In this document: positions 1 to 64,000 of the stretch, in pieces | How the letters are laid out: the number at the start of each line of letters is the position of its first letter | Position numbering within the stretch: position 1 is the first letter of the stretch | NCBI GenBank assembly: GCA_016931455.1 | Contig: JAFGES010000095.1 | Span: 12,487 to 76,486 of the forward strand | DNA: 64,000 bases | Reading direction: 5' to 3' | Source: Desulfobacterales bacterium | GTDB lineage: Bacteria; Desulfobacterota; Desulfobacteria; Desulfobacterales; JAHDSC01 | Made by a program: the position numbers and the translations under genes | The notes under the pieces: generated by a model | Seen by the model: the letters and a program-made list of their open reading frames with translations, nothing else | Database searches by the model: none | What the model was told of the DNA's origin: nothing

Positions 1-1
1 T

Positions 2-580
2 GTGCTTCGTGCAGGTGCGCTTCCGGCACCGGTTAAAATTCTTGAGGAGCGAACCGTGGGACCTTCTCTGGGGACCGATTCCATACGCAAAGGACTTATC
101 TCTATGTGTGTCGGCGGCATCCTTGTAATCTTGTTTATGTTTATCTATTATAAGTTTTCCGGCCTTATCGCGGACTTTGCACTGATTCTCAATATTATTT
201 TGATAGCTGCGGGATTAGCCGGTCTCCAGGCGACTTTAACGTTACCGGGAATTGCCGGGATTATTCTGACCATCGGAATGGCTGTAGATGCCAATGTACT
301 TATTTTCGAACGTATTAGAGAAGAGATACAGATCGGCAAGACTCCATTTGCCGCGGTGGATGCCGGTTACAGCAGGGCCACACTGACTATTCTTGATGCC
401 AATGTAACAACGTTGATTGCCGCACTGGTCCTATTTCAGTTTGGTACGGGCCCTGTTAAAGGATTTGCTGTAACACTGAGTCTGGGGGTTCTCTCTAGTT
501 TGTTTACAGCACTTATCGTGACACGATTAATATTTGATTTTTTTATGTTAAAACGACGAAATAAAAGTTTAAGCATATAA
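2..580 (+). CDS. secD: Protein translocase subunit SecD, C-terminal part (5' end outside window)
   Basis: ORF is open to the window edge. Translation shows the SecD/SecF membrane domain ([26 protein letters not shown]). secF follows 17 nt downstream. Confidence 0.85.
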
Positions 581-597
581 TTGTGAGAGGCAAATAA

Positions 598-1644
598 ATG
601 CAATTCATAAAACCTGACATAAATATAGATTTTATCGGCAAAAGAATGGTTGCTTTCATGATATCTTCTGTAATGATCCTTATAAGTATCGGTTCCTTGA
701 TTCTCCATAAGGGCCCTCAGTATGGAATCGATTTTGCCGGGGGTACATTGATACAGGTAAGATTTCTTTCGCAGGTGCGCATCGACAAAATAAAAGAGGG
801 TCTTAAAACTGCCGGTCTTGATAATTTTTCCGTGCAAGTTTTCGGGGACCTAAAAAATTTTGAATATCTGATTCGAACCGACAAATCCGTTATGACCGAA
901 GAAGGATTTTCTCATCTAATTGAAGATGCCTTAAAATCGTCAACAGGAGAGGAAGTGGAACTGCGTCGGGTTGAAGTGGTAGGCCCGCAGGTCGGCAAGG
1001 ACCTCAGGGAAAAAGCTTTGTTTGCCATGTTCTATGCTCTACTTTTCATCACAATATATATATCCGGTCGTTTCGAATTGAAGTGGATCCTAAGCGGAGT
1101 TATGGCGGCAGCATTGATGGGAGCCGTTTATTTTCTTTCGCTTTTCAACGTCAGCATTCCCTTTCTGATTACTGCGGCAGTTATCGTAAGCCTGATTCTT
1201 TTTTGGTTTCTTGGACTTAAATATGCAATGGGGGCTATTGTGGCCCTGATTCATGATGTCACGATTACCGTTGGAATCTTTTCTGTTTTTGGAAAAGAAT
1301 TTACCCTTCCGATTATAGCGGCACTGCTTACAATTATCGGCTATTCGCTGAATGATACAATTATTGTCTTTGACCGTATCCGTGAAAATATCAGGAAATA
1401 TCATAAAAACCCGTTGGAAATGATTGTCAATAGAAGCATTAATGAGACCCTGAGCCGTACCATATTAACTTCTTTGACAACACTTATTGTGCTTATAGCA
1501 CTTTTTATCCTGGGAGGCGGAATTATTCATGATTTTGCTTTTGCAATGATTGTCGGGGTATTGATCGGTACTTATTCTTCAATATATGTGGCAAGCCCGA
1601 TACTCGTTGTGTGGCAAAGTAGGTTTAAAAAGAAAAACATATAA
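598..1644 (+). CDS. secF: Protein translocase subunit SecF
   Basis: 348-aa ORF with multiple hydrophobic helices and the motif GYSLNDTIIVFDRIREN. Sits in secD-secF synteny. Confidence 0.85.
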   Translation: MQFIKPDINIDFIGKRMVAFMISSVMILISIGSLILHKGPQYGIDFAGGTLIQVRFLSQVRIDKIKEGLKTAGLDNFSVQVFGDLKNFEYLIRTDKSVMTEEGFSHLIEDALKSSTGEEVELRRVEVVGPQVGKDLREKALFAMFYALLFITIYISGRFELKWILSGVMAAALMGAVYFLSLFNVSIPFLITAAVIVSLILFWFLGLKYAMGAIVALIHDVTITVGIFSVFGKEFTLPIIAALLTIIGYSLNDTIIVFDRIRENIRKYHKNPLEMIVNRSINETLSRTILTSLTTLIVLIALFILGGGIIHDFAFAMIVGVLIGTYSSIYVASPILVVWQSRFKKKNI

Positions 1645-1689
1645 AGAGAATTTGGAATCGCACTTACACTTTGAAAATTTAAGATCGAA

Positions 1690-2334
1690 ATGTTTATAAA
1701 ATTTATCACAGCAATACTTATAGCTGTTTTTCTGCCTGCATGCGCAGTGAAACAAACAAAACCGGATTTTGATATTTCTATCTTGCAAAAGCAGATCGAT
1801 GAAGTTGATCAAAAAGTTGAAGATCTTCTTAAGACAGTATCTGTTATTCAAACTAGAGCGGATGAGCAGGAAAGGATTATTAATGATTTAAAAAATGGGA
1901 TGAAAAATGAAAATGAAAAAGATCTATCACCATCTGATTCTTCTCCTTTATTGAAATCGGCTGAAGAATTGTACAATCAGGCTTTTGTGTTTTATAAAGA
2001 CAAAAGTTATGAAGAAGCACATTCGCTTTTTATTTCAATCAGTAGTAATTATCCGAAACACAAGTTGGCTGATAACGCCCTTTATTGGGCCGGTGAATGC
2101 CTGTATGATCAAAAAAAATTTTCTGATGCCTTATTTTTTTTCGAGAAGGTGATAAAAGACTATCCGGAAAGCGATAAGGTGGCTGATTCACTTTTAAAGA
2201 TTGGATACACCTATATGGCATTAGGAGATCCCGCTAGTGCACGTATTTATTTAATAAAAGTGGTCAGGAATCATCCGTTTAGTCCGAGTGGAGCGAAGGC
2301 TGAGGAAAAATTGAAGAATATGAAAATGGATTAG
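1690..2334 (+). CDS. YbgF/CpoB-like TPR lipoprotein (Tol-Pal associated family)
   Basis: Signal peptide with lipobox-like LPAC, then a coiled-coil N-terminal half. C-terminal TPR-like region (YWAGECLYDQKKFSDALFFFEKVIKDYPESDKVADSLLKIG) is typical of YbgF. Confidence 0.6.
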   Translation: MFIKFITAILIAVFLPACAVKQTKPDFDISILQKQIDEVDQKVEDLLKTVSVIQTRADEQERIINDLKNGMKNENEKDLSPSDSSPLLKSAEELYNQAFVFYKDKSYEEAHSLFISISSNYPKHKLADNALYWAGECLYDQKKFSDALFFFEKVIKDYPESDKVADSLLKIGYTYMALGDPASARIYLIKVVRNHPFSPSGAKAEEKLKNMKMD

Positions 2335-2388
2335 TTGGATTATTTTGCTTTTGTTAAGCAAATTAGGTTTTTAAAATTATTTTTGTGC

Positions 2389-3504
2389 ATGGAAAAAATT
2401 CTACCTTGGTTTATATTAAAAAGTGTTCCCGGAATAGGGAATCTTCTTTTCAAGCGCCTTCTTGATCGCTTCAAATCGCCGCAATCCGTTCTAGAGGCTT
2501 CACATAAAGATCTTCTTCAAGTTGATGGTATTTCTCAACGATTGGCAGTAGCGATTCGACAGCACAAAATTACTGAAGGAGTTGAAAAAGACCTGGACCG
2601 AGTGATGCAAAAAGGTTATCAAATAGTAACCTTATCGGATGCTGATTATCCGCCCCTTTTGCTTCAAATATTCGATCCACCCCCATTTTTATATGTTTAT
2701 GGAAATTTGCCCCGATCCATAAAAAATATAGCGGTGGTGGGATCCAGAAATGCGACAAACTATGGAATATCGACAACTAAGCGGCTTTGTAATGAGCTGG
2801 CTTCCTATGAAATTACGGTTGTCAGTGGTATGGCCCGAGGCGTCGATACAGCTGCTCATATAGGTGCGATAACCGGTGAAGGAAAAACGATTGCCGTGCT
2901 TGGGAGTGGTCTTGCAAAGATATATCCACCTGAGAACACAAAGCTTTTTTATAAGATTGCCGAAGAAGGAGCTGTTATTTCTGAATTTCCGGTCATGGCG
3001 GAGCCGGAAGCTCATAATTTTCCAATACGAAACAGAATTATTAGTGGAATTTGCCTCGGCACCGTTATTGTCGAAGCAACCCGAAAGAGCGGTTCGCTCA
3101 TTACTGCTCGCCTTGCTACCGATCAGGGCAGGGAGGTATTTGCCGTGCCGGGTAGTATCCATTCAATTAAAAGTACAGGAACACACGGTCTGATAAAGGA
3201 AGGGGCAAAACTGGTTGAAAATGTGCAGGATATTATAGAAGAAATCTCACATGTCATCAAAAATAATGTTCCAAATGAAAATATAAAAAAACATAACCTA
3301 TTGGATAAACTGCCGCAGTTGTCAGATGAGGAATGGCAGGTCGTGAAAGCACTCGGGATATATCCGGTTCATATCGACGATATAGGACGCAATCTCGGTA
3401 TTGAACCCGGTAGACTTTCAAGCATATTGCTTCGACTTGAATTAAAAAAAATTGTACAGCAATCACCGGGTAATCTGTTTAGTATCGTGGAAAGAATCTC
3501 ATAA
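2389..3504 (+). CDS. dprA: DNA processing protein DprA
   Basis: Rossmann-like DprA core (VVGSRNATNYG, VVSGMARGVDTAAH, GSLITARLATDQGREVFAVPG). I prefer the ATG at 2389 over the TTG at 2335 given in the ORF track. dprA-topA synteny. Confidence 0.85.
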   Translation: MEKILPWFILKSVPGIGNLLFKRLLDRFKSPQSVLEASHKDLLQVDGISQRLAVAIRQHKITEGVEKDLDRVMQKGYQIVTLSDADYPPLLLQIFDPPPFLYVYGNLPRSIKNIAVVGSRNATNYGISTTKRLCNELASYEITVVSGMARGVDTAAHIGAITGEGKTIAVLGSGLAKIYPPENTKLFYKIAEEGAVISEFPVMAEPEAHNFPIRNRIISGICLGTVIVEATRKSGSLITARLATDQGREVFAVPGSIHSIKSTGTHGLIKEGAKLVENVQDIIEEISHVIKNNVPNENIKKHNLLDKLPQLSDEEWQVVKALGIYPVHIDDIGRNLGIEPGRLSSILLRLELKKIVQQSPGNLFSIVERIS

Positions 3505-3573
3505 TTACAATGAATAATTTTTGAATCAGTCATTTTTGAAAAGAACGATTAAAATATAGGTAAAGATGTAAAT

Positions 3574-5850
3574 ATGGTGGAAAAACCACTTGTTGTTGTC
3601 GAATCACCGACTAAGGTTAAGACGATTAAAAAATATCTGGGCAGAGATTATAATGTAGCGGCAACTGTCGGTCATATAAAAGATCTACCTACAAAAGAAA
3701 TGGGTATTGATGTCGAGGGAGGTTTTAAACCTCAGTATGAAAACATCCCAGGTAAACAGAAAGTTATATCGGCTTTAAAAAAAGCTGCGGGCAATGCTCT
3801 TGAGATTTACCTTGCTCCTGACCCTGATCGCGAAGGTGAAGCAATTGCATGGCATACCGCAGAGGTTTTGAAAAAAAAAGGGAGAAGATTCCACCGAGTC
3901 CTTTTTCATGAACTCACGGAAAAAGCCATTAATGAAGCAATTATTGCCCCGTTGACTCTCGACCGGCATAAATATGAAGCTCAGCAGGCGCGTAGAATTC
4001 TGGATAGACTGGTAGGATACCAAATATCTCCTTTGCTGTGGCGCAAAGTAAAACGCGGTCTTAGCGCAGGGCGAGTACAATCTGTTGCCGTAAGGATCAT
4101 CTGTGAACGAGAACGGGCCATACAGGCATTTGAGCCGGAGGAATACTGGTCCATAACCGCTTATCTGGAAAGTGATTCTCCTCCCCCATTTACAGCAAAA
4201 TTGGCGAAAAAGAACGGGAAAAAGATTAAGATTCCCGATCAAAATAGCGTTGATGCTATTTTAAATGAGTTGTTGAAAAATGACTTGGTAGTTGAAAAAG
4301 TCATTAAAAAAACGATAAGAAGAAACCCTTTACCTCCTTTTACGACAAGTAAACTTCAGCAGGAGGCAATTCGGAAATTAAAATTTTCCGCTAAAAAGAC
4401 AATGATTGTGGCTCAACAGCTTTATGAAGGCATTGAATTGGGACCGGGTGGACCCGTTGGCCTTATTACTTATATGCGGACGGATTCCACACGAATTGCA
4501 AATGAAGCGGCGGAAGAGGCTTATCGATTGATTCAAGAACATTTCGGGCAGAACTATGCGCTCGAAAAACCAAGATTCTTCAAAAACCGCAAAAAGGTCC
4601 AAGATGCGCATGAAGCTATTCGACCAACATCGGTGTTTAATACTCCTGAAAAGGTTGCACCTTATCTTGCCAAGGAACAGTTGAATTTATATCGTCTCAT
4701 TTGGCAGCGGTTTGTTGCATCTCAGATGGCTCAAGCCTTAATTGATCAGGTTGTAGTATCAATCAAGGCAGGGGCTTATTTATTCAATGCTAGCGGATCA
4801 TCTCTCAAATTTCCTGGTTTTATGAGGCTTTACCTATCTGCCGATCAAGAAATTGAAAGTGAAAATAGAAAAGACAATCTTCCTGAACTTTCGATAGGCA
4901 TGCAGCTAAAACTTAATCGTTATGAACCGAAACAACATTTTACCACCCCACCCCCCAGATTTTCAGAGGCATCCTTGGTAAAAGAGCTGGAAGAAAATGG
5001 AATCGGCCGTCCTAGTACATATGCCGCCATCCTATCGAATATTAGGGGAAAAGGTTATGTGGATCTTATAAAAGGATATTTTAGACCGAGTGAGCTGGGA
5101 TTTATTGTTAACGATCTGTTGGTAAAGAATTTTCCGGATATACTTGATGTTGATTTTACTTCAAAGATGGAGGATGATTTAGATCGTCTAGAGTCCGGCG
5201 ATATTGATTCTTTAAATGTTATCAGCCGATTGTATAATCCTTTTAAAAAAGAATTAGACGCTGCATCAGAAGGCATGTTAAGCATAAAGGGTGTAGGCTT
5301 CCCGACAGATCTTGTATGCCCGGTATGTAATGGGCGGCTTCATATTAAAGTGGGTAAAAATGGACCCTTTCTCGCATGCAACGGCTATCCGGAATGTACC
5401 TACACACGCGATTATATCCGTGATGAAAAAGGCAATGTTCAACCGATCGAATCATCTTATGATGAAATTTCAGACCATAATTGTACAAAATGCGGTCGGC
5501 CGATGGTTATTAAGCAGGGAAGATATGGCGCCTTTCTAGCTTGTAGCGGTTATCCGGACTGCAAGAATACTCAATCACTCAATTTAAATGAAACGTCTCA
5601 GGAAACTGGTGTAGATTGCCCCGAGGAAAGTTGTGGCGGTAAATTGGTTCAAAAAAAATCCAAGCGAGGAAAAATATTTTATGGGTGTAGCCGGTTCCCG
5701 GATTGTAAATTTGCAGTTTGGGATAAGCCGGTCCCAAAAGAATGCCCCATTTGTGGGGCTAAATTCCTCGTAGAAAAAAAGACCAAAAAGGACGGCACAG
5801 TTATAACCTGCTTGACAAAAGAATGTGGATTTAGAGAAATCCCAGATTAA
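3574..5850 (+). CDS. topA: DNA topoisomerase I with C-terminal Zn-ribbon repeats
   Basis: Toprim N-terminus (LVVVESPTKVKTIKKYLG), active-site region (GLITYMRTDS) and four CxxC...C C-terminal zinc-finger repeats. Confidence 0.95.
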   Translation: MVEKPLVVVESPTKVKTIKKYLGRDYNVAATVGHIKDLPTKEMGIDVEGGFKPQYENIPGKQKVISALKKAAGNALEIYLAPDPDREGEAIAWHTAEVLKKKGRRFHRVLFHELTEKAINEAIIAPLTLDRHKYEAQQARRILDRLVGYQISPLLWRKVKRGLSAGRVQSVAVRIICERERAIQAFEPEEYWSITAYLESDSPPPFTAKLAKKNGKKIKIPDQNSVDAILNELLKNDLVVEKVIKKTIRRNPLPPFTTSKLQQEAIRKLKFSAKKTMIVAQQLYEGIELGPGGPVGLITYMRTDSTRIANEAAEEAYRLIQEHFGQNYALEKPRFFKNRKKVQDAHEAIRPTSVFNTPEKVAPYLAKEQLNLYRLIWQRFVASQMAQALIDQVVVSIKAGAYLFNASGSSLKFPGFMRLYLSADQEIESENRKDNLPELSIGMQLKLNRYEPKQHFTTPPPRFSEASLVKELEENGIGRPSTYAAILSNIRGKGYVDLIKGYFRPSELGFIVNDLLVKNFPDILDVDFTSKMEDDLDRLESGDIDSLNVISRLYNPFKKELDAASEGMLSIKGVGFPTDLVCPVCNGRLHIKVGKNGPFLACNGYPECTYTRDYIRDEKGNVQPIESSYDEISDHNCTKCGRPMVIKQGRYGAFLACSGYPDCKNTQSLNLNETSQETGVDCPEESCGGKLVQKKSKRGKIFYGCSRFPDCKFAVWDKPVPKECPICGAKFLVEKKTKKDGTVITCLTKECGFREIPD

Positions 5851-5863
5851 GATACTTAATCAA

Positions 5864-6946
5864 TCAATCCGGATGAATTTCGTTTACGATTTTTTCAATC
5901 AATTCATAAACTTCTATTTTGATGTGGTCCACGTCCTCATCTTGAAGATTCAAAAATTCCATTGTTTTTTTGTCTATTTGATTCTGTAAGGTATCATCGA
6001 TGTTTGCTCCTATACCAGTCATTATGGCGATTGAATTAGCCATGTTCAGGATATATGACAATTCATTTTCTTGTGATAAGCATGGCTCATGGTGATATTT
6101 TATAGCAATTGATAATGATTCAGGTATATTCCATTTCATGCAGAACTCGGATGCGATCTCTGCGTGATCAAACCCCAATATTTTTTTTTCAGCACTTTGC
6201 AACGTCTTTTGATGATTTTTAATCTGTTCATGAAACACTTCCTTATTTTCGAACAGATACGGGTCGAGAATGATTTTGCCTGCATCATGAAAGAGTCCAG
6301 CTGAAAAGGCGTCGTTTGCTAATTTAGGATTTCTTCTGCCGGCAATGATTTTGGAACCATAGGCCACAGCTAATGAATGACGCCAAAGATCTCCTGCTCC
6401 CATGCCGTATCCCTTCAATTTTTTGCCTAGGAAGTTTGAAGTACCAGCCAAAGTGATAATTTCTCCTAATTTTTCATGCCCAAGCACAACAGCGGCATGT
6501 TGAATGGAAGAGACCATTCCGCTCAGACCATAATATGCTGAATTCGCAAGTTTCAAAACCCTGGCGGCAATGGCCTGATCGGTTTCAAGGACGCTTCCTA
6601 TCTCTTTAAAGCTTGAATGGGATCGTGCCATGACCTCCCTAGCTTTAGATAAAATTTGAGGCATAGGAGGTAAATCGGTTAAGGTTTTTAAGATTTCCTT
6701 TTTTAAACTATCTCCGTGTATTTTTTTTTCGTTGGATGGTAAAGATGGGTTGGTTTCCTCATCCTTCATTTTTTCAGAAGTATGTGAATGGGAAGAGGTA
6801 TCATCCTCAGGTTCTGACTTTGATCGGAGATCAAGACAGATCCGGCCTTTGCAGGCTGGGCAAGGAAAGGAAATTTTTTTTCCTTTTGGGATTCGTTCGT
6901 CCGGTATGTTATACAATTTACTGCAATTTTGGCATTCTACGCGCAT
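5864..6946 (-). CDS. HDOD-domain protein with N-terminal zinc ribbon
   Basis: N-terminus has CxxC...CPxC (MRVECQNCSKLY...FPCPACKG), then a Ser/Glu-rich linker. HDOD-like region follows (AARVLKLANSAYYGLSGMVSSIQHAAVVLG ... FHDAGK). Last gene on the che-operon strand. Confidence 0.75.
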   Translation of the reverse strand: MRVECQNCSKLYNIPDERIPKGKKISFPCPACKGRICLDLRSKSEPEDDTSSHSHTSEKMKDEETNPSLPSNEKKIHGDSLKKEILKTLTDLPPMPQILSKAREVMARSHSSFKEIGSVLETDQAIAARVLKLANSAYYGLSGMVSSIQHAAVVLGHEKLGEIITLAGTSNFLGKKLKGYGMGAGDLWRHSLAVAYGSKIIAGRRNPKLANDAFSAGLFHDAGKIILDPYLFENKEVFHEQIKNHQKTLQSAEKKILGFDHAEIASEFCMKWNIPESLSIAIKYHHEPCLSQENELSYILNMANSIAIMTGIGANIDDTLQNQIDKKTMEFLNLQDEDVDHIKIEVYELIEKIVNEIHPD

Positions 6947-7082
6947 TGTGAAATTCTCTTTTTATTCATTTTTAATTGAAATTTGATTCATTAAATAGCA
7001 CATCGACACGTTCGAGCGATTATGTCCAAACCGGAAAGTAAAAATGTTTTTACTTAAAAGATTTGAGAGGCTGAGTTAATCG

Positions 7083-9260
7083 CTAATAATTTTTTTGTAG
7101 AATTTCAAATAAACCGGCTATGTCCAGTATCAGACCGACCTTGCCATCGCCCAAGATAGCACCGCCGGCCATACCTTTTATGTTTTTAAGGGCTTCCCCT
7201 AAGCTTTTGATCACGACTTCTTCCTGTCCTAGCAATTCATCCAAAAGCAGACCTCTTTTTTCATTTTTGTTCTCTACCACGACTACAAGACCGTCCCAAG
7301 GGTTTTTAGAGTCTCCCTGCACACCAAACATGCGATCCAGACGAATCAGCGGCGTCAAATCTCCCCTGACCATCACCATTTCGCCTTTACCTTTTATGGT
7401 ATAATAATCGTGCTTCCGAGGCTTAAATGATTCAAGAATTGCCATTGTCGGTAAAATATATCTTTGCGTTCCGACTCTTACGATCATCCCTTCAATAATG
7501 GCAAGGGTCAGTGGCAAACTGATGACAACCGTTGAACCCTGCCCAGGTGCTGAACGAATATCCAGGCGCCCGCGCAACTTTTCAATTCCCTTTTTGACAA
7601 CATCCATTCCTACACCCCGGCCGGAGACTGCAGTAATTTTTGCCGCCGTTGAAAATCCGGGATGAAAAATCAGATCATAAATTTCGGCTTCTGATAATTT
7701 TGCATCTTTGCTAATCAAATGGATTGCAATCGCCTTCTCAAGAATTCTCTCTTTATTTAGCCCCCTGCCATCATCTTCGATTTCTATGACGATATTACCG
7801 CCTTTATGATAAGCACGCAGCCGGATAATACCTTTTGCCTCTTTTTCCGCCTTTAACCGTTCTTGGGGAAGTTCAATTCCGTGATCAACGGCATTTCGAA
7901 TCATATGAACCAACGGTTCATAAAGTTCCTCGACCACATTTCTGTCGATTTCCGTATCTTCCCCAACCATTTCTAGTCCCACTTCTTTACCGGAGTTTCG
8001 GGCAAGATCCCGTACTAGCCGAACCATCTTATGAAAAGTGCTCTTGATGGGAACCATCCGCATAGACATGGCGATCTTCTGAAGCCCTGATACAATCTGA
8101 GTCAGTTGATTTAAATTCTGGTAAAGCTGTTGATCATTTAATGACTTAATCAAATTATTTTGCCTTAGCATTGCTTGAGATATGACCAGTTCACCGGTCA
8201 GGTCCACCAGGTTGTCCAGTTTGGCGGTATCCACTTTGACCTGGCGCTCCAAGAGACGCTGGTTTCCTTTTTGATCCCGCAATGCGGATATAACTTCCTT
8301 GGGCTTTGCTTTCTTTTTTTCAATCAGGATTTCACCGATTTTTTTATCGGGCATCGTTTCCTGTTTTTTTAACACTTGATTAAGCTCTTCTTCCTTGAGC
8401 GTACCTTTTCCAACCAGAATTTCACCCAACCGTTTTCCTGCTTTGTCGGCATGCCGAATCGTCGCTTCTATTTTGTTAATCAGCGGCTCAATGTCGCTGT
8501 TTTTCTCTAGTTCTTTCTCACCGGATGCCAATGCTTTCTCGACCCCGTGAATAAGCTGTTTAAGCGTATCGACCGATTCAAGAACGATATCAATGACGGC
8601 ATTCGTGATTCTGCATTCGCCTTGGCGAGCACTGTCAAGTAGATTCTCAGTGCTATGAGCCAGCCGGTTGATGTGGTTCAAATTTAGGAAACCCGATACC
8701 CCTTTGATGGTATGAAAGGGACGGAAAATGGCATTAATGGTTTCTTGGTCATCAGGATCCTGTTCAAGATTGATCAGGTGAATTTCAATTTGTTCTAGAT
8801 TTTCAAGTGCTTCGATGACAAAATCCTTCAGGATTTGAATGTCTTCCTGTGTCCATTCATCTTTTGCCGGCTGTTGGATAGCCCTTTCCGTTTGGTTTGG
8901 TGCGGATTTTCCTGCTTCTTCATTCTGAAAAAACCCCAGCCGTTTTAAAATGTGAGTCGTATCGAAGCTGTACGTTTCATTATTATTTATAGCACGCCAA
9001 ATAGTTTGTAGTGTAGTAATGCCGTCTTCAAGCGGACCCATATCACCTGTTTCCGCTAAAATAATTTTTTCCAGATATACCTTTTGGCTGTGGGTAATAT
9101 TTAAAAATGTTTGGTCTTCCAAGCGTTCGGCTTTTTCTTCAAGGGCTGAGAATGCGTTGAGCATTTCCCCCATGGCCGGAATATCTCCCGGTTCCAATGT
9201 AACCACCTGCAAGGCAAGCTTTTCCAGGTCTACTTTAATTTGTTCCATCATACCTTCCAC
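7083..9260 (-). CDS. cheA: Chemotaxis histidine kinase CheA (module 1)
   Basis: Hpt motif (FHTIKGVSGF), P3 dimerisation region, HATPase (NAVDHGIE, DDGRGL, GRGVGMDVV) and a C-terminal CheW-like domain. Carries a roughly 150-aa N-terminal extension before the Hpt. Confidence 0.95.
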   Translation of the reverse strand: MEGMMEQIKVDLEKLALQVVTLEPGDIPAMGEMLNAFSALEEKAERLEDQTFLNITHSQKVYLEKIILAETGDMGPLEDGITTLQTIWRAINNNETYSFDTTHILKRLGFFQNEEAGKSAPNQTERAIQQPAKDEWTQEDIQILKDFVIEALENLEQIEIHLINLEQDPDDQETINAIFRPFHTIKGVSGFLNLNHINRLAHSTENLLDSARQGECRITNAVIDIVLESVDTLKQLIHGVEKALASGEKELEKNSDIEPLINKIEATIRHADKAGKRLGEILVGKGTLKEEELNQVLKKQETMPDKKIGEILIEKKKAKPKEVISALRDQKGNQRLLERQVKVDTAKLDNLVDLTGELVISQAMLRQNNLIKSLNDQQLYQNLNQLTQIVSGLQKIAMSMRMVPIKSTFHKMVRLVRDLARNSGKEVGLEMVGEDTEIDRNVVEELYEPLVHMIRNAVDHGIELPQERLKAEKEAKGIIRLRAYHKGGNIVIEIEDDGRGLNKERILEKAIAIHLISKDAKLSEAEIYDLIFHPGFSTAAKITAVSGRGVGMDVVKKGIEKLRGRLDIRSAPGQGSTVVISLPLTLAIIEGMIVRVGTQRYILPTMAILESFKPRKHDYYTIKGKGEMVMVRGDLTPLIRLDRMFGVQGDSKNPWDGLVVVVENKNEKRGLLLDELLGQEEVVIKSLGEALKNIKGMAGGAILGDGKVGLILDIAGLFEILQKNY

Positions 9261-9281
9261 CTTATGGTGCCACGGCTTTAA

Positions 9282-9665
9282 TTAATGCAAAATTTTTTCT
9301 AATTTTTCAGATATTGCCTCAGCAGTGAATGGTTTTACCACGTAATTTGATACGCCTGCCTGGACAGCTTCAATTACATTCTGTTTTTGAGCCTCAGCGG
9401 TAACCATCAGAAACGGAATACTCTTTAAATCGTTGTTACTGCGAACAGCTTTAAGCAATTCAATGCCGGGCATATTGGGCATATTCCAATCCGAAATGAT
9501 TAAATCGAATTTTTTCTTCTTAAGTTCACTCATCGCTGTTGTTCCGTCATCAGCCTCAATTATATTCGTAAAACCGATTTGTTTTAAGATATTCTTCATT
9601 ATTCGGCGCATTGTTGCAAAATCGTCTACAACCAAGATATTAATGGACAGATCCATATGTGCCAT
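9282..9665 (-). CDS. cheY: Chemotaxis response regulator CheY
   Basis: Single receiver domain with VVDDF, ISDWNMP, MVTAE and VVKPF (the acidic pocket, T and K residues are all present). Confidence 0.9.
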   Translation of the reverse strand: MAHMDLSINILVVDDFATMRRIMKNILKQIGFTNIIEADDGTTAMSELKKKKFDLIISDWNMPNMPGIELLKAVRSNNDLKSIPFLMVTAEAQKQNVIEAVQAGVSNYVVKPFTAEAISEKLEKILH

Positions 9666-9701
9666 CCTTATTTTATATAGTGATGAATTTGCAAAAATAA
9701 A

Positions 9702-10163
9702 TTAATTTTCTAAACAAACTTCAATTGTAAAATTGCCCTCATCAATAGAAAAAGGAATTGCAATCTGAGGCCCTTTTGCAATATGAGCAATGCCATGATT
9801 TTTGCCGGTTATTACAGAGGGAATGGCTGCTTCAAATATCTTGCCGGATTCTGCCAGTTCTCTTCTGGCTTGACCAGATATCATATTGGTTAATTCACCA
9901 ACGGCATCAGCCACCTCACCATTTAACTCTTTCATTTCCTCCCCAAACATATTGGAAACAATTTTTAAAATACTGTTTTCATCAAAGGTGACGGAAATAG
10001 TCCCGTTTGTTTGACCCGTAATCCCAATAACACCTGTCACATCTCCTTTTGCAATATTGTCCTTTTTTAAATAAGGCGTACCTGCTTTGGATTTTACAAA
10101 AGCCATGGTTTCGAGAACATTCACAGTTGCATTGATAAAAGGATTAATCAGCATTGCATCCAT
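9702..10163 (-). CDS. cheX: CheX/CheC-family CheY-P phosphatase
   Basis: CheC/CheX-like sequence with GELTNMISGQA. The ATG at 10163 is preceded by AGGAGG 8 nt upstream, so I prefer it to the ORF-track start at 10223. Confidence 0.7.
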   Translation of the reverse strand: MDAMLINPFINATVNVLETMAFVKSKAGTPYLKKDNIAKGDVTGVIGITGQTNGTISVTFDENSILKIVSNMFGEEMKELNGEVADAVGELTNMISGQARRELAESGKIFEAAIPSVITGKNHGIAHIAKGPQIAIPFSIDEGNFTIEVCLEN

Positions 10164-10351
10164 TGATGTATTCCTCCTTTGGCGATAAGCAATATCTGCG
10201 TATCGATCGGCTTTTTTTGCCAATTGTGTTTAATTGATGTTTTACTTAAAATACTCAAATAATCCATGAAAAGTTTTATTGGCTTACATTAATAGATAAT
10301 ATCGGCCATAGGAAGTCGATTCCTAAGATTATAGTTGTAGAAAATTTGTCT

Positions 10352-10843
10352 TTATGCAGCTTCTTCGACAATTGCGATTTCTTGAGTGTTTAACACCCGA
10401 TCGATATCAAGTAGGATTTTAATACCTTCTTCCGTCTTGCCGATGCCTAATATATATTCGGTATTTAATTGGATTCCAAATGTGGGGGTCTCCTCGATAT
10501 CTTCAGCCTTGATGTTTAAGACTTCTGAAACCGAATCGACCACCAGCCCCATCATGATGGTACCTTCTTGACCGGCCACTTCAACCACAATGACACAGTT
10601 ACGCTCTGTATAATCAGTGGTTGCCATTTCAAATTTCAATCTAAGATCAATAACCGGTATGACTTTTCCGCGAAGGTTAATTACGCCTTTTACAAATTCG
10701 GGTACCTGCGGGACAGGCGTAATCGGCATCATACCAATAATTTCTTTTACTCTGAGGATGGCAATCCCATATTCCTCAGCTGCCAATGAAAAAGTAAGAT
10801 ATTTACCAGCCTTGTTTTTCACATTTTTTTCTAATTCAACCAC
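10352..10843 (-). CDS. cheW: Chemotaxis coupling protein CheW
   Basis: 163-aa CheW domain (YLTFSLAAEEYGIAILRVKEI ... GVINLRGKVIPVIDLR). Confidence 0.9.
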   Translation of the reverse strand: MVELEKNVKNKAGKYLTFSLAAEEYGIAILRVKEIIGMMPITPVPQVPEFVKGVINLRGKVIPVIDLRLKFEMATTDYTERNCVIVVEVAGQEGTIMMGLVVDSVSEVLNIKAEDIEETPTFGIQLNTEYILGIGKTEEGIKILLDIDRVLNTQEIAIVEEAA

Positions 10844-10902
10844 AGCATTTTTCTCCTTTGGATTTCATTATCCCAAAACGACACAAGCAATATTTCATGT
10901 AC

Positions 10903-11985
10903 TTATTTCGAACCCTCACGTAAAACCGTACCCGCAATAGCTTCAAGCGGTAGAATCCGTTTAACCGCTTCTCGTTTAATTGCCTCATGAGGCATTCCAA
11001 ATACGACACAAGATGCTTCATCTTGAGCAATGGTAAAAGCACCGGCTTCCTTCATTTCAAGTAAGCCACGGGCACCATCATCTCCCATGCCAGTCAGGAT
11101 GACTCCCACTGCATTGGAACCTGCATAGCGGGCAGCCGACCGAAAAAGGACATCAACCGAGGGTCGATGCCTGCAAACCAAAGGGCCTTCTTTGATTTCG
11201 ACATAATATCTTGCTCCGGATCGTTTCAAAAGTATATGCCGATTTCCCGGCCCGATAAGTGCTTGACCGCGCAGAACCCTATCCTCATTCGCTGCTTCTT
11301 TGACCTCAATCTGACATAGATCGTTAATTCGTTTTGCAAAGGCCTTTGTAAAATTTTCCGGCATATGCTGAACAATTACAATGCCCGGACTGTCATGGGG
11401 AAGAGCTTCCAAAAGCAGACGTAACGCTTCCGTTCCACCTGTAGATGCGCCGACAACGACAATTCGATCCGTTGTACGTGCCATCGCTTTTCCAGTAGGC
11501 GGGGCTATAACTGCATCAGCCGTTAGTTTTTTAGTTATTTTGTTCCGTTTGTAAGAAATCGGTTTAACACGCGCCTTTGCCGCGGCTTTAACAGCATCAC
11601 AGATACGTATCTGTGATTCTTGAAAGAAATTTTTAACATCGACTCGGGGTTTTTGAATGATATCGACCGCACCATACTCCAGAGCTTTGAGGGTGGTTTC
11701 ACATCCCTTTTCGGTAAGGCTTGAACACATCACCACGGGTATCGGATGTTGAGACATGATTCGTTTCAGAAAAGTAATGCCGTCCATACGTGGCATTTCT
11801 ACATCAAGAGTGATAACATCAGGTATCTCATTTTTAATTTTATGGGCTGCGATAAACGGATCTGTTGCTGTCGCCATTACTTCGACTTCGGGATCTGATG
11901 ATAGAATTTGTTCTAGAGTCTGACGAACAACCGCTGAATCATCTACGATCAAGACTTTGATTTTTCTCTTCATTTTATAATTCAT
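10903..11985 (-). CDS. cheB: Protein-glutamate methylesterase CheB (receiver + esterase)
   Basis: N-terminal receiver (VLIVDDS, LDVEMP). C-terminal methylesterase ([18 protein letters not shown]). Confidence 0.95.
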
Positions 11986-12861
11986 TTATATGGGTTTTCG
12001 GTATACGGAAATTGCTACGGTTACAAACTGATCATTAATTCCATTTAGTGTTTCTGAATGGCCGATGAATAAATATCCCCCTGGAATTAATTGATTATAA
12101 AATTTTTTAAACAATTTAATTTGTGTCTGTCGGTCAAAATAAATTATGACGTTTCGACAAAAAATAATATCCATTATCGTTTTTATTCCGAAAACGTTGC
12201 CTTCAATAAGGTTAAGGCGTTCAAATCTCACACGATTTCGTAGTTCCGGAACTATACGAAAGAGCCCCTTTTGAGAATTTTTGCCTCGCATCAGAAATTT
12301 GTGTTTAAAATTCGGGGGGATCGGCAGGACAATTTTTTCTGGATAAATCCCACGTTCGGCGGTTTCTAATACGCGCGTGGAGATATCCGTCGCCAATATA
12401 GAAAAGTCTCCAATCCGTTGCTTTGAAAAAAACTCTTTTAAGACCATGGCAATTGTGTAAGGTTCTTCTCCACTGGAGCAACCTGCGCTCCAAACATTTA
12501 GCCGTTTAAGAAGATTCATTGGTTTGGATTGGAAAAGGTCGGGCAAGCAATTTTTTAATAGAAAATCTAAATGCTTTGGTTCACGAAAAAAATCTGTTTT
12601 ATTTGTTGTGACCACATTGATCATGTGAACGAGTTCTTTGGATCGGCCTTGCCGACTGGTGACGTAATCGTAATATTCACTAAATGAAGTTATATCCTGA
12701 AGGCGTAACCGTTTCGTCAACCGAGAAGTCAACATCGTTTTTTTTGTCGATGAGATTTTGACACCGCATTCTTCATAAATCAAATTGCTAAAACGCCGGA
12801 AATCATGTTCCGACATACTTGGATTTTTTTGTTTTGATAAGTTGTAACTACTATTTTGCAT
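11986..12861 (-). CDS. cheR: Chemotaxis methyltransferase CheR (full length)
   Basis: N-terminal helical domain plus SAM-binding domain (VWSAGCSSGEEPYTIAM, IFCRNVIIYFD). The stop abuts the cheB start with 0 nt spacing. Confidence 0.9.
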   Translation of the reverse strand: MQNSSYNLSKQKNPSMSEHDFRRFSNLIYEECGVKISSTKKTMLTSRLTKRLRLQDITSFSEYYDYVTSRQGRSKELVHMINVVTTNKTDFFREPKHLDFLLKNCLPDLFQSKPMNLLKRLNVWSAGCSSGEEPYTIAMVLKEFFSKQRIGDFSILATDISTRVLETAERGIYPEKIVLPIPPNFKHKFLMRGKNSQKGLFRIVPELRNRVRFERLNLIEGNVFGIKTIMDIIFCRNVIIYFDRQTQIKLFKKFYNQLIPGGYLFIGHSETLNGINDQFVTVAISVYRKPI

Positions 12862-12890
12862 ATAAATTTATTCATGTTTGAATTGAATTG

Positions 12891-12941
12891 GAACACGGAT
12901 GATTTTGCGTAAAGAGTTTTCTCGCAGCCTCATCCGTGTTC
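12891..12941 (-). other. Long perfect stem-loop in the cheW-cheR intercistronic region
   Basis: GAACACGGATGA (12891-12902) and TCATCCGTGTTC (12930-12941) form a perfect 12-bp inverted repeat with a 27-nt loop. A T-run follows only on the + strand. Confidence 0.6.
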
Positions 12942-13004
12942 TATGTTTTTTAAATCAAAACTTAGGCTTTTCTACAGTGCTAAACGATAAGCTCGGCAAA
13001 TCTA

Positions 13005-13535
13005 CTATGCCGCATTTTCAGAAAGCATTATTTCTGAGTCGGTTTCCGAATTATTTTCGATTATCTGCGCGGCGGTGTATTCATTCGCCGTAAGGATACG
13101 ATCGATATCGAGAATAATTAGAAATTTTTCATCTTGTTTGCCCATACCCTTAATAAATTCATTTTTGAGTTTGGTTCCTATCCGCGGTGCTGGTGCGATT
13201 TGAGCCGGGTCAAGATCGATGACTTCTTTCACCGAATCGGCCAGAGCCCCCATCTGCATGATTTCGCCATCCATTTCGATTTCAACGATTACAATACAGG
13301 TATCAACTGTTTTCTGAATAGCACTCATGCCGAGTTTAAGCCGTAAGTCAATTACCGGTACGACATTGCCGCGCAGGTTGATAACGCCCCTGAGATACTC
13401 CGGCATGCGGGGTACTTTCGTGATGGTGGTATAGTCGAGTACCTCTCGCACCTTTGCAATTTCAAGTGCAAAATCCTCTTGACCCAGAGTAAATGTAAAA
13501 TATTGAGTTGCTTTGGTTATTTCGCCTGAACTCAT
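13005..13535 (-). CDS. cheW: Chemotaxis coupling protein CheW (second copy)
   Basis: 176-aa CheW domain (YFTFTLGQEDFALEIAKVREV ... GVINLRGNVVPVIDLR). Confidence 0.85.
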   Translation of the reverse strand: MSSGEITKATQYFTFTLGQEDFALEIAKVREVLDYTTITKVPRMPEYLRGVINLRGNVVPVIDLRLKLGMSAIQKTVDTCIVIVEIEMDGEIMQMGALADSVKEVIDLDPAQIAPAPRIGTKLKNEFIKGMGKQDEKFLIILDIDRILTANEYTAAQIIENNSETDSEIMLSENAA

Positions 13536-13645
13536 TTGATATCCTCCTGATGTTTTCAGTTTGCTTCAGATTGCATTTGCATCGGATCATATTGACAAAA
13601 AGCCGAAGGCTATTATGATGTTAGACAAAAAATTTTTTTTATTAT

Positions 13646-16462
13646 CTAGAAGCGTTCAAATTCATTATCATCATGGTCACTTAAATCCAAAGCAACTCCT
13701 TGTTCCGATGCTGCTGCTGCTGATGTGTAGGTTTTCTTGAACGTGTGTTTCGGCGCTGGTTTATTAGGTGCTGCGCCCGAATGCCTGACTTTTTTCAAAC
13801 CACCGTTAATCGCTTGAAAGGCTCGTTTTGACTGACGATGAATTGATTTTTGGTGTGATTGGTTATCAACTTTGAAAAATTCGGCTGTATTTTTAAGTTG
13901 CTCGGCTTGGCCGGAGAGTTCTTCGCTGGTGGAAGCCATTTCTTCGGTCGCGCTGGCATTTTGCTGAATTACCTGATCTAATTGTTCGATGGCCTTTGTA
14001 ATCTGCTGAATTCCATCGGCTTGTTCGGCGCTGGATGCATTGATTTCCATTACCAGTTCAGCGTTTTTCTGGATAGCCGGTACCATATCTGATATCAGCA
14101 TGCCCGCTTTTTCGGCAATTTCAACACTAGTGCTGGACAAATTACCAATCTCCTGTGCAGCAGTTTGGCTGCGTTCAGCCAATTTGCGAACCTCAGATGC
14201 AACGACCGCAAAACCTTTGCCGTGTTCGCCGGCACGAGCCGCTTCAATGGCTGCGTTAAGTGCCAGCATGTTTGTCTGGCGAGCAATTTCTTCGATGATG
14301 CCGATCTTAGCGGCAATACTCTTCATGGCCTGAACGGTTTCGGTTACGGATGCCCCGCCTTTTTTTGCATCTTCAGCTGCTTTTTCAGCAATTGATGCGG
14401 TTTCTTTCGCATTATCGGCGTTTTGGGTAACGGTGCTGTTCATTTCCTCCATCGAACTGGAGACCTCTTCGACACTTGCAGATTGTTCGGTGGCTCCTTG
14501 TGACATTTGCTGGGCGGCGGAGCTGATTTGCTGGCTGCCGGAGGCAACCTGCTCGGCTGCGGTTTGTACGTTTACTGCAATTGAGGTAAGTTCTTTAACC
14601 ATCTTCTGTAATGCTTCCATGAGCATATCTTGCTCGGACCTCTTTTCGACTTTGACCATGAGGTTTCCATCGGCAATTTCCTGGGAAAGTGCGACTACGT
14701 CGTTTGTGTTTTCCATCATCTGGATCAATGACGGCATAATTTTATCGTTTTCCGAGCGTCGACCGATTTTTTTATATTCCGCTAAATCCTTCAGGTCACC
14801 TACTGCGATGTTGTTCACCGTATCGGTTATATGCAGAAGAACATCTCTGACATGATTGACAGCCTCTCCCACTTCGGCAAAGAGTCCTTCGTATTGGCCC
14901 TTTATGCTTTTTGTATGGTCGTTTACCGCCATTCGTTGAAGAACGGCATTGGCTTCGACCAGGCCTCCAAGTCCGTCAATACATTGATTGATATTGTTTT
15001 TGATTTCGTTAAAGTCACCTTTGTACTCATCTGTAATTTTATCAGGAATATCGCCTTTACTGATGCGGTCTACGTACTCCGCTGCTACATTAAGCGGTCC
15101 GATCACCGCATCCAGTGTGTCGTTGACGCCTTTGACGATTTTGGCATAGTCACCAGCGAAACTGGTCGCATCGCCGCGGATATCGAGTTTGCCTTCAACG
15201 GCAGCCTGAGTTAAAGTATTGATCTCATCTCCCAAGCCCTTAATATTTTCCATCATTTCGATGATAGCCGGAATAATTTTATCGTTTTCGGAACGTCTGC
15301 CGATTTCTTTATAATTTGCTAAATCACTTAAGTCACCGACGGCAATATCATTTACTGTATCCGTGATGTGCAGCAGTCTCTGCCTGACATCGTTTGTCGC
15401 TTTTCCAACTTCGGCAAAGATCCCTTCATATTGTCCTTCGACCTTCATTGTATGGTCATTAACGGCCATTCGCTGGAGAACGGCATTAGCTTCGACCAAA
15501 CCTCCAAGCCCGTCAATACACTGATTGATATTATTTTTGATTTCGTTAAAGTCACCTTTGTACTCATCTATTATTTTTTCGGGAATATCCCCCTTGCTGA
15601 TCCGATCCACATATTCGGCCGCTACATTCAGGGGGCCGATTACCGCATCCAGTGTTTCATTAACACCTTGTACAACTTTACCGAAATCACCACTAAACTT
15701 GGAAGCATCTGCTCTTATATCCAACTTGCCTTCAAGCGCTTCCTGGGTTAACCCGTTGATTTCATCCCCCAATCCCTTGATTGTTTCCATCATTTCAATA
15801 TAAGCGGATACGATTTTATCGTTATCGGACAATCGGGCCTTGCCACCGCCGATTTGCCTGTAAGCTTCTAAATCACTGAGATCCCCTTGCGCAATTTTGT
15901 TAGCCGTAATTGTCACTTGCAGCAGCACACGCCGGACAAGGTTTATGGCCTTTCCAATTTCACCATAGATCCCCGTATATTTGCCTTGCATTTTCATTGT
16001 GTGATCGTTAAAGGCCATGCGTTGCAAAACGGAATTGGCTTCCACAAGTCCTTGGAGGGAGTCAATACAGTCATTAATACTGTTTTCAGTATCATTCAGA
16101 GCGCCTTTATATTCAGCTGTAATTTTTTTTGGGATATCGCCTTGGGTAATACACTCAATAAATTCTTTAGCAGTTTCCAAAGGGTTGGTTACGGTATCAA
16201 TTATTTGATTGATACCTTCAAGTATTTCTCTTTCCGTACCACTTGTGTCGCGGCAATCTGCACGGGCATCCAACTGCCCGGCCATAATGGCTTCAAGCAA
16301 TCTATTAAATTCTTTGAGCATACTTTTACTCCTCATTTTTCCATTAGAATTATTTAATTTTTTTTCATTCGCTATGGTTTGAATTTCTTCTTCTACAGGC
16401 GGCCCTTTTGCAGATGAAGGAAAAGTTTCTTCTTTAATGTTTTTAGCTTTTTTGCCTGCCAT
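13646..16462 (-). CDS. Soluble methyl-accepting chemotaxis protein with three tandem sensor-like repeats
   Basis: Canonical MCP tip ([35 protein letters not shown]). I could find no hydrophobic transmembrane segment. Three 179-183-aa repeats span aa 58-598. C-terminus reads EFERF. Confidence 0.9.
14669..16291 (-). repeat. Intragenic tandem repeat, 3 units of about 537 nt
   Basis: Protein repeats lie at aa 58-240, 241-419 and 420-598. Units 2 and 3 are near-identical over long stretches ([61 protein letters not shown]). The 127-aa antisense shadow ORFs at 14831 and 15368 are offset by exactly 537 nt. Confidence 0.9.
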
Positions 16463-16577
16463 TACTTACCCTCCATTTTTCAATTTGTTGGAATAAATAT
16501 GATTTCCGTTATAAATTCATTTGCTTATCGTTTCTGACGATAATTGATAAGAGTTTTAAATGATTCAAGATAGATAT

Positions 16578-17177
16578 TTATTTTTTTAGTCCCTTTCTTG
16601 CATTGTTTAATGATGTGTAGAGTGTTTTTTTTAAATTGCCTTGTAAGGGCTTTCCATGCCCGCAATAGATTGATTGAATATTTTTGCAGCAAAGCTTTTC
16701 CATCGCACGAACAAAACCGGTTTCATAAGTGCCGCCGGGCGTCTTGATAAAAATAGGGGTGTCACCTGAGAACAGGACACCTTCTTTATCACAGTAAAGA
16801 CATATAGAATCGATGCTGTGACCTGGTGTATGGTGGACTTCAAATATTCTGTCGCCGATTTTTAAAGTTTCTTTATCTTTCAATCGGCAGTCAACCCCCT
16901 CTAGTGAAGCAGAAAAAGCATAAATGACAGGATTAAAAGCTTTTTTGATTTGAGGTAAAAGACCGGTGTGGTCATAATGACTATGAGTTAGAATAACCTG
17001 ATCTATTTTATGTTTGCCGACACCTGTTGGAATATTATTAATTTTTTCAATCACCGATGGATCCCGGCCGACGTCTATTAGGGTGTTCACATCTCCAAAG
17101 GCATTCCATGTGCCGGTAATCAGATAAACATTGGAAGTATAGATCTTACTGTCTGTGGTAAGATTTAATATTTTCAA
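16578..17177 (-). CDS. Metallo-beta-lactamase-fold hydrolase (199 aa)
   Basis: HxHxDH motif (LTHSHYDHTG) with downstream His and Asp ligands (HHTPGHS, CGH). Lies 12 nt downstream of the short cheR-like gene. Confidence 0.8.
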   Translation of the reverse strand: MKILNLTTDSKIYTSNVYLITGTWNAFGDVNTLIDVGRDPSVIEKINNIPTGVGKHKIDQVILTHSHYDHTGLLPQIKKAFNPVIYAFSASLEGVDCRLKDKETLKIGDRIFEVHHTPGHSIDSICLYCDKEGVLFSGDTPIFIKTPGGTYETGFVRAMEKLCCKNIQSIYCGHGKPLQGNLKKTLYTSLNNARKGLKK

Positions 17178-17189
17178 ACAACGATTCCT

Positions 17190-17795
17190 TTATTCAAGTT
17201 TTTGGAAAACCTGTGCATTCGAAACGATGGGGTCGAACATTGTCTGAACCTGGCCCGGCAATTTTTGAGTCTGTTCCATTACAAAAAAACCACCGTCTAC
17301 AAGTGAATCATGGAACATTTTTATAACCTTGATCCGTTGTTCCAGTTGAAAGTGTAGAAGTACGTTTTTACAAATAATCAGGTCAAAATTTTTTCTCACA
17401 GGTCTGAGCGTCAATAGATCGTGTTTCTGAAATGTGATACACTTGCGGATTTCTGTAACCACTCTAAAATGATCGGGTTTGTCGGTGGGCTCAAAGTATT
17501 TGGTGAAAATATCTTTTGGAATCCTTGCAACTTGATTTTTGGGATATAAACCGTTTTTTATAATTTCTCCGAATAGGTTGCTACCGTCAATATCCGTGCT
17601 ATAAATTTTAACGTTTCTAAAAATCATTTTGCCCATATTTTCCCGTAAAATCATAGCAATCGAATAAGGTTCCGGTCCCATGGCACATCCCGCATCCCAA
17701 ATGTTGATGTACCGACGAGCTCTCAAAGATGGAATAATATGGTCACGAATCATATCCAAGGTTTGCATGTCTCTGAAAAAATAGGTAAAAGCCAT
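17190..17795 (-). CDS. CheR-type SAM-dependent methyltransferase, catalytic domain only
   Basis: FFRD...IWDAGCAMGPEPYSIAM and ICKNVLLHF match the CheR SAM-binding domain. The roughly 80-aa N-terminal helical domain present in the CheR at 11986-12861 is absent. Confidence 0.75.
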   Translation of the reverse strand: MAFTYFFRDMQTLDMIRDHIIPSLRARRYINIWDAGCAMGPEPYSIAMILRENMGKMIFRNVKIYSTDIDGSNLFGEIIKNGLYPKNQVARIPKDIFTKYFEPTDKPDHFRVVTEIRKCITFQKHDLLTLRPVRKNFDLIICKNVLLHFQLEQRIKVIKMFHDSLVDGGFFVMEQTQKLPGQVQTMFDPIVSNAQVFQKLE

Positions 17796-17816
17796 CTATA
17801 TGTTTCTATTTTCCAC

Positions 17817-19967
17817 TTAATTTATTTTAGAAGTAAGTGCTCTTGCTTCTTCCTGTTCAGCACATCGGATAACTTTAATTGCATCAAGAATAAGCGCTAT
17901 ACCGCCATCGCCAAGAATGGTCGCACCGGAGATCCCTTCGGCGTCAGCGTATATTCTTCCAAGGGACTTGATAACGGTTTGGTGATCACCCATTATTTCA
18001 TCAACAACAATGCCGAATCGCTGATTTTCAAGTCTAACAATGGCAATATGTTCTCGACCCGGTCTATCGCCGAGTATATTAAATATCTCTCGTAAGCGAA
18101 CATATGGAATCCATTCACCCCTTACATCTATCATATATCGGTTGTGAGCCTTAGTAAGATCGTTTTGTGAAAGTTCGACACATTCTTCCACCATGGAAAG
18201 AGGCAAAACGAATCGGTTTGTATTTACTTTCACTAGAAGGCCGTCGATTATGGCAAGTGTCAGCGGCAAGTTGATGGTAATGGTCGTGCCGCAGCCTTGT
18301 TTACTAGAAATTTCAATCGTTCCACGCATTGCATCAATTTCACGTTTTACTACATCCATTCCAACTCCCCGGCCTGAAATACTAGTAACATTTTGGGCGG
18401 TTGAAAAACCGGGTTCAAAGATCAGGTTAAGAATTTCGTTTTCATCTAAATCCGAATCGGATTGAATCAATCCTTTTTCAATTGCTTTGGCTTTGATGGT
18501 TTCAAGTTTGATGCCGGCACCATCATCAGAAACGGTAATAACGACGCTGGCCCCAACATGTGCAGCGCTTAAGCAAATCTTTCCTCGGCGTGATTTACCG
18601 ATGGCCTTACGGTTTTCCGGCGCTTCTATTCCATGATCAATACTGTTGCGTATTAAGTGAACCAGTGGATCATTGAGGCTTTCTATGATAGTTTTATCCA
18701 GCTCGGTATCTCCGCCCTCCGTCACCAAATCAATCTCTTTTTGCAGCTCAATAGACAGGTCACGTACAAGTCGCTTAAATGTGCTGAAAGTCGTTCCAAT
18801 GGGCAGCATCCGAATATTGAGAACACAATCTCGCAGTTCACTTGTTAGACGCTCAATTTCTTCAGCCGTGTTATTTAATTCGGCAGCATTTACTTCTGAA
18901 GTAATCTGAGTAAGCCTTGCCTGAGTAATGACTAATTCTCCAACAAGATTGATAAGTCGATCAAGTCGTTCAGCAGGTACCCGTACACCGGCGACTTTGG
19001 GAGTCTTTTTTTGTCTCTTGAGGAATTGTTGCTCGGTTAGTGCGGATTTTATTTTTTCTTTCGATACGCTTCCGGACTCGATCAATAAATTACCGATTGG
19101 TTTTTGGCCGGCAAGCACCTCGTTTAACTCAAGCAGAGTGACGTCTCCCCGATCAACCAGTATTTCACCTATCCGTTTGTGTGCTACATTCAAATTGGTT
19201 TTAAAATCCGCAATTTCTTGTATTGAAATGTCACTATCCTCTTGAATAAAAATAAAAACGTCTTTAATCGCATTAATATCTTTTTCTGTTGTGAGTATGA
19301 TATCCCAGAAAAGGTAGCAATTTTCAGGAATTAAGTTTAAAAGTACCGGAATTTCTTCCGTTTGGGATATTATTGCACATTCGCCAAGACTGCGCAGTTC
19401 ATCTAAAATTAAGATAGGATCCATTCCGGATGCAAAAATACCGGCTTCAGGATTAAATCTGATTCGATAGGTATGATCACTTTTTTCTTTATGATCCAAC
19501 TGGATATATTTGTTCTCTTCTATTGAAGGAATCGAAACCGGATTAGCCTGAGTGGGTAAAAGAGCTTTCAAATCAGAGATGATTTTTTGAGAATTCAAAT
19601 TATTTTCCGAACTTTTTAAGGTTATTTTTTTCCCTTCTACGGATTGAAGCATGGTGCTGATCTCATCCCGTGCTCTGAGAATTAAATCAATGAGTTCTTG
19701 ACTAATGGGTATGGTTCCGTCTCTGACTTTATCCAGCACAGTTTCGACGTGATGGGTAAAAGCGGCGATCTCATCAAATCCAAACATAGCACCTGAACCT
19801 TTGATGGTATGTATAGCACGAAATAGACGGTTAATCGTTTCAGCATCATCAGGATTCTTCTCAAGATCCAATACGGTTTCTTCAATATCTTGGAGAAGCT
19901 CTTCTGCCTCCTGGCGGTAAGCATTACTATGATCATTTGATTCGTTCATCATTGCATATTCCTTCAA
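17817..19967 (-). CDS. cheA: Chemotaxis-type histidine kinase CheA (module 2)
   Basis: Hpt (AIHTIKGSGAMFG), P3 region, HATPase (NSIDHGIE, DDGAGI, GRGVGMDVV) and a C-terminal CheW-like domain. Confidence 0.9.
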   Translation of the reverse strand: MKEYAMMNESNDHSNAYRQEAEELLQDIEETVLDLEKNPDDAETINRLFRAIHTIKGSGAMFGFDEIAAFTHHVETVLDKVRDGTIPISQELIDLILRARDEISTMLQSVEGKKITLKSSENNLNSQKIISDLKALLPTQANPVSIPSIEENKYIQLDHKEKSDHTYRIRFNPEAGIFASGMDPILILDELRSLGECAIISQTEEIPVLLNLIPENCYLFWDIILTTEKDINAIKDVFIFIQEDSDISIQEIADFKTNLNVAHKRIGEILVDRGDVTLLELNEVLAGQKPIGNLLIESGSVSKEKIKSALTEQQFLKRQKKTPKVAGVRVPAERLDRLINLVGELVITQARLTQITSEVNAAELNNTAEEIERLTSELRDCVLNIRMLPIGTTFSTFKRLVRDLSIELQKEIDLVTEGGDTELDKTIIESLNDPLVHLIRNSIDHGIEAPENRKAIGKSRRGKICLSAAHVGASVVITVSDDGAGIKLETIKAKAIEKGLIQSDSDLDENEILNLIFEPGFSTAQNVTSISGRGVGMDVVKREIDAMRGTIEISSKQGCGTTITINLPLTLAIIDGLLVKVNTNRFVLPLSMVEECVELSQNDLTKAHNRYMIDVRGEWIPYVRLREIFNILGDRPGREHIAIVRLENQRFGIVVDEIMGDHQTVIKSLGRIYADAEGISGATILGDGGIALILDAIKVIRCAEQEEARALTSKIN

Positions 19968-19977
19968 TTCGCCCGGT

Positions 19978-20343
19978 TCAACGAAGCACTTTTTTAATTA
20001 CTGCCAACAGTTGTTCAGGATTAAAAGGTTTGACGATCCATCCTGTGGCACCGGCAGCCTTACCTTCCGCCTTTTTTTCTTCTTGGGATTCGGTTGTCAG
20101 CATGATAATGGGCATGAATTTATATCGGGATTCAGCGCGAACCTTCTTAATTAATCCAATTCCATCTAAATTCGGCATATTAAGATCGGTTATCAACATA
20201 TTTACCTGATTAGCAGTGAGCTTATTTAAAGCATCTTGCCCATCCACCGATTCTAAAACATCGTAACCCGCCTGCTTCAGGGTGAAGCTGACCATTTGCC
20301 TGACACTGGCCGAGTCATCGACTGTCAAGATTACTTTTGACAT
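19978..20343 (-). CDS. cheY: CheY-like single-domain response regulator (module 2)
   Basis: Receiver residues are present (TVDDS, ITDLNMP, LTTES, VKPF). Confidence 0.85.
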   Translation of the reverse strand: MSKVILTVDDSASVRQMVSFTLKQAGYDVLESVDGQDALNKLTANQVNMLITDLNMPNLDGIGLIKKVRAESRYKFMPIIMLTTESQEEKKAEGKAAGATGWIVKPFNPEQLLAVIKKVLR

Positions 20344-20354
20344 TTGGCGCCTCT

Positions 20355-20660
20355 TTAAACAAAGTTTAATGTATTTTCAGTATCTAGACCAATAAGGGAT
20401 GCAGCCTCATAAAAGCATTTGGAAACATTGGTGATTTTTAAAGTTTTACCTGTTTGCTTTGCTGTTTTTTGAGCTGAACAAATAAGCTGAATTCCGGCCG
20501 TATCCAAATCGTTTGTGTTGCTGAGATCAAGGACCAAATCATTATAATTTTCAAAACACATCAGCAACTCATGTCGAAGGGAGGCAACCTCATATATGGT
20601 TAAAGCACCTTCGATTTTTAGGAGTGCTTGTTCGTTTTTTTCCTCTAATGTGAAACCCAT
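20355..20660 (-). CDS. STAS-domain protein (anti-sigma-factor-antagonist fold)
   Basis: 101 aa with SpoIIAA/RsbV-like layout (LKIEGALTIYEVASLRHELL ... LVLDLSNTNDLDTAGIQLI ... LKITNVS). Confidence 0.75.
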   Translation of the reverse strand: MGFTLEEKNEQALLKIEGALTIYEVASLRHELLMCFENYNDLVLDLSNTNDLDTAGIQLICSAQKTAKQTGKTLKITNVSKCFYEAASLIGLDTENTLNFV

Positions 20661-20822
20661 CAGTTCCCTCTTTTCCTATCTTTAAAATGTTGATGACAAA
20701 CTTCTGAAAAATTTTCATCGGTCATGATTATAATTTGGGTTATAAATGTGTGAACACAAGGTTCGTCCCTATTGGAAATCGGAGAGCCTTCATTCTACAA
20801 TTCATAATGGATAGGGCGCTGT

Positions 20823-22808
20823 TCAGAAGAGTTCAACGTTGTCTCCTAGGTCATCATCTTCTTGAGCATTTTCAAAAAGGGTCTTTGATTGCACGCCCGA
20901 ATTTCTATCTAAAGTATTTTTTGCTTTGGAGGATGTATGGCAGCAGTTTGTCTCATCCGACACCATTGATTCGTTTGTTTCTTTAAGTATTCGATTGTGG
21001 ATGCTGCGCTCACTTTGCATCGTGTATCTATGCGATGCGAGATCGATTTCATTTTGAATTTTCAAATCTTTTTGGGCCGACCATGTCTCTAACAACTTTG
21101 CCATCCCGTTGATCTGATTAAGGCATTTTTTCAGCCGGTCATTTAACTCAGTAAAAAAACAAAGATCCGATCTGATATGTTCTATTGTTTTCTTCACGGT
21201 ATATGACTGTTGCAGGGTTGTTGTAGAATTCATTCGTAACTTTTTGTAAGCTGTGGAAATTTGATCAATCCCAATCTGAAGGGGCGTTTTGGATTTTTTA
21301 TCTTTCGACATCTGTGTTCTTTTTTCCCAAGACTGATTTTTTAAATTCCGGGCCAAAGCATTGATCGATTGGAGAATTTCCACTACTTGATTTACGAATA
21401 TCTCTGATTCATTTGAAATTTTTGTTACCTCTTGCGCAAGAACATCAAGTGTTTTGCCTTTATCATTTAAGTGTGCCGTCTTAACAATGGCATTTAGGGC
21501 TTTAAGGTGAAGATCTATACTGATTCCGCGAACTTGATTGACATATTGCGAAAGATGGGATGCGGTTTTGGATGTTTGTATCGCGGTTTGAATCATTTGA
21601 CAGCCAAGCTCGTTTCCTTGAATACTTAGTTGATCGAGATGTTCAAGGTTGGCTTTTAGCGTTTTAAGCGGTATTTCGATTTGACTTTTTGTGGTTCCCT
21701 GAAGGGTTTGTGCCGACATGTTGTTTGCCAGTAAGTCGGCTTCACTCTCAATATCTTCAAATGCGGAATTTATTTTTTGATGTGCCCCATTGATTTCAGC
21801 GATAACATGTTCTAATTGAGCTGCTTGGAGACTTAAAATTGAATATGCTCGACCTAAAACAGCATCCGGATCGAGGTTAGGGATTTTTTCATTACAAATA
21901 CTTTCCAAATCCCGGAGAGATGACACAATATGCTCGATCTTTTGTTTAGCGATGTCTTGGAATTGGATTGCCATCACGATTTCGCTGATCTGATTCGAAA
22001 TGTTTTGTGAATGGAAACCGGCCTTTTTGAATACTTCCACCAAGAGCTCCATAAGATGGGATATTTCACGGATTGAATTTTTTACAGTCTTATCGGCATC
22101 ATCCTTGAGTTTGCATAAATGGGCGATGCCTTCGGATACCTGATTGTGGGCCAGCATCTGATGAGATCGTTCCGAATAGGCGTGATCACGGATGTTTTGC
22201 GAAATTTCAAGAATATTTATGGTAATCTCTCTGATTTCTTGAATAAAAACTGTGAACATTTTTAAAGATTGCCTTGAGCGTGAGCTTTCAACCGCAATAT
22301 TAAAGCCGATGACATTAAGTGACATGGCTGTTTTTTCAATTATTTTGCATAGGTTATATAAATTTTTTAGATGTTCCGAACCATCCTTTATGCTTTGCAT
22401 GCAATTTGATAATCGGGATTCACAGCTCTGAAGTTCGGATAGAGCCTCTCCGACAATTCCTGAGATATTGTTCAAAATATTATCTTCAGATTTCCCACCC
22501 AGCATTTGTGCGGTTTCAACTGTTTGTCGGGCCAATTCATGACTATCGGAATAAACGGATTGGAGATCTTGACCGAGCTGCAAAAATTTTGGTTCGGCAT
22601 GTTTAATGCTTGCTTGAAGAAAGTCAATAAGCTCCGGCAGCTTAGATGATGTTTCATCAATTAAGGGGAATGCTTTATTGAAAGCAAAAAAAAATTTATT
22701 TTTTCTACGATTCCGGGGAAAAATATGGAATTTTTTTCTTATCTTTAACTTAGTATAATTTGTAAGCCAATTCACCATAATCTCCATCAAACGATTTGTA
22801 TTTTTCAA
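20823..22808 (-). CDS. Cytoplasmic MCP-like protein with two degenerate signalling-tip motifs
   Basis: aa 164-196 (LNVIGFNIAVESSRSRQSLKMFTVFIQEIREIT) and aa 435-465 (LKALNAIVKTAHLNDKGKTLDVLAQEVTKIS) both align position-by-position with the MCP tip [30 protein letters not shown]. An IQFQDIAKQKIEHI motif follows the first. No transmembrane segment. Start is uncertain (TTG at 22808 or ATG at 22787). Confidence 0.55.
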   Translation of the reverse strand: MKNTNRLMEIMVNWLTNYTKLKIRKKFHIFPRNRRKNKFFFAFNKAFPLIDETSSKLPELIDFLQASIKHAEPKFLQLGQDLQSVYSDSHELARQTVETAQMLGGKSEDNILNNISGIVGEALSELQSCESRLSNCMQSIKDGSEHLKNLYNLCKIIEKTAMSLNVIGFNIAVESSRSRQSLKMFTVFIQEIREITINILEISQNIRDHAYSERSHQMLAHNQVSEGIAHLCKLKDDADKTVKNSIREISHLMELLVEVFKKAGFHSQNISNQISEIVMAIQFQDIAKQKIEHIVSSLRDLESICNEKIPNLDPDAVLGRAYSILSLQAAQLEHVIAEINGAHQKINSAFEDIESEADLLANNMSAQTLQGTTKSQIEIPLKTLKANLEHLDQLSIQGNELGCQMIQTAIQTSKTASHLSQYVNQVRGISIDLHLKALNAIVKTAHLNDKGKTLDVLAQEVTKISNESEIFVNQVVEILQSINALARNLKNQSWEKRTQMSKDKKSKTPLQIGIDQISTAYKKLRMNSTTTLQQSYTVKKTIEHIRSDLCFFTELNDRLKKCLNQINGMAKLLETWSAQKDLKIQNEIDLASHRYTMQSERSIHNRILKETNESMVSDETNCCHTSSKAKNTLDRNSGVQSKTLFENAQEDDDLGDNVELF

Positions 22809-22837
22809 GACCGCTTTAACCCCATTTTAAACAGCTG

Positions 22838-22872
22838 ATTCATAATTATATTTTATACTGAATTCATAATTA
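22838..22872. repeat. 11-nt perfect direct repeat ATTCATAATTA x2 upstream of the receptor-like gene
   Basis: Copies lie at 22838-22848 and 22862-22872, 24 nt start-to-start. Each is preceded by TGA. They sit 30-65 nt upstream of the putative start. Confidence 0.35.
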
Positions 22873-23150
22873 CTTTTATCGGCCTGATGTTTTTTTTCTT
22901 TAATGATATAAGTAAAATACATTGTGACCGTAAAATTTTAACAATAAAAAAGCCAAAACCTTTTGCAATCTGGCTGAATCGAATTATATTTTATGCAGTT
23001 TTCAATTATTGCAATTTTGTATATTGTTTTTACAAAGTTTTGGTCATATCAGGATGGCGATATAAAATGGGGGACTTTTGAGATAAACTGATATATGTGT
23101 CAAGCTTTAGACTGCTGACATATAGTAGTGGGATTAAAGGAATTATATTT

Positions 23151-23993
23151 ATGATATTTGGTAAATACGAATGCTTTTCATTAGAGGTCGGCAGTTTTGC
23201 TTTAGATGGGGGAGCAATGTTCGGTATTGTGCCGAAAGTATTGTGGGAAAAGAAAATAAGCGCAGATGATCAAAATCGTATTCGATTGAAGTCTAGATCC
23301 CTTTTAATTAAAGGGAAAACAAGAAATATACTTATTGATACCGGTTTGGGGAGTAAATTGCCTTCGAAAATTAAAAAATTATATTCCGTCGATGATAACT
23401 CCGTTAAGATCGAACGATCATTATCAAAACATGGATTAAGCCTTAGTGATATTACCGATGTTGTTTTGACCCATCTTCATTTTGATCATGCAGGCGGATC
23501 TACACTTATCAAAAACGGTAAAGTTGTTCCGACGTTTCCGACTGCTAGACATTATGTGCAAAAAGACCAGTGGGCGGCGGCGATTAACCCTTCTTTAAGA
23601 GATAAAGCAAGTTATCGTAGAGAGGATTTTATTCCTCTCATGGAATCAAATCTTTTGGAGCTTGTTGATGGACCGACTGAACTGTTTCAAGGTATAGAAC
23701 TTATGGTAACAAATGGGCATACGCCTGGACAGCAGCATCCACTTATCAAAGGTAAAGATAGTTCACTTTTTTACTGTGCCGATCTTATCCCAACTTCCGC
23801 TCATCTTCCCATACTTTGGCATATGGCTTTTGATCATCTTTCCTCAACGATCATAAAAGAAAAAGAAAAAATTTTTATCAGAGCTTTGAAAGAAAATTGG
23901 GTTCTATTTTTTGAACATGATCCCAATTTTCCCGCCGCCCGAATTAAAACCGATAATAACAAGCTAAAGATTGATGAAGTGGTTTGGATTTGA
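23151..23993 (+). CDS. Metallo-beta-lactamase-fold hydrolase (lactonase-like HLHFDHAGG motif)
   Basis: VLTHLHFDHAGG plus downstream HTPGH. The ATG at 23151 has AAAGGAA 9 nt upstream, so I prefer it to the GTG at 23097. Confidence 0.75.
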   Translation: MIFGKYECFSLEVGSFALDGGAMFGIVPKVLWEKKISADDQNRIRLKSRSLLIKGKTRNILIDTGLGSKLPSKIKKLYSVDDNSVKIERSLSKHGLSLSDITDVVLTHLHFDHAGGSTLIKNGKVVPTFPTARHYVQKDQWAAAINPSLRDKASYRREDFIPLMESNLLELVDGPTELFQGIELMVTNGHTPGQQHPLIKGKDSSLFYCADLIPTSAHLPILWHMAFDHLSSTIIKEKEKIFIRALKENWVLFFEHDPNFPAARIKTDNNKLKIDEVVWI

Positions 23994-24026
23994 GGCGTAT
24001 AACGGTTTATCAAAAAAATAAAAAAG

Positions 24027-24055
24027 TTGACAATATTTTTGTAAGCTGCTAAAAG
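24027..24055 (+). promoter_or_regulatory. Candidate sigma70-type promoter for the ilv leader
   Basis: TTGACA (24027-24032), a 17-nt spacer, then TAAAAG (24050-24055). Lies about 30 nt upstream of the leader ATG. Confidence 0.35.
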
Positions 24056-24083
24056 TAATCAAAATTTAATTTGGGTCATATAA

Positions 24084-24173
24084 ATGAAAAAATTTGCCGC
24101 CATTAACATCCTTGTTAGCCTTATTCTTGTCCTCGTAGCAAAAATACTTATCTGCTGCGAGGAAGAGGGTTGA
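24084..24173 (+). CDS. ilv operon leader peptide (29 aa, Ile/Leu/Val-rich)
   Basis: MKKFAAINILVSLILVLVAKILICCEEEG has 15 of 29 residues as I, L or V. The stop codon is embedded in a segment complementary to the 5' arm of the downstream terminator. The SD is weak. Confidence 0.6.
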   Translation: MKKFAAINILVSLILVLVAKILICCEEEG

Positions 24174-24208
24174 TAATGGCTTAATTTTAATATCTTAGAA
24201 GAAAAAAA

Positions 24209-24248
24209 ATCCGTTATCAGCCCTAAAAAGTTGATAACGGATTTTTTT
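24209..24248 (+). terminator. Rho-independent terminator (ilv attenuator)
   Basis: ATCCGTTATCA (24209-24219) pairs with TGATAACGGAT (24232-24242) across a 12-nt loop, followed by T7. Located between the leader peptide and ilvD. Confidence 0.7.
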
Positions 24249-24267
24249 ATTTATGGAGATTATGCGA

Positions 24268-25938
24268 ATGAAAAGCGATATTGCCAAAAAAGGTATTGAA
24301 AGGGCTCCGCACCGCTCACTTTTTAAAGCAATGGGATATACGGATGAAGAGATCCGGAAACCTTTGATTGGGATTGCCAATTCGGTTAACAGCATTGTTC
24401 CCGGCCATATTCATCTGGATAAAATAACGGAAGCGGTCAAAGCCGGTGTTTATATGGCCGGTGGTACTCCCATTGAATTTGGAACCATCGGTATCTGCGA
24501 TGGAATTGCAATGAACCATGTGGGCATGAAATATTCGCTTGCAAGTCGGGAGCTAATCGCCGACTCAATTGAAGTGATGGCCGTTGCGCATGCCTTCGAT
24601 GCCCTAGTGATGGTACCGAATTGCGATAAAATTATTCCCGGTATGTTGATGGCTGCTGCACGCTTGGACTTACCAACGATTCTTATTAGCGGAGGCCCAA
24701 TGTTAGCTGGAAATTACCCTGGAAAAGCAGGTGAAGAGAAAATCGACCTGATTACAGTCTTTGAATCCGTCGGCGCCGTGATTTCCGGTAAGATGACGGA
24801 AGAAGAGCTTAATTTAATCGAAGATGCTGCTTGCCCAACCTGTGGATCCTGTGCCGGGATGTTTACGGCCAACTCTATGAATTGTTTAACCGAAGCGATC
24901 GGCATGGGACTGCCCGGAAACGGAACAATTCCGGCGGTGATGTCGGCTCGTATCCGTTTGGCCAAGAAAGCAGGGATGCAAGTTATGGATCTTCTCAATA
25001 AAAATATAACTCCCAGAAAAATTATGACCGACCAGGCTTTTAAAAATGCACTGACGGTTGATATGGCACTCGGCTGTTCAACAAATACAGTTCTGCATTT
25101 AACCGCTATCGCAAAAGAAGCTCAGGTTCCGATAGATCTTAGACAGATCAATGCGATCAGCCGGAAGACGCCACATCTGTGTTCACTTAGCCCCGGCGGC
25201 AAACACCATCTGGAAGATTTAAATCGTGCAGGGGGTATTTCCGCAGTTATTAAAGAGCTGGCCCGATTAGGGCTTATTCATGAGTCGTGCCTGACGGTAA
25301 CCGGTAAAACCGTCCGGGAAAACATATCAGAAGCATGGATTTTGGATGCCGATGTTATTCGATCTTTAGATCATCCCTATCATCAAGAGGGCGGTTTGGC
25401 GATTCTTTTCGGAAATCTTGCTCCTCAAGGATGTGTGGTCAAACAATCTGCTGTTTTGGATGAAATGTTGTGTCATGAGGGACCTGCCAGGATATTTGAT
25501 TCGGAAGAAGATGCAAGCCGGGCGATTATGGATGGTAAAATTAATAAGGGTGATGTCGTCGTTATTCGTTATGAGGGGCCGATGGGTGGACCCGGAATGC
25601 GGGAGATGTTGACCCCGACTTCAGCTATTGCCGGCATGCAACTGGATGCTCATGTCGCCTTGCTTACAGACGGTCGTTTTTCAGGGGGAACCCGGGGGGC
25701 ATCCATTGGACATATTTCGCCCGAAGCGATGCAAGGGGGACCGATTGCAATTGTAGCCGAGGGAGATTTGATATCCATCGATATCCCTGCAAAAAAAATT
25801 ACACTCAAGCTTTCTGATGAGGAAATCAAAAAAAGGTTATCAAAGTGGTCTCCACCGGTACCGAAGATAACGCATGGCTATATGGCCAGATATTCTCGTA
25901 TGGTTTCTTCCGCCAGTGACGGCGCGGTAGTAAAATAG
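24268..25938 (+). CDS. ilvD: Dihydroxy-acid dehydratase
   Basis: IlvD/Edd family sequence ([33 protein letters not shown]). GGAGA lies 8 nt upstream of the ATG at 24268. The ORF-track start at 24253 sits inside the terminator tail. Confidence 0.95.
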
Positions 25939-26013
25939 GTGAATCTGTTTTCCGAAATTTTTAAAATATTATCAAGCTATTATATAACCTAAAGAAATAA
26001 CGAAGGATTTTTC

Positions 26014-27699
26014 ATGAAGCTCACAGGCGCACAAATCCTGATGGAGGTTCTTAAAGATGAAGGCGTTGAACTAATCTTTGGATATCCGGGGGCAGCGGCG
26101 ATTGATATTTATGATGAACTTGCAAAAACCGATATCCGCCATATATTGGTCCGCCATGAACAGGGGGCGGTTCATGCGGCTGATGGTTATGCCAGAGCCA
26201 GTGGCCAAGTAGGCGTCTGCCTGGTAACTTCCGGACCGGGGGCAACCAATACGGTTACTGGAATTGCATCGGCATATATGGATTCCATTCCTATTGTCGT
26301 TATCAGCGGCCAAGTTCCGACGCATCTTATTGGTAACGATGCTTTTCAGGAAGTAGATATTGTCGGCATTACAAGGCCATGTACCAAACACAACTATTTG
26401 GTCAAACATGCCGAGGATCTTGCAAGAATTATTAAAGAAGCTTTTTATATCGCTCGTTCCGGCCGTCCGGGTCCGGTTTTGGTTGATATACCCAAGGATG
26501 TTGCCAGAAAAAGAGTCAATTACAAAAATCAGATTGATGTGAAGATTAGGTCCTATAGTCCGACCTATAATCCGAATTTAAAGCAACTAAAAAAAATTAT
26601 AAATTTAATCAAAAGTTCTGAGAGACCCGTTATTTTTGCGGGTGGAGGTGTTATTTTATCAAAGTCTTCGAAAGATCTTACGGAATTTGCCCGTAAAACC
26701 TGTATTCCAGTGACAACTTCTCTGATGGGATTAGGGGCCTTTCCGGGAACGGATCCATTATCACTTGGAATGATCGGTATGCATGGTACCTATCGGGCGA
26801 ATAAATCCACCGGTGCTTGCGATCTGTTGATTGCCGTAGGCACTCGTTTTGATGACCGTGTCACCGGCAAGACTGCGGCTTTTGCTTCTCAGGCAAAAAT
26901 TGTTCATATTGATATTGATCCAACTTCAATCCGTAAAAATGTGCCGGTGACAATACCGGTTGTCGGCGATTGTAAAATTACCTTAGAGCATCTCAATCGC
27001 CTTATTGATGAAGTTGATTTTGGGGATATCAAACAAAAACAGAAAAAATGGCTGGATGAGATTGAACATTGGAAGAGCACAAAACCACTGGCCTATGTCC
27101 AAAGAGAATTGATTAAACCGCAATTTGTCGTTGAGAAACTTTACGAACTGACAAGGGGCGAAGCCATTATTACAACCGAGGTGGGCCAAAACCAAATGTG
27201 GACGGCTCAGTATTATCATTTTGATAAACCCGATCATTTCATTACATCAGGTGGCTTAGGCTGTATGGGATTCGGCCTGCCGGCTGCAATTGGTGCGCAA
27301 TTGGCCAAACCTGATAAAGTCGTCGTCGATGTTGCCGGTGACGGCAGCATTCAGATGAACATTCAGGAAATGGCGACTGCGGTCCAATACTGTCTTCCGA
27401 TCAAAGTCGTCATTTTGAATAATGGTTATCTGGGTATGGTCAGACAATGGCAGGAACTGTTTTATGAAAAACGCTATGCCTGCACAAGTATGGATCATAC
27501 ACCTGATTTTGTAAAACTGGCTGAGGCCTATGGGGCAGTCGGATTAAGAGCTACTAAACCGCAGGATGTTGAATCCGTTCTATCGGAAGGACTGTTAACC
27601 CCTAAGACCGTCATTATGGATTTTGTGGTTGATCCGGAAGAATGTGTTTATCCCATGGTTCCTGCAGGAGCTCCCATTACGGAAATGCTTCTGGTTTAA
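26014..27699 (+). CDS. ilvB: Acetolactate synthase large (catalytic) subunit
   Basis: ThDP-enzyme signature (GYPGAAAIDIYD, TSGPGATN, GLGCMGFGLPAAIGA, GDGSIQMNIQE). Confidence 0.9.
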   Translation: MKLTGAQILMEVLKDEGVELIFGYPGAAAIDIYDELAKTDIRHILVRHEQGAVHAADGYARASGQVGVCLVTSGPGATNTVTGIASAYMDSIPIVVISGQVPTHLIGNDAFQEVDIVGITRPCTKHNYLVKHAEDLARIIKEAFYIARSGRPGPVLVDIPKDVARKRVNYKNQIDVKIRSYSPTYNPNLKQLKKIINLIKSSERPVIFAGGGVILSKSSKDLTEFARKTCIPVTTSLMGLGAFPGTDPLSLGMIGMHGTYRANKSTGACDLLIAVGTRFDDRVTGKTAAFASQAKIVHIDIDPTSIRKNVPVTIPVVGDCKITLEHLNRLIDEVDFGDIKQKQKKWLDEIEHWKSTKPLAYVQRELIKPQFVVEKLYELTRGEAIITTEVGQNQMWTAQYYHFDKPDHFITSGGLGCMGFGLPAAIGAQLAKPDKVVVDVAGDGSIQMNIQEMATAVQYCLPIKVVILNNGYLGMVRQWQELFYEKRYACTSMDHTPDFVKLAEAYGAVGLRATKPQDVESVLSEGLLTPKTVIMDFVVDPEECVYPMVPAGAPITEMLLV

Positions 27700-27715
27700 A
27701 TAAAGGATTTTGAAC

Positions 27716-28210
27716 ATGTCGGAAGAAAAGAATATTCTTTCAATTCTGGTTGATAACGAGCCCGGCGTGCTGAGCCGGATCGTGGGGTTATTCAGCGGCA
27801 GAGGATATAACATTGAAAGTCTATGCGTCGCTGAAACCATGGATCCTCTCGTGTCCCGGATTACGATTACGACCATGGCCAATTTGCCTCTTGTCGAGCA
27901 AATAAAAAAGCAGCTCAATAAGCTTGTCAATGTGATCAAGGTACATGAACTCACCGGTACAAAGTTTGTTCAGAGGGAGCTGGTACTGATCAAGGTAAAA
28001 GCCAGACCTGAGCACCGCGCTGAAATTTTAAGAATTGTGGATATATTTAGGTGCAAAGTCATTGATGTCGGGTTGGAGCATTATACACTTGAAATAACCG
28101 GCGACGAAGACAAGCTGTCTGCGATATTAAGTCTTCTGAAACCGATAGGTATCAAAGAAATTGCCAGGACCGGCATTATTGCTATGTTCCGGGAACCGAA
28201 AAATAACTGA
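27716..28210 (+). CDS. ilvN: Acetolactate synthase small (regulatory) subunit
   Basis: ACT domain (ILSILVDNEPGVLSRIVGLFSGRGYNIESL). AAAGGA lies 8 nt upstream of the ATG at 27716. Confidence 0.9.
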   Translation: MSEEKNILSILVDNEPGVLSRIVGLFSGRGYNIESLCVAETMDPLVSRITITTMANLPLVEQIKKQLNKLVNVIKVHELTGTKFVQRELVLIKVKARPEHRAEILRIVDIFRCKVIDVGLEHYTLEITGDEDKLSAILSLLKPIGIKEIARTGIIAMFREPKNN

Positions 28211-28249
28211 CATATTTAATTTTTTAGCGATAGAATAAAGGAGAAAAAG

Positions 28250-29305
28250 ATGGCAAAAATTGATTTTGGCGGTGTTCTAGAAGAAGTGATCACCTCTGAA
28301 GAATTTTCACTTGAAAAAGCAAGGAAAGTCCTCAAAGATGAAAAAATTACGATACTCGGTTACGGTGTTCAAGGACCCGCTCAGGCTTTAAACCTCAAGG
28401 ATAATGGTTTTGAGGTGATCGTGGGACAACTTGAAGGGGATCAATACTGGAATCGAGCTGTTGCTGATGGATTTATCCCCGGTCAAACCCTTTTTCCGAT
28501 TGCGGAGGCTGCACGCAGGGGCACCGTTATTCAGTATCTTCTTTCAGATGCAGGACAGGTTGCAACCTGGCCGGAGGTTAAAAAATGTTTGAACCCGGGT
28601 GACGCACTTTACTTTTCACACGGATTTTCAATTGTTTACAAAGATCAAACCGGTATTGTACCGCCTGATAATGTTGATGTCATTTTGGTCGCGCCAAAAG
28701 GATCGGGACGAACGGTACGTTCCAATTTTTTAGATGGTAGCGGTATCAATTCAAGTTTTGCCGTACACCAGGATTTTACCGGTAAAGCAAGAGAGCGCAC
28801 ACTTGCCCTGGGTATCGGTATCGGATCGGGTTATCTTTTTCCGACTACTTTTGAAAAAGAGGTTTTCAGCGATCTAACCGGTGAGCGAGGCGTTTTAATG
28901 GGATGCTTGGCAGGTGTGATGGAAGCTCAGTATAATTTATTGCGAAAGCATGGGCATAGTCCAAGTGAAGCCTTTAATGAGACGGTTGAAGAACTGACTC
29001 AGAGTCTTATCCGTCTAGTTGCTGAAAATGGTATGGACTGGATGTTTTCAAACTGCAGCACCACTGCTCAACGAGGGGCATTGGATTGGGCTCCGAGATT
29101 TAGGGACGCGGTTGTACCTCTGTTTGACGAACTCTATGAAAGCGTTATGAGTGGAAAAGAAACAAAAAGGGTTATTGAAGCCAATAGTGCTCCTGATTAT
29201 CTGATAAAGTTACAAAAGGAACTCGATACGATTAAGAATTCGGAAATGTGGAAAGCCGGTGCCGCAGTTCGGGCCTTAAGACCGGAAAACCGCAATAAAA
29301 AATAA
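28250..29305 (+). CDS. ilvC: Ketol-acid reductoisomerase
   Basis: ILGYGVQGPAQALNLKDNG Rossmann motif and IlvC C-terminal knotted-domain sequence. Confidence 0.95.
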   Translation: MAKIDFGGVLEEVITSEEFSLEKARKVLKDEKITILGYGVQGPAQALNLKDNGFEVIVGQLEGDQYWNRAVADGFIPGQTLFPIAEAARRGTVIQYLLSDAGQVATWPEVKKCLNPGDALYFSHGFSIVYKDQTGIVPPDNVDVILVAPKGSGRTVRSNFLDGSGINSSFAVHQDFTGKARERTLALGIGIGSGYLFPTTFEKEVFSDLTGERGVLMGCLAGVMEAQYNLLRKHGHSPSEAFNETVEELTQSLIRLVAENGMDWMFSNCSTTAQRGALDWAPRFRDAVVPLFDELYESVMSGKETKRVIEANSAPDYLIKLQKELDTIKNSEMWKAGAAVRALRPENRNKK

Positions 29306-29325
29306 AACTCTGAGGCAGTCACGTA

Positions 29326-29352
29326 CAAGGCTGGAAATGAAAACCAGCCTTG
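29326..29352 (+). other. Intercistronic stem-loop between ilvC and cimA
   Basis: CAAGGCTGG (29326-29334) pairs with CCAGCCTTG (29344-29352), a perfect 9-bp stem with a 9-nt loop. No U-tract follows. Confidence 0.5.
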
Positions 29353-29415
29353 CACGCCAATACTGCTTTGAAATACAGCAAGAAGAAAGTTTTTATTGAT
29401 AGGAAAGACAATGTA

Positions 29416-31011
29416 ATGGAACCGATAATGTTATACGATACAACCTTAAGAGATGGCACCCAAGGCGAAAACATCAGTTTTAGTGCTGAAGAAAAGATTA
29501 AAATTGCACAAAGACTCGATGACCTTGGAATACATTATATTGAGGGGGGGTGGCCCGGTTCCAATCCTAGGGATATGCATTTTTTTGATTTGGCGCGGCA
29601 GATAGAATTTAAAACCGCCCGGTTAACCGCCTTTGGCGCGACGCACCGACCCGGCATTGACCCTGCTGAAGATGAAAATTTAAAAGCGCTGATTGATAGT
29701 GGAGCCTCTTCGGTTACAATTTTCGGCAAGAGTTGGGATCTTCATGTGGAACAGGTCATGCATATTAATTTGGAAACAAATTTGTCAATGATATATGAAA
29801 CCATTGCATATCTAAAAACATATCATCGCGAGGTGATCTATGATGCCGAGCATTTTTTTGATGGTTATAAGGAAAATAGTGAATATGCAATAAAGACTCT
29901 GATGGCAGCTTTAAAAGGTGGCGCAGATATGATTGTTCTCTGTGACACAAATGGTGGAAGCCTTCCGTTGGAGGTGGAATCGATGGTTCGTGAAGTCCGC
30001 AAGATATTTTCGGAGAAATATGCTTCGATAACAAAAGAAATGTCGCTTAAACTCGGCATTCACGCTCATAACGACTGTGGGTTGGCGGTTGCTAATTCAC
30101 TATCGGCGGTAAATGCCGGCGTGGTGATGGTTCAGGGGACGATTAACGGATATGGAGAACGATGTGGGAATACGGATCTCACCTCAATTATTCCAATTAT
30201 TTGCCTTAAGATGAACTTTCCATGTATTTCCAAAAAAAATCTTAAAAAACTAAAAAAAATTTCAAGATTCGTCAGTGAAACGGCCAACATGATTCCCTTA
30301 AATACTCGGCCTTTTGTCGGTAAAAGCGCTTTTGCTCATAAAGGGGGTATCCATGTGAGTGCAATTATGAAAACACCTAGAACATACGAACATATGGCTC
30401 CTGAGCTTGTGGGAAATGAACGCCGCGTTTTGGTGTCTGATTTATCCGGTAAAAGCAATGTTGAATTCAAAGCCAAGGAATTAGGGGTTGAACTTGGATT
30501 TAATGGTTTTGACAGCCGTAGAATTGTTAACGAAATTAAAAACTTGGAACAGCAAGGATATCAGTTTGACGTTGCGGATGGATCATTCAAGATCCTGATA
30601 GAAAAATTTACTGAACAGTTCAAACCTCTATTTGAACTGGAATCTTTTAGGGTAACAATCGAGAAAGACAAAGATTTACCGTGTTCCGCCCATGCGACCA
30701 TAAAAATATCAGTGGGGGACCAAAAAGAGATCACCGCCGCTGAAGGGCATGGGCCGGTTAGTGCATTGGATAATGCATTGCGCAAAGCGCTGAATAAATT
30801 TTTTCCGGATCTGGATTCCATGCGCCTCGTTGATTTTAAGGTTCGTGTTATCGATGGGCGTGAAGGCACAGCAGCTAGAGTTCGAGTTTTCATAGAATCA
30901 AGGGACCATGATCACATTTGGAGCACAATTGGTGTTTCAGAAGATATCATCGAAGCTAGTTGGCAGGCACTTGCCGATAGCTTTCAGTATAAATTGTCAA
31001 AGGAAAGATAG
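29416..31011 (+). CDS. cimA: Citramalate synthase-type LeuA/CimA family enzyme
   Basis: MLYDTTLRDGTQGENISFS, HAHNDCGLAVANS and a long C-terminal regulatory domain, as in the Geobacter-type CimA subfamily. AGGAAAG lies 9 nt upstream of the ATG at 29416. Confidence 0.7.
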   Translation: MEPIMLYDTTLRDGTQGENISFSAEEKIKIAQRLDDLGIHYIEGGWPGSNPRDMHFFDLARQIEFKTARLTAFGATHRPGIDPAEDENLKALIDSGASSVTIFGKSWDLHVEQVMHINLETNLSMIYETIAYLKTYHREVIYDAEHFFDGYKENSEYAIKTLMAALKGGADMIVLCDTNGGSLPLEVESMVREVRKIFSEKYASITKEMSLKLGIHAHNDCGLAVANSLSAVNAGVVMVQGTINGYGERCGNTDLTSIIPIICLKMNFPCISKKNLKKLKKISRFVSETANMIPLNTRPFVGKSAFAHKGGIHVSAIMKTPRTYEHMAPELVGNERRVLVSDLSGKSNVEFKAKELGVELGFNGFDSRRIVNEIKNLEQQGYQFDVADGSFKILIEKFTEQFKPLFELESFRVTIEKDKDLPCSAHATIKISVGDQKEITAAEGHGPVSALDNALRKALNKFFPDLDSMRLVDFKVRVIDGREGTAARVRVFIESRDHDHIWSTIGVSEDIIEASWQALADSFQYKLSKER

Positions 31012-31290
31012 TCTCCAAGGTTCCTTTAATATACCATTTCTTATATACGAAGCGGTCTGAAATAAATCAAAATTATAGAATAAAAGAAAGAAGGTATCTC
31101 TTGAACAGGGGGAGAAAGAAAAATGCCGCGGGGCAAAATTTTGATACTGTCCCGCGGCCGATGCTTACTTTGATTTTGCTCACTGAATTGCGGTAATTTG
31201 TAGTCGGTTAAGGGATCGTATGGACTAACGACGGTAATGATTCATTAATCGATTAAGATGTTATAATTTTATAAAATATGGAGCGAAATC

Positions 31291-32829
31291 ATGAAAGAAT
31301 GCGTCATTATTTTTGATACCACTTTAAGGGATGGTGAGCAATCTCCGGGTGCCAGCATGAATACGGGTGAAAAAATGCGATTGGCCACCCAATTGGAAAA
31401 TCTGGGTGTTGATGTATTGGAAGCGGGGTTTCCTGCAGCATCTGAAGGTGATTTTGAGGCTGTTTCACAAATAGCAGGAAAATTAAAACATACCGAAGTG
31501 GCTGCGCTGGCACGAACTACTAAAAGTGATATCGATTGTGCTTGGAAAGCCATCGAACATGCAGCAAAGCCCAGAATACATACTTTTATAGCCACCTCTG
31601 ATATCCATATGGATTATAAACTGAATATGTCAAGAGATGAGGTGGTAAAAGCGGCTGTCGAAGCAGTTAAATATGCAAAGTCTTTTACGGACAACGTTGA
31701 ATTTTCTGCTGAGGATGGATCCCGTAGTGATCGAGATTTTCTGTGCAGAATTTTTGAAGCTGCCATTGAGGCCGGCGCCACAACCGTTAATCTGCCCGAT
31801 ACAGTCGGCTATGCGATTCCTCAGGAATTCGGCGATCTCGTGAGATATATCATGACCCACACGTCAAACATCCATAAGGCGGTTTTGAGCGTTCATTGTC
31901 ATAACGATCTTGGCCTTGCAACAGCCAATACGATTGCAGCAATTAGTGCCGGCGCAAGGCAGGCCGAAGTCACGATTAACGGAATCGGAGAAAGGGCCGG
32001 CAATACCTCTTTGGAAGAAGTCGTAATGGCATTGCATACGAGACCTAATTTTTTGCCGGTAACTACCCATATCAAAACCAATCATATCTATCCGGTCAGC
32101 CGGCAGGTCAGTATGATAACCGGTATCATGGTTCAACCCAACAAGGCGATTGTGGGGGCTAATGCATTTGCCCACGAGGCGGGTATTCATCAGGACGGCA
32201 TGCTGAAAAATCCCATGACATATGAGATTATGAAGCCGGAAACCATCGGTCTGAGCGAAAATAAACTTGTCTTGGGTAAACATTCGGGCAGACATGCTCT
32301 TCGGGCACATTTAAAGGATTTAGGTTATGATTTGAGTGATGAAGAATTAAAGATTGTTTTTTCAAAATTCAAGGAGCTGGCGGACAAGAAGAAAATTGTA
32401 GTGGATGAGGATTTAGAAGTGATTGTGACGGAAGGTGTCTTGCGGACTGCCGAGGTTTTTTCTTTGGAATACTTGAATGTGATCAGCGGCACAACGGTCC
32501 TACCCATGGCAAGTGTCAAAATGAAGGTCAATGGAAGATTGGTCCAAGGCGCTCGCTATGGAAACGGTCCCATCGATGCCACTTTTAACACCATCGCAGA
32601 TCTGACGGGCGAGAAGGCTGAACTGCTTCGGTTTTCAATTGCCGCGCTGACCGGTGGTACGGATGCTCAAGGGGAGGTTACGGTTCGATTGAGAGAAAAT
32701 GGTTTGATCGCACTCGGCAGGGGAGCTGATCCGGATATTATTACAGCCAGTGCTAAAGCCTATCTAAATGGATTAAACCGACTGGAATACTTGAAAGCCC
32801 ATCCGATCAAATCGATGGAAACCTTGTAA
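31291..32829 (+). CDS. leuA: 2-isopropylmalate synthase
   Basis: IFDTTLRDGEQSPG, HCHNDLGLATANT and a LeuA dimerisation/regulatory C-terminal domain. Confidence 0.9.
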   Translation: MKECVIIFDTTLRDGEQSPGASMNTGEKMRLATQLENLGVDVLEAGFPAASEGDFEAVSQIAGKLKHTEVAALARTTKSDIDCAWKAIEHAAKPRIHTFIATSDIHMDYKLNMSRDEVVKAAVEAVKYAKSFTDNVEFSAEDGSRSDRDFLCRIFEAAIEAGATTVNLPDTVGYAIPQEFGDLVRYIMTHTSNIHKAVLSVHCHNDLGLATANTIAAISAGARQAEVTINGIGERAGNTSLEEVVMALHTRPNFLPVTTHIKTNHIYPVSRQVSMITGIMVQPNKAIVGANAFAHEAGIHQDGMLKNPMTYEIMKPETIGLSENKLVLGKHSGRHALRAHLKDLGYDLSDEELKIVFSKFKELADKKKIVVDEDLEVIVTEGVLRTAEVFSLEYLNVISGTTVLPMASVKMKVNGRLVQGARYGNGPIDATFNTIADLTGEKAELLRFSIAALTGGTDAQGEVTVRLRENGLIALGRGADPDIITASAKAYLNGLNRLEYLKAHPIKSMETL

Positions 32830-32851
32830 GCGGTTCATTTAATGATAAAGC

Positions 32852-32872
32852 GGGCGGGGGTAAACCCCGCCC
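32852..32872. terminator. GC-rich hairpin between convergent leuA and pyrD
   Basis: GGGCGGGG (32852-32859) pairs with CCCCGCCC (32865-32872) across the loop GTAAA. No clear U-tract on either strand. Confidence 0.45.
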
Positions 32873-32883
32873 ATAGACGGATG

Positions 32884-33819
32884 TTACTGAGAAAAGGTTC
32901 CGATGATATCCGTTAAACAGGTGATTTTTTTTTCAATTAGGTATTTTTTTATTCCTTCAAGAATATCGATTGTGGTATGCGGGTTTATAAAATTGGCCGT
33001 TCCGACCTGAATTGCCGCCGCACCGGCTATCAAAAATTCAAGGGCATCTTCTGCCGTCATGATGCCGCCGACACCGATAACCGGAATTTTTACTTTCTGA
33101 ACCACCTGCCATACCATGCGCAGGGCAATCGGTTTGATTGCCGGACCCGAAAGCCCACCGGTGATGTTGGCGAGTTTTGAGCGTCGAGTCTCAATGTCAA
33201 TGACCATGCCGGTTAGTGTATTAATCAACGAAAGCGAATCCGCGCCGGCAGCCTCCACACGCGCTGCAATTTCCGTGATATCGGTTACGTTGGGAGATAG
33301 TTTGACCATAAGTGGTCGCGTGATTTTTTGTCTGATCGCCTTGACCACTTTGTATGCGGATTCAGGATCGACACCGAATGCTATTCCACCTGCCTTTACG
33401 TTAGGACATGAGATGTTTACCTCAATACCGGCTATCCCTTCAGTCGTGTTCAGACTTAGCGCCAATTCTTCATATTCTTCGATACTTTTTCCATAAATAT
33501 TGACAAAGATCGGTGTTGAGAGGGTTTTTAAAAATGGAAGCTTTTCGTTGACAAATGTTTCTAAGCCGACGTTTTCGAGTCCGATGGCGTTTAACATACC
33601 ACAAGCGGTTTCAACAATTCGTGGTGGCGGATTTCCTTTGGTAGGCTTCAGTGAAAGGCCTTTGACAATAATAGCGCCAAGACGATTTAAATCAATTAGT
33701 TTTTTAAATTCATCGGCATATCCGAACGTTCCGGATGCGGTCATGACAGGATTTTTTAGCTCTATTCCACCGATATTCGTCCTTAAGTCAGGACCATTCT
33801 GATCGCTCATGTAGCTCAT
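32884..33819 (-). CDS. pyrD: Dihydroorotate dehydrogenase, class 1 catalytic subunit
   Basis: NPVMTASGTFGY, NISCPNV and GGLSGPAIKPIALR motifs. No pyrK-like partner is adjacent. Confidence 0.85.
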   Translation of the reverse strand: MSYMSDQNGPDLRTNIGGIELKNPVMTASGTFGYADEFKKLIDLNRLGAIIVKGLSLKPTKGNPPPRIVETACGMLNAIGLENVGLETFVNEKLPFLKTLSTPIFVNIYGKSIEEYEELALSLNTTEGIAGIEVNISCPNVKAGGIAFGVDPESAYKVVKAIRQKITRPLMVKLSPNVTDITEIAARVEAAGADSLSLINTLTGMVIDIETRRSKLANITGGLSGPAIKPIALRMVWQVVQKVKIPVIGVGGIMTAEDALEFLIAGAAAIQVGTANFINPHTTIDILEGIKKYLIEKKITCLTDIIGTFSQ

Positions 33820-33939
33820 ACTTTAAATTATTACAAAATCAACGTTGCTTTAAATAAGTACAAAAAAAATCCAATTGGGTATAAAACTTCCTCTCTTTTT
33901 ACTCTATAGCTTCCAAGGCGGCTGCGTCAACTCAGAATT

Positions 33940-34746
33940 TCAAACGGAAGTCGTTTTTGTTGAACATTTCAACCGGTGAACTTTTTCCGCAAGAATTGTC
34001 GGCAGATTCGGTTGATCCAGGTTTATTTCAATCAACCGTTCAAAAGCACTTCCGACAACAACACCATCGGCAAAACTAGCGATGGACTTCACATCAGCAG
34101 CCGTGGAAATCCCAAACCCGACACAGACCGGAAGCTGGGTGATCGAGTGCAATGTTTTTATCTTATCGTCGATTTCTTTTGAATCGAGTCCATCACTTCC
34201 GGTTACTCCGGTTTTAGAAACAAAATATAGAAAACCGGAGGCGGATTGGGCAATCCGGGCCATTCGTTCAGTGGGGGTAGTCGGAGCGATCAGTCGAATG
34301 AGGGATAGTTCATTTGTAGACCAACAGGATGTCATTTCCATCGATTCTTCCGGTGGAAGATCCACGACCAACATTCCATCCACCTCTGATGCAAGTGCAT
34401 CGTTATAAAAAGCAGATATACCGTAGGAAAAAATAGGATTATAATAACTAAATACAATGATAGGGATATCCGTTTTTTTTCTTAGCTTGCGAGTCATCTC
34501 AAATACAACTGCAATATTTACACCCTGTTTCAACGTCCTTGCGGATGAACGTTGAATGACCGGACCGTCCGCCGTCGGATCTGAAAATGGAACACCCAAT
34601 TCCAAGATGTCAAGGCCGGCATCTATCATTGCTTCAATAATACGCAATGACTCCTCAATGTTGGGGTCACCGGCGGTCACAAATCCAACCAATGCTTTTT
34701 CTTTTTTCTTTTTAAGCGTTTTAAATGTGCTATCAATACGATTCAT
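33940..34746 (-). CDS. trpA: Tryptophan synthase alpha chain
   Basis: LGVPFSDPTADGPVIQ, GFGIS. Last gene of the trp operon. Confidence 0.9.
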   Translation of the reverse strand: MNRIDSTFKTLKKKKEKALVGFVTAGDPNIEESLRIIEAMIDAGLDILELGVPFSDPTADGPVIQRSSARTLKQGVNIAVVFEMTRKLRKKTDIPIIVFSYYNPIFSYGISAFYNDALASEVDGMLVVDLPPEESMEMTSCWSTNELSLIRLIAPTTPTERMARIAQSASGFLYFVSKTGVTGSDGLDSKEIDDKIKTLHSITQLPVCVGFGISTAADVKSIASFADGVVVGSAFERLIEINLDQPNLPTILAEKVHRLKCSTKTTSV

Positions 34747-34754
34747 TTGCGTTT

Positions 34755-35966
34755 TTACTCCTTTTTCCCCTTGTTTTCTTCGGATAAGATAATATTCAGA
34801 TCCTTGTCGCCTCTTCCGGAAAGGTTTACTACGATAATATCTGTTGCAGGTCGGCGTCGAGCTTCAATCATAGCTTGAGCAACGGCGTGTGCGCTTTCAA
34901 GAGCCGGAATGATGCCTTCCAGCTTGCAGAGCTTGTGAAAGGCTTCAATTGCCTGATTGTCATCGACGGCAACATAATGAACTCTTCCCAAATCTTTTAA
35001 CAGCGCATGTTCAGGTCCAACCCCGGGGTAGTCCAAACCGGCTGAGATTGAATGGGCCTCTAAAATTTGTCCGTTAGCATCCTGCAGAACGTATGATTTA
35101 GAACCATGTAAAACGCCTAAGGATCCTGCAGTCAACGTTGCGGCATGCTTTCCGGTCTCGATGCCTTTACCTGCGGCTTCAACGCCTACCATTTCAATGG
35201 AATCTTCCATGAAGGGGTAAAAAAGTCCCATTGCATTGCTTCCGCCTCCCACGCAGGCGATCAACATATTCGGAAGGTTGCCGGTTAGTTCAAGAATTTG
35301 TCTGCGCGCTTCAATACCGATTATCTTTTGAAAATTTCGAACCATCAAGGGGTAAGGGTGGGGCCCGGCAACCGAACCAATCACATAAAAGGTGTCTCGA
35401 ACCGCTCCGACCCAGAAACGCATTGCTTCATTCATCGCATCCTTGAGCGTTCCGGAGCCCGAATCAACCGGCATAACCTCGGCTCCCAGAAGCTTCATGC
35501 GCTGAACGTTGGCCGCTTGACGCCGAATATCTTCCAGCCCCATAAAAATTCGACATTCCATACCCAGTAATGCCGCCGCTGTTGCCGTTGCCACGCCATG
35601 CTGTCCGGCGCCGGTTTCGGCAATAAGTTTTTGCTTTCCCATATGCCTAGCAAGTAAGGCTTGTCCTAATGTATTGTTGATTTTATGGGCACCACTATGA
35701 GCCAGATCTTCACGCTTAAGGAAAATAGAAGCTCCTTTCACATGATTGCCCAACCTTTTTGCGTGAAAAAGAGGTGTGGGGCGGCCGACATAATGACGTA
35801 GTAGTTTTTGAAATTCTGATTGAAAAGCCTGTTCATTTCCAATTTGATTGTAGGCCTCTTCTAGTTCCAATATGGCGGGCATGAGTGTTTCGGCGACATA
35901 ACGACCTCCGTATGGACCAAAATGGCCTTTTGAATCCGGGTAAGACCCTATCGTAAATGTATTCAT
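34755..35966 (-). CDS. trpB: Tryptophan synthase beta chain
   Basis: [22 protein letters not shown] (PLP lysine), GGGSNAMG. Confidence 0.95.
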
Positions 35967-36661
35967 TAAAAAATTCTCCTTGATTTTTTATTAAATTCTC
36001 CTTGAAAAACCGCCTGGGTAAAGGACTTAACTTTTTCTAAGTCTTTTCGGCCCGGTATCCGCTCGACACCTGAGCTGACATCCACAGCGTCGGGGTTACT
36101 GACCTTTATAGCAGCGGTGATATTATTAGGAGTAAGTCCCCCGGCAAGAATGAGCGGATATTTTTTGCCGAAATCTTTAACAACTTCCCAATTCCATATT
36201 AATGCATTACCGCCGGGAAGCGGGCCTTTGCCGTATTCAAGCAAATAAGCGGAGGCCTCATAATTTGAAACATCTTTCAAAGACGGTTTGCTCTTGACAA
36301 ATAATGCCTTAATGACAATAAGATTTTCTTTACGAAGGCGCTGCACGAGTTCGGGAGATTCCTGTCCGTGCAGCTGAACGGCATCAAGTAGGCAGCCTTC
36401 AACTATTTGCATAATTTCAGAATAGGTGTGATTGACAAAAACGCCGACTGATTTCACATTTGGTGGAACGGCCTGACAAATTTCCTTGGCTTGGTATTGA
36501 GTCACATACCGGGGACTTTTGGGATAAAATACAAACCCCACCGCATCCACCCCAAGTGATGCGCATGCCAACATTTCATCCACAAGGGTCAGCCCGCATA
36601 CTTTTATCTGTATCTGAGATTTTATTGCCATTTTCCCCAACAAATTTTGATTGTAATTCAT
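35966..36661 (-). CDS. trpF: Phosphoribosylanthranilate isomerase
   Basis: IKVCGLT...DAVGFVF and LAGGL motifs. An ATGA start/stop overlap with trpC lies at 36658-36661. Confidence 0.85.
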
Positions 36662-37482
36662 TCGTTTTTGAACCCCATGAGGTTTTTAAGAAAAATTTGT
36701 GAATTTGGAGCCGTAACCAGACTTTCTCCAATCAGAAAATTGTGGATTCCCGCTTCTTTAATTTTTTCGATATCTGCTCGAGTATGAATTCCGCTTTCCG
36801 CGACGGCAATTTGATTTGGTTCAATTAGGGGTGCCATGTTAACGGCGGTTTCAATATGGGTTTCAAAAGAATGCAAATTGCGGTTATTGATGCCGATAAG
36901 ATATGCGCCGGCTTCAGTAGCGGATTTTAGATCTTCTTCCGAATGTATTTCTACCAGAGCATCCAGTTCAAGCTCGGAACAAAGGCTTAAATAATCCCGG
37001 AGTTGTGCCTGCGTAAGAAGTCCGGCGATTAAAAGAACTGCGTCCGTTTCTATTAATGACGATTCGTAAATTTGATAGGAAGAAATTAGAAAATCTTTTC
37101 TAAGGACCGGCAGCGATGTGGCCTGCCGCGCCGTTTTTAAGTCTTTGACACTGCCTTGAAAGAAAGTTTGATCGGTCAGAATGGAAAGCGCGGCCGCTCC
37201 TCCTTTTTCATATTTTTTGGCATATTGGGCTGGATCCAATGCCGAATTTAAAATTCCTTTAGAGGGAGATGCGCGTTTGATTTCAGCGATAATATTGATT
37301 CCGGATGGTCCGGGTTCTGAAAGTATTTTTAAAAAAGGACGTCGTTTCCCGAACGTATATGCTTGCGCTCGTAGATGACTTTCGGGTAAAGTTTTTCGAG
37401 CTGTTGCGATCTCTTCTTTTTTATGTTCAACAATTTTTTCCAAAATACCGGCTATCATATTTGTAAATTCCTTTTCAGCCAT
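36658..37482 (-). CDS. trpC: Indole-3-glycerol phosphate synthase
   Basis: IIAEIKRASPSKG, LRKDF, IGINNRNL. Confidence 0.9.
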   Translation of the reverse strand: MAEKEFTNMIAGILEKIVEHKKEEIATARKTLPESHLRAQAYTFGKRRPFLKILSEPGPSGINIIAEIKRASPSKGILNSALDPAQYAKKYEKGGAAALSILTDQTFFQGSVKDLKTARQATSLPVLRKDFLISSYQIYESSLIETDAVLLIAGLLTQAQLRDYLSLCSELELDALVEIHSEEDLKSATEAGAYLIGINNRNLHSFETHIETAVNMAPLIEPNQIAVAESGIHTRADIEKIKEAGIHNFLIGESLVTAPNSQIFLKNLMGFKNE

Positions 37483-38491
37483 TTTCTCTGGTAAAGCGGA
37501 TTAGCGCGTCCAATTTTTTAGCGGCAGTGCCTTCATCAATGCAAGTTTCTGCTTGGTGAATCCCTTCCGTTAAATTTTTTGCTTTTCCAGCCGCTACCAG
37601 AGCTGCTGCAGAATTCAACACTACCACATTGCGTTTGGGCCCCTTTTCGCCACTGAAAATTCGATCGGTTATTTCTGCGTTTTTTTCGGCATCTCCGCCT
37701 ATTAGTTCTTCAGGATTAGCTATTTCTCCAAAAAATTGCTCCGGAAATATATCATAGGTGCGTATAAGCCCATCTTGAAGTTCGCTGACACGTGTCGGTG
37801 CGCACACTGAAATTTCATCTAGTCCGTCATGTCCATGAACGACAATGGCTCTTCGGGTACCCAAGAGTCGGAGCGCTTGAGCAAACATCTCCGTTAATTC
37901 CGGAGTATAAACCCCCAGAAGTTGACAATTGGCTCCAGCTGGATTGGTAAGCGGCCCAAGCATATTGAAAATACTACGAATACCCACTTCTTTTCTGGCC
38001 TTGGCCGCATATCGCATCGCACTATGATAAAGAGGCGCAAAAAGGAAGCCGATACCGATGACTTGAATTGCTTCTTCAACAATTTCAGGATCGGTATCCA
38101 ATTTCATGCCCATAATCTCTAAGAGATCAGCACTGCCGCATCGGCTCGAAACGGAACGATTGCCATGCTTGGCAACGGTAATACCACAACCTGATACAAC
38201 GAAGGCGGTCGTGGTGGAAATATTAAATGTTTGTATTCCGTCGCCACCTGTGCCGCATGTGTCTACCACAGTTGAAGCCGAAGTTTGAATTCGTAAAGCG
38301 CTACGGCGCATGGCTCGGGCTGCGCCGGCCAATTCTTCAAAGGTTTCCCCTTTTGTGGAAAGAGCGCCCATAAACGCTCCGATTTGAGCGTCATTAATTT
38401 TACCTGTAAAAATTTCAGTCATCATTTGGGCCATTTCCGTTTCATTTAAATTTATTTTTTGGACAATTTTACTAAGATTTTTCCGAAACAT
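37475..38491 (-). CDS. trpD: Anthranilate phosphoribosyltransferase
   Basis: DTCGTGGDG, KHGNRSVSS, GPLTNPA. Confidence 0.9.
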   Translation of the reverse strand: MFRKNLSKIVQKINLNETEMAQMMTEIFTGKINDAQIGAFMGALSTKGETFEELAGAARAMRRSALRIQTSASTVVDTCGTGGDGIQTFNISTTTAFVVSGCGITVAKHGNRSVSSRCGSADLLEIMGMKLDTDPEIVEEAIQVIGIGFLFAPLYHSAMRYAAKARKEVGIRSIFNMLGPLTNPAGANCQLLGVYTPELTEMFAQALRLLGTRRAIVVHGHDGLDEISVCAPTRVSELQDGLIRTYDIFPEQFFGEIANPEELIGGDAEKNAEITDRIFSGEKGPKRNVVVLNSAAALVAAGKAKNLTEGIHQAETCIDEGTAAKKLDALIRFTRENG

Positions 38492-38542
38492 GTTAAATAT
38501 TCCTTTCTCTCTAAATTCAATCAGACTCTAATCAAATTAAAA

Positions 38543-39118
38543 TCAATTGACTTGGGTGCTGCGCAAAAAGTTTCGCAACAGACGTTTACCTATCGGAGTC
38601 ATAATCGATTCAGGATGAAATTGAATGCCTTCCGTTAGGTATTTTCGGTGCCGAATTCCCATAATTTCCCCATCTTCTGCTTCTGAGCTGATTTCAAGGC
38701 ATTGCGGAAAATTTTCTCTTGAAACAGCCAGTGAATGATAGCGCATCGCCTGAAATGGTTTGCCGATACCCTGATAAAGCGTTTTTCCATCTGCATGTAC
38801 CGCTGAAGTTTTTCCATGCATCAGCTTTTTGGCGGATACCACGAAACCACCGAATGCAACGGCGATGGCTTGATGACCGAGGCAGACCCCCAGAATCGGA
38901 ATTTGTTCGCAAAAGTGTTGGATGATGGAAAGTGATAAACCCGCGGATTCAGGGCGTCCGGGTCCCGGAGATATGACAATCCCGTCAGGCTGTAAACGTT
39001 GCAGCTTGGAAACGGTGATGGCATCATTTCGAAAGACCTTGACCGGAAATCCAAGCTGTTCGATGTATTGTACAAGGTTATACGTAAACGAATCATAATT
39101 GTCTATCATTACGATCAT
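38543..39118 (-). CDS. trpG: Anthranilate synthase component II (glutamine amidotransferase)
   Basis: IDNYDSFTYNLVQY, GVCLGHQ (catalytic Cys), FHPES. Confidence 0.9.
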   Translation of the reverse strand: MIVMIDNYDSFTYNLVQYIEQLGFPVKVFRNDAITVSKLQRLQPDGIVISPGPGRPESAGLSLSIIQHFCEQIPILGVCLGHQAIAVAFGGFVVSAKKLMHGKTSAVHADGKTLYQGIGKPFQAMRYHSLAVSRENFPQCLEISSEAEDGEIMGIRHRKYLTEGIQFHPESIMTPIGKRLLRNFLRSTQVN

Positions 39119-39140
39119 GGTGATTCCTCCTTAATCGAAT

Positions 39141-40613
39141 TTATTGGATAAGTTCGAGTGCTCTTTGGATAGCCATCGCTTTATTGATCGTTTCGATCCG
39201 CTCTTTTTCAGGATCGGAATCAGAGACGATTCCGGCCCCCGCACGAACGGTCATCTGTCCCTTTTCAATGCAAGCGGTCCGGATTGTGATGGCCATATCC
39301 ATATTTCCGTCAAACGAGACATAGCCGACAGCTCCACCATAAGGACCTCGGGGTTGTTTTTCAATTTCAGCGATAATTTCCATGGCTCTTATTTTGGGAG
39401 CTCCTGATAAAGTCCCGGCCGGAAATGTAGCTGCAAGCAAATCCCAAGCATTGTAATCGGATTTTAGATCACAGCTGATATTTGAAACCAGATGCATAAC
39501 ATGCGAGTAACGTTCGACGATCATCAAGTCCGTCACCTGTACCGTGCCGACTGTTGCCACACGTCCCAAGTCGTTGCGTCCTAAATCGACGAGCATGAGA
39601 TGTTCGGCACGTTCTTTCTCATCGCTTAGTAGTTCATCGGCAAGCATCCGGTCTTCCTGTTCGTCTTTTCCTCTGGGACGGGTGCCGGCGATTGGGCGGA
39701 GTGTCGCAATACCGTTTTCCAATCTTACCATTGTTTCCGGAGATGAACCTACAAGCGCAACGTCATCCAGTTGCAGGAAATAAAGATAAGGAGAGGGGTT
39801 AATGTATCGTTGTGCCCGGTAGAGTTGCAATAAATCAGGAGTAGGACTGTATACAAAGGCTTGAGAAATAACGGCTTGGATGATTTCTCCGGCCTGGATA
39901 TATTCTTTTACCTTTTTAACACTGTTTCTAAAACTGTCGGCTGAAACGGTTGTTTGCATTTTAAAATCCGTTTGAGGCTCATAAATTTCAGCTACCGGTC
40001 TGTATTGACTTATTGTTTGAAGTAGAGATTCAATTCGGCTTGTTGCTGAATGGTAAACCCGAGCGGTGTCGTCCTTTCCTTCAGGAAAACTGATGACGAC
40101 GATTTGCAATGTGTGCCGGATATTGTCAAAGATCAGTACTTCATCCGGTATGATAAAATGCGCGAGGGGTTTATCTTTCGGCAACTGATTGGGAATCGAT
40201 TCAAAAAAGGAAACCATTTCATAGGTTAAATAACCGATCATACCTCCGCAAAATCTCGGTAGCCCAGGTATTTGGGCGAGATGATATTGATCCATAAAAG
40301 TCCTCAGGACAGCAAGTGGGTCACTATTATGGGGAATTTGCCTACATCCGCTTTTTTCTTGAAATTCGACGAAATCCGTAAATATGCGAATATGAGAGCG
40401 TGCCGAACTCCCCAGGAAACTGTATCTTCCCCATCTTTCGCCCCCTTCGACGCTTTCGAAGAGAAAGATGGGACCCTGATTTTTGTATAGCTTTTTCAAA
40501 AGTGAAACCGGTGTTTCCATGTCGGCTAAAATTTCGACACCAATAGGGATCACGTTGTGGTCCTGCGCTAATCGGTGAAATTCATCTTTGTCCGGAAATT
40601 GTTTTATATGCAT
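39141..40613 (-). CDS. trpE: Anthranilate synthase component I
   Basis: Chorismate-binding family (LESVEGGE, GSSPE, AGTLSGAPKIRAMEII, GGAVGY). Confidence 0.95.
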   Translation of the reverse strand: MHIKQFPDKDEFHRLAQDHNVIPIGVEILADMETPVSLLKKLYKNQGPIFLFESVEGGERWGRYSFLGSSARSHIRIFTDFVEFQEKSGCRQIPHNSDPLAVLRTFMDQYHLAQIPGLPRFCGGMIGYLTYEMVSFFESIPNQLPKDKPLAHFIIPDEVLIFDNIRHTLQIVVISFPEGKDDTARVYHSATSRIESLLQTISQYRPVAEIYEPQTDFKMQTTVSADSFRNSVKKVKEYIQAGEIIQAVISQAFVYSPTPDLLQLYRAQRYINPSPYLYFLQLDDVALVGSSPETMVRLENGIATLRPIAGTRPRGKDEQEDRMLADELLSDEKERAEHLMLVDLGRNDLGRVATVGTVQVTDLMIVERYSHVMHLVSNISCDLKSDYNAWDLLAATFPAGTLSGAPKIRAMEIIAEIEKQPRGPYGGAVGYVSFDGNMDMAITIRTACIEKGQMTVRAGAGIVSDSDPEKERIETINKAMAIQRALELIQ

Positions 40614-40648
40614 AAATATTCCTTTTTCATGATGGATGATTTTTCATA

Positions 40649-40683
40649 CAAAAAAAGGCCGTGGAAATTTCCACGGCCTTTTT
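40649..40683 (-). terminator. Rho-independent terminator 2 in the trpE leader region
   Basis: On the minus-strand RNA, GGCCGUGG pairs with CCACGGCC (plus coordinates 40657-40664 and 40671-40678). The stem is extended by A/U pairs and followed by U7. Confidence 0.6.
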
Positions 40684-40691
40684 CAATTTCG

Positions 40692-40729
40692 AAATAAAAA
40701 AGACCGCGGGCTTTGGCTTGCCCGCGGTC
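40692..40729 (-). terminator. Rho-independent terminator 1 (trp attenuator)
   Basis: On the minus-strand RNA, GACCGCGGGC pairs with GCCCGCGGUC (plus coordinates 40720-40729 and 40702-40711) across an 8-nt loop. UUUUUUAUUU follows. Lies 27 nt after the leader stop. Confidence 0.65.
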
Positions 40730-40756
40730 TTTAGATTATCGTTTTTAAGTTATATT

Positions 40757-40858
40757 TCAGAATACTGCGATCGCGTCGGCAAACCTTTGGCTATAGGCCT
40801 GCCACCACCACTTATTACGGTCACATGTTTTTAAAATTGTTTGCTTTGTTTTTTTCAT
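40757..40858 (-). CDS. trp operon leader peptide (33 aa) with three consecutive Trp codons
   Basis: MKKTKQTILKTCDRNKWWWQAYSQRFADAIAVF. TGG TGG TGG sits at 40802-40810. Located between ydbL and trpE and followed by two terminators. No clear SD. Confidence 0.7.
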   Translation of the reverse strand: MKKTKQTILKTCDRNKWWWQAYSQRFADAIAVF

Positions 40859-40888
40859 ATGGATTTTATAAAAATAAATTTTTAATTG

Positions 40889-40917
40889 ATTATAAATTAC
40901 ATGGTTTTCATTGTACT
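40889..40917 (-). promoter_or_regulatory. Candidate promoter for the trp leader
   Basis: Perfect TATAAT on the minus strand (40889-40894), 30 nt upstream of the leader ATG. The -35 is weak (AGTACA, 17-nt spacing). Confidence 0.3.
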
Positions 40918-40919
40918 TG

Positions 40920-41297
40920 TCAATATTTTTTTTGGTACCATTTTCCATTTGCATCCTGAAGCCATTCACCGGATTCGGCCTTTTCTTCAATTTGTGCCGC
41001 GCGATGAATCTCGACAACCTCAATTTTTGTTCCTTGCTGCTGTGCAATCGCCGAATAAATGGTTCTACGATCCTGGTTTTCAGCTTTCACCACATCTTCT
41101 TTGTCTTTATCGGCAATAAATTCTAAATATCCTTTATTATTTTCTCCAATAATGCCATTTTTTTTAAGAGCTTTAATAATCGGTAGGCGAGCCTTCATGC
41201 GAGATTTTATACTTGTCGTATCCGCGGCAACAGGCATTGAAAATATTACTGAAAGAAAAATCGAAATGCATAGCATGAAGCGTTTATTTTTCATCAT
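40920..41297 (-). CDS. YdbL-like periplasmic protein (DUF1318 family)
   Basis: Signal peptide. Resembles E. coli YdbL (GIIGENNKGYLE..., ENQDRRTIYSAIAQQQG, GEWLQDANGKWYQK). Confidence 0.6.
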   Translation of the reverse strand: MMKNKRFMLCISIFLSVIFSMPVAADTTSIKSRMKARLPIIKALKKNGIIGENNKGYLEFIADKDKEDVVKAENQDRRTIYSAIAQQQGTKIEVVEIHRAAQIEEKAESGEWLQDANGKWYQKKY

Positions 41298-41338
41298 TTA
41301 ATTTCCTTATTCTTAGGGGATTTTTAATTTCCAAAACG

Positions 41339-41548
41339 TTAAGGCTTTGTTTGAATATTTTCTTCTTCCTCATCAATATCACTAAAAAAATCGTCCAACG
41401 CTTTTTCCACGCGAACGTTTACATCAATGGTGATATGAATCGGTTTTATCTCCACCGGCGCAACTTCCACCGCATGGTGGGTATTGCAGGACGGGGTCAG
41501 CAAACAAAATAAAACTACCCAGAAAAGTATTATATTTTTAAATATCAT
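41339..41548 (-). CDS. YnbE-like small lipoprotein
   Basis: Lipobox LLTPSC. VEVAPVEIKPIHITIDVNVRVE resembles the E. coli YnbE core. Confidence 0.6.
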   Translation of the reverse strand: MIFKNIILFWVVLFCLLTPSCNTHHAVEVAPVEIKPIHITIDVNVRVEKALDDFFSDIDEEEENIQTKP

Positions 41549-41560
41549 TTTACCCCTTTT

Positions 41561-43987
41561 TTATTGAATCTTTTGATAAATTTCTTTATACTGTAAAATT
41601 TCGTTGAGCGGAAGCTTGAAATTTACATCCAGACTGATTCCCTGGAAAGTTGAGCCCTTGGCACCGCTTTCCACTCTAACAAATCCACCAACCTCTTTTT
41701 TATAGATAAACGGTAATGGCTTTGAGGGCTTGCCGTCAAGTTGCAGTCGTAAAATTAAATCTTTATCTTTCGTCAATACTCTAACTTTTGCCCAGTTATA
41801 ATGAAAATCCTTTAATGCCTCACGAGCTAAATCAATTTGCATATATTGAGGTGTTTGTTTAGCGATCCCGGCGTTTGGCATCTGCGTGCCGGGTAGATGA
41901 ATAGTTCCGCCGCTGCCGGGTGTGGAAAACAAAAAACCGTCTTCAAAGATTAATTTATTATTTTTTAATCTCAGCGGTATCCTGCCGTTAACCGTACCTT
42001 CACCTTCCGCCTCTGCGATACCGAATTGTTGCAGGACACTAGCAAGGTTTAGCCGATCGCAATAGAGAACTACATGGTAATCTTCAACTGCCGGTGAAAT
42101 TCGTAGTGCCTGGCCAAACACTTTGCCGCCGCACCAGTCAAAGCTGCTTTTTTCTATAAATAAGCTTCGGTCCGGCTCTACCTGAAATTCAATCCGGCCG
42201 CCATCGGAATTCAGCTTGCTAAATGAAGCTGTTTTAAAACTGAATTGCTGCACGGGTGCACGACATATTTGAAATAGATCAGGAATTAAAATAGAAAGAT
42301 TTATTCCTTCAACTGAGATTTCTTTTTTTTTATTCCATATGCTTACATCTTTAAGCTCGGAATTTAGATAAAATTTTATACCTTCTTTACGGTCGATAGT
42401 CAAACTTGCGTCTGTTTTAAATCCGCCGGCAAATTTAAAACCCATTGCTATTGGTAAAAATTTTCCCAAATCAATAATCGTATCTGTAGGATTATATAAA
42501 AGTTCAAACCGGATATCGGTTTGCGGGTTATGGAATGACGATATGTCGAATTTTCCCTGAAGATTCGGTATAAGCTCCGAAATAAGTTTGTTTTTAAGAT
42601 CGGCTTTAAAAATAAAACCTGATCCTTTTTGTTGAACGAACCCTTGGAGAGATCCTATATCCATATTCTGCCATTTGATCTCCTTAACAGCGATCTTGCC
42701 TTCGCGGCCTAAATCCTGAGAAGGCCATGTTAATGGAATATTTAGACTGATGCCGGTTAAAGTCGTTTTTGATTCCGAATCTGTAATCGTAGCGTCTTCT
42801 AAATTTGAGACTCCGGTCAAGCGAAAGATACCGCTTTTATTGTTTTCTGATTTTACATTATTCATTTTTTCCGGCTCATCGAATTCAACCTTGCCTTTAA
42901 AGGATATAAATGGTGAATATATCACTGCAGATTGTATCTTCATTTTTAAAGCTGGAATAATAAGGTCATATTCAACGTTTCCCTTTGACCCCCTCCCATT
43001 TCCGGAAATATGAATTCGTGGTGTCTTTGACGCAATATCTAAATCACGAATTTTAAATTTTAAATTTTTCGCCATAGACCCGAAACGGTTATCATTCGTG
43101 TGGGTAAGCTTGAATTCCCATTTGCCTTCTTTCGATAATTTCGATGTGAAAATTGCATGTATAGGGATAGACTCTATTATTTCCAAAGGATTTGAGGGGT
43201 TGTTATTTGATTTTTTTAAATCAATAATAAAATTTAAGGCACTTTCGATGGTGTTCTGTGAAATTTTAAAAGAAGATTTTATTTGAGAAAACTTTATAGA
43301 TATAGGGGAATCAATGGTTATCGGCTCTAAGGCCAAGGAAACAGTATGTTTAGTTAAATCAATTTCGGCGGTGCAAAGAATTTTCCGGCCTCGTAAATAT
43401 AAATGCAAGGCGCAGTGTAATAGATCCCCTTTAGTATTTTTAGTATTGATTTTAAACTCAAAGGGAAACAGGAAGTAATTGCCTTCCCAGTTCAAAGCCA
43501 GAAGGGCATTGAGGATTTGTAAATTTCCAATCGGAATTTTTGGGGAAAGATTTGCTGACGAAAATGGTTTTTGAGAATCAGATTGAAAATGCTTTAAAAA
43601 TCGGTTCAACTCAAGCCCGTGAATTAACAATTTCCCATTGATAATTTCAATGAAAATTTCGATGGCGTTTAATTCTATTCTTTTTATATACCTTTCAAAA
43701 AAAAGAGCTTTGGGTGAATAGTCAATCGCTAAAGATCCGATTGTTAATGCTTTTTGCTTACTATCACCGATAGCTATCGAACCAAAATCCGCACCGGTTA
43801 GCCCGATGCGACGAACATCGCATTTGAAATTCTCAAATCCAAATTTTTCAGTAATTTTAGGCAGAAACCGAGATTCTATATAATTTGGAAGGTAAAAAAT
43901 AAAACCGACCACAACACAAAAGAGAATAATAATGAGAAGTATAAATGTTAGAAGAAGAGCAAAATTGAATTTACGTTTTAGCGGCAT
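41561..43987 (-). CDS. YdbH-like AsmA-family intermembrane transport protein
   Basis: 808 aa with one N-terminal transmembrane anchor and a long beta-rich body. Operon context with ynbE-like and ydbL-like genes mirrors E. coli ydbH-ynbE-ydbL. Confidence 0.55.
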   Translation of the reverse strand: MPLKRKFNFALLLTFILLIIILFCVVVGFIFYLPNYIESRFLPKITEKFGFENFKCDVRRIGLTGADFGSIAIGDSKQKALTIGSLAIDYSPKALFFERYIKRIELNAIEIFIEIINGKLLIHGLELNRFLKHFQSDSQKPFSSANLSPKIPIGNLQILNALLALNWEGNYFLFPFEFKINTKNTKGDLLHCALHLYLRGRKILCTAEIDLTKHTVSLALEPITIDSPISIKFSQIKSSFKISQNTIESALNFIIDLKKSNNNPSNPLEIIESIPIHAIFTSKLSKEGKWEFKLTHTNDNRFGSMAKNLKFKIRDLDIASKTPRIHISGNGRGSKGNVEYDLIIPALKMKIQSAVIYSPFISFKGKVEFDEPEKMNNVKSENNKSGIFRLTGVSNLEDATITDSESKTTLTGISLNIPLTWPSQDLGREGKIAVKEIKWQNMDIGSLQGFVQQKGSGFIFKADLKNKLISELIPNLQGKFDISSFHNPQTDIRFELLYNPTDTIIDLGKFLPIAMGFKFAGGFKTDASLTIDRKEGIKFYLNSELKDVSIWNKKKEISVEGINLSILIPDLFQICRAPVQQFSFKTASFSKLNSDGGRIEFQVEPDRSLFIEKSSFDWCGGKVFGQALRISPAVEDYHVVLYCDRLNLASVLQQFGIAEAEGEGTVNGRIPLRLKNNKLIFEDGFLFSTPGSGGTIHLPGTQMPNAGIAKQTPQYMQIDLAREALKDFHYNWAKVRVLTKDKDLILRLQLDGKPSKPLPFIYKKEVGGFVRVESGAKGSTFQGISLDVNFKLPLNEILQYKEIYQKIQ

Positions 43988-44049
43988 GCCGACACAGTTT
44001 TAAAATTGATAAAAAAAGTGTGGAAAAACGTAGGGCGTATGACCGGAAA

Positions 44050-44838
44050 CTAACCCCAAAACCGAAAATACCAAAAAATAAGATCGGAACCAAAGAAGAT
44101 ATAAACAATGGCTCCCAGGGATAAAAAGGGGCCGAACGGGACGGCCAACTTTAAATTTTTGCCGCTTCCCAGCATGATAATGATTCCAATGAGGGCGCCG
44201 ACGGCAGATGAGACAAAAAGTGTAAAGAGCACGCTTTTCCATCCCAAAAAGGCCCCGATCATTGCGAGTAGTTTAATATCGCCGCCTCCCATGCCGTCTT
44301 TTTTAGTTAATAGGTAATAGATCGAGGCCACAACAAAAAGACTTCCTCCGCCTGCCAACAAGCCTAAGATAGAATCTTTGTAAGTTATTGTCGGGATAAT
44401 GAACGAAACTAAAAAACCAATGACGATGCCCGGAAGCGTGATAACATCCGGAATGATTCTATGATCCATATCAATGAAGGTAATCACGATCAGTGATGTA
44501 ATAAAGGTAAAATAAATTAGGGCTTCAAATGTCAGTCCGAACTTGATCCAAACGCTGAGTGCAAAAAAGCCGCCTATTATTTCAACCAGCAGATAACGAA
44601 TGGGGATCGGCATCTTACAGTGACGGCATTTTGCTCGGAGCCACAGATAACTTAAAATAGGGATATTGTCATAAAATGCGATTGAAGTATTGCAATTCGG
44701 GCACGTTGATCCCGGATAAACGATTGATTGTGATGCCGGCAGCCTATATATACAGACATTTAGAAAGCTGCCGATACACATGCCGAATATAAAAGAAAGC
44801 ACTCCTATTAGATAATTCACCATTTGTCTCACTAACAC
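44050..44838 (-). CDS. pilD: Prepilin peptidase (A24 family)
   Basis: GSFLNVCIYRLP, CPNC...CRHC, polytopic membrane protein with GGGDIKL. Confidence 0.85.
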   Translation of the reverse strand: MLVRQMVNYLIGVLSFIFGMCIGSFLNVCIYRLPASQSIVYPGSTCPNCNTSIAFYDNIPILSYLWLRAKCRHCKMPIPIRYLLVEIIGGFFALSVWIKFGLTFEALIYFTFITSLIVITFIDMDHRIIPDVITLPGIVIGFLVSFIIPTITYKDSILGLLAGGGSLFVVASIYYLLTKKDGMGGGDIKLLAMIGAFLGWKSVLFTLFVSSAVGALIGIIIMLGSGKNLKLAVPFGPFLSLGAIVYIFFGSDLIFWYFRFWG

Positions 44839-45149
44839 AGTTTTTAAGCGTTTGCATGCAATTCCATTGAATAATTAGGGAATGGTCATCTGATTGATGT
44901 TAGAACTAATTTCCAATAATTAAGATATCGTCATTTTAGAAAATATAATAAAATAAAGATTTTCACTTTACTCTAACTTAGAGATGTTGCATAAAAAAAT
45001 CAAGGTTGATATTGTCAAAATAAGATTCTGTCTTATATTACTGAATTTGAAACTAATCTTTTCTTGCCTGTGAATGATGCGGATAAGAGTCTGAATCTTG
45101 ATCAATGCGCTTGCAGGAAGAGTTACAATAATTAAAACCAGGAGAAACA

Positions 45150-47546
45150 ATGGCCGAAACCGATAAAGACGATCTGATAAGCATTATTGAAGAAGATGAA
45201 AAGGATATCGATATACCTAAAATTCTCCCTTTAATGCCGCTGCGTGATGTAGTGATTTTTACCGACATGCTCCTGCCCCTTTTTGTTGGACGTGAAAAGT
45301 CGGTCCGTGCAGTGGAAGAGGCTGTGACAAAAGACCGATTTTTGTTTGTCGTTACACAAAAGGATCCGGGTATCGAGAATCCCATTCCTGAAGAAATTTA
45401 CAATGTCGGCACCGTAAGTCGTATATTACGTATGCTCAAATTGCCCGATGGTCGCGTTAAAGCGCTGGTTCAAGGTATTGTTAAGGCGAAGATTGTCGAA
45501 TATGTCAGGAAGAGATCTTTATATCGGGTAAAAATTGAAACAATACTTGAAGAACCTGTTAAGGAAATCAGCATCGAGATAGAAGCCCTGATGCGTAATG
45601 TCCGTGAACATTCCGAGAAAATTATGGCGCTTCGCGGGGAATGGACCAATGATGTCAGTGCCATTTTGGATAGTATCGAAGATCCCGGCAAACTTGCCGA
45701 TCTTGTAGCTTCCAATTTGAAATTAAAAATTGAGGAGTCTCAGGCTCTGATGGAACTCTTTGATCCTATAGATCGTCTGCGAAAAGTCAACGATTTGCTT
45801 TCCCGCGAAGTTGAACTTTCATCCATGCAGGCTAAGATACAGTCTAACGTCAAAGATGAAATTTCAAAGAGCCAGCGGGATTATTTCTTGAGAGAACAAA
45901 TGCGGGCGATCCATAAGGAGCTGGGTGAACTCGATGAAAAAGCTCAAGAGATTAGTGATTACAAGAAAAAGATAAAACGTGCCAGAATGACTAAAGAAGC
46001 CGATAAGGAAGCTCAAAAACAGTTGAAGCGTTTAGAGCAGATGCATCCTGATTCGGCAGAGTCTTCCGTTGTTCGAATATATCTGGACTGGCTGGTTGAA
46101 TTGCCCTGGAGTAAGCCTACCAAAGATATAATAGATATTAAAAAAGCAAAAAAAATCCTGGATGCGGATCATTACGCACTCGATAAAGTCAAAGATCGTG
46201 TATTGGAATACTTGAGTATCCGTAAACTTAACGCAAAGATGAAGGGGCCGATTCTCTGTTTTGTCGGTCCGCCCGGGGTGGGAAAAACTTCTTTAGGCAA
46301 GTCGATTGCCCGTGCAATGAATCGAAAATTTGTTCGTATTTCTTTGGGAGGCATCCATGATGAAGCTGAAATCAGGGGACATCGCCGCACTTACATTGGA
46401 GCCATGCCGGGTCGTATATTACAGGGATTGAAACAGTGCGGCAGCAACAATCCTGTTTTTATGATGGACGAAATTGATAAATTAGGGGCTGATTTTCGCG
46501 GGGATCCTTCATCTGCTTTATTAGAAGCTCTTGATCCGGAACAGAATTCAGCTTTTAGTGATCATTACCTAAACTTGCCATTCGATCTTTCCAAGGTGAT
46601 GTTTATTCTTACCGCCAATCTGACGGATACGATACCATCGGCCTTGCTTGATCGGATGGAAGTCATTACACTTTCAGGATATACGGAGGAAGAAAAACAA
46701 ATTATTGCCGAAACCTATCTTCTCCCTCGTCAGATCAAGGAAAACGGATTAAAACCCAAATCGGTATCGATTAGTGCGAAGGCAATGCGTCAAATAATTA
46801 CTGAATATACTTCTGAAGCCGGGTTAAGGAATCTAGAACGTGAAATCGGGACGGTTTGCCGCAAACTCGCGCGTAAAGTTGCTGAGACTGGAAGTGGGCC
46901 TTTTCAGATTACAAGAAATAATCTGCAAAATTATCTGGGTATTCCTAAGTATTATCCTGAAATGGACCAAGAAGAAAGCCAAGTCGGTCTGGCAACCGGT
47001 CTTGCTTGGACTCAAGTGGGCGGTGAAGTACTGTATGTTGAGGCCTCTTTGATCGGAGGTAAGGGAGAATTGATTATTACCGGGCAGCTTGGGGATGTAA
47101 TGCAGGAATCTGCACGTGCCGCGGTCAGTTATGCTCGCGCCAATTTAAAATCTTTTGGAGTTGATGAAAATTTTTTTGAAAATATAGATGTACATATTCA
47201 TGTCCCTGCCGGGGCTATACCCAAAGATGGCCCTTCCGCGGGCATTGTTATGGCTACTGCTCTTATTTCAGTTTTAACCGATAAGCCGGTCAACAAGGAT
47301 ATCGCAATGACCGGTGAAATCACATTAAGGGGCAGGGTTCTACCCATCGGAGGCCTTAAAGAAAAAGCATTGGGAGCTTTAAGAGCCGGTATTCACACCA
47401 TAATAATTCCTGATAAGAACAAGAGGGACTTGACGGAAATTCCGAAAAATTTAAAACGCAAAATTAAATTCATCCCAGTTAAACATATGGATGAAGTTTT
47501 GTCGATTGCAATCGGAAACGGACTGTTTAAAGATGAGAATCCATGA
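45150..47546 (+). CDS. lon: ATP-dependent Lon protease
   Basis: LON N-terminal domain, Walker A (GPPGVGKTS), and protease domain with catalytic Ser (PKDGPSAGI). Confidence 0.95.
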   Translation: MAETDKDDLISIIEEDEKDIDIPKILPLMPLRDVVIFTDMLLPLFVGREKSVRAVEEAVTKDRFLFVVTQKDPGIENPIPEEIYNVGTVSRILRMLKLPDGRVKALVQGIVKAKIVEYVRKRSLYRVKIETILEEPVKEISIEIEALMRNVREHSEKIMALRGEWTNDVSAILDSIEDPGKLADLVASNLKLKIEESQALMELFDPIDRLRKVNDLLSREVELSSMQAKIQSNVKDEISKSQRDYFLREQMRAIHKELGELDEKAQEISDYKKKIKRARMTKEADKEAQKQLKRLEQMHPDSAESSVVRIYLDWLVELPWSKPTKDIIDIKKAKKILDADHYALDKVKDRVLEYLSIRKLNAKMKGPILCFVGPPGVGKTSLGKSIARAMNRKFVRISLGGIHDEAEIRGHRRTYIGAMPGRILQGLKQCGSNNPVFMMDEIDKLGADFRGDPSSALLEALDPEQNSAFSDHYLNLPFDLSKVMFILTANLTDTIPSALLDRMEVITLSGYTEEEKQIIAETYLLPRQIKENGLKPKSVSISAKAMRQIITEYTSEAGLRNLEREIGTVCRKLARKVAETGSGPFQITRNNLQNYLGIPKYYPEMDQEESQVGLATGLAWTQVGGEVLYVEASLIGGKGELIITGQLGDVMQESARAAVSYARANLKSFGVDENFFENIDVHIHVPAGAIPKDGPSAGIVMATALISVLTDKPVNKDIAMTGEITLRGRVLPIGGLKEKALGALRAGIHTIIIPDKNKRDLTEIPKNLKRKIKFIPVKHMDEVLSIAIGNGLFKDENP

Positions 47547-47585
47547 TACGGAATTTATGTTGTTTAACAATCATAAGAGCAGCTT

Positions 47586-48275
47586 ATGAAGATTCTTGCC
47601 GTTGACACCGCCACGGAAAGCTGTAGTGTTGCAATTGTTAATGATGGATTTCCGGTAGCGGAACTAACCATTGTAAGCAGTCGGATGCAATCAAAACATT
47701 TGATGGAAATGATCCGGACGGTAGTAAATATGTCTGCGTTGAGCGTTTCTGATTTAGACGGATTTGCCGTAACCCAGGGACCCGGTAGCTTTACCGGCCT
47801 TCGCATCGGTATTAGTACGATTAAAGGGTTGGCTGCAGCATCCGGTAAGCCCTTGGTGGGTATCTCAAGCCTTGAGGCCCTTGCCGCGCAGGTGAGCAAA
47901 TGCTCAAACCATCTGATTTGCCCCTTTCTGGATGCACGCAAGAAAGAGGTCTATTTTTCCCTTTACAGATTTGAAAGCGGGGTTTTGAAAAGACAGATAG
48001 CTGAGCAAGTTTTGCCGCCCAATAGGGCATTTGATGCCATCGCAGAACCATGCCTGTTTATAGGCAACGGCGTTAGGCTTTATCAAAAAATGATTTCCGA
48101 TAAATTGGGGAAGGCGGCATACTTTGCCTCACCTCACCAAAATACGATTCGAGCAGCTACAATTGCGTACCTCAGTATGGAAAAATTTAAAAAAAATGAT
48201 ACGGATGATATCAGTCGCTTTATTCCACATTATATTCGTAAATCTGATGCAGAATTAACCAAAGAAGTAATTTAG
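47586..48275 (+). CDS. tsaB: tRNA t6A37 biosynthesis protein TsaB
   Basis: MKILAVDTATESCSVAI and GPGSFTGLRIG, as in YeaZ/TsaB. Confidence 0.85.
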   Translation: MKILAVDTATESCSVAIVNDGFPVAELTIVSSRMQSKHLMEMIRTVVNMSALSVSDLDGFAVTQGPGSFTGLRIGISTIKGLAAASGKPLVGISSLEALAAQVSKCSNHLICPFLDARKKEVYFSLYRFESGVLKRQIAEQVLPPNRAFDAIAEPCLFIGNGVRLYQKMISDKLGKAAYFASPHQNTIRAATIAYLSMEKFKKNDTDDISRFIPHYIRKSDAELTKEVI

Positions 48276-48381
48276 CACCAACGTTGGGGTTAAATTAAAT
48301 AAAAGTTAAAATTTTCGGAATATTGAGGGCTGCAATGAGTTGAATGATACTATTAATTGCATTCTGAGCTTGCGGTTGACA

Positions 48382-48410
48382 TTGACAGCCATGTTTAATT
48401 CTGATAAATA
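48382..48410 (+). promoter_or_regulatory. Candidate sigma70-type promoter upstream of psd-pssA
   Basis: Tandem TTGACATTGACA (48376-48387). A 17-nt spacer separates it from TAAATA (48405-48410). Confidence 0.3.
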
Positions 48411-48485
48411 TTTAAGAATTTTAGTATGAATTTGTGTTTCTTAGAGCTTCATTTAATTTGATTAAATATTAATAGGACAATTTGA

Positions 48486-49157
48486 ATGCATAAGTTTTCT
48501 TGGCCCGACATACCGAGTCAGGTATCTTTTCCAGTAGCAAAAGCCGGATATCCGTTGATATTTACTTTTGCCTTTATAACAGCTGTATTTGCACTTTTGC
48601 AGTTTAAAATTCTAACCCTGATTACACTTTCAACGACCTTATTTATATGCTATTTTTTCAGAGATCCGGATCGTGTGGTTCCAAATGCGGAAGCGGCAAT
48701 AGTATCGCCAGCAGATGGCAAGGTGGTTGCGACGGAGAAGTTGGAAAGCAGTTCTTTTTATGAAGGCCCCTGTAGAAAAATAAGTATTTTTATGTCGGTG
48801 TTTAATGTCCATGTCAATCGAATTCCCCATGAGGGACGCGTTACAGGAATCAGTTATCACCCGGGAAAGTTTTTTTCCGCCAACCTGGATAAAGCATCTG
48901 CGTCGAATGAGCGCAATGCGGTTTTTCTCGAAACGGCAGAAGGAAAAAAAATCTGTGTGGTCCAGATTGCCGGCTTGATTGCAAGGCGAATTATCTGTAA
49001 GGTGCAGGCAGGTGACATGGTTATTCGTGGACAGAGATTCGGCATGATCTGTTTCGGATCACGCCTCGATGTGTATCTTCCGGTGAATTCAAAAATTTAT
49101 GTATCGGTTGGAGATAAAGTCAAAGCAGGCACTTCTGTTTTGGGAGATTTGACATGA
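48486..49157 (+). CDS. psd: Phosphatidylserine decarboxylase (short form proenzyme)
   Basis: N-terminal membrane anchor, FGSRLDVYLP self-cleavage-type motif, 4-nt overlap with pssA. Confidence 0.8.
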   Translation: MHKFSWPDIPSQVSFPVAKAGYPLIFTFAFITAVFALLQFKILTLITLSTTLFICYFFRDPDRVVPNAEAAIVSPADGKVVATEKLESSSFYEGPCRKISIFMSVFNVHVNRIPHEGRVTGISYHPGKFFSANLDKASASNERNAVFLETAEGKKICVVQIAGLIARRIICKVQAGDMVIRGQRFGMICFGSRLDVYLPVNSKIYVSVGDKVKAGTSVLGDLT

Positions 49158-49939
49158 AAAGAAAACAACAATATGAAAAAAAGAGGCTGCGTCGCGGGAT
49201 TTATATTTTGCCGAATATATTTACTTCGCTTAATATTTTTTGCGGTTTCTATTCAGTTATATCTTCCATAGAAGGCAAATTTACTAGTGCGGCGATATCA
49301 ATTTTAGTTGCAGTACTGTTCGATGTGCTGGACGGTAAAATTGCAAGAGCAACCCGCACGACCAGTAAATTCGGTGTTGAATACGATAGCTTGGCAGATC
49401 TTATTTCTTTTGGGCTTGCTCCGGGTTTGATGATGTATTTGTGGGCCCTTAAGCCGCTCGGAAGATTAGGTTGGTTGGCTGCGTTCCTCTTCATGGCCTG
49501 TGGCGCTTTACGGTTGGCACGTTTTAACACTCAGGTGGGCTCGATCAGTAGCGATTACTTTATTGGTCTGCCGATACCCGCCGGGGCCGGTATGAATGCA
49601 ACGACTGTTTTGCTTTACCATCGGTTTAGTATCGGGGGGGATATCTATCCGGCTTTAATTCTGATTATGCTTTATATCCTTTCATTTTTAATGGTAAGTA
49701 CTGTAAAATATAATAGTTTCAAGAAACCGGAATTGTTTCGAAAGATGAATTTCAATGTTCTTGTTGCAGCTGTTCTGATTTTGATTTTTATTGCCGCACA
49801 GCCGCCTATCGCCTTGTTTGTTTTAGGATCAGCCTATATTGTTTCAGGTCCCATCAACACCATCCGGCTACATAAAATTATAAGGCAAGAAGAAACAGAA
49901 ACCCGCGAAATAAACGAGCATAGATCAAGTCCTATTTAA
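49154..49939 (+). CDS. pssA: CDP-diacylglycerol--serine O-phosphatidyltransferase
   Basis: CDP-alcohol phosphatidyltransferase motif (DVLDGKIARATRTTSKFGVEYDSLADLISF). Confidence 0.85.
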   Translation: MKRKQQYEKKRLRRGIYILPNIFTSLNIFCGFYSVISSIEGKFTSAAISILVAVLFDVLDGKIARATRTTSKFGVEYDSLADLISFGLAPGLMMYLWALKPLGRLGWLAAFLFMACGALRLARFNTQVGSISSDYFIGLPIPAGAGMNATTVLLYHRFSIGGDIYPALILIMLYILSFLMVSTVKYNSFKKPELFRKMNFNVLVAAVLILIFIAAQPPIALFVLGSAYIVSGPINTIRLHKIIRQEETETREINEHRSSPI

Positions 49940-50122
49940 ATATAAAATAAATTCTTATTCATTTGATGGGATAATTCATATTTTTTCACCTCATTCGTAC
50001 ATGATTCACTATTGAGAATGAATCCTTTCATCGGTGAATAATTTCAATTTCTTGTATTTTTTTACTTAAGCCAGTTTAAATTGTTGCGAAGGGATCATAA
50101 GAGGCAAAGGGAGAGAGTGATT

Positions 50123-51145
50123 ATGCCTGAAAAGAAATTTAATGTTGCGGTTGCCGGTGCGACGGGAGCTGTCGGAAATCAGATGATCGCATGCCTGGAA
50201 GAAAGGGAGTTTCCGGTTAAATCTATTAAACTTTTGGCTTCTCATCGTTCAGCTGGACGAAAGCAGCGTTTCAAAGGGGATTGGGTTGTTGTCGAAAATT
50301 TAAAAGAAAGCTCTTTTAATGGTGTCGACATCGCCATTTTTTCAGCCGGGGGTGATGCTAGTAAAAAATATGCACCTTTTGCCGCAAAGGCTGGATGTGT
50401 GGTTGTTGACAATTCAAGTGCGTGGCGGATGGATCCGGAGGTGCCCTTGGTTGTTCCGGAAGTAAACCCGCATGCAGTTGCCGACTATACAAATAAAGGA
50501 ATTATTGCGAATCCGAATTGCTCTACCATACAGATGGTGGTTCCGTTGAAACCCATTTATGATAAATATGGTATCAAGCGTATTATAGTTTCAACCTACC
50601 AGGCCGTATCCGGAACCGGTATAAAAGCGATGGATGAGCTTTCCGATCAGACACGCTGCCTGATTCATTCCGAGAAATGTAAGATAAATGTATATCCGCA
50701 TCAAATCGCATTTAACTGTTTACCGCATATTGATGTATTTTTGGATAACGGATATACCAAAGAAGAAATGAAGATGGTCAATGAGACGAAAAAAATTCTT
50801 GAAGACGATAGTATTGGAGTGACGGCAACAACGGTTCGTGTACCCGTCTTTATCGGCCATTCCGAATCAATTAATATCGAGACAAAAAAACATGTAACGG
50901 CAGATGAAGTGAGAGTGCTGCTGGAGACCGCAGCCGGTGTTAAGGTAGTGGATAATCCAAAAGAAAATATTTATCCGCTTGCCATTGATGCGGCGGGTCA
51001 GGACTTGACATTTGTGGGCCGTATTCGAGAAGATGAATCGATTCCAAACGGTATCAATATGTGGGTTGTGGCTGATAATATCCGGAAAGGGGCTGCCACC
51101 AACGCTGTCCAGATAGCTGAGATTCTGGCAAAGGAATACTTATGA
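50123..51145 (+). CDS. asd: Aspartate-semialdehyde dehydrogenase
   Basis: VAVAGATGAVG, NPNCSTI (catalytic Cys). GGGAGAGAG lies upstream of the ATG at 50123. Confidence 0.9.
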   Translation: MPEKKFNVAVAGATGAVGNQMIACLEEREFPVKSIKLLASHRSAGRKQRFKGDWVVVENLKESSFNGVDIAIFSAGGDASKKYAPFAAKAGCVVVDNSSAWRMDPEVPLVVPEVNPHAVADYTNKGIIANPNCSTIQMVVPLKPIYDKYGIKRIIVSTYQAVSGTGIKAMDELSDQTRCLIHSEKCKINVYPHQIAFNCLPHIDVFLDNGYTKEEMKMVNETKKILEDDSIGVTATTVRVPVFIGHSESINIETKKHVTADEVRVLLETAAGVKVVDNPKENIYPLAIDAAGQDLTFVGRIREDESIPNGINMWVVADNIRKGAATNAVQIAEILAKEYL

Positions 51146-51195
51146 ATATATTTTTGACCATAAGTCGGCTAAATTAAGATATCAGGAGTATAAAT

Positions 51196-51663
51196 TTGGA
51201 GCGAGTACCAATTACCAAAGATGGTTATGAAAAACTAAAAAGCGAACTTGCTTATTTAAAGTCAGTTGAACGACCTCAAAATATCAAAGCAATAGAAGAG
51301 GCACGTGCCCATGGTGACCTTTCGGAAAATGCCGAGTTCGAAGCGGCCAAAGATCGGCAGGGCTTTATTGAAATGCGGATCAGTGAGTTGGAATACAAAC
51401 TGGCCAATGCCGATATCATTGATACGGATGAACTTCCCAAGGATCGGGTTGTATTTGGCTGTAGAGTTGCGCTTGAAAATTTAGATAATTCAAAATCTGT
51501 AAAATATCAGCTTGTGGGACCCGATGAATCGGATATTGAGCAAGGCCGCATTTCTGTAACCTCGCCCCTTGGTAAAGCAATTCTAGGCAAAAAAACAGGC
51601 GACGAGATTGTTCTGCAGGCCCCAGGCGGCAAAAGATGCTATGAGCTGGTGGAAATATTGTAA
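51196..51663 (+). CDS. greA: Transcription elongation factor GreA
   Basis: PITKDGYEKLKSEL...HGDLSENAEFEAAK. TTG start. Confidence 0.9.
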   Translation: MERVPITKDGYEKLKSELAYLKSVERPQNIKAIEEARAHGDLSENAEFEAAKDRQGFIEMRISELEYKLANADIIDTDELPKDRVVFGCRVALENLDNSKSVKYQLVGPDESDIEQGRISVTSPLGKAILGKKTGDEIVLQAPGGKRCYELVEIL

Positions 51664-51732
51664 TTAAGAGGACTTAATCAAGCAAGTAGAGCTGATTAAG
51701 CTAATCCTAAAAAGTATGATGGAGGTTTTGCC

Positions 51733-51954
51733 TTGGCACGAATTACAGTAGAAGATTGCCTGAAACGGGTGCATAACCGTTTTTTGCTAGTTCACATGGC
51801 AGCAAAGCGTGTTAGACAAATTCGCGAGGGGTCTGAATATTTGGTAAGTTCACCTAAAAATGAGGATATTGTTGTTGCCCTGCGAGAGATCGCTGCAGGT
51901 AAGATAACTGCTATCCAAAACGAAAAGAAAGAGAAAACAAAAGAAAAAGAATAA
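51733..51954 (+). CDS. rpoZ: RNA polymerase omega subunit
   Basis: MARITVEDCL...NRFLLVHMAAKRVRQI. TTG start with GGAGG upstream. Confidence 0.85.
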   Translation: MARITVEDCLKRVHNRFLLVHMAAKRVRQIREGSEYLVSSPKNEDIVVALREIAAGKITAIQNEKKEKTKEKE

Positions 51955-51972
51955 GAGACCGATAAAATTTGT

Positions 51973-52704
51973 TTGCCGAAATACAGTAATACATATAAAC
52001 AGCTGAATAAAGCTGTGGGCAAGGCCATGCACCGTTATGATATGATTTCTGACGGTGATCGAATTGTGGTCGGCCTTTCAGGCGGTAAAGATAGCCTTAC
52101 CCTAATGTGGATGTTAAAGGAACGTCAGACCCGTATTCCCATTAAATATGATATTTTTGCTATTTATTTAGATCCCGGTTTTGAGGGAGGATTCAGTGGG
52201 GCCCTGCAACGTTATTGCGAAAAAATGGGGTATAATCTCCGGGTTGAAGAAACCAATTATGGAGTTTTAGGGCATAATCCTCAAAATCGGGAAAATCCCT
52301 GCTTTCTATGTTCACGGCTAAGGAGAAAACGGTTTTTTGAGATTGCAGCTGAACTTGGATGTAATAAACTGGCTCTCGGGCATAACAAGGATGATATCAT
52401 TGAGACTTTGTTTTTAAATATTTGTTATGCCGGAGAAATCAGTACCATGCTGCCGGCCCAGTCTTTTTTCCAGGAAAGGTTCACTATCATAAGACCTTTA
52501 GCTTTTGCAGATGAGAGTTTGATCCAACGTTTTGCAAAAAATGAGGGTTTCCCAAGATTTATCAATCCCTGCCCAACCGCAAAAGTTTCTAAGCGAAAAG
52601 AAATTAAGATCCTTCTCCAAAATCTTTATAATAGTAATAGAAAAGTTAAAGGAAATATTTTCAAGGCAATGAGCCATGTGAAAACGGATTATCTGTTAAA
52701 ATAG
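51973..52704 (+). CDS. ttcA: TtcA-family tRNA 2-thiocytidine biosynthesis PP-loop ATPase
   Basis: PP-loop SGGKDS, CFLCSRLRR cysteine motif, NPC. Confidence 0.8.
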   Translation: MPKYSNTYKQLNKAVGKAMHRYDMISDGDRIVVGLSGGKDSLTLMWMLKERQTRIPIKYDIFAIYLDPGFEGGFSGALQRYCEKMGYNLRVEETNYGVLGHNPQNRENPCFLCSRLRRKRFFEIAAELGCNKLALGHNKDDIIETLFLNICYAGEISTMLPAQSFFQERFTIIRPLAFADESLIQRFAKNEGFPRFINPCPTAKVSKRKEIKILLQNLYNSNRKVKGNIFKAMSHVKTDYLLK

Positions 52705-52773
52705 ATAATTGGCATTCAATTAATAAAATCTAAACAAAAAATAAATTATATTAAGATTTTATTCATAAGAAAT

Positions 52774-53565
52774 ATGAAAGATATTCAGAATCAACGCGAT
52801 TATCGCAATATGCCGATTAATAAGGTCGGTATCAAAAATCTGCGCTATCCTATAACAGTTCTTGACCGCCGGAACGGTTTTCAGCATACGGTGGCCTCAA
52901 TAAATATGTATGTGGATTTACCCCATAAATACAAAGGGACACACATGAGCCGATTTGTGGAAATGCTGCATACATTTCGTTTTGAGTTGTCACTGAAAAA
53001 GTTTTCTGCGATTCTAGATCAGATGAAAAAGCATTTAAATGCTGCTTCAGCCCATATTGAAGTTATTTTTCCCTATTTTATCGAAAAGAGATCACCGGTA
53101 AGCAACTCTCCGGGACTTATGGATTATACTTGCCGGATAATCGGATCAAGTAATGCGGATGGTAAGGTCGATCTTATATCGGAGGTCATTGTTCCGATTT
53201 CTTCAGTTTGCCCATGCTCAAAAGAAATAAGCGATGCGGGCGCCCATAACCAGCGCGGAGAAGTTCGGATGCGTACCCGGTTTAAAAAATTTATATGGAT
53301 AGAAGATATGATTGACCTGGTAGAGAGTGCGGCGTCATGTGAAGTCTATTCGGTCTTAAAACGGATTGATGAGAAACATGTTACCGAGAAGGCATTCAGT
53401 AATCCCAAATTTGTTGAGGATATTGTCCGGGATATCGCCAACAAACTAAAAAATGATAAAAATATAACCTGGTTTGCTGTCAGTGCGGAAAATTTCGAGT
53501 CGATCCATAACCATAATGCCTATGCATACATCACGAGTGGATCAGAAGAAGAATTTTATCTATAA
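52774..53565 (+). CDS. folE2: GTP cyclohydrolase I type 2 (FolE2/MptA family)
   Basis: NMPINKVGIKNLRYPI, MYVDLPHKYKGTHMSRF, CPCSKEIS. Confidence 0.8.
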   Translation: MKDIQNQRDYRNMPINKVGIKNLRYPITVLDRRNGFQHTVASINMYVDLPHKYKGTHMSRFVEMLHTFRFELSLKKFSAILDQMKKHLNAASAHIEVIFPYFIEKRSPVSNSPGLMDYTCRIIGSSNADGKVDLISEVIVPISSVCPCSKEISDAGAHNQRGEVRMRTRFKKFIWIEDMIDLVESAASCEVYSVLKRIDEKHVTEKAFSNPKFVEDIVRDIANKLKNDKNITWFAVSAENFESIHNHNAYAYITSGSEEEFYL

Positions 53566-54748
53566 TTTGTTTTGTGTTTTTAGAAGCGGAATTGATAAGC
53601 AGGACAAAGCGATTCAATTCACCTCTTCCATTTTTGATATAACCGACCCGGGTTGTTATGCCTTTAAGGGTTCCTGTTTTAAAAAATTCATTTCCCATTC
53701 GGCGCATCAGTAGATGGTAAGGTTCAAATGCTGCGAGGATCTGATGCATGGCGTTTGCTGAAATCCGATTCGCTCTCGATATTCCGGAACCTTCCACAAA
53801 GCGGATATCTTGCAAATTAAGAACATTTTGGGCGTAGCTTAAGGCAGCGCGAACACCTTTGTCTAAAGTTGCGGGAGGACCGTAGACTTTTGCGCCTGCG
53901 GCAATCAATAGTTGGTTGGCCATAAAGTTGTTTGAATATTCAAGAAGTTTGGAGATAACCTGTGGTAACGAAAACTTGGAATGATAAGTAAAAATGAGGG
54001 TATCGTTTTCTTCTTGGATTCTACCGATTAATACCTTGCCATTTGAATGTAGACCTTCTTGTTGTAAAAAATATTTTAAAAGATAGCCGGTATATAATGT
54101 AATTTCGTTTTTCTGGTGAGAAAGGACGATTCTGCCCTGATTCAGGCTAGATTTCGTAATTCGGTCGAGTGAAAATGACAGCAGCGGTGTTTGGTCTTCA
54201 GCGCTAATGTAGGTCCCGTTGCTTTTAAGCTTAAAAAAAATCGTATTGAAATTGGTACACAGGGCGCCATTGGGGGCATCATAGGGTTCGAATGACGAGG
54301 TGATACCGGGAATTTTTAAAGGGTTTTCAAAATATGAATCATCTAAAATCAGATCCCTGAATTTATTAACCTTTAAGCTTAAGGTCTTGGCGATTTTCGG
54401 TAAAATCTCGGAAATAAAAAGAGGATCGCCATATCCTTTTACTTTTAGGTTTGAGTCCTTATCGATATAAAATTCGGTTGCAAAACGATATTCCGGTCCC
54501 AGATAATGCATAGCGACCAGAGCGGTTAAGATTTTTAAAGTTGAAGCCGGGATGAGCTTCTTATCAGCGTTTTTGGAAATGAGGGTCCGGCCGCGTGAAT
54601 CTGTAACCAGAACAGCATCCCGACTTCCGATAAGATTATCGATATCCTTTATTCTTGCTGCCTGAAGAGGTTGAAGCGTTCCAACACTAAATAGGCAAAA
54701 AAATATTAAGCTTTTATAAGTATAATTTTTCATTCCTATCTGCTTCAA
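53531..54748 (-). CDS. PBP4-like D-alanyl-D-alanine carboxypeptidase/endopeptidase (S13 family)
   Basis: Signal peptide, SxxK motif (PASTLKILTA), SNN-like YSNNFMAN, KTGT (FKTGTL). The start could be the second Met at 54733. Confidence 0.65.
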   Translation of the reverse strand: MKQIGMKNYTYKSLIFFCLFSVGTLQPLQAARIKDIDNLIGSRDAVLVTDSRGRTLISKNADKKLIPASTLKILTALVAMHYLGPEYRFATEFYIDKDSNLKVKGYGDPLFISEILPKIAKTLSLKVNKFRDLILDDSYFENPLKIPGITSSFEPYDAPNGALCTNFNTIFFKLKSNGTYISAEDQTPLLSFSLDRITKSSLNQGRIVLSHQKNEITLYTGYLLKYFLQQEGLHSNGKVLIGRIQEENDTLIFTYHSKFSLPQVISKLLEYSNNFMANQLLIAAGAKVYGPPATLDKGVRAALSYAQNVLNLQDIRFVEGSGISRANRISANAMHQILAAFEPYHLLMRRMGNEFFKTGTLKGITTRVGYIKNGRGELNRFVLLINSASKNTKQIIDKILLLIHS

Positions 54749-56156
54749 AAAAGGCTTTGTAAGCCTTATAGGTCATGAAAAGATCTGCTTTACTGGAAAT
54801 TTCAAAAGGCGAATGCATTGAAAGAATTGCTGTGCCGCAGTCTATGATTTCCATACCATAGACAGCCAGAAATTTGGCGATGGTGCCGCCACCGCCTTGA
54901 TCGACTTTGCCTAGTTCGCCTGTCTGCCAAACTACATTGTTTTCATTGAAAATTCTGCGTATCATGCCGACGTATTCTGCGCTGGCATCACTAGAGCCGG
55001 ATTTTCCACCGGAGCCGGTAAATTTGGTAATACAGACACCATATCCTAGACGGGCGGCGTTCCGTTTCTCATGGACGTCTTGGTAATCCGGATCAAGAGC
55101 ACCATTAACATCGGCAGAAATAGCCACGGAATTCATTAGTGTTTTGCGCAGAGCATTTCCAGTGTCTTTGGTGCCGGTTGCGTCGATCAATTCAGCGATG
55201 AATTCTTCTAAAAATCGAGATTTTGCGCCGGTATTGCCTTCACTTCCGATTTCTTCTTTATCAAAAAAGAAGGCGACTGCTGTTTTTTCTGTTTCAGATA
55301 ATGCTAAAATCGATTCAAGAGCTGCGAAAGCGCATATTCGGTCATCTTGACCGTAGGCTCCGATTAGACTGCGATCTAAACCGATATCACGGGCTTTTCC
55401 GGCAGGTACAATTTCGATTTCGGCACTGGTAAAGTCTTCCTCGACAATTCCATATTTTTCATTGAGATATTTCAAAATATTTAGTTTGAAACGGTCATCT
55501 GCTTTGTCTTTGTTGATAGGCATACTGCCGATCAATACATTGAGCTTTTCGCCTTCAAAGACTTCTGACAGCTTTTTATCTTCTTGCAGCTTTCGAGCTA
55601 GATGGGGAAGTAGATCGGCAACTGTAAAAACCGGATCGTTTTCTGTTTCACCGATTTGAATATCAATGGGACTGCCGTCTTTTTTGATGATTTTACCATG
55701 AATGGCAAGGGGTCTTGCAAGCCAGTGATACTTGCGTATTCCACCATAATAATGGGTTTTTAAAAACGCTAAATCGACTTCCTCATAAAGAGGATTCTGT
55801 TTGATATCTAATCGAGGGGAATCGATATGCGCGGCGATGATGTTTATACCGGACATCAACGGTTTTTTACCTATAACCGCAAGGGCGATACATTTATTGC
55901 GATGGATTTTATAGAATTTATGGGAACCTGCCGTATCTTTTATATTTTTAAATCCGTTTTTTATTGCTTTATCCAAAATGTTCGAAACGGCCGCCCGTTC
56001 AGTTTTGGCATGATCCAAAAAAAGTTTGTATTGTTCCGCCAATTCAAAAACACTATTTTTATCATTTTCACTGATAACATCCCATACCAGAGAGGGAACG
56101 CGTGCAAGGCGTTTGCGAAGATCATCCATTTCATTTTTATTGATATTATTCTGCAT
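54714..56156 (-). CDS. M18-family aminopeptidase
   Basis: IAAHIDSPRL, DKEEIGSEG, IDCGTAILSMHSP. GAGG lies 7 nt upstream of the ATG at 56156. The ORF-track start is 56174. Confidence 0.75.
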   Translation of the reverse strand: MQNNINKNEMDDLRKRLARVPSLVWDVISENDKNSVFELAEQYKLFLDHAKTERAAVSNILDKAIKNGFKNIKDTAGSHKFYKIHRNKCIALAVIGKKPLMSGINIIAAHIDSPRLDIKQNPLYEEVDLAFLKTHYYGGIRKYHWLARPLAIHGKIIKKDGSPIDIQIGETENDPVFTVADLLPHLARKLQEDKKLSEVFEGEKLNVLIGSMPINKDKADDRFKLNILKYLNEKYGIVEEDFTSAEIEIVPAGKARDIGLDRSLIGAYGQDDRICAFAALESILALSETEKTAVAFFFDKEEIGSEGNTGAKSRFLEEFIAELIDATGTKDTGNALRKTLMNSVAISADVNGALDPDYQDVHEKRNAARLGYGVCITKFTGSGGKSGSSDASAEYVGMIRRIFNENNVVWQTGELGKVDQGGGGTIAKFLAVYGMEIIDCGTAILSMHSPFEISSKADLFMTYKAYKAFFEADRNEKLYL

Positions 56157-56265
56157 TGCTTTACCTCGAATCATTATTCCACTAAGTGGCCTATCTATTG
56201 AGTTTGGAACCTGCTAAACAAAACGTCGCATAACTATTTATGAGTTCGGTTGCATACGATTTAAT

Positions 56266-56706
56266 TTATTTGCTCTCTACAATTAAAGTGACCGGTCCGT
56301 CATTAATTAACATTACATCCATCATCGCACCAAATTGTCCGGTTTGGACTGAGATTCCTTTTTGCTGCACCTGGTTGACAAAATATTCGTAAAGTTCCTT
56401 GGCATGATCCGGCGGTGCAGCTTTTACAAATGAAGGTCGTCTACCTTTAAGGCAATCTCCAAGCAAAGTAAATTGTGACACTACCAGCATCTGTGCCCCA
56501 ATATCAAGCAGAGATCGATTCATCTTGCCGTTATCATCTTCAAAGATACGCAAGCCTGTAATTTTATTTGCTAAATAGTCAGCATTACGTCTGGTGTCTT
56601 CTTGAGCGACGCCTAATAGAACCAGAAGGCCGCTGTTTATTCTACTGATCTGCTTTTTGTCGACCGTCACACTGCTTTCTTTTACTCTTTGTATTACTGC
56701 ACGCAT
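56266..56706 (-). CDS. dtd: D-aminoacyl-tRNA deacylase
   Basis: MRAVIQRV...SQFTL...GRRPSF motifs. The start at 56706 removes the overlap with tex. Confidence 0.9.
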
Positions 56707-56716
56707 AATTTGATTC

Positions 56717-58960
56717 TTACTTAAAAAGATCTGCAAACGGGTTGTTAAACGGCTTGCTCTTTGTCTTTGACCTTATTGTCTTGGTTTTTTGCGCTGTTGG
56801 TTTTTTTTGATGTTGATCGGATTTGCCGGGAGCTGTTTTCATAGAAAGAGATATTCTGCTTCTTAGCAAATCAACATCGATGACCTTTACCATGACTTTT
56901 TGTTGTACCTTGACAAAATCCGTAGGCTCTTTCACATACGTATCTGATAGTTCGCTGATGTGAACCAGACCGTCTTGATGTACGCCTATATCCACAAAAG
57001 CGCCAAAGGCGGTCACATTGGTAACAATTCCCGGAAGTCGCATGCCGGGCTTAAGATCTTCCATCTTTTCAACACCGTCCGAAAAAGAAAAAAGCTCGAA
57101 GGTTTCACGCGGATCACGGCCGGGTTTAGCCAGTTCTGAAAGGATGTCTTTGAGTGTCGGTAACCCCGTTGTATCTGTAACATATTTGCAAATATCGATT
57201 TTTTCCCTAAGTGTCGGTATGGACATTAAGTCCTTAATATTGCAATTGAGGTCATTGGCCATGGCGTCGACAATGTAATAGCTTTCAGGGTGAACGGCAC
57301 TGGCATCCAATGGATTTTCTCCATCTCGTATCCTCAAAAACCCGGCTGACTGTTCAAATACCTTCGGACCGAGACGCTGAACATTAAACAGCTCCTTTCT
57401 GTTGCTGAAAGGTCCGTTTTCATTCCGGTAGGCTACAATATTCTTGGCAAGTTGAGGCCCCAAACCGGACACATAAGTGAGAAGCTGAACACTTGCTCGA
57501 TTCAGATCAACACCGACTCCGTTTACACAACTGATGACGATATCATCCAATGAATTCTTAAGGTCCGTCTGATCGACATCGTGTTGATATTGACCGACTC
57601 CAATAGATTTTGGATCTATTTTTACCATTTCCGAAAGAGGATCCATCAAACGCCGAGCGATTGATACGGCACCGCGAACGGTGAGATCAAGATCAGGAAA
57701 CTCTTCACGCGCAATCTCTGATGCTGAATAGATCGAAGCACCGCTTTCATTGACTAGAAATACCGGAATATCTCTTGAGAAAGAAAGATTTTTGACAAAT
57801 GTTTCCGTTTCTCTTCCGGCCGTGCCGTTACCGACGGCAATGGCCTCTATCTCATAGCGATCGCATAGCTTTAGGACAACTTCACCTGTTTTAATGTTGT
57901 TTTTTTGGTTCAGATGAAGAAATAGAGTATCATGGTACAGGAGTTTTCCTTGTCTATCCACGCAAACGAGTTTGCAACCGGTTCGGAATCCGGGATCGAT
58001 TCCCATAATTCTTTTGGGTCCCAGAGGCGGAGCCAGCAGGAGTTGGCGCAGGTTGGCGGCAAATACGCGGATCGCTTCACTATCGGCTCTTTGTTTGATT
58101 GATAATCTTAATTCCGTTTCCATGGACCTTGAAAGAAGCCTCTTGTAGCTGTCTTTAATAGCTATTTTGACCTGCTTGGAATCTTGCCCCTCTCCCTTTA
58201 AAAAAAAATCTTCAAGTACTTGGATGGCCTCTTCTTCCGGCGGTGCGATGTTGAGGTTTAAGATGTCTTCCCTTTCTCCACGGCGCATGGCCAATATACG
58301 GTGGGACGGTGCGGATGCAGCCGATTCCATCCAATCAAAATAATCTTTATATTTTGTGCCTTTCGTTTCCACATCAGCGGCAACCCGGCTACGGATCAAG
58401 CCTTTGACAGTGAAAAGATTTCGCAGTTCGGCACGTGCTTGCGGGTCTTCATTGATCATTTCGGCAATGATATCTCTTGCTCCGGATAATGCATCTTCAA
58501 CTGAATTTACTTCTTTGGCGGGGTCAAGGTAAGATTCTGCAGATTGATAGGGATCAATGCCGTTTTGAGTGAAAATAAGCTGGGCGAGTGGCTCTAGACC
58601 CTTGTCCTTGGCTATGGTGGCCTTTGTGCGACGTTTCGGCCGATATGGTAGATAAATATCTTCCAGGACAGCAAGGGTGGGTGCGTTTAGAACTTTTTTT
58701 TGTAATTCATCAGTGAGTCGACCCTGCTGTTGAAGAGATTTCAAAATAGAATCCTTACGCTTATCAAGTTCTTCAAGCTGATTTAACCGGTCTCGGATGG
58801 ATGCTATTTTAACTTCATCTAAGCTGCCGGTGGCTTCCTTTCTATATCGTGCAATAAAAGGAATGGTGGCGCCGTCTTCGAGCAGGGTTGAAACCGCTTG
58901 AACCTGCAATCTTTTAAGATTGAGTTCGGTCGCTATTGCTGATATGTGTAAATTATTCAT
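56717..58960 (-). CDS. tex: Tex-like transcription accessory protein with C-terminal S1 domain
   Basis: Tex N-terminus ([12 protein letters not shown]), YqgF-like and HhH regions, and an S1 domain ([27 protein letters not shown]). Confidence 0.9.
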
Positions 58961-59197
58961 GATACACCTTAATACGGTTAAGAAATCTTATTGAGCATTT
59001 AGGAAGCTCGGTAACCGGAGCTTAATAGTGGCTAAAATTTTTAAAATATCTTTATTTTAAATTTGGATCAATATATAAATAATAATGTTCATTAAAATTT
59101 TTTTCTGAAACTCTGAACAGTTTACAATCCTGCATTCGTTCTTTGCTACTGAGGTTGGAGCATTTTTAGGTATTCAATGGATCTGAGGAGGTTTAAA

Positions 59198-59728
59198 ATG
59201 GATAAAAATTTACGAAAAAAATTTTTTGACAGTGGTAAAACCATAATTTTTATTACTTTTGTATTATTATGTATTTCTAATGTTGCTTCGGGAGCGTCAT
59301 ATCAAACGCTTTTTCCATATCTGATCGATTTACCGGGATGGTCCGGAAGCGAACCGGAGGGGATGAATATGGAAATGTCGGGAATGACTATGGTGAATGC
59401 AACTCGAAGCTATACTAAGGGAGATAAAGAACTGACGGCCGTCATCATGATCGGAAACCAGGCTTTTGGTCTAAATCCTGCCGCTGCAGGCGGTATGAAA
59501 GTGGAAACTTCACAAGGGAAAATGGATTTCAAGACCATTGACGGATTTCAAGTCCAGACTGTCTATGATAAAGAAGATAATTCAGGAGCCGTGAACGTCA
59601 TTCTTCAAGACGCCGGTGGAGCCCTTTTTACATTGACCTTTGAAGGGCTCAAAGCAGAAGAGGCTTTTAATCTTGTTCGGAAGTTTGATTGGGAAAAAAT
59701 TCAAAAAGCAGCCAAATCAATCAAATAA
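59198..59728 (+). CDS. Hypothetical secreted or membrane-anchored protein
   Basis: GAGGAGG SD before the ATG at 59198. N-terminal hydrophobic segment ends in VASGAS. I recognise no family. Confidence 0.5.
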   Translation: MDKNLRKKFFDSGKTIIFITFVLLCISNVASGASYQTLFPYLIDLPGWSGSEPEGMNMEMSGMTMVNATRSYTKGDKELTAVIMIGNQAFGLNPAAAGGMKVETSQGKMDFKTIDGFQVQTVYDKEDNSGAVNVILQDAGGALFTLTFEGLKAEEAFNLVRKFDWEKIQKAAKSIK

Positions 59729-59785
59729 TCAGGAAATCTATCTTAATAGTTCAGATTCAGTACAAAGAGCCGATCATTATTTGTT

Positions 59786-60493
59786 TTATGATTTAGATGG
59801 GATTTTTATCAGCATCGTTTCAGGATCTAATTGAAAATCAGGATGATTGGGATAAGTCGACTTTCCCTTTAAAATTTTTACATGGATTTCTTCGCCGGCC
59901 GGCTGAAGTTGAACAACAACTTCAAATAGATTTCCAATTTTAACTAATGGTAAAGGTATACCGTCCGGGCCGAGTTCTTCATATCGGTGGGCGCGGACGG
60001 TAAACCAGTTATGGAATTCATGCTTTTTAGCAAGAGCTTTTAATTCATAAAGGGTTTTTGGGGTCGCCTTATCAAATGGAAGTCCATCAATCAGGATTGT
60101 CTGCGGAAAAAAAATATTTTGTTCGGTAAGATCTGTCAGCCTTTCTTCAAGTTTGGGTACACTAAATCCCTCAACCCTGAAGGTCATAATAAACCGATGG
60201 GGTAGTATGGTTTCCCAAAGTTGATGAATCTCATTCAAATTGGATTGAGCGGCAATGTTGCTGAAGATTTCTTCGTACCACAGAGAAACCTTTTTAACGG
60301 GATCATCCAGGCTGATATGAAGAACGTTTTTACCCTTCAATAGGGCAGCTAAGGCGAATTGTACCATCAGAGATGTTTTGCCCACGCCGGCACGAGCAAT
60401 TATAGCGCCGAACCCTCCTTTGGGAAGTGCATCTTCAGTCTCACGAGCCATGAGCATCAAAGGATTTTGTAAGAGAAGATCCTTTTTAAGCAT
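59786..60493 (-). CDS. RecA/KaiC-superfamily P-loop ATPase-like protein of unknown function
   Basis: Walker A-like ARAGVGKTS and Walker B-like TILIDGL. The ATG at 60493 has AGGAA upstream. The alternative TTG at 60586 would overlap the EF-G stop. Confidence 0.5.
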   Translation of the reverse strand: MLKKDLLLQNPLMLMARETEDALPKGGFGAIIARAGVGKTSLMVQFALAALLKGKNVLHISLDDPVKKVSLWYEEIFSNIAAQSNLNEIHQLWETILPHRFIMTFRVEGFSVPKLEERLTDLTEQNIFFPQTILIDGLPFDKATPKTLYELKALAKKHEFHNWFTVRAHRYEELGPDGIPLPLVKIGNLFEVVVQLQPAGEEIHVKILKGKSTYPNHPDFQLDPETMLIKIPSKS

Positions 60494-60578
60494 TTTGAGA
60501 TTCCTTTCTTTCAAGAAAATAACTTTTGCTTGGAGTGAATTTTGAGTTCTATTTTTCAGTTTTTGGATAGAGATGGTT

Positions 60579-62663
60579 TTATGCAACCTTCTTTTTTCCT
60601 TCAGCCGCTTTTTTCATCAGTTCCTCGGCTATGGATTGCGGTACCTGTTTATAGGTAACAAATTCCATCGTAAACTGAGCCTTTCCTTGTGTCGATGATC
60701 TCAATACCGTCGAATAGCCGAACATCTCTGCAAGAGGGACTTGGGCTTCAATAACACACAAATGGCCTTCGTCCTGTGAACCGACAATAATTCCTCGGCG
60801 CTGATTCAATGAACCCATTACAGTGCCTTGAAATTCCGTCGGTGTTTCCACAACCACTTTCATAATCGGTTCATGAATAACAGGCTTGGCTTTGGCATAA
60901 CCTTGAAGAAACGCTCCACGGGCAGCTGCCTGAAATGCCATATCAGAAGAATCCACTGCATGGGAGCTTCCATCGTTGATCACAATCCGAATACCGGTGA
61001 CGGGAAATTCCATACGTGGCCCTTTGGCTAAGCATTTTCTGAATCCCTTTTCACATGCCGGAATGTATTGTGTCGGGATGGAACCGCCGACAATTTTGTT
61101 TTCAAATATAAAGTCTTCTTCGGTCGTGGGCTCCATGTAACCTGCCACTCGACCAAACTGACCGGCACCCCCGGTTTGTTTTTTATGAATATAATTAAAT
61201 TCGGCCTTTTGAGTGATCGTTTCACGGTACGCTACTCGCGGCATGCCGGTTGTGACGTCGCTGTCGTATTCGCGTCGCATTCTTTCGAGATAGACTTCGA
61301 GGTGTAATTCTCCCATGCCGGATATGATTGTTTCACCGGTTTCTTCATTTACGTAGGATTTAAACGTGGGATCCTCTTTAGTGAAACGATTTAGGGCCTT
61401 AGACATTTTGCCTTCAGATACTTTATCTTTGGGTACAATGGCAAGGGAAATAACGGGTTCAGGAACGTGCATGGATGTCATCGTCACATGGGTACCCGGT
61501 GTCACAAAAGTGTCGCCGGAAGCACAATCGATACCAAAAAGGGCTCCGATATAGCCGGCGGAAATCAATTCAATATCTTCCATTTGATCTGCATGCATGC
61601 GAACAAGTCGTCCGACCTTAACCTTTTTACCGGTCCGGACATTTAGGATCGCATCTCCTTTGGTAAGGGTGCCCTGATATACGCGAATGTAAGTCAGTTG
61701 GCCATATTGTCCGTCTTCCAGTTTAAATGCAAGCGCAACAAGAGGTTTGTTTGGATTAGTTGAAAGTATGATCGGCTCTTCATTGTTTTTTGGGTCAAGG
61801 GCATAGTTGTCTATATCCGCTGGACATGGCAATAGTGTTGTCACCGCATTCAGAAGGGGCTGAACCCCCTTGTTTTTATAAGCCGATCCCATGAAAACCG
61901 GTGTTATTTTACGGGCAAGAGTTGCCTGACGGATAGCTGAAATAATTAGATTTTCAGTAACTCTATCCTCAAGTGCTGCTTCAGTCAATTCATCGGAAAA
62001 CATTGAGGCGGCATCAATAAGCATTTCGCGTCGCTGCATGGCTTGCGGTAAGAGATCTTTTGGTATTTCTTCCACTCGAGGCATTTCCCCATTATCACCG
62101 TCAAAATAAATTGCTTTGAAGCTGACAAGGTCAACTATTCCTGACAGATCGGCTTCAAGGCCGATGGGTATCTGCATCGCCACGGCATTATGGCCCAATT
62201 TTTTATTGAGTTGCTCAATAACCCGAAATGGGTTTGCGCCGCTCCGATCACATTTATTGATAAAAGCAATGCAGGGAACTTTATATCGGGTCATTTGCTG
62301 GTCTACTGTAATAGACTGAGATTGAACTCCGCCTACAGAGCATAGAATCAAAATAGCGCCGTCAAGTACGCGTAAAGATCTTTCCACCTCTATTGTAAAA
62401 TCGACATGGCCGGGAGTATCGATAATATTGATCTCATGATTTTGCCATTGAGTATGTGTCGCAGCCGAAGTGATGGTGATACCACGCTCTTTTTCGAGCT
62501 CCATAAAATCCATTGTTGCCCCGACACCGTCTTTTCCCTTGATATCATGGATGGTATGAATGCGGTTTGTGAAAAAGAGAATTCTTTCGGTAAGCGTTGT
62601 CTTGCCTGCGTCGATATGAGCGCTGATACCGATATTTCTAACTTTTTGAATGTTATTTGCCAC
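60579..62663 (-). CDS. Elongation factor G paralogue
   Basis: GTPase G1-G4 motifs ([21 protein letters not shown]) and EF-G domains [22 protein letters not shown] resembles mitochondrial/spd-type EF-G. GTG start with GAGGGAAAA upstream. Not in an str (rpsL-rpsG-fusA-tuf) context. Confidence 0.85.
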
Positions 62664-62716
62664 CTTATTTTCCCTCTAATTGATTCTATATTTTTAAGTT
62701 GATCGAATTATTTTTT

Positions 62717-62762
62717 AAATAAAAAAATCCCTCATTTGGAAACGATATGCCAGATGGGGGAT
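62717..62762 (-). terminator. Candidate rho-independent terminator downstream of elbB
   Basis: 13-bp imperfect stem (plus 62727-62739 with 62750-62762, two mismatches on the minus-strand RNA). UUUUUUUAUUU follows on the minus strand. Confidence 0.45.
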
Positions 62763-62936
62763 CTTCCGTTGATGAGTATATTAATTAAAATCCTATATAA
62801 ATATACAATTAATATTTATTTGTCAATATATTTATTTATAATAAGTAAAATAATGAGGATGGGATGGCGTTTTTTTTACCCCCACCCGCGTATATAGTGT
62901 TTTTAAAATACAAGGGTAGGGGAGGGATTGGTGCAT

Positions 62937-63590
62937 TTAAACAAGTTCTATAACTTGTTTAACAAGTTTTTCGATACCGATTGCAACATCCTTTATGCTG
63001 GGGCCCAGCATATATGCCGGTGTAGTAACCAGTTTATTTTTATTATCCAAATGAATCATATCGACGGTGCAGACTTTATGCCGACCTCCCATAGCCTCAA
63101 TAGCTTCAGCAGTACCCGGATCGTTTCCGATGGTTACTTCCGGATTTTTATTTCCTAAGGCCTTTGTCAACGTAGCGGGTGCAATACATATTGCTCCGAT
63201 GGGTTTATTTGCAGCTGCCATTTCATTTATAAGTCTCTTAGTTTGCTCATTTACGGCTGAATCTTTGCCTTTGATTGCAAAATTACTTAAATTTTTTGCC
63301 GCTCCAAAGCCGCCGGGTATAATCAGCCCATCTATATCGGAAGCTTTAACATCTTGTATGTCCTTGATATCTCCTCTCGCAATCCGAGCAGATTCAATAA
63401 GTACATTTCTTTTTTCATCTGTTGGTCGGCCGTTTAAGTGGTTGACAACATCATATTGATCCACATTCGGGGCCATGCAGATGATGTCGGCACCCGCCCG
63501 ATCAAGTTCAAGCATCGTAATAACAGCTTCGTGGATTTCGGTGCCGTCATATACTCCACAACCGGAAAGTAATACTCCTATTTTCGGCAT
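62937..63590 (-). CDS. elbB: ElbB-like DJ-1/PfpI-family protein
   Basis: MPKIGVLLSGCGVYDGTEIHE...ICIAP (nucleophile-elbow Cys). Confidence 0.8.
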   Translation of the reverse strand: MPKIGVLLSGCGVYDGTEIHEAVITMLELDRAGADIICMAPNVDQYDVVNHLNGRPTDEKRNVLIESARIARGDIKDIQDVKASDIDGLIIPGGFGAAKNLSNFAIKGKDSAVNEQTKRLINEMAAANKPIGAICIAPATLTKALGNKNPEVTIGNDPGTAEAIEAMGGRHKVCTVDMIHLDNKNKLVTTPAYMLGPSIKDVAIGIEKLVKQVIELV

Positions 63591-63691
63591 GTGTCTCTCC
63601 TTTCCTTTTTTTCGTCCTGATGTCTTTTGGTTAATTCTGATAATGGAGCTATCTATACTTAATTGTAGGTGTACAGACGCATTTATATTTC

Positions 63692-64000
63692 TTATGGGGA
63701 TCTTTTTATCTTTCTAAAACGTTTGGTCAGCGGTCTATGGCGCAATAAAACATAGGTACCCCCTGTACCTCCGTCGCAGGGTCTTGCACTTGTATAGGCG
63801 ATAACCCATTTACGCCAGGGTCCCCGGGTTAGCCACTGAATAACTTTTGCTTTTAAAACCGGTTTTGAAGGTGAAGAGAGCCCGCGGCCATGAACGATCA
63901 AAACAGCCCTTTTACCCGTTATTATTGCCTCTTTTATAAATCTTTCAAAAGTGTTCTGTGCATCTCCCGCATTCAGCCCGTGAAGATCAATGTGAGTCTG
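63692..64000 (-). CDS. Smr-domain protein, C-terminal part (5' end outside window)
   Basis: Reading frame is open to the window edge. IDLHGL...AVLIVHGRG matches the Smr motif. Confidence 0.7.
   Translation of the reverse strand, partial: QTHIDLHGLNAGDAQNTFERFIKEAIITGKRAVLIVHGRGLSSPSKPVLKAKVIQWLTRGPWRKWVIAYTSARPCDGGTGGTYVLLRHRPLTKRFRKIKRSP

Follow-up and report, generated by a model that had tools for sequence, protein, structure and literature searches.

Results

Gene neighborhood and domain organization of CheA

The window, that is, the whole analyzed 64,000-nucleotide stretch of DNA from an uncultured member of the Desulfobacterales related to sulfate reducers, carries the cheA gene of chemotaxis module 1, with an ORF of 725 codons from a GTG start (Table 1). 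The NCBI annotation contains an exactly matching protein of 722 amino acids (MBN1931957.1, MAG Desulfobacterales), whose ATG at 9251 lies 3 codons after the GTG. All four Pfam domains of CheA (Hpt, H-kinase_dim, HATPase_c, and CheW) scored above the cutoffs. According to Pfam and AlphaFold, the order of the parts is N-terminal helical domain, Hpt (P1), MshEN_N, P3, P4, and P5. The N-terminal domain was predicted to form four helices and is followed by a disordered linker. It had no match in Pfam, and its 116 N-terminal residues had none among PDB sequences. The hhalign comparison of this domain with the Hpt domain gave a weak signal that was not significant (E value of 0.057).

P2 is not universal among CheA proteins. 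No Pfam match to P2 was found in the module 1 CheA, and only helices were predicted between Hpt and P3 in the full-length AlphaFold model. No beta strand was present before residue 399 in this model; P2 is thus missing, and the MshEN_N-like module occupies its usual place, as proposed in the initial annotation.

The genes cheR, cheB, cheW, cheX, and cheY are all found upstream of cheA on the same strand, within 9282..12861. The next gene downstream, after a gap of 136 nt, encodes a protein with a Zn ribbon and an HDOD domain. Its best relative in the PDB was the di-iron HDOD protein 3HC1 of Geobacter sulfurreducens (E value of 2.3e-22), with the His/Asp ligands aligned. Scanning the cheA-HDOD gap for a terminator or a promoter revealed nothing above chance, and cotranscription of the two genes is plausible. 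The HDOD gene is a conserved neighbor in this CheA family: of the 50 related loci, 43 also have one downstream of cheA. The initial annotation was thus right about this gene as a neighbor of cheA, but its use as a pointer to c-di-GMP is weak, since the link of HDOD proteins to c-di-GMP is disputed and SadB of Pseudomonas aeruginosa showed no binding (PMC12075610). Because binding is disputed and HDOD proteins have no established function, the gene adds little to the case for c-di-GMP.

Table 1. Positions of the genes, domains, and motifs in the window
Feature	Position	Strand	Basis
Zn-ribbon and HDOD protein	5864..6946	-	Pfam HDOD (4e-48), Zn_ribbon_4, HD
cheA (module 1)	7083..9260	-	ORF of 725 aa from GTG start
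P4 kinase (aa 448-585) and P5 CheW-like (aa 590-719)	7104..7919	-	Pfam PF02518, PF01584
P3 dimerization domain, aa 339-400	8061..8246	-	Pfam PF02895 (H-kinase_dim)
MshEN_N bundle, aa 277-330 (~54 residues)	8271..8432	-	phmmer and profile vs PDB, AlphaFold, Foldseek, conservation
Motif 2, KIGEILIEKKKAKPKEVISALRDQ, aa 307-330	8271..8342	-	Gap-free alignment to PilF GSPII-C motif II
Spacer ETMPDK, 6 residues, aa 301-306, near-invariant Pro	8343..8360	-	Alignment of homologues
Motif 1, RLGEILVGKGTLKEEELNQVLKKQ, aa 277-300	8361..8432	-	10 of 11 consensus positions
Hpt (P1), aa 142-234	8559..8837	-	Pfam PF01627 (7e-13)
Phospho-accepting His183 in HTIKG (aa 183-187)	8712-8714 (codon)	-	Sequence position
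N-terminal four-helix domain, ~aa 4-107	8940..9251	-	AlphaFold pLDDT >90
cheY	9282-9665	-	ORF list, translation
cheX	9702-10223	-	ORF list, Pfam CheX
cheW	10352-10843	-	ORF list, Pfam CheW
cheB	10903-11985	-	ORF list, translation
cheR	11986-12861	-	ORF list, translation
Second MshEN_N-like pair, in other CheA (gene 17817-19967)	19029..19175	-	Motif scan, translation

Tandem 24-residue motifs between Hpt and P3

Two MshEN-type motifs had been recognized between Hpt and P3 in the initial annotation, and the ORF translation and the Pfam domain positions placed them there; VKVDTAKLDNLVDLTGELV follows at aa 341-359, C-terminal to motif 2. Both motifs were scored against the 24-residue consensus RLGxxLVxxG(I/F)(L/V)xxxxLxxxLxxQ, which has 11 fixed positions (Wang et al., 2016). 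The sole exception in motif 1 was, as first described, a Thr for a hydrophobic residue, namely, T287 at core position 11, where PilF GSPII-C has a Lys. In the six frames of the window, 1.5e-4 matches to at least 10 of the 11 positions were expected and one was observed; the runner-up (9/11) belonged to the second CheA that the window encodes.

Motif 2 matched 5/11 positions strictly and 9/11 by relaxed residue classes, with a Lys instead of the Arg at position 1. It had been called a degenerate copy that keeps IG, LI, V, L, and the final Gln, and positions 2, 3, 6, 7, 17, 21, and 24 were indeed retained, so that its ligand contacts read K, I, G ... V, L, Q. At the turn (position 10), K316 stands in place of the Gly, and K317 replaces the adjoining core hydrophobic residue. 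A turn was still predicted by AlphaFold at position 10 despite K316. We know of no tested binder that lacks the turn Gly in motif 2. This residue was described as needed for the alpha3-alpha4 turn (PMC5013675). The relaxed pattern published by Wang et al. (2016) matched neither motif 1 nor motif 2 because of T287 and K316/K317, which we regard as a caveat and not as a refutation.

As described for MshE (PMC5013675), each motif contacts the ligand through its positions 1, 2, 3, 17, 21, and 24. The 12 equivalent positions of the CheA, R L G/L L Q in motif 1 and K I G/V L Q in motif 2, all carry residues seen in proven binders. The backbone amides of the Gly at position 3 bind guanine, and the Gln at position 24 forms hydrogen bonds to ribose and phosphate; binding by MshE was abolished when Gly11 or Gly40 was mutated (Wang et al., 2016). 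As read from the sequence, the basic residues K273, K276, R277, K306, and K307 around the putative site resemble the K5/R7/K8/R9/R38 patch of MshE. The spacer length of 6 noted initially was correct. Counted from alignments, the spacer lengths of proven binders are 5 (MshE), 7 (PilF GSPII-C), and 9 residues (Aeromonas veronii CheA), and a 6-residue spacer is not disqualifying because spacers of 7 and 9 occur in binders.

Homology, predicted fold, and conservation of the module

When residues 258 to 341 were compared by phmmer with all PDB chains, MshE, PilB, and PilF alone were matched, including all 14 best matches. The E values from the single sequence were 2.4e-12 for PilF, best on GSPII-C, and 5e-4 for Vibrio cholerae MshE. 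With a profile derived from 72 segments of the family, they were 3.2e-22 for PilF, 2.4e-10 for Geobacter PilB, and 8.6e-7 for MshE. For the best stretch aligned to PilF GSPII-C, the values were 3.9e-6 (single sequence) and 1e-11 (profile). The module was modeled by AlphaFold as four helices with a core pLDDT of 85 to 88, and the top 14 Foldseek matches of this model in the PDB were all MshEN/GSPII domains. The model superimposed on MshE bound to c-di-GMP (5HTL) with an RMSD of 0.9 Å over 57 residues and on PilF GSPII-B bound to c-di-GMP with an RMSD of 1.0 to 1.4 Å (both from Foldseek). For 5HTL, 8PDK, and 8PFA, the RMSD values ranged from 0.9 to 1.4 Å, and the TM score normalized to the query, a predicted structure, was about 0.6. 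The Foldseek E values were weak (0.2 to 0.7) because the domain is short.

Conservation was assessed in 120 CheA homologues of 58 to 70% identity. In motif 1, G279, L297, and Q300 were each present in all 120 and G286 in 119, and position 1 was a Pro in 96 and an Arg in 22. In motif 2, G309 and Q330 were each found in 120/120 and L327 in 116/120, and the position of V323 was V, I, or M in every sequence; position 10 was mostly Lys (85), followed by Asn (16) and Gly (9). The spacer was 6 residues long in all homologues except one (119/120), and the hydrophobic positions of the module were 100% hydrophobic. The conservation score of the module was 0.705, compared with 0.45 to 0.49 for the flanking linkers and 0.77 to 0.80 for the catalytic domains. 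All ligand-contacting positions were thus kept in the 120 homologues. Residues 277 to 330 are therefore confirmed to be genuinely homologous to the four-helix, c-di-GMP-binding bundle of MshEN_N.

Genuine bundles escape the Pfam model PF05157

A T2SSE_N profile search had been named beforehand as a check whose failure would count against the module. No match to PF05157 (MshEN/T2SSE_N) was obtained at an E value of ≤10 with the full-length CheA or with fragments of 84 and 54 amino acids, and the only matches in these scans were weak ones to DUF4388 and FumaraseC_C. However, two genuine bundles used as controls, V. cholerae MshE 3-66 and PilF GSPII-C, also lacked a PF05157 match and gave the same weak DUF4388 and FumaraseC_C matches. 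Since the Pfam model misses genuine bundles of MshE and PilF as well, its silence on the CheA is uninformative; the check was invalid, and the missing match is ruled out as evidence against the module. In the T2SSE ATPase P0292, PF05157 matched residues 321 to 405, immediately after the bundle, which the CheA-derived profile placed at residues 262 to 320. PF05157 leaves the bundle uncovered, and such modules therefore escape annotation; a MshEN domain label was found on 0 of 240 CheA homologues. A search of a representative library returned 11,130 proteins at an E value of ≤1e-3, a number that gives the size of the superfamily and not a count of CheA proteins. The best 150 of these 11,130 were mostly multirepeat MshEN_N proteins.

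The module recurs in another CheA of the window

The other CheA of the window contains the pair RIGEILVDRGDVTLLELNEVLAGQ, K, PIGNLLIESGSVSKEKIKSALTEQ. Compared with the PDB, this second module matched only PilF (5e-6) and MshE (0.022). It was conserved in 120 homologues, including a CheA of G. sulfurreducens. The stretch that separates Hpt from the motif pair in this protein had no match among PDB sequences.

Discussion

Relation to known MshEN_N proteins

Fusions of MshEN_N to CheA are not new. They were listed by Wang et al. (Nat Commun 7:12481, 2016, Suppl. Tables 4 and 6), who reported a KD of 2.6 µM for c-di-GMP with a fragment (residues 261 to 390) of the A. veronii CheA (Suppl. Table 6). 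The CheA of the window is a well-supported new example. What is new here is a Desulfobacterales CheA family that lacks P2 and has a non-glycine turn in motif 2, together with another CheA of the window that carries the module and an HDOD gene conserved beside cheA. Searches of the open-access literature for experiments on the control of CheA by c-di-GMP through MshEN yielded no study other than that of Wang et al. (2016), and no report of what the ligand does to a CheA.

The A. veronii protein resembles ours in that MshEN_N comes after the phosphotransfer part and before P3, the identity counted from the alignment is about 46% per motif, and one motif starts with a residue other than Arg (MLG / KLG). 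It differs in having P2, whereas the window CheA has none and carries an extra N-terminal four-helix domain; in its spacer (9 versus 6 residues); in its motif 2 turn Gly, which is mostly Lys or Asn in our family; and in its origin, Gammaproteobacteria rather than Desulfobacterales. V. cholerae MshE (5HTL) shares the four-helix bundle, the pair of 24-residue motifs, and compatible contact positions. However, it also has the alpha/beta subdomain MshEN_C and a T2SSE ATPase, and its spacer is shorter by one residue (5 versus 6); the CheA has the N subdomain only, in the tether of a kinase. The closest sequence relative among solved structures is GSPII-C of Thermus thermophilus PilF, which binds c-di-GMP at ~0.46 µM (PMC11731258). 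Its motif II likewise begins with a non-Arg residue (P335) and has a Pro at position 14, its motif I has a nonhydrophobic residue at position 11, and its spacer is longer than 5. In contrast to the CheA module, GSPII-C lies within a triple GSPII array of a pilus ATPase and has the turn Gly in motif II.

Does the module sense c-di-GMP?

The reading that we favor, and consider somewhat probable on the strength of the sequence, the predicted structure, and analogy, is that residues 277 to 330 form a stand-alone MshEN_N that senses c-di-GMP and replaces P2 in the tether between P1 and P3. The initial designation of a c-di-GMP-binding pair is supported by the homology, the predicted fold, the conservation of the contact residues, and the A. 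veronii precedent, from which we infer binding. One MshEN_N bundle binds one c-di-GMP (1:1) with a KD in the nanomolar to low micromolar range (Wang et al., 2016), and the KD of the isolated V. cholerae MshEN_N 1-62 is 0.35 µM. Lys or Pro at position 1 is tolerated, since PilF GSPII-B binds at 6 nM and GSPII-C at ~0.46 µM (PMC11731258). Several observations count against binding by the CheA module, among them T287 and K316/K317 as well as PilF GSPII-A, a MshEN-like bundle that does not bind, owing to small deviations and context (PMC12002112). In addition, a crude pattern search found no GGDEF, EAL, HD-GYP, or PilZ gene in the window, and c-di-GMP genes were found by crude patterns near only 4 of 50 related loci (3 GGDEF and 1 HD-GYP), both of which also count against it.

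The bundle may be a MshEN_N homologue that no longer senses a nucleotide and instead is a folded spacer or offers a docking surface for a protein in place of P2, where CheY, CheB, CheD, a PilZ-type protein, or the HDOD protein could bind; we hold this to be rather less likely. With P2 missing, CheY and CheB need another route to P1, and the fold can bind a protein: the complexes of the N-terminal domain of Xanthomonas citri PilB with PilZ (7LKM, 7LKN, and 7LKO), which were among the structural matches, have the same fold at 16% identity and use it as a protein-binding surface. The loss of the turn Gly from motif 2, the near-universal presence of HDOD and CheD as neighbors, and the nonbinding GSPII-A would also fit. 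However, the invariant residues are the ligand-contacting Gly, Gln, and hydrophobic triads and not a distinct surface patch, and the A. veronii module does bind c-di-GMP. Moreover, the module is not simply a substitute for P2, because the second CheA family carries it beside a region of ~150 residues at the usual P2 place and A. veronii CheA carries it beside an annotated P2.

Specificity for another cyclic dinucleotide, such as the 3'3'-cGAMP of Geobacter-type relatives, appears to us quite improbable. G. sulfurreducens uses cGAMP signaling and is included in the second CheA family with the module; the V. cholerae MshEN_N binds cGAMP detectably but weakly (KD of 3.3e-4 M), and motif 2 departs from the consensus in ways that could shift specificity. 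Against this, the residue classes that recognize guanine in MshE are retained in both half-sites (PMC5013675), binding of c-di-AMP by MshE was undetectable and that of cGAMP ~600-fold weaker, and nothing in the sequence suggests recognition of adenine. Finally, a chance resemblance in an amphipathic helical linker, with which the unmatched PF05157 and the Foldseek E values of 0.2 to 0.7 might agree, is refuted, and is thus extremely unlikely, given the 1.5e-4 matches expected in the window, the PDB E values of 2e-12 (sequence) and 3e-22 (profile) for MshEN proteins alone, the strong conservation relative to true linkers, and the Pfam control that misses genuine bundles too.

Possible mechanism and implications

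If the module senses c-di-GMP, the bundle inserted between P1 (Hpt) and P3 in place of P2 would bind the nucleotide with roughly micromolar or better affinity, as does that of A. veronii CheA. The ligand would clamp the two helical hairpins around itself. Clamping could stiffen or shorten the P1-P3 tether and thereby alter the access of P1 to the ATP site of P4 and to CheY, and the cellular level of c-di-GMP would then set the output of the chemosensory pathway. High c-di-GMP might lower kinase output; this direction is a guess and the least secure step, and any effect of c-di-GMP on the kinase is pure inference. A broader proposal is that c-di-GMP or a related dinucleotide switches CheA phosphotransfer via a MshEN_N gate at the P2 position, with the HDOD protein (di-metal HD site) as a dedicated nucleotide-hydrolyzing or -sensing partner in a self-contained unit of second-messenger signaling and chemotaxis; we regard it as doubtful. 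If such a switch exists, the two CheA proteins with the module in one locus would mean that several pathways are tuned by one messenger.

The known routes of c-di-GMP into chemotaxis are PilZ adaptors, PilZ-bearing receptors, and CheY-like proteins. Among indirect inputs, the MapZ-CheR1 PilZ adaptor and the PilZ chemoreceptor Cbp1 (PMC6454048) and the c-di-GMP-regulated histidine kinases ShkA (PMC6969517) and SgmT (PMC3509222) rely on PilZ, pseudo-receiver, or degenerate GGDEF domains that act on CheR, receptors, or classical kinases, whereas in the window CheA a putative receptor module of the MshEN_N type lies inside CheA itself. Through such a module, the motile-sessile messenger would act on the chemotaxis kinase in the most direct way. 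The possibility that CheA is coupled to c-di-GMP was raised in 2016 and is backed by one fragment-level binding constant. The family described here is tractable and strongly conserved, with at least 120 sequences and 47 species-level genomes, including that of the cultured Desulfobotulus alkaliphilus, and its natural variation in motif 2 bears on how essential the turn glycine is.

A conserved MshEN_N homologue in the P1-P3 tether of CheA

The ORF encoding the CheA of module 1 has 725 codons when counted from its GTG start. The start is ambiguous (window 9251-9260): the longest ORF begins at the GTG at 9260, the numbering used in the initial annotation, and the deposited protein (MBN1931957.1 at NCBI, "chemotaxis protein CheA," from a MAG of a Desulfobacterales bacterium, 148-kb contig) begins at an ATG three codons 3' of it. 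Translation of the ORF and the Pfam domain positions agreed with every factual statement of the initial annotation on the two MshEN-type motifs of this CheA. A full-length AlphaFold model contained no beta strand ahead of residue 399; there is therefore no P2 domain, and in the model the bundle formed by the motif pair occupies the usual P2 position.

Features of the two CheA proteins and neighboring genes. Residues follow ORF numbering from the GTG, except those marked P0001 (our handle for CheA of module 1; ORF numbering = P0001 + 3).
Feature	Residues	Window	Strand	Sequence or remark	Source
CheA (module 1) ORF		7083-9260	minus		
Motif 1	277-300	8361-8432	minus	RLGEILVGKGTLKEEELNQVLKKQ	
Inter-motif spacer	between 300 and 307			ETMPDK	
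Motif 2	307-330	8271-8342	minus	KIGEILIEKKKAKPKEVISALRDQ	
P3 helix	begins at 341			VKVDTAKLDNLVDLTGELV	
Hpt	142-234				Pfam
H-kinase_dim	339-400				Pfam
HATPase_c	448-585				Pfam
CheW	590-719				Pfam
N-terminal four-helix domain	P0001 1-104			confident	AlphaFold
Disordered linker	P0001 110-130				AlphaFold
Hpt	P0001 135-243				AlphaFold
Single helix	P0001 255-269				AlphaFold
MshEN_N-like bundle	P0001 275-331				AlphaFold
Short disordered stretch	P0001 331-337			followed by P3, P4, P5	AlphaFold
HDOD protein		5864-6946	minus	N-terminal zinc ribbon	
Second che module		13005-22808	minus		
Metallo-beta-lactamase-fold protein, small		16578-17177	minus	flanked by cheR and a 938-aa triple-HAMP MCP	
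Second cheA gene		17817-19967	minus		
Second CheA motif pair		19029-19175	minus	RIGEILVDRGDVTLLELNEVLAGQ, K, PIGNLLIESGSVSKEKIKSALTEQ	
STAS-domain protein		20355-20660	minus	second che module	
661-aa MCP		20823-22808	minus	second che module; weak CheZ-like stretch	

In the T2SSE_N profile search that the initial annotation had proposed as a check, neither the complete CheA nor the isolated fragment matched PF05157 (MshEN/T2SSE_N) at E ≤ 10, an outcome that the annotation had named as adverse to its reading; the only Pfam matches at this threshold were weak ones to DUF4388 and FumaraseC_C. This check was uninformative, since the genuine binding bundles of Vibrio cholerae MshE (aa 3-66) and Thermus thermophilus PilF (GSPII-C) likewise gave no PF05157 match and the same two weak matches. 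In the T2SSE ATPase P0292, PF05157 matched residues 321-405, whereas a CheA-derived profile matched residues 262-320. The Pfam model thus represents the C-terminal alpha/beta subdomain and not the N-terminal binding bundle, so stand-alone MshEN_N modules are left unannotated or appear as weak DUF4388 matches. The PF05157 "MshEN" model has 90 positions and covers the subdomain immediately C-terminal to the bundle.

When CheA aa 258-341 was compared with all PDB sequences by phmmer, the best 14 matches were MshE, PilB, or PilF without exception (PilF, E = 2.4e-12, best stretch within GSPII-C; V. cholerae MshE, 5e-4). A profile built from 72 family segments matched PilF (3.2e-22), Geobacter PilB (2.4e-10), and MshE (8.6e-7). 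The AlphaFold model of the segment had four helices (core pLDDT, 85-88), and its top 14 Foldseek matches in the PDB were all MshEN/GSPII domains. The model superposed on c-di-GMP-bound MshE (5HTL; 57 residues) with an RMSD of 0.9 Å and on c-di-GMP-bound PilF GSPII-B with 1.0-1.4 Å; the Foldseek E-values (0.2-0.7) were weak owing to the shortness of the domain. The motif pair was also kept in all of the best 120 homologues (58-70% identity), none of which had a Pfam MshEN label. These results support the MshEN-type reading of the initial annotation and show that the pair is a conserved MshEN_N homologue in the P1-P3 tether; its presence in CheA is confirmed.

The 120 homologues were 718-794 aa long, except for two truncated proteins and a longer one (1034 aa), and their taxon labels, where present, were Desulfobacterales, Desulfatiglandales, or Thermodesulfobacteriota. 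This family also conserves the four-helix domain N-terminal to Hpt (CheA aa ~4-107, window 8940-9251, minus strand), which a disordered linker joins to Hpt. The domain had no match in Pfam or in the PDB sequence search. Its hhalign match to Hpt was weak and nonsignificant (E = 0.057), and it has neither the HTIKG-type phospho-His motif of a true Hpt nor a His aligned to the phospho-His.

Ligand-contact positions

In MshE, the ligand is contacted by positions 1, 2, 3, 17, 21, and 24 of each motif; binding is abolished by the Gly3 mutations G11L and G40I, reduced >10-fold by mutation of any one conserved hydrophobic residue, and reduced five-fold or less by Arg or Gln changes, with a KD of 0.35 µM for isolated MshEN_N 1-62 (Wang et al. 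2016, PMC5013675). Among the 120 homologues, Gly3 and Gln24 were invariant in both motifs, Leu21 was found in 120 (motif 1) and 116 (motif 2), and positions 2 and 17 were always hydrophobic in both. Position 1 was mostly P (96) or R (22) in motif 1 and K (98) or R (20) in motif 2. Substitutions here are tolerated in PilF: in GSPII-B, K and L replace the two Arg (KD, 6 nM), and motif II of GSPII-C begins with P (KD, about 0.46 µM) (PMC11731258). Judged from sequence, CheA of module 1 is therefore binder-like at all 12 contact positions, and its interpretation as a c-di-GMP module is supported. The spacer was 6 residues long in 119/120 homologues, and mean conservation was 0.705 for the module, 0.45-0.49 for the flanking linkers, and 0.77-0.80 for the catalytic domains.

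The deviations, T287 and K316/K317, fall at core and turn positions. PilF GSPII-C has Lys where CheA has T287 (phmmer alignment). The turn Gly at position 10 was kept in motif 1 (119/120) and was mostly replaced in motif 2 (K 85, N 16, G 9), and no tested precedent for this Gly-to-Lys turn was found in the literature searched. In PilF GSPII-A, binding can be lost through small deviations plus context (PMC12002112). The GSPII-A changes, however, strike Gly3 and Gln24 of motif II, and the same residues are intact in CheA of module 1.

Gene neighborhood

The minus-strand order is cheR, cheB, cheW, cheX, cheY, and cheA, followed 136 nt downstream by the Zn-ribbon-HDOD gene, with no terminator signal above chance in the gap. 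A scan of species-representative genomes recovered this CheA type at 47 loci, which all belong to the Desulfobacterales/Thermodesulfobacteriota group (one carries the label Pseudomonadota); Desulfobotulus alkaliphilus ASO4-4 is among them, as is a Desulforapulum autotrophicum MAG. An HDOD gene followed cheA in 43 of the 50 loci fetched (one genome present twice; five of the seven exceptions were contigs ending early), which makes HDOD a real pathway component. The commonest order was cheA-cheD-HDOD-cheY-cheB; the window differs in that cheD is absent between cheA and HDOD. The best PDB relative of the window's HDOD protein was the di-iron HDOD protein 3HC1 of Geobacter sulfurreducens (E = 2.3e-22), whose His/Asp ligands for two iron ions were aligned and retained. 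The initial annotation had invoked HDOD as a hint of c-di-GMP signaling. Its association with cheA holds, but the link to c-di-GMP is shaky, because c-di-GMP binding is reported for Pseudomonas fluorescens SadB, but a Biacore assay of the P. aeruginosa protein showed none (PMC12075610).

GGDEF, EAL, HD-GYP, and PilZ signatures were absent from the window and rare near related loci. In one related locus (L002, 14423-16271), a gene with a weak PilZ domain and another of the REC-HD-GYP type lie ~5 kb downstream of the cheA-cheD-HDOD cluster, and GGDEF-motif ORFs lie close to three others, two of them in Desulfobotulus genomes. Such adjacency is not systematic.

MshEN_N modules in the second CheA and beyond

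The second CheA has a motif pair with a 1-residue spacer, versus the canonical 5, after an unassigned region of ~150 residues at the expected P2 place. In the PDB the pair matched PilF (5e-6) and MshE (0.022) only. It was kept, always with the 1-residue spacer, in 120 homologues that span several phyla and include G. sulfurreducens CheA. Aeromonas veronii CheA has both P2 and the module, unlike CheA of module 1, and the second CheA family also appears to retain P2, so the module is apparently more than a P2 replacement. The second che module has unusual companion genes (Table).

In a representative search, the CheA bundle profile scored highest against proteins (P0241-P0259 and P0274) in which MshEN_N is repeated 4-9 times in tandem. 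In several of these, an Hpt domain is accompanied by bacterial TSP3 repeats and a dockerin domain, and one is a hybrid kinase (Hpt-MshEN_N repeats-HisKA-HATPase_c-REC). Hpt and MshEN_N thus seem to co-occur beyond CheA.

Predicted function

The function is predicted from sequence and models. By analogy with the family, the module would bind a single c-di-GMP molecule between the two hairpins of its bundle. In the CheA architecture, P1 has to travel on flexible tethers, first to P4 and next to the response regulator; ligand-dependent clamping of the tether bundle may therefore alter P1 delivery and kinase output. We lean modestly toward this chain, and guess that high c-di-GMP would lower the output. 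A bundle serving as a ligand-independent docking surface or spacer is a less likely alternative, and binding of another dinucleotide seems improbable to us. Chance resemblance to the motif is hardly credible: with the amino-acid composition of the window, 1.5e-4 matches at ≥10 of 11 fixed positions were expected in six frames and one was observed (the second best, 9/11, lies in the second CheA).

The proposal that a second messenger may feed into a chemotaxis kinase through these motifs is supported, yet it was already published in 2016: MshEN fusions to CheA and to CheX were stated, and residues 261-390 of EKB11881 (A. veronii CheA) bind c-di-GMP with a KD of 2.6 µM (Wang et al. 2016, Supplementary Table 6). 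No later paper testing a ligand effect on any CheA was found in the literature searched. A specialist familiar with Wang et al. 2016 would be unsurprised. CheA of module 1 is of this published kind, with variant features (a P2-less architecture, an extra N-terminal domain, and a non-Gly turn), and the biology is attractive.

Follow-up and report, generated by a model that had tools for sequence, protein, structure and literature searches.

A cytoplasmic chemosensory gene cluster in a Desulfobacterales genome and its recurrent pair of a short CheR and a metallo-beta-lactamase-fold hydrolase

The window analysed here is a 64,000-nt stretch of a Desulfobacterales contig. The sequence-only reading had described six minus-strand genes between 16578 and 22808, and all six ORFs were confirmed at these coordinates. 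Their domains, their intergenic gaps (12, 21, 10, 11 and 162 nt, from the coordinates), the Thr54 of the STAS protein, the HxHxDH motif of the metallo-beta-lactamase-fold (MBL) protein and the lack of a CheR_N domain in the short CheR (CheRs) were likewise reproduced by ORF calling, Pfam and translation. Together the six genes make up the 5' portion (upstream third) of a 15-gene co-directional cluster running from 22808 to 5864, in which the MBL gene is followed on the same strand by genes for an MCP, CheW, CheR, CheB, CheW, CheX, CheY, CheA and an HDOD protein. The features are as follows.

20823..22808, minus strand: double-hairpin, DosM-like, putative MCP-like scaffold protein (Pfam MCPsignal, 42 bits, two stretches)
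20727..20754, minus strand: promoter-like site TTCACA-16-TATAAT (11/12), within the 162-nt receptor-STAS gap
20355..20660, minus strand: STAS-only protein, 101 aa, CheS-like by position (STAS_2, 4.5e-14)
19978..20343, minus strand: CheY-type single-domain response regulator, 121 aa (Response_reg, 6.1e-27)
17817..19967, minus strand: CheA1, 716 aa (Hpt, H-kinase_dim, HATPase_c and CheW domains, Pfam)
19029..19175, minus strand: two tandem MshEN-like 24-residue motifs (regex), CheA1 aa 265-313, between P1 and P3
17190..17795, minus strand: CheRs, 201 aa, CheR C-terminal SAM-binding domain (CheR, 1.3e-44)
16578..17177, minus strand: small glyoxalase-II-like MBL-fold hydrolase, 199 aa, the CheRs partner (Lactamase_B, 4.7e-20)
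13646..16462, minus strand: soluble poly-HAMP MCP, 938 aa, three HAMP_2 units (HAMP_2, 2.7e-89; MCPsignal, 2e-32)
13005-13535, minus strand: CheW (Pfam)
11986-12861, minus strand: full CheR (Pfam)
10903-11985, minus strand: CheB (Pfam)
10352-10843, minus strand: second CheW (Pfam)
9702-10223, minus strand: CheX (Pfam)
9282-9665, minus strand: CheY (Pfam)
7083-9260, minus strand: CheA2 (Pfam)
5864-6946, minus strand: HDOD protein (Pfam)
5744..5759, minus strand: terminator-like hairpin after the HDOD gene (consensus match only), likely the end of the transcription unit

The site after the HDOD gene was the sole terminator-like site found in the consensus scan, and a search of the 115-nt gap between the MBL and MCP genes found none. 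Spacing and these weak consensus scans suggest that the cluster may be co-transcribed. The promoter-like site upstream of the STAS gene was the best in the region, but the total number of such sites was below the shuffle mean, so it is weak evidence. Separate genes for CheW, CheB, CheD, CheX and CheZ are indeed missing between 16578 and 22808; the absence of CheW and CheB, which had been taken as a property of the system, is nevertheless a boundary artefact, because both genes, and also CheX, follow downstream of the point where the boundary was drawn.

Three modules make up the cluster. Module A, from 22808 down to 17817, consists of the double-hairpin MCP-like protein, STAS, CheY and CheA1. 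Module B, from 17795 down to 16578, is a tight two-gene cassette of CheRs and MBL. Module C is the downstream conventional operon MCP-CheW-CheR-CheB-CheW-CheX-CheY-CheA2-HDOD, whose first gene encodes the poly-HAMP receptor. The arrangement recurs in unrelated genomes and is thus beyond chance.

Counted from the earliest possible TTG start, the double-hairpin protein is 661 aa long, and its database copy, P0121, begins 11 aa later. It has no sensor domain, and a scan for TM-like windows found none. The earlier description of a double-tip receptor was borne out: a locally built MCP-signalling HMM matched at aa 121-305 and 410-547, and the AlphaFold (AF2) model (pLDDT 80.5) contains two helical hairpins with arms of ~130 residues. 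Four features were located within this gene.

22275..22283, minus strand: hairpin 1 tip, ORF aa 176-178, in NIAVESSRS (model turn at P0121 aa 165-167; family consensus MSLNVVGLNIAVESSRS)
21924..21980, minus strand: CheZ-like motif IVMAIQFQDIAKQKIEHIV, ORF aa 277-295 (family conservation)
21468..21470, minus strand: hairpin 2 tip, ORF aa 447, in ALNAIVKTAHLNDKG (model turn at P0121 aa 436)
20826..20858, minus strand: acidic C-terminal tail, ending DDDLGDNVELF (near-invariant short linear motif)

In a PDB profile search, the hairpin 2 tip region was aligned with MCP tips (2ch7 at 1.2e-11). Within the CheZ-like motif, Q282, D285 and Q289 are invariant (50/50 family members) and H293 is kept in 49/50, and a regex for the motif, run over 873,879 aa, matched this family only. 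The motif falls on CheZ D143/Q147 in hhalign (E 0.004-0.036), while Pfam CheZ matched the window protein at 1.3e-4, below the cut-off, and gave a match in 15 of 50 family members. These alignments weakly suggest that the invariant DxxxQ motif is CheZ-like. The motif of the acidic tail, repeated in some family members, resembles the CheZ C-terminus DDLLDSLGF. In CheR-binding pentapeptides an aromatic residue is expected at position 2, which this tail does not have.

The CheY encoded at 19978..20343 has D9, D10, D53, T82 and K104, as read from the sequence. CheA1 shares only 39% identity with the window's own CheA2 and clusters with the receptor/STAS-linked CheAs of loci L014, L035, L091 and L092 (48-53% identity); CheA2 groups with CheAs flanking CheW-CheRs-MBL-polyHAMP in Syntrophomonas, Ignavibacteriales and Desulfobacula. 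NCBIfam NF053729 scored 28.4 bits on CheA1 against a cut-off of 38; MshEN-CheA fusions have been reported (PMC5013675). The receptor-STAS-CheY-CheA core was found in five Desulfobacterota genomes, namely the window, L014 (a Desulfobacteraceae MAG), L035 (a Desulfonatronospira MAG), L091 (Desulfonema limicola) and L092. CheRs-MBL comes after the core in the first three, so the six-gene order is conserved in L014 and L035 as had been supposed. In L091 the core is followed by CheW-CheB-CheD and in L092 by MCP-CheW-CheR, and CheRs-MBL was found with quite different partners, without the core, in ~40 other species-level genomes. The six genes are therefore not one unit.

In CheRs, Pfam found no CheR_N domain, and the 21 nt between CheRs and the CheA stop codon leave no space for one. 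The window protein begins MAFTYFFRD, and nearly all of the 51 distinct family members (from 54 ORFs) begin M[AG][FLA]T[YF]FFRD. About 75 of 30,402 CheR-domain clusters reached E<1e-30, most of them of the ~200-aa type and matching from residue 1; the nearest PDB entry was 5ftw, over residues 69-234. The cofactor site is intact. With its SAM motifs and R98 equivalent kept, CheRs looks like an active enzyme. H125, K143, H148, E174 and Q177 are invariant and family-specific, and the equivalent of Y235 is His in 98% of the family. Y235 (E. coli numbering) is listed as essential for receptor methylation (PMC7666581). Given this His and the missing receptor-docking N-domain, CheRs may have no methylating activity on receptor glutamates. 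The metal site of MBL is intact as well: H65xH67xD69H70, H120, D139 and H174, all seven metal ligands, are invariant across the family. The AF2 model (pLDDT 91.2) gave 1xm8, 7ev5, 4ad9 and 2xf4 as best Foldseek matches, at ~22% identity. From its complete ligands and confident glyoxalase-II-like predicted fold, MBL also looks active.

The pairing of a methyltransferase with a hydrolase, pointed out already from the sequence, holds in nearly every genome having this MBL. CheRs lies directly upstream of MBL on the same strand at 48 of 51 MBL-family loci, while at control loci with other MBLs a CheR was found in 0/40. Most gaps fall between -4 and +100 nt and others reach ~650 nt, with a 4-bp overlap in twelve loci; in L014 the gap is ~840 nt, with a third gene in between. 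Pairwise identities of the two proteins correlate (Pearson 0.75, 820 locus pairs), and a search for CheRs-MBL or CheRs-MCP domain fusions found none. The hosts include methanogens, ANME-2, Syntrophomonas, Spirochaetota, Desulfobacterota and others, and the window's CheRs and MBL are nearest to proteins of a Methanosarcinales MAG (70%), above those of other Desulfobacterales. The usual neighbour is a poly-HAMP MCP, located <=3 kb from the pair at 28/47 pair-bearing loci, and a CheW is found within that distance at 20/47 (controls 0/40 for each). The poly-HAMP MCP of the window ends in a pentapeptide-like EFERF, and a TM window scan of it found none. At five loci (L005, L021, L030, L037, L045) the pair is orphaned: the surrounding 4-10 kb carry no signalling genes. 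Canonical CheB and full-length CheR share a cluster with the pair here and at 11 other loci. MBL had been proposed to replace CheB, but this frequent co-occurrence indicates that it is an addition to it.

The best overall explanation, which we hold tentatively and at slightly under an even chance, is one large gene cluster for cytoplasmic chemosensing, put together from three modules that have each had their own evolutionary history, in which CheRs and MBL form a methylate-and-hydrolyse pair. We infer all contacts between the proteins. By analogy with DosM, the double-hairpin protein would scaffold the receptor array, to which the soluble poly-HAMP receptor would provide sensory input. The STAS protein would most likely bind CheA1 and tune phosphotransfer towards or away from the neighbouring CheY, in the manner of a phosphate-sink control. 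CheRs-MBL, an undescribed accessory pair present in Bacteria and Archaea, would be a mobile, tightly coupled cassette: CheRs a probable SAM-dependent methyltransferase that no longer has the N-domain for receptor docking or the loop that binds pentapeptides in canonical CheR, and MBL a predicted catalytically intact binuclear metallo-hydrolase. The two would serve as a second receptor-modification pair, CheRs methylating and MBL hydrolysing on a chemosensory target, of which the adjacent poly-HAMP receptor is the likeliest candidate. The pair would act parallel to canonical CheR and CheB, free of CheA feedback because MBL has no receiver domain. We know of no MBL-fold enzyme that is a protein methylesterase.

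CheRs and MBL could instead be ligand sensors feeding the array rather than a writer-eraser pair, which is unlikely but a serious contender: CheRs would report SAM/SAH and MBL metal, oxygen or redox state, with the neighbouring CheW and the poly-HAMP receptor as the signal route. This would fit the conserved cysteines C126 and C129 of MBL, the weak or faint Pfam ODP matches in many MBL family members, the Y to H replacement in CheRs, which removes one of two residues described as methylation-essential, and the named hosts, all from lineages that we take to be anaerobe-dominated. There are two chemotaxis precedents, namely Treponema CheWS, with a CheR-like domain as SAM sensor (PMC10653840), and ODP, an MBL-fold di-iron protein of chemotaxis systems (PMC7666581). 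However, CheWS has R to W and Y to F changes, whereas CheRs retains the catalytic Arg, and its active site is surrounded by a set of invariant polar residues. With Pfam ODP the window MBL scores 21.5, below the cut-off of 27.2, and its motif is the hydrolase-type HxHxDH, not the HxExDH of the flavodiiron/ODP type. The receptor-distant orphan pairs suit a sensor no better than an enzyme.

It is decidedly improbable that the pair is a housekeeping or detoxification system for a small molecule, in which a carboxylate or thiol is methylated and the (thio)ester hydrolysed, and the link to chemotaxis genes is loose, through co-regulation or gene hitch-hiking. Orphan pairs do lie amid unrelated genes in Myxococcota, Bacteriovoracaceae, Methanomicrobiales and a 7.3-Mb genome, the structures nearest to MBL belong to glyoxalase II and similar enzymes that hydrolyse small molecules, and an extra methyltransferase-like gene sits within the cassette at some loci. 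However, CheRs belongs specifically to the CheR family, with receptor methyltransferases as nearest sequence relatives, and a poly-HAMP MCP or CheW is adjacent at ~60% of loci, in Bacteria and Archaea alike, against 0/40 controls.

It is quite improbable that Module A simply belongs to F9, the chemosensory class to which Vibrio cholerae cluster I is assigned and which is marked by DosM. DosM is described as sensor-less, with a tandem pair of signalling domains (PMC7534058, PMC9321776), and the double-hairpin protein is like it in having two signalling hairpins and no sensor domain, a likeness of architecture only. Unlike the F9 class, the cluster has no concatenated triple-CheW protein, the signature of that class; both of its CheWs are single-domain (176 and 163 aa), and triple CheW was found in none of the related loci. 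Moreover, the named ones among the 73 members of the double-hairpin family are all Desulfobacterota, and their signalling domains are very divergent.

The STAS protein was aligned with eight other STAS proteins of che clusters, including those of Aeromonas and Xanthomonas. Eight of the nine are encoded directly upstream of cheA, as are the closest relatives in an independent (plasmid) collection, and a STAS gene next to cheA is a widespread feature of ordinary che clusters. Thr54 lies in DLDTAG (nt 20499-20501, by translation), presumably where SpoIIAA, included in the alignment, has its phosphorylated Ser. The sequence-only reading had regarded the six genes as a self-contained alternative-cellular-function pathway with a partner-switching output and MBL in place of CheB; Thr54, the shared order in L014 and L035 and the coupling of MBL to a CheR-type methyltransferase at 48/51 loci speak for this, but it is very improbable, because the two halves occur independently, CheB and full-length CheR are in the cluster, D[TS]AG is kept in most but not all of the aligned proteins (Leu in L035 and Ala in Xanthomonas at the Thr/Ser position), RsbW-type kinase, PP2C phosphatase and sigma factor genes are absent, as that reading had itself noted, among the window's 55 largest non-overlapping ORFs and also among the called genes beside the STAS gene in L009, L010, L091 and L092, and no test that was run argued for an alternative-cellular-function output. 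A STAS-driven sigma-factor partner switch would thus be unlikely. A closer parallel is the Sinorhizobium operon order icpA-cheS-cheY1-cheA, to which the window order of soluble MCP-STAS-CheY-CheA corresponds, with the STAS gene in the slot of CheS. A defined mechanism for STAS-containing clusters, which the sequence-only reading had named as a point against itself, is in part available through this order and precedent: CheS, which likewise consists of STAS only, binds to CheA and has a modulating effect on CheY1 phosphotransfer (PMC12654446).

The six minus-strand genes between 16578 and 22808 were recovered by ORF listing and Pfam with the coordinates, domains and gaps that the sequence-only reading had given them. 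The features of the cluster are as follows:

16578-17177, minus strand: metallo-beta-lactamase (MBL)-fold protein, 199 aa (ORF listing and Pfam)
17190-17795, minus strand: short CheR (CheRs), 201 aa, SAM-binding CheR domain without CheR_N (ORF listing and Pfam)
17817-19967, minus strand: CheA, called CheA1 (ORF listing and Pfam)
19978-20343, minus strand: CheY (ORF listing and Pfam)
20355-20660, minus strand: STAS-only protein with Thr54 in DLDTAG (ORF listing and Pfam)
20823-22808, minus strand: MCP-like double-hairpin receptor, 661 aa, two weak MCPsignal stretches (Pfam)
13646-16462, minus strand: poly-HAMP MCP, 115 nt past the MBL gene on the same strand
5864-6946, minus strand: HDOD-domain protein with an N-terminal zinc ribbon, last gene of the cluster, after CheA2
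5759-5744: terminator-like hairpin 3' of the HDOD gene (consensus scan)

From the MBL gene to the receptor gene the intergenic gaps are 12, 21, 10, 11 and 162 nt. Downstream of the poly-HAMP MCP follow CheW, a full-length CheR, CheB, CheW, CheX, CheY, a second CheA (CheA2) and the HDOD protein, ending at 5864; we know of no function for HDOD proteins. A consensus scan found no terminator-like hairpin in the 115-nt gap between the MBL and poly-HAMP MCP genes. The promoter and terminator scans returned no more sites than in shuffled sequence, and the operon structure is therefore one that we infer. Rfam matched nothing in the whole window, and 16400-23200, searched with permissive settings, likewise gave no riboswitch or other RNA. 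The remainder of the window carries housekeeping genes (secF, dprA, topA, ilv/leu, trp, lon, fusA and others). The six-gene set is a real and conserved feature, but it had been wrongly bounded and in part misinterpreted. The lack of CheW and CheB holds within 16578-22808, but both are encoded directly downstream on the same strand, and they seemed to be missing only because of where the boundary of the set was drawn. The architecture of the cluster is very probably modular.

The MBL family is highly conserved, the best 120 database matches (from Desulfobacterales, Methanosarcinales, Methanocalculus, Methanoculleaceae and Spirochaetota) being 57-69% identical to the window MBL. A CheR-domain-only gene of about 200 aa lay directly upstream of MBL in all five contexts examined first, and the two genes overlap by 4 bp in some loci. 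One genome per GTDB species was scanned with the MBL family alignment, which yielded 80 loci, and these were annotated with HMMs derived from the che proteins of the window. The family set (n=51) was made up of the window, the earlier loci and those loci whose MBL shares at least 41% identity with the query. CheRs was located upstream of MBL on the same strand in 48 of these 51 loci, whereas no CheR domain occurred within 10 kb in any of 40 control loci with other MBLs (at most 37% identity). The three exceptions were L033, with CheRs elsewhere in the cluster, L044, on a truncated contig, and L042, a true exception. A search for fusions among longer CheRs homologues revealed no CheRs-MBL fusion; these homologues were read-throughs, chimeras with MCP fragments, or carried a GNAT-like extension. 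No description of a CheR paired with an MBL was found in the searchable literature, although a mention in subscription papers is possible, and a search for poly-HAMP together with CheR did not return the cassette either. The CheRs-MBL cassette therefore appears not to have been described so far.

Cassette hosts among the Archaea include Methanosarcinales, ANME-2, Methanoregula, Methanospirillum and Methanogenium. The bacterial hosts, in a list that is not exhaustive, are Syntrophomonas, Acetobacterium, other Bacillota, Desulfobacteraceae, Desulfobacula, Desulfonatronospira, Spirochaetota, Bryobacteraceae, Bacteriovoracaceae, Ignavibacteriales and Myxococcota. The Syntrophomonas and Acetobacterium cassettes are MAG-derived, and at least one cultured methanogen carries the pair (Methanospirillum stamsii Pt1, L045; Methanosarcina sp. 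2.H.T.1A.6, L043). Pairwise identities of CheRs and of MBL were correlated over 820 locus pairs (Pearson 0.75), and both window proteins were closest to those of a Methanosarcinales MAG (L011, 70% each), compared with 48-66% for other Desulfobacterota. These facts suggest that the pair moves as a unit and, judged from sequence, that it has been transferred between domains of life.

Several variants of the cassette were seen. It is amplified in Methanocalculus as CheRs-MBL-CheRs-MBL (L007/L008, 5843-8612), while Methanosarcina and relatives have CheRs-CheRs-MBL (L038, L039, L043) and Methanospirillum has CheRs-MBL-MBL (L040, L041, L045, L046). A third small gene lies between CheRs and MBL in four of the 48 loci (L011 2821-3441, L049 7192-7716, L014 9360-9992 and, by spacing, L048), which belong to some Methanosarcinales, ANME-2 and Desulfobacteraceae. 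Its product of about 206-210 aa carries a GFVEIGCGLAIPSL motif like that of class-I methyltransferases and is without a Pfam match.

The CheRs of the window matched PF01739 (1.3e-44) with its SAM motifs intact. The claim that it lacks the N-terminal domain was borne out: PF03705 is absent, just 21 nt lie upstream, and the protein starts at the TxFFR motif. Nearly every member of the family begins with MAFTYFFRD. A library-wide HMMER search returned 30,402 CheR-domain clusters, of which only about 75 matched at E<1e-30, mostly proteins of about 200 aa matching from residue 1, and CheRs is thus a small, discrete subfamily. It has been reported that R98 and Y235 of Escherichia coli CheR (R79 and Y218 in Treponema denticola) are essential for receptor methylation (PMC7666581). 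In an alignment of 51 CheRs with nine full-length CheRs and E. coli CheR, the R98-equivalent arginine was kept in 100% of CheRs, the Y235 equivalent was His in 98%, and the R230 equivalent was Lys. R187 and the Gly-rich loop of the pentapeptide-binding beta-subdomain are absent. W33, A35, G36, C37, G40, E42, Y44, D68, C142, N144 and V145 are common to CheRs and full-length CheRs, while H125, E174 and Q177 are invariant and specific to CheRs. CheRs thus has the SAM-binding domain of a CheR protein-glutamate O-methyltransferase but not its CheR_N domain, and nearly all members keep just one of the two residues reported as essential.

The HxHxDH motif attributed to the MBL is present as HSHYDH, and all seven ligands of a binuclear site (H65, H67, D69, H70, H120, D139 and H174) are invariant in the family, which also has two conserved cysteines besides the metal ligands. 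Its predicted model is confident (pLDDT 91.2) and has the alpha-beta/beta-alpha fold; Foldseek matched it to 1xm8 at 2.3e-11. The best structural matches were glyoxalase II, BLEG-1, LACTB2, YcbL and GloB, at about 22% identity. Three known identities are not matched. A true hydroxyacylglutathione hydrolase is not indicated by TIGR03413 (63.8 bits against a cut-off of 200.8). Flavodiiron-type proteins carry the ligand motif HxExDH, and an ODP identity was discarded because HSHYDH is of the wrong type and PF19583 scored 21.5 bits, below its cut-off of 27.2. As for a CheB methylesterase, the 199-aa protein has no CheB_methylest domain and matches MBL families only.

At most 3 kb from the pair, a poly-HAMP (HAMP_2 array) MCP occurs in 28 of 47 pair-bearing loci and a CheW in 20 of 47, against none of the 40 controls in either case. 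Recurrent layouts are CheA-CheW-CheRs-MBL-polyHAMP MCP-CheR-CheB in Syntrophomonas, CheW-CheRs-MBL-polyHAMP MCP-CheR-CheB-CheW-CheY-STAS-CheA in Spirochaetota and MCP-CheW-CheRs-MBL in Methanosarcinales; in several genomes the cassette is an orphan amid unrelated genes. The poly-HAMP MCP of the window is soluble, lies directly downstream of MBL and ends in the pentapeptide-like EFERF after a long basic/acidic linker. Other bacterial cassette-linked poly-HAMP MCPs end in GFERY, DFGKY or EFEKY, and the archaeal ones are tailless. The full-length CheR of the window has an R187/Gly loop of E. coli length, which is typical of pentapeptide-dependent CheRs. In a local identity matrix, CheA2 was closer than CheA1 to the cassette-flanking CheAs of other phyla. 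In evolutionary terms, the cassette is tied to the downstream conventional operon no less than to the upstream genes. The N-terminal half of the window poly-HAMP MCP consists of two repeats of about 190 aa each.

For the function of the cassette, the most economical reading is that CheRs and MBL would act on chemosensory proteins as a second modification pair, one methylating and the other hydrolysing, with no feedback from CheA. It is inferred from the two obligately paired and apparently active enzymes, from the CheR catalytic core, and from the poly-HAMP receptor and CheW as usual neighbours. There are two main rivals. The pair may instead be a sensor pair, for which the SAM sensor CheWS and ODP are precedents, or a pair of enzymes acting on a small molecule. 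Least supported is the model of the sequence-only reading, in which MBL replaces CheB and the output is partner switching: a canonical CheB shares the locus with the cassette in 12 cases including the window, so that MBL supplements CheB and does not replace it, and no partner-switch enzymes lie near the STAS gene, whose relatives are CheA-adjacent.

The STAS protein is a single domain of 101 aa (STAS_2, 4.5e-14; STAS, 7.2e-11). In a plasmid collection, its nearest relatives come from che clusters of Aeromonas and Xanthomonas, where the STAS gene immediately precedes cheA; a STAS gene precedes cheA in Spirochaetota clusters too. The order soluble MCP-STAS-CheY-CheA found here is also that of the Sinorhizobium meliloti operon icpA-cheS-cheY1-cheA. 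Thr54 is present in DLDTAG, as had been noted, and in an alignment that includes a SpoIIAA sequence it falls at the SpoIIAA phosphorylation site; among che-linked STAS proteins Thr is common at this position but not universal, being replaced by Leu in L035 and by Ala in Xanthomonas. The window indeed encodes no RsbW-type kinase, PP2C phosphatase or sigma factor (0 of 55 ORFs), and no partner-switch genes were seen next to the STAS gene among the called genes of four related loci (L009, L010, L091, L092). In S. meliloti, CheS is reported to bind CheA and to promote both the binding and the dephosphorylation of CheY1 (PMC12654446). By analogy, the STAS gene is probably a member of the CheA-associated, CheS-like family and not part of a partner switch, and its product is predicted to bind CheA.

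MshEN-like motifs were observed in the CheAs. The MshEN c-di-GMP-binding criterion used was two 24-residue RLGxxhhxxGhhxxxxLxxxLxxQ motifs with a 5-residue spacer. CheA1 has tandem MshEN-like motifs, RIGEILVDRGDVTLLELNEVLAGQ then PIGNLLIESGSVSKEKIKSALTEQ, at aa 265-313 (19029-19175) between the Hpt and dimerisation domains; in these stretches (aa 265-288 and 290-313) the residue at position 11 is polar and a spacer of only 1 residue separates the two, and NF053729 scored 28.4 against a cut-off of 38. CheA2 also has an MshEN-like motif at aa 278-300 (about 8361-8429), and one or two copies occur in the same place in the CheAs of five related loci (L014, L035, L091, L001, L025) and of an Aeromonas plasmid. 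MshEN-CheA fusions have been mentioned in the literature (PMC5013675).

The MCPsignal homology expected of the receptor-like protein was found in its two weak stretches. They correspond in the AF2 model to two signalling hairpins with arms of about 130 residues each and tips near ORF aa 176-178 and 447; no TM segment or sensor domain was detected. The family has 73 detectable members, diverges quickly and is confined to Desulfobacterota wherever a host is named. The order receptor-STAS-CheY-CheA recurs in five genomes (the window, L014, L035, L091, L092), followed on the 3' side by CheRs-MBL in L014 and L035, by CheW-CheB-CheD in Desulfonema limicola (L091) and by MCP-CheW-CheR in L092. Since the core order is kept while the following genes differ, the four-gene core is the conserved unit. 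Just past the second hairpin, at about aa 595-604, the motif RYTMxSERxxH is conserved, each of Y, T, M, R and H being kept by at least 90% of the 50 members and E by all of them. An orphan member (L093, 9001-10998) has no che genes nearby; its neighbours are a T2SSE-type ATPase and two PilZ-domain proteins, a setting that hints at a link of the receptor family with c-di-GMP or pilus systems. A second, different MBL-fold protein of 298 aa is encoded at 23097-23993 on the plus strand, divergently from the receptor gene, and a homologue of it (38% identity, E 4e-51) adjoins the same orphan; this may be a second conserved association.

A motif (V/I)V(V/M)AIQF(H/Q)DIxRQxxEH was found at aa 277-295 of the receptor, with Q282, D285 and Q289 invariant among all 50 members. 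Whether compared with E. coli CheZ alone or with an alignment of CheZ from five species, it was placed by hhalign every time in register with MMAQDFQDLTGQ (D143/Q147), so that D285 and Q289 align to D143 and Q147, with E of 0.004-0.036 yet a probability of just 2-8%. Pfam CheZ matched this region in 15 of 50 members, all below the cut-off (window 22.4 against 30.7). Across six-frame ORFs totalling 873,879 residues, the pattern F[HQ]D[ILVSNA]xxQ had three matches, each of them in a double-hairpin protein; the 32 canonical MCPs had none. At the C-terminus, the near-invariant acidic tail DDLGDNVELF, repeated in some members, bears a resemblance, and a resemblance only, to the CheY-binding CheZ C-terminus DDLLDSLGF (DDLL[DAS]SLGF). 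A PDB profile search with the family and Foldseek on the receptor model returned MCPs and generic coiled coils only and no CheZ, and a profile of the central region against a 5.8-billion-protein database came back empty, family members included. We regard the putative CheZ-like site as a lead and not a result. Pentapeptide tethers for CheR/CheB have an aromatic residue at position 2; NVELF has none there and is less likely to be such a tether, whereas EFERF of the poly-HAMP MCP fits.

We regard the joint reading of the whole cluster as rather unlikely. According to it, CheRs-MBL would be an unrecognised, CheB-independent covalent-modification system of arrays, with MBL as a metallo-esterase eraser or as an obligate heterodimer partner replacing the lost N-domain; it would be dedicated to poly-HAMP receptors and exchanged as a cassette between methanogenic/ANME archaea and anaerobic bacteria. 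The Desulfobacterota double-hairpin receptor would, in addition, serve as the scaffold of the array and itself carry a CheZ-like phosphatase site for CheY-P and a tail that tethers CheY. To our knowledge, receptor adaptation in every characterised chemotaxis system relies on CheR and CheB, with CheD, CheC or CheV variants. A second widespread enzyme pair, if true, would add a new layer of receptor control, in which a metallo-hydrolase is combined with a CheR that has kept its catalytic core but not the parts that dock on receptors. Poly-HAMP receptors, which as far as we know are common in anaerobes and, except for Aer2, largely unstudied, would also become open to functional work for the first time. 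Should the CheZ-like site of the DosM-type scaffold prove real, signal termination would be tied to the architecture of the array. The modular dissection further corrects how such clusters are read, with STAS as a CheA-associated protein and the "missing" CheW and CheB downstream. Because the pair consists of two highly conserved genes of about 200 codons each and has a cultured host, the hypothesis is directly testable.

Among known systems, CheRs has the same SAM-binding domain as canonical CheR (E. coli/Salmonella, 1af7; Bacillus subtilis, 5ftw), 25-40% identical over 170-200 residues, but it is without the entire N-terminal helical domain, and its gene adjoins an MBL gene instead of CheB. 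T. denticola CheWS, a SAM/SAH sensor, is like CheRs derived from CheR, linked to chemotaxis and altered in catalytic residues. However, its CheR-like domain is fused to CheW, keeps the N-terminal subdomain, has lost both essential residues (R to W, Y to F) and is non-catalytic, whereas CheRs is free-standing, keeps the Arg and has a hydrolase partner. For MBL, the glyoxalase II-type hydrolases glyoxalase II, YcbL, GloB and BLEG-1 (1xm8, 7ev5, 2xf4, 7l0b) are closest in sequence and structure, with the same five metal-binding motifs and similar size, but identity is only about 22% and the TM-score 0.6-0.7. The MBL family is set apart by 45-70% identity between Archaea and Bacteria, by CheRs as partner and by its own invariant residues N5, L6, Y13, T14, N16 and C126. 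CheB likewise occupies the slot beside a CheR-type gene, and methyl esterification is in principle reversible by a hydrolase. The two proteins are unrelated in fold and chemistry, CheB using a Ser-His-Asp triad in an alpha/beta fold and MBL a binuclear metal site without a receiver domain, and a true CheB is encoded in the same cluster (10903-11985). ODP, the oxygen-binding di-iron protein of T. denticola and Thermotoga maritima, shares the MBL fold and the genetic coupling to a cytoplasmic chemoreceptor, but it is a sensor of flavodiiron descent, whereas the window MBL is of the hydrolase-type HxHxDH and nearest to glyoxalase II.

Like the window STAS protein, CheS of S. meliloti and Agrobacterium fabrum consists of a STAS domain alone (about 100 aa), and its gene likewise lies between that of a soluble MCP and cheY-cheA; both clusters have two CheY proteins. 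The likeness is one of position and description; the window differs in its Desulfobacterota host and in the double-hairpin receptor upstream. With CheZ, the CheY-P phosphatase, the receptor motif A-x-x-F-Q/H-D-x-x-x-Q can be aligned in register at E. coli D143/Q147; the receptor also has an acidic linker, and CheY is encoded two genes away, but CheZ is a 214-aa four-helix hairpin while the receptor motif sits in a 650-aa double MCP hairpin. DosM (VC1403) of the F9 system, Vibrio cholerae cluster I, has two tandem signalling domains (PMC7534058, PMC9321776). The corresponding F9 feature is present in the window as two MCPsignal-like segments and two AF2 hairpins, but F9 membership was rejected since the concatenated triple CheW (CheW3) is absent; the window CheWs, of 176 and 163 aa, are single-domain, and no multi-CheW ORF was found in related loci. 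By description, the likeness to DosM is one of architecture: both receptors are cytoplasmic with tandem hairpins and no sensor domain, and each is in a che cluster beside another soluble receptor. Unlike the DosM cluster, the window cluster is without a triple-CheW partner, and the window receptor belongs to a family restricted to Desulfobacterota with highly divergent signalling domains (E 1e-5 to 1e-10, against 1e-50 for canonical MCPs with the same HMM). The family also carries an invariant CheZ-like motif and an acidic tail ending in NVELF.

Follow-up and report, generated by a model that had tools for sequence, protein, structure and literature searches.

To our knowledge, DosM and the F9 class have so far been the only source of receptors with a double signalling domain. 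DosM (VC1403) marks F9 systems, where it co-occurs with a triple-CheW protein, and forms an extended rod that bridges two baseplates (PMC7534058, PMC9321776). A second point of reference is CheZ, whose signature is AxxFQ plus DxxxQ (PMC7750401) and whose catalytic pair, DxxxQ, is also that of NarX (PMC3510030). Here we describe a gene that invites comparison with both, located in a 64,000-nt stretch of a Desulfobacterales genome (the window) and encoding a polypeptide that we refer to as protein X.

The longest open reading frame of protein X spans 20823..22808 and begins with a TTG at 22808; the most likely start is the GTG at 22775, which yields a gene at 20823..22775 on the minus strand (stop codon, 20823-20825) and a 650-aa product. 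We chose this codon because its 650-aa product equals database protein P0001 residue for residue and because the N termini of homologues agree with it. Sequence clustering places protein X in an uncharacterised family of ∼1,600 clusters at 50% identity, mainly from Desulfobacterota, and searches of the literature on STAS proteins within che clusters, receptors resembling CheZ, the che clusters of Geobacter, and signalling domains in tandem yielded no account of it. With ∼1,600 full-length representative clusters and 99% motif conservation, an origin by chance or as a pseudogene is ruled out. Relatives occur in cultivable organisms, including Desulfonema limicola, Desulfosarcina alkanivorans, and Desulfoluna butyratoxydans. 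Family statistics below refer to 199 members picked without regard to the conserved patch discussed later, to 35 members searched against Pfam, or to 79 genomic loci.

Profile comparisons and structure prediction confirm protein X as a soluble protein made of two fused, tandem, divergent MCP signalling hairpins, as the preliminary description of this DNA had proposed; the three peptides quoted there translate exactly from the minus strand at 22221-22319, 21414-21506, and 21927-21968. The Pfam MCPsignal model (PF00015) matches protein X in two stretches with 42 bits against a cut-off of 34.6 and also matches 34 of the 35 family members, and NCBIfam MCP models match both halves. Among solved structures, the family profile retrieves chemoreceptor domains for either half (2ch7 with half 2, 6.9e-12; 3g6b with half 1, 9e-11). 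In hhalign comparisons with a small MCP profile, the N-terminal half aligns at 96.4% probability (E = 1.3e-9) and the C-terminal half at 98.0% (E = 2.3e-13); the two halves also align with each other (72.7%, E = 3.2e-5) over 244 columns, in register and tip on tip. Each half is collinear with an MCP hairpin, running from N-arm through tip to C-arm. Pfam and NCBIfam searches found no transmembrane, HAMP, or sensor domain, in keeping with the earlier reading. The methylation consensus [ASTG][ASTG]xx[EQ][EQ]xx[ASTG][ASTG], present two to five times in each canonical MCP, is missing from protein X and from 182 of 199 members. Protein X is a chemoreceptor derivative in which sensing and methylation have been lost and the hairpin has been duplicated.

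Along the chain (all features on the minus strand), the N-terminal 25 residues (22701..22775) are basic and aromatic, weakly conserved, and predicted to be disordered (pLDDT <50 for residues 1-30). Hairpin 1 follows at aa 26-295 (21891..22700), with tip 1, LNVIGFNIAVESSRSRQSLKMFTVFIQEIREIT, at aa 153-185 (22221..22319) by alignment to the MCP profile. Its N-arm carries the motif EPxFLxLGxxLQxxYS (aa 61-76; 22548..22595), in which F64 is invariant and G68 and L71 are nearly so. A short loop whose length varies among homologues (aa 296-302; 21870..21890) leads to hairpin 2 at aa 303-568 (21072..21869), with tip 2, LKALNAIVKTAHLNDKGKTLDVLAQEVTKIS, at aa 424-454 (21414..21506). Directly after hairpin 2, a predicted helix bears the motif RYTMQSERSIH (aa 583-593; 20997..21029), found in 183 of 199 members. 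A variable linker with pLDDT <50, predicted to be disordered (aa 603-639; 20859..20969), then connects to the terminal peptide DDDLGDNVELF (aa 640-650; 20826..20858), the protein X version of the family C terminus [DE][DE][LF]GDN[VI]E[LF]F.

Structure prediction locates both tips, though in different models. The full-length AlphaFold2 model (pLDDT 78) breaks the helix at residues 165-167, within predicted tip 1, and the C-terminal half modelled alone (pLDDT 79) breaks at 435-436, within predicted tip 2. The full-length model, however, keeps helix 361-479 unbroken across tip 2, at odds both with the collinear alignment to MCPs and with the model of the C-terminal half alone. All of the 15 best Foldseek matches to the C-half model are chemoreceptor cytoplasmic domains; searched against the PDB, the full-length model retrieves mostly long coiled coils (SMC proteins and toxins), with an MCP match for only one hairpin. 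The tips had been called highly degenerate, which is apt for their Ala and Gly losses and less so for tip 1, where the majority of the polar positions are kept (N, LN, E, R, E, F, and E-x-R).

Two sensor-less signalling domains on one soluble chain, an arrangement reported for 98% of DosM homologues (PMC9321776), suggest that protein X could be a structural organiser of chemosensory arrays. Its signalling domains would enter CheA/CheW lattices, whether across two layers or as a pseudo-dimer formed by one chain, and would nucleate or stabilise a cytoplasmic array for sensor-bearing receptors without any catalysis. The key polar residues kept in the tips, together with the canonical MCPs and CheW encoded in the same clusters, are consistent with such a role. 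Against it, a short variable loop, not a continuous helix, connects the hairpins, the F9 context and triple CheW are missing, and conservation is strongest outside the tips (in the patch, in YTxxSERxxH, and in the terminal peptide), which a scaffold role leaves unexplained. We consider a purely structural role somewhat unlikely. The DosM precedent invoked earlier applies to the architecture of two signalling domains but not to its genomic setting.

The protein X gene is the first of its gene string and lies directly upstream of STAS, cheY, and cheA genes, all on the minus strand and assigned by Pfam and NCBIfam: a 101-aa STAS-domain protein (20355..20660) with Ala at the SpoIIAA phospho-serine position, a CheY-type single-domain response regulator (CheY1; 19978..20343), and CheA1 (17817..19967), with Hpt, dimerisation, HATPase_c, and CheW-like P5 domains. 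A scan of the sequence around the gene found no terminator between the protein X and STAS genes, and promoter-like matches were no more frequent there than in shuffled sequence. CheA1 is followed by a short CheR that lacks the N-domain (17190-17795), and the same arrangement occurs at loci L051, L052, L057, L058, and L085; another CheR of the window is encoded at 11986-12861. Farther along lies a canonical MCP of 938 aa (13646..16462, minus strand) with four HAMP_2 domains, methylation sites, and the C terminus NEFERF. The module had been thought to lack CheW, but the same-strand gene string contains two CheW genes, one 4.3 kb after CheA1 (13005..13535) and another at 10352-10843, which encode single-domain proteins of 176 and 163 aa, and in homologous modules single CheW genes come directly after CheA in STAS-CheY-CheA. 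The window operon also includes an MBL-fold protein that weakly matches the ODP family of oxygen binders and recurs in L051.

This gene order is widely shared. Of the 69 loci whose downstream sequence is long enough, 55 have a cheY gene no more than 1.6 kb after the protein X homologue, usually as STAS-CheY-CheA, and 39 have a STAS gene detected between the homologue and cheY. Roughly one in four of the loci that do have cheY downstream offer no room for a STAS gene, and cheY directly follows the protein X homologue. A STAS gene is also listed in the gene order of an F class, as given in a figure legend of PMC9239204. None of the 79 loci contains a CheX or CheZ homologue. A second module in the window has a true CheX directly before CheY2-CheA2, the same position that protein X, with its STAS neighbour, occupies before CheY1-CheA1.

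The placement of the gene could also mean that protein X is a dedicated input controlling CheA1, in which bundle packing, and hence kinase activity, would be altered by the STAS protein or by a cofactor (metal or redox) at the conserved end rich in His, Asp, and Glu. The protein X gene heads the string, its STAS neighbour intervenes before cheY in the 39 loci noted above, and the STAS consensus CDTAG has lost the phospho-serine, consistent with a partner that binds stably. The tip-distal end has a cluster of conserved residues (H, D, E, H, Y, E, R, and H), and the MBL-fold protein with its weak ODP match accompanies protein X both in the window and in L051. We nevertheless regard kinase control of this kind as unlikely, given that some loci have no room for a STAS gene, that Pfam and NCBIfam yield no match to a known sensor or metal-binding family, and that there are no methylation sites for adaptation.

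A distinctive feature of the family lies on the returning helix of hairpin 1, where a near-invariant patch reads A-x-x-F-[H/Q]-D-x3-Q-x2-E-H (A-I-Q-F-[H/Q]-D-x3-Q-x2-E-H in its fuller form). In protein X it falls within EIVMAIQFQDIAKQKIEHI (aa 265-283; 21927..21983, minus strand), and its core AIQFQDIAKQ (aa 269-278) matches the CheZ AxxFQ-DxxxQ signature exactly. The preliminary description took IQFQDIAKQKIEHI for an ordinary MCP feature; it does occupy an MCP-motif position, but that motif has been remodelled into this patch. The string Q-x-x-D-x3-Q is present in 197 of 199 members and in 78 of 79 genomic loci. The residue preceding the Asp is His in 89% of members and Gln in 6%; among the 197 members that carry the motif, His is replaced in 21 (∼11%) by Q, Y, R, A, D, or E (Q in protein X), whereas D and Q are invariant. 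Hairpin 2 lacks DxxxQ and has LxFLxxL at the equivalent position, and so the patch is not required merely for a hairpin to fold. The distance from patch to tip 1 is a constant 111 residues (89 in co-encoded MCPs), which puts the patch ∼16 nm from the presumed baseplate. Residue counts to the tip indicate that the N-arm motif EPxFLxLGxxLQxxYS would sit opposite the patch.

Beyond the motif, the resemblance of protein X to CheZ in sequence comparisons is weak. In hhalign, D274 falls on CheZ D143 and Q278 on CheZ Q147. The Pfam CheZ model (PF04344) scores 22.4 bits on protein X, below its gathering threshold of 30.7; it is the only non-MCP family to match repeatedly, in 10 of 35 members at E < 0.01 (best E, 5.3e-5), all of them sub-threshold. 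A shallow CheZ profile of nine sequences, four of them CheZ from plasmid records, aligned to the N-terminal half with a score of 26.9 (E = 0.0033), compared with 17.0 for the reversed profile and at most 22.3 in 100 column shuffles; hhalign probabilities for CheZ were only 2 to 10%. Against canonical MCPs or the C-terminal half, CheZ gave E values of at least 0.12 and alignments that were not at the motif. In a search for homologues of E. coli CheZ, every one of the 120 matches listed shared 79% identity or more with the query, a set without the depth that a profile needs, and a search of solved structures with the family profile returned no CheZ at E ≤ 10. Much of the patch is also inherited: it sits where canonical MCPs carry A[IL]QQLDxxxQQN, and MCPs of the same clusters already have A(-5), I(-4), Q(-3), D(0), and Q(+4), leaving only F(-2), H/Q(-1), E(+7), and H(+8) as new. 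We know of no phosphatase role for the canonical motif.

The family usually precedes a CheY-CheA pair and carries the motif with which CheZ switches CheY off, and protein X may thus be a receptor-shaped off-switch within the array. Our tentative preference, held at a little less than even confidence, is to read it as a CheY-P phosphatase docked in the array, a CheZ analogue in the shape of a receptor. Docking to CheA1/CheW would occur through one or both hairpin tips, in the manner of receptors; the patch supplies an acid-plus-amide pair one helical turn apart, of the type used by CheZ and NarX; and patch and tail together could capture CheY1, encoded two genes downstream, and accelerate its dephosphorylation, perhaps under modulation by the adjacent STAS protein. 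Array docking, CheY binding, and phosphatase catalysis are all inferred. The sub-threshold CheZ scores, the inherited residues of the patch, its distance from the presumed baseplate, and a partial match of the tail to the NWETF pentapeptide weigh against this reading.

The tail assigned a part in CheY1 capture consists of a disordered linker followed by the invariant C-terminal N-V-E-L-F, and its end, DDLGDNVELF, is partially similar to the CheZ end DDLLDSLGF. It also agrees at three of five positions, as N-x-E-x-F, with NWETF, the pentapeptide that tethers CheR and CheB, and like receptor pentapeptides it is tethered; protein X might on these grounds be a docking hub that gathers CheR (perhaps the short protein encoded at 17190-17795, which recurs after CheA in the five loci named above) or CheB near neighbouring receptors. 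Receptor pentapeptides of the NWETF type are defined by aromatic residues at positions 2 and 5. The family does not follow this rule at position 2, which is V or I in ∼95% of members (V in 71% and I in 28% by another count), although some have F there. Moreover, x[FWY]xx[FWY] is already the C terminus of 47 of 60 canonical MCPs from the same gene clusters, protein X itself has no methylation sites, and docking of adaptation enzymes would leave the patch unexplained; we judge such a hub highly improbable.

An evolutionary extension of the phosphatase reading would make the family part receptor and part phosphatase, a surviving link from chemoreceptors to CheZ. On this view the catalytic helix of CheZ would derive from the second methylation helix of receptors (A[IL]QQLDxxxQQN) and the CheZ tethered peptide from the receptor pentapeptide tether, with protein X a preserved intermediate that plugs into the array by its tips while dephosphorylating CheY. 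We think this scenario quite improbable. Were the patch catalytic, the family would provide the first CheY-P phosphatase built into a receptor-like array subunit, a candidate mechanism of signal termination for Desulfobacterota, which are largely without CheZ, and a concrete, testable hypothesis of how CheZ evolved. If it is not, the family still represents a component of chemosensory arrays that has no sensor and is unexplored.

With canonical MCPs (such as Tar, Tsr, and TM14) protein X has the idea of a C-terminal tether in common, but it differs in having two hairpins per chain and in being without a sensor, HAMP, and, as in 182 of 199 members, the methylation consensus. With CheZ it shares the A-x-x-F-Q-D-x3-Q helix signature and a matching hydrophobic pattern over ∼22 residues, a scaffold built as a helical-hairpin bundle, a conserved acidic and hydrophobic C-terminal peptide that ends in F and follows a disordered linker, and a gene adjoining cheY. 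CheZ, in contrast, is a protein of ∼214 aa with one shorter hairpin and no MCP tips, whereas protein X has 650 aa, two MCP-type hairpins, and their tips, and most of its relatives have H where CheZ has Q142. NarX-type HisKA_3 kinases carry an H-D-x3-Q string on a bundle helix, as do most family members (PMC3510030), but protein X has no ATPase domain; membership in HisKA_3 was rejected, as none of the 35 members matches that family in Pfam and the His is not invariant.

DosM is the nearest architectural counterpart, being soluble, with two MCP signalling domains, usually no sensor, and a gene in a che cluster. Protein X is unlike it in its single-domain CheW proteins and in its conserved STAS-CheY-CheA neighbours, which take the place of the F9 setting and triple CheW, and its tips are degenerate and mutually unlike. 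The protein X family appears to be a second lineage of double-signalling-domain proteins, far larger than the first and unrelated to it by appearance, with ∼1,600 clusters and conserved gene partners of its own, set apart from DosM by its DxxxQ patch and its invariant, tethered C-terminal peptide.

The gene for the twin-hairpin protein, X, lies in a minus-strand open reading frame (20823..22808) for which mechanical calling gives a TTG start. Its translation and the three peptides quoted in the preliminary description were confirmed, each at its reported position. Because an identical database protein (P0001) has 650 aa, homologues begin M-x-NWL, and GGAG stands 6 nt upstream of GTG 22775, we place the putative start at GTG 22775, which is residue 1 in our numbering. 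X and the following STAS gene are separated by 162 nt that include a sigma-70-like promoter match (TTCACA-16-TATAAT, 11/12, 20727-20754, minus strand) and no terminator-like site; promoter-like sites around X are no more numerous than in shuffled sequence.

The two MCP-like segments noted previously are real MCP signaling hairpins. Pfam MCPsignal scores 42 bits over two stretches of X (curated cutoff, 34.6), NCBIfam MCP models match both halves, and a 35-member family profile searched against solved structures finds chemoreceptors with either half (2ch7, 6.9e-12, half 2; 3g6b, 9e-11, profile positions 53-257). In hhalign against a small MCP profile (Tar, Tap, the 938-aa MCP of the window, and four MCPs of related loci), residues 30-300 reach 96.4% (E = 1.3e-9) and residues 301-600 reach 98.0% (E = 2.3e-13). 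Aligned with each other over 244 columns, the halves stay in register and their tips coincide (72.7%, E = 3.2e-5); X is an internal duplication of a ~270-residue hairpin. An AlphaFold2 model of X on the family alignment is all-helical (pLDDT 78, pTM 0.57), with a break at 165-167, the expected turn of hairpin 1 (tip 1). When the C-half is modeled alone (61 sequences; pLDDT 79), the break falls at 435-436, where tip 2 is expected; chemoreceptor cytoplasmic domains account for all of its top 15 Foldseek matches, and the tip fragment 6s1k_E fits it with a TM score of 0.78 at 2.9 Å. A short, variable, proline-containing loop joins the hairpins, and confidence in the full-length model is highest in four tip-distal segments (about 41-90, 251-295, 311-350, and 521-560), a pattern compatible with a four-helix bundle made from a single chain, its two tips at the same end. 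The same model runs helix 361-479 continuously through tip 2, where the C-half model turns; such a helix is geometrically incompatible with the bundle, and the C-half model contradicts it. X may form either a pseudo-dimer or a DosM-like rod.

Pfam and NCBIfam detect no transmembrane segment, HAMP, or sensor domain in X, as previously noted. Methylation consensus matches are absent from X and from 182 of 199 family members, few and scattered in the remainder, and number 2 to 5 each in Tar, Tap, and four Desulfobacterota MCPs; by this test the family is not methyl-accepting. Searching 1.84 billion representatives exhaustively with an HMM yielded 1,600 clusters at E ≤ 1e-30; the match ranked 150th was still full length, at 1e-141, and family lengths span 582 to 715 aa (5th to 95th percentile). 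Scanning one genome per species gave 348 relatives, and locus statistics refer to the best 79, mostly from Desulfobacterota (Desulfobacterales, Desulfatiglandales, Syntrophales, Desulfarculales, Desulfobulbia) with a few from Sedimentisphaerales, Pirellulales, Lentisphaerae, and Bryobacteraceae. Some hosts are in culture, among them Desulfosarcina alkanivorans PL12, Desulfoluna butyratoxydans MSL71, and Desulfonema limicola. Source records call these proteins "hypothetical" or "methyl-accepting chemotaxis protein," and once "CheZ"; our literature search found no published description of the family. In several genomes the family is represented by two or three paralogues (locus L003, 1-1392 and 8001-9749; L029, L046, and L070 in one MAG; L035 and L062 in one MAG), which sometimes flank a single che cluster, one at each end, and can be divided by motif into two subtypes: QFHDI[ATV]RQ, usually with STAS as the next gene, and Q[IL]HDSM[SN]QR, often with CheY-CheW immediately after it. 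CheW (13005-13535) and CheB (10903-11985) of the window share ~80% and ~78% identity with their D. limicola (L001) counterparts, and X only ~35%; the organism is probably a Desulfonema relative, and X evolves far more rapidly than the core Che proteins.

Conservation in the family alignment does not peak at the tips. The returning arm of hairpin 1 carries a patch, E-I-V-x-A-I-Q-F-[H/Q]-D-I-x-R-Q-x-x-E-H, whose core Q-x-x-D-x3-Q is shared by 197 of 199 members, picked without reference to it, and in 78 of 79 genomic loci; H precedes the D in 176 members and Q in 12. The patch follows the tip-1 glutamate at a constant distance of 111 residues in 133 of 140 members and, by residue count from the tip, lies opposite an outgoing-arm motif (EPxFLxLGxxLQxxYS). 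Directly after hairpin 2 comes Y-T-x-x-S-E-R-x-x-H (183/199 members), and a variable disordered linker (pLDDT <50) leads to an almost invariant C terminus, [DE][DE][LF]-G-D-N-[VI]-E-[LF]-F. The patch aligns on a conserved motif of the second methylation helix of canonical MCPs (Tar AVSEMDRVTQQ), which in MCPs of the same clusters begins A-[IL] and has an invariant D and first Q. Since these MCPs carry them, the A, I, Q, D, and Q of the patch are inherited from the MCP motif; F(-2), H/Q(-1), E(+7), and H(+8) are specific to the family, and the methylatable EE pair has been lost. At the equivalent position hairpin 2 reads L-x-F-L-x-x-L, so D and Q are not required merely for folding of a receptor hairpin, and judging by the hydrophobic pattern they would occupy solvent-exposed heptad positions b and f. 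The distance from tip to motif is 89 residues in canonical MCPs of these clusters (window 13646-16462, minus strand, and L012-L090), one heptad less than in Tar (96); at 111, each arm of hairpin 1 in X exceeds that of its prospective receptor neighbors by about three heptads.

The only non-MCP family matched repeatedly was Pfam CheZ, in 10 of 35 members (best E = 5.3e-5) and always below the 30.7-bit threshold; the NCBIfam CheZ model also matches. With E. coli CheZ or a nine-sequence CheZ alignment, hhalign aligned EIVMAIQFQDIAKQKIEHI with EIMMAQDFQDLTGQVIKRM, placing D274 on D143 and Q278 on Q147. Against CheZ, the N-half scored 26.9 (E = 0.0033, probability 9.8%), canonical MCPs or the C-half gave E values of at least 0.12, off the motif, and the reversed CheZ profile scored 17.0 against the N-half. 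In 100 column shuffles the mean was 13.7 (SD, 2.4; maximum, 22.3), and 1 of 100 seven-column block shuffles reached the real score; by these statistics the similarity looks weak but specific. The X tail allows two readings. On one it mirrors CheZ, with a disordered linker and a terminal acidic/hydrophobic peptide closing in F (QVDDLLDSLGF in CheZ, where this end binds CheY). On the other it resembles the receptor pentapeptide NWETF, sharing its N, E, and F, with V or I at position 2 in ~95% of members, whereas canonical MCPs of the same clusters end x[FWY]xx[FWY] (47/60; e.g., EFERF, DFEDY, EFERY). Because V/I replaces the aromatic residue of the co-encoded MCPs, the tail likely has a different partner from theirs; that X acts as a docking hub for CheR/CheB is, in our estimation, quite improbable.

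X (22775-20823) heads a minus-strand gene string that continues with STAS (20660-20355), the response regulator CheY1 (20343-19978), the kinase CheA1 (19967-17817), a CheR without its N-terminal domain (17795-17190), an MBL-fold protein (17177-16578), the 938-aa MCP with four HAMP_2 domains (16462-13646), CheW (13535-13005), CheR (12861-11986), CheB (11985-10903), a further CheW (10843-10352), CheX (10223-9702), CheY2 (9665-9282), CheA2 (9260-7083), and HDOD (6946-5864). The two CheW genes correct the preliminary description, in which the module lacked CheW. The short CheR homologue (201 aa) has the SAM-binding domain and no CheR_N, and the full-length CheR has 291 aa; ~200-aa CheR matches directly follow CheA in five other loci (L051, L052, L057, L058, and L085). 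The MBL-fold protein (199 aa) has a weak, below-threshold Pfam match to ODP, an oxygen-binding di-iron protein (E = 2.4e-4), and homologues 54 to 58% identical near X in three other loci (L051, 6213-6800; L057; L085); it could be a sensory partner. Residues ~290-314 of CheA1, just N-terminal of the dimerization domain, give a sub-threshold NCBIfam match in two stretches to an MshE-related cyclic-di-GMP-binding motif (28.4 versus 38 bits, E = 1.1e-6). The second chemosensory module (5864-10843; CheW, CheX, CheY2, CheA2, HDOD) includes an N-terminal zinc ribbon on the HDOD protein and a CheA2 whose Hpt domain begins only at residue 142.

Other che genes occur in 74 of 79 X loci, and where the downstream sequence extends 1.5 kb or more (69 loci), CheY follows X within 1.6 kb in 55, with a detectable STAS between in 39 of these. 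Five loci with precomputed Pfam calls have X-STAS-CheY-CheA followed by CheW, CheR, CheB, CheD, or MCP. The STAS proteins (20355-20660 and 46 homologues, L012-L090) share the consensus V-T-E-C-D-T-A-G-[IVL]-Q-L, in which the SpoIIAA phospho-serine position (CDTAG) is mostly Ala and sometimes Leu, Ser, or Thr; most are probably without serine-phosphorylation control. The Ala suggests stable binding rather than phosphorylation partner-switching, as would suit a kinase-control receptor taking its input from the STAS protein or from a cofactor at the His/Asp/Glu-rich end, a role we consider unlikely for X.

Of the readings considered, we tentatively favor X as an array-resident analogue of CheZ, in which its receptor tips would dock to CheA1/CheW, its tail would capture CheY1-P, and the exposed D274/Q278 pair would speed CheY1-P hydrolysis. 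Circumstantial support comes from the tight X-(STAS)-CheY linkage, from the absence of any CheX or CheZ homologue in the 79 X loci, and from the window itself, where a genuine CheX stands directly before CheY2-CheA2, the same position as X(-STAS) before CheY1-CheA1. Against the analogy, CheZ scores are sub-threshold, D and Q derive from an MCP motif, and the patch would lie ~16 nm from tip 1. That X is instead a pure scaffold seems somewhat unlikely, and none of these four roles excludes the others.

The CheZ hallmark across Proteobacteria is AxxFQ immediately before the catalytic DxxxQ (PMC7750401), exactly the form of A-I-Q-F-Q-D-I-A-K-Q in X; in NarX-type HisKA_3 kinases, too, DxxxQ serves as the phosphatase motif, there after the His (PMC3510030). 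The boldest reading, of low probability, is that X is a receptor-phosphatase hybrid and an evolutionary link between chemoreceptors and CheZ. The family failed four tests: methyl acceptance, DosM context, the CheZ profile, and HisKA_3. DosM, a rod with one signaling domain per end, marks F9 systems jointly with a triple-CheW protein (PMC9321776, PMC7534058). As the proposed precedent for X, it holds for the two signaling domains and solubility, but the F9 context and triple CheW belong to DosM and neither was found for X. The X family appears to form a second lineage of double-signaling-domain soluble receptor-like proteins, distinct from DosM/F9 in both context and motifs.

Follow-up and report, generated by a model that had tools for sequence, protein, structure and literature searches.

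The region directly upstream of ilvD in the stretch of DNA analysed here (the window, 64,000 nt of contig JAFGES010000095.1 from a Desulfobacterales bacterium) very probably contains a ribosome-mediated (leader-peptide) transcription attenuator of ilvD-ilvB-ilvN-ilvC-cimA-leuA, judging from its sequence. This reading, put forward in a preliminary description of the DNA, is borne out by an ORF rich in Ile, Leu and Val codons, a terminator and an antiterminator that are conserved across Desulfobacterales, by a leader stop codon that keeps its place on or next to the antiterminator strand and by the tie of the element to ilv genes. The comparative sequences give good support to a predicted family of such attenuators that spans the whole order.

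Leader ORF and alternative pairings in the window

The features of the region are collected in Table 1. The leader ORF of 29 codons is found exactly where it had been described. Its Ile, Leu and Val codons number 13 on recounting and not 15 as claimed earlier (five Ile, five Leu and three Val), and they span approximately codons 7–23. The preliminary description had proposed folding as a check, and the 206 nt from 24050 to 24255 indeed fold far better than shuffled sequences, with a minimum free energy (MFE) of −58.2 kcal/mol compared with −33.2 ± 4.2 kcal/mol (z = −5.9; none of 200 shuffles is as good).

Table 1. Features of the leader region and of the candidate operon downstream (positions in the window)
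Feature	Position	Strand	Remarks
Promoter region	24012–24055	+	A-rich tract 24012–24026; −35 TTGACA 24027–24032; 17-nt spacer; −10-like TAAAAG 24050–24055
Leader ORF	24084–24173	+	29 codons + UGA, MKKFAAINILVSLILVLVAKILICCEEEG; 13 I/L/V codons; sequence reading
Region 1	24099–24121	+	Anti-antiterminator 5' strand; leader codons 6–13; pairs of the MFE
Leader hairpin, upper stem	24130–24163	+	24130–24140 with 24153–24163; possible pause hairpin
Region 2	24167–24179	+	Antiterminator 5' strand, GGGUUGAUAAUGG; holds stop UGA 24171–24173, then in-frame UAA
Region 3	24211–24223	+	CCGUUAUCAGCCC; pairs with region 2 (13 bp) or region 4
Intrinsic terminator	24209–24248	+	Stem 24209–24221 with 24230–24242; 8-nt loop; U-run 24242–24248
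ilvD RBS and start	24255–24270	+	GGAGA 24255–24259, ATG 24268; sequence reading and public gene call
Candidate operon	24268–32829	+	Six genes; NCBIfam matches above curated cut-offs
ilvD	24268–25938	+	NCBIfam above curated cut-off
ilvB	26014–27699	+	NCBIfam above curated cut-off
ilvN	27710–28210	+	NCBIfam above curated cut-off
ilvC	28250–29305	+	NCBIfam above curated cut-off
cimA	29350–31011	+	NCBIfam above curated cut-off
leuA	31291–32829	+	NCBIfam above curated cut-off

The antiterminator is formed by GGGUUGAUAAUGG and CCGUUAUCAGCCC and counts 13 bp including two G·U pairs. The strands given for it previously, GGGUUGAUAA (24167–24176) and UUAUCAGCCC (24214–24223), do pair and the first does contain the stop codon, but the helix is three pairs longer than the 10 bp originally described. 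The terminator arms 24209–24219 and 24232–24242 are likewise correct, while the stem continues for two more pairs up to C24221–G24230. The U7 run that was reported to follow it amounts to seven T (24242–24248) only if one that is already placed in the stem is counted. Antiterminator and terminator share nucleotides 24211–24221 and are mutually exclusive.

The upper stem of the leader hairpin has as its core the pairing of CCUCGUAGCA (24131–24140) with UGCUGCGAGG (24153–24162), 10 bp with one G·U, in agreement with the leader-internal stem of the preliminary description. All three pairings had been considered mutually exclusive, which holds for antiterminator and terminator but not for this stem: it has no nucleotide in common with the antiterminator, and the two coexist in the MFE structure of a transcript ending at 24228. 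What excludes the antiterminator is the lower extension of the leader hairpin, where region 1 pairs with 24167–24180. The resulting 1:2 hairpin (24099–24180) is long and interrupted, sequesters the 5' strand of the antiterminator and overlaps the regulatory codons. Its lower part can be drawn in two overlapping registers. In the MFE structure GCCAU (24099–24103) and UGUUAGCCU (24113–24121) pair with 24167–24180, and in the other register CCAUUAACAUCC (24100–24111), a near-copy of region 3, pairs with region 2. Each register is about 80% paired in relatives, and the partner of the lower stem is thus ambiguous.

Folded in isolation, the 1:2, 2:3 and 3:4 hairpins have energies of −31.3, −18.3 and −23.7 kcal/mol, respectively. 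When a ribosome footprint of 30 nt is imposed, the antiterminator can form with the A site at codons 1–25 and is blocked with the A site from codon 26 through to the stop codon. With footprints at codons 6–23, a range that includes all 13 Ile, Leu and Val codons, the 1:2 hairpin loses its 5' arm. The MFE structure of the full-length leader is the terminator form for every ribosome position that was modelled, so that the switch would have to be a kinetic one, a property that folding cannot show.

The terminator ends 20 nt before the start of ilvD and is preceded by an A-tract (24202–24209) that can lengthen its stem. A simple terminator scan called no terminator at 24209–24248, presumably because the A-tract pairs with the U-tract and leaves no free T-run by the definition of the scan. 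With these flanks, the segment 24201–24250 fits the motif pattern whichever strand is read and appears bidirectional, yet no gene converges on it. No second copy of the motif was found in the window or in the fetched loci; double hits correspond to one palindromic site read on both strands. Immediately behind the stop codon of the upstream lactonase gene, GGCGTATAACGG (23994–24005) resembles the 3' arm of the terminator, GCTGATAACGG, with two mismatches. It may have been left behind by duplication of the arm, or the likeness may be due to chance.

Conservation of the leader ORF

Relatives were taken from the best 80 genomic IlvD relatives (75–84% protein identity), which are all labelled as Desulfobacterales, by the older equivalent name Deltaproteobacteria or by a higher rank that includes them (Thermodesulfobacteriota, Proteobacteria/Pseudomonadota) and include Desulfonema magnum, Desulfatirhabdium and Desulfosudis. 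Counting was restricted to the 74 loci in which 260 nt or more of sequence before ilvD was available. An ORF rich in Ile, Leu and Val codons, approximately 26–35 codons long and ending about 90–110 nt before ilvD, is present in 70 of these 74 Desulfobacterales loci, and the peptides follow the consensus MKN..AINNLISLIIILVVGVLxCCEARG. In four exceptions ilvD lies directly behind a cimA-like gene, where no leader is expected. One locus (L053) was missed by the ORF filter and does have the leader.

Some Desulfobacterales ilvD loci deviate. L024 (2670–3000) has a truncated leader ORF, no region 2 and an intact terminator. ORF and terminator are separated by some 150 nt of inserted DNA that bears long inverted repeats, and the copy appears decayed or disrupted. 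L003 and L044 (2670–3000 in each) are without the element. In L003 a TTGACA and another long hairpin, GAGCGATTTTTT...AAAAAATCGCTC, take its place. An Rfam search of the leaderless ilvD loci matched only a tRNA and returned nothing for these stretches of L003 and L044.

An equivalent ORF starting with ATG accompanies 135 of the 141 non-redundant instances of the motif (median length 30 codons; on average 6.3 Ile, 4.9 Leu and 3.3 Val per leader). Read in frame, these 135 leaders have an Ile, Leu and Val content of 47.6%. The two alternative frames reach 22.5% and 8.6% and are interrupted by a mean of 3.1 and 1.7 stop codons, respectively. The possibility that the ORF is an artefact of AT-rich DNA is rejected on the ground that these two frames are closed.

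The position of the stop codon is bound to the RNA. It is a UGA within the region 2 motif in 101 of the 135 leaders and lies 12–15 nt from the start of the motif in 25 more; with the range widened to 4–15 nt, the leaders outside the 101 number 29. In 22 leaders a different reading frame is used and the stop immediately follows region 2 on its 3' side, with the RNA motif kept, so that the same nucleotides end the peptide as ...G-stop or as ...GLIMA-stop depending on the frame. An RNA motif that stays constant whatever the frame, with the ORF always ending on or beside it, is what attenuation would require and is not predicted by a function of the peptide.

At the leader ATGs of the window and of the related loci no Shine–Dalgarno signal above background is seen. 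The duplex energy with the anti-Shine–Dalgarno sequence averages −2.6 kcal/mol, compared with −3.4 kcal/mol for random ATGs and −8.1 kcal/mol for ilvD starts, which have strong sites. Since a canonical Shine–Dalgarno sequence is lacking, initiation of translation at the leader ATG is assumed; this contrast suggests that it may be Shine–Dalgarno-independent, on a predicted A/U-rich 5' untranslated region of about 20 nt.

Conservation and covariation of the RNA

An alignment of 67 sequences contains two near-invariant blocks, GGGTTGATAATGGC and CCGTTATCAGCC...GCTGATAACGG-T(n), with a more variable ORF between them. The U-run follows the terminator in all aligned relatives. The preliminary description held that loss of the pairings in relatives would speak against an attenuator; they are instead retained, with 96.4% of the alignment cells paired for the terminator and 95.5% for the antiterminator, compared with 15–53% and 20–61% for slid partners. 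Six of the 13 terminator pairs are changed on both sides. The upper stem is 82% paired and seven of nine pairs vary on both sides, and the anti-antiterminator hairpin is 81% paired (34–53% for slid partners) or 79.7% in the alternative register, with an overall range for slid partners of 22–53%.

The last three pairs of the antiterminator use nucleotides of the terminator loop and are thus free of constraint from the terminator. Covariation had been named earlier as a further check, and compensatory changes are indeed present in the antiterminator outside the terminator stem. Among 136 distinct sequences, GUG/CAC is found in 13, GCGG/CCGC in three and GAGG/CCUC in two, corresponding to changes from G–C to U–A, C–G and A–U, respectively, and an A is matched by a U at the adjacent pair in two; these sequences may stem from a few clades, so that the counts exceed the number of independent events. 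Because the covarying positions sit in the terminator loop, the changes are specific to the antiterminator. Little further covariation is available, as regions 2–4 are near-invariant: CCGUUAUC and the matching arm GAUAACGG are practically fixed across the order, even though IlvD itself has diverged to about 75–84% identity. The more than 130 aligned instances could seed an RNA-family model.

Association with ilv genes in metagenomes

Metagenome contigs were scanned with the pattern TTGATAATGG-N(20–50)-CCGTTATCAG, which is blind to the downstream gene. The 120 stretches retrieved comprise 94 real instances and 26 chance matches without a terminator. The real instances stand before ilvD (42), before ilvB (44), before a leuA-like gene (one), at contig ends (five) or before other genes (two). 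One of these three genes (ilvD, ilvB or leuA-like) is thus next downstream in 87 of the 89 instances in which the downstream gene is readable. Conservation of the ORF independently of ilv genes, which the preliminary description had listed as contrary evidence, is therefore not what is seen. The lactonase gene that lies upstream in the window is the upstream neighbour in none of 87 cases, and the upstream genes vary. A constant ilv gene on one side and a variable gene on the other argue strongly against both a terminator of the upstream gene and a peptide gene independent of ilv.

Two further loci stand apart. In L120 (7350–9763) the genes that come after this leader and terminator encode an HTH-cupin regulator and an AMP-binding acyl-CoA synthetase in place of ilv products, and the attenuator may have been recruited to another function there. 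L161 (9700–10060) has a divergent copy of regions 2–4 before a leuA/cimA-like gene, with no obvious ORF rich in Ile, Leu and Val codons upstream.

Promoter and candidate operon

The −10-like hexamer of the putative promoter is directly preceded by TGC. In 124 of 130 related loci TTGAC, mostly within AAAAAGCTTGACA, is found at most 120 nt 5' of the leader ATG, with a modal distance of about 59 nt. From this conserved position we infer a transcription start near 24062, about 20 nt 5' of the leader ORF, and it implies a short A/U-rich 5' untranslated region of that length and a terminated leader RNA of probably about 185 nt.

The ilvD start at 24268 that was implied by the end coordinate of the element in the preliminary description is the most likely one and is favoured by the ribosome-binding site and the public gene call. 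The longest ilvD ORF (561 amino acids) begins at 24253, and an exact look-up returned no record for it. The 556-residue form from ATG 24268 was retrieved in the same way as the gene called in a public assembly. Judging by their common strand and spacing, the six genes from ilvD to leuA are probably co-transcribed. The gap between cimA and leuA (31012–31290) is 280 nt of non-coding DNA with an 11-bp G+C-rich hairpin at about 31125–31158, a modest excess of folding (z = −2.8) and no Rfam match, and it might contain a separate control element or promoter for leuA.

Proposed mechanism and alternative explanations

We propose that read-through into the operon would be set by how much charged Ile-, Leu- and Val-tRNA is available. 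Transcription would begin about 20 nt before the leader ORF, and the early leader codons (24099–24140) would fold onto 24153–24180, such that the long hairpin hides GGGUUGAUAAUGG of region 2. A ribosome that stalls at any of the 13 Ile, Leu or Val codons (codons 7–23) would unwind the 5' arm of this hairpin. The freed region 2 could then pair with the emerging CCGUUAUCAGCCC of region 3, the terminator would be prevented and RNA polymerase would enter ilvD. A ribosome that reaches the UGA would instead cover region 2, leaving region 3 to pair with region 4, and transcription would terminate at about 24248. If the leader is not translated, the 1:2 hairpin would persist and termination would be expected as well. 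The sequence elements with their conservation and covariation, their geometry and their link to ilv genes are observed, while translation of the ORF, the transcription start, the order in which the hairpins fold during transcription and the response to amino acids are predicted.

A terminator/antiterminator switch could be real and yet be set by an RNA-binding protein, a small ligand or uncharged tRNA, with an ORF that is incidental or secondary. We consider this quite unlikely. It would suit regions 2–4 that are almost invariant across the whole order, beyond what pairing demands, and a leader ATG with no detectable Shine–Dalgarno sequence. At a threshold as loose as E = 10 the leader matches no T-box, riboswitch or further Rfam family; at this level cmscan lists no hit to the T-box model, which covers the specifier loop as well as the conserved T-box sequence. 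The open frame, the richness in Ile, Leu and Val in that frame only and the stop codon placed on region 2 in two different frames would all be left unexplained. The near-invariance can moreover be understood without an extra factor, since region 3 pairs with regions 2 and 4 and region 2 pairs with regions 1 and 3, so that a change in region 2 or region 3 would need compensation in two partner strands. The same near-invariance is the reason to consider a second input added to the ribosome, in the form of a protein or RNA acting in trans on the terminator or antiterminator, or of the hydrophobic leader peptide itself acting in trans, as is reported for the leader peptide peTrpL of Sinorhizobium (PMC7298713). 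If so, the element would be a dual-input attenuator and not a plain ribosome sensor, which we regard as improbable.

The ORF might also be the gene of an independent small hydrophobic membrane protein with its own terminator, located upstream of ilvD by chance. The peptide does have the appearance of a single transmembrane helix, and where public gene callers pick it up it is annotated as 'hypothetical protein'. Such a gene is nonetheless very unlikely given that 87 of 89 metagenome instances precede ilvD, ilvB or a leuA-like gene with varying genes upstream, that the 3' end of the ORF follows the RNA motif and not the peptide sequence, and that the antiterminator pairing would have no role, yet covaries. 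Still less plausible, and in our view highly improbable, is that the inverted repeat CCGTTATCAGC...GCTGATAACGG is a DNA operator of a dimeric repressor or the bidirectional-looking terminator of the upstream gene. Symmetry and high conservation of the half-sites would suit this reading, as would the flanking A- and T-tracts that make the hairpin symmetric on both strands. Against it, a U-run is invariably present behind the hairpin on the ilv strand, conservation does not extend to the upstream gene and the promoter sits between that gene and the hairpin. On the last two grounds, assignment of the hairpin to the upstream lactonase gene as its terminator was rejected. Spacer positions between the half-sites also covary with region 2, 45 nt upstream, for which a DNA operator has no need. 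The leader-peptide attenuator thus remains the preferred reading.

Comparison with known systems

Profile searches place the element outside the described families. The peptide of the window has no Pfam or NCBIfam match and none of the leader peptides tested scores above a cut-off; the leader of Desulfonema magnum reaches E = 9e-4 and 19.1 bits with the Pfam family IlvGEDA_leader, below its cut-off of 25. In Rfam searches of the leader and of the whole window no family reaches its gathering score and no ilv-associated family appears even at E = 10. The only leader families listed, His_leader on the + strand and Thr_leader on the − strand, are far below their gathering cut-offs.

In the searchable literature, which does not extend to the survey of Lopatovskaya et al. 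(2010) and any prediction that this may contain, the element is undescribed for delta-proteobacteria or Desulfobacterales, and Rodionov et al. (2004), on delta-proteobacterial regulation, do not mention ilv attenuation. The remark in the preliminary description that such attenuators are reported mainly from gamma- and alpha-proteobacteria is reasonable in this light. What the sequences point to is a known mechanism in a new lineage-specific family, a result that appears solid and useful for annotation and is mechanistically unsurprising; it changes no principle. The Desulfobacterales, which are sulfate reducers and alkane or ethane degraders known mostly from metagenome bins, gain a concrete candidate for the regulation of branched-chain amino acid synthesis, and a 'hypothetical protein' of about 30 residues that keeps appearing in their annotations is accounted for.

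The nearest functional counterparts are the E. coli leaders of ilvGMEDA (ilvL) and ilvBN (ivbL). They likewise have a short ORF, about 30 codons long and dense in codons for Ile, Leu and Val (multivalent control), and alternative antiterminator and terminator hairpins before genes of branched-chain amino acid biosynthesis. In sequence they are not significantly related to the present element. The present lineage is Thermodesulfobacteriota, the operon begins with ilvD or ilvB and includes cimA, the leader stop codon lies within the antiterminator strand and a clear Shine–Dalgarno sequence is lacking.

By analogy, the four-segment logic would be that of the E. coli trp attenuator, with 1:2, 2:3 and 3:4 pairings and a ribosome at the stop codon that masks region 2. 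In the trp attenuator the terminator exceeds the antiterminator in stability and the outcome is kinetic; the order of the 2:3 and 3:4 energies found here agrees with this. In contrast to the two adjacent Trp codons of trp, the 13 Ile, Leu and Val codons are dispersed, and 1:2 is a long interrupted hairpin of which the upper stem itself does not compete with 2:3.

Closer in target are the Corynebacterium ilvB-II, ilvB-OMG and Leptospira ilvB motifs, conserved RNAs before ilv genes with upstream ORFs rich in branched-chain amino acid codons and terminator/antiterminator logic (PMC10272879). They are unrelated in sequence to the Desulfobacterales family, which is larger (more than 130 distinct instances) and far more conserved in sequence. 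Leaders of this type are also known from other Actinobacteria (PMC1262725) and from Staphylococcus and Listeria. The motifs of PMC10272879 show that upstream ORFs of this kind recur in many phyla as lineage-specific sequence families. The Desulfobacterales element supports this recurrence and adds a lineage beyond the classical examples from gamma- and alpha-proteobacteria, Actinobacteria and Firmicutes.
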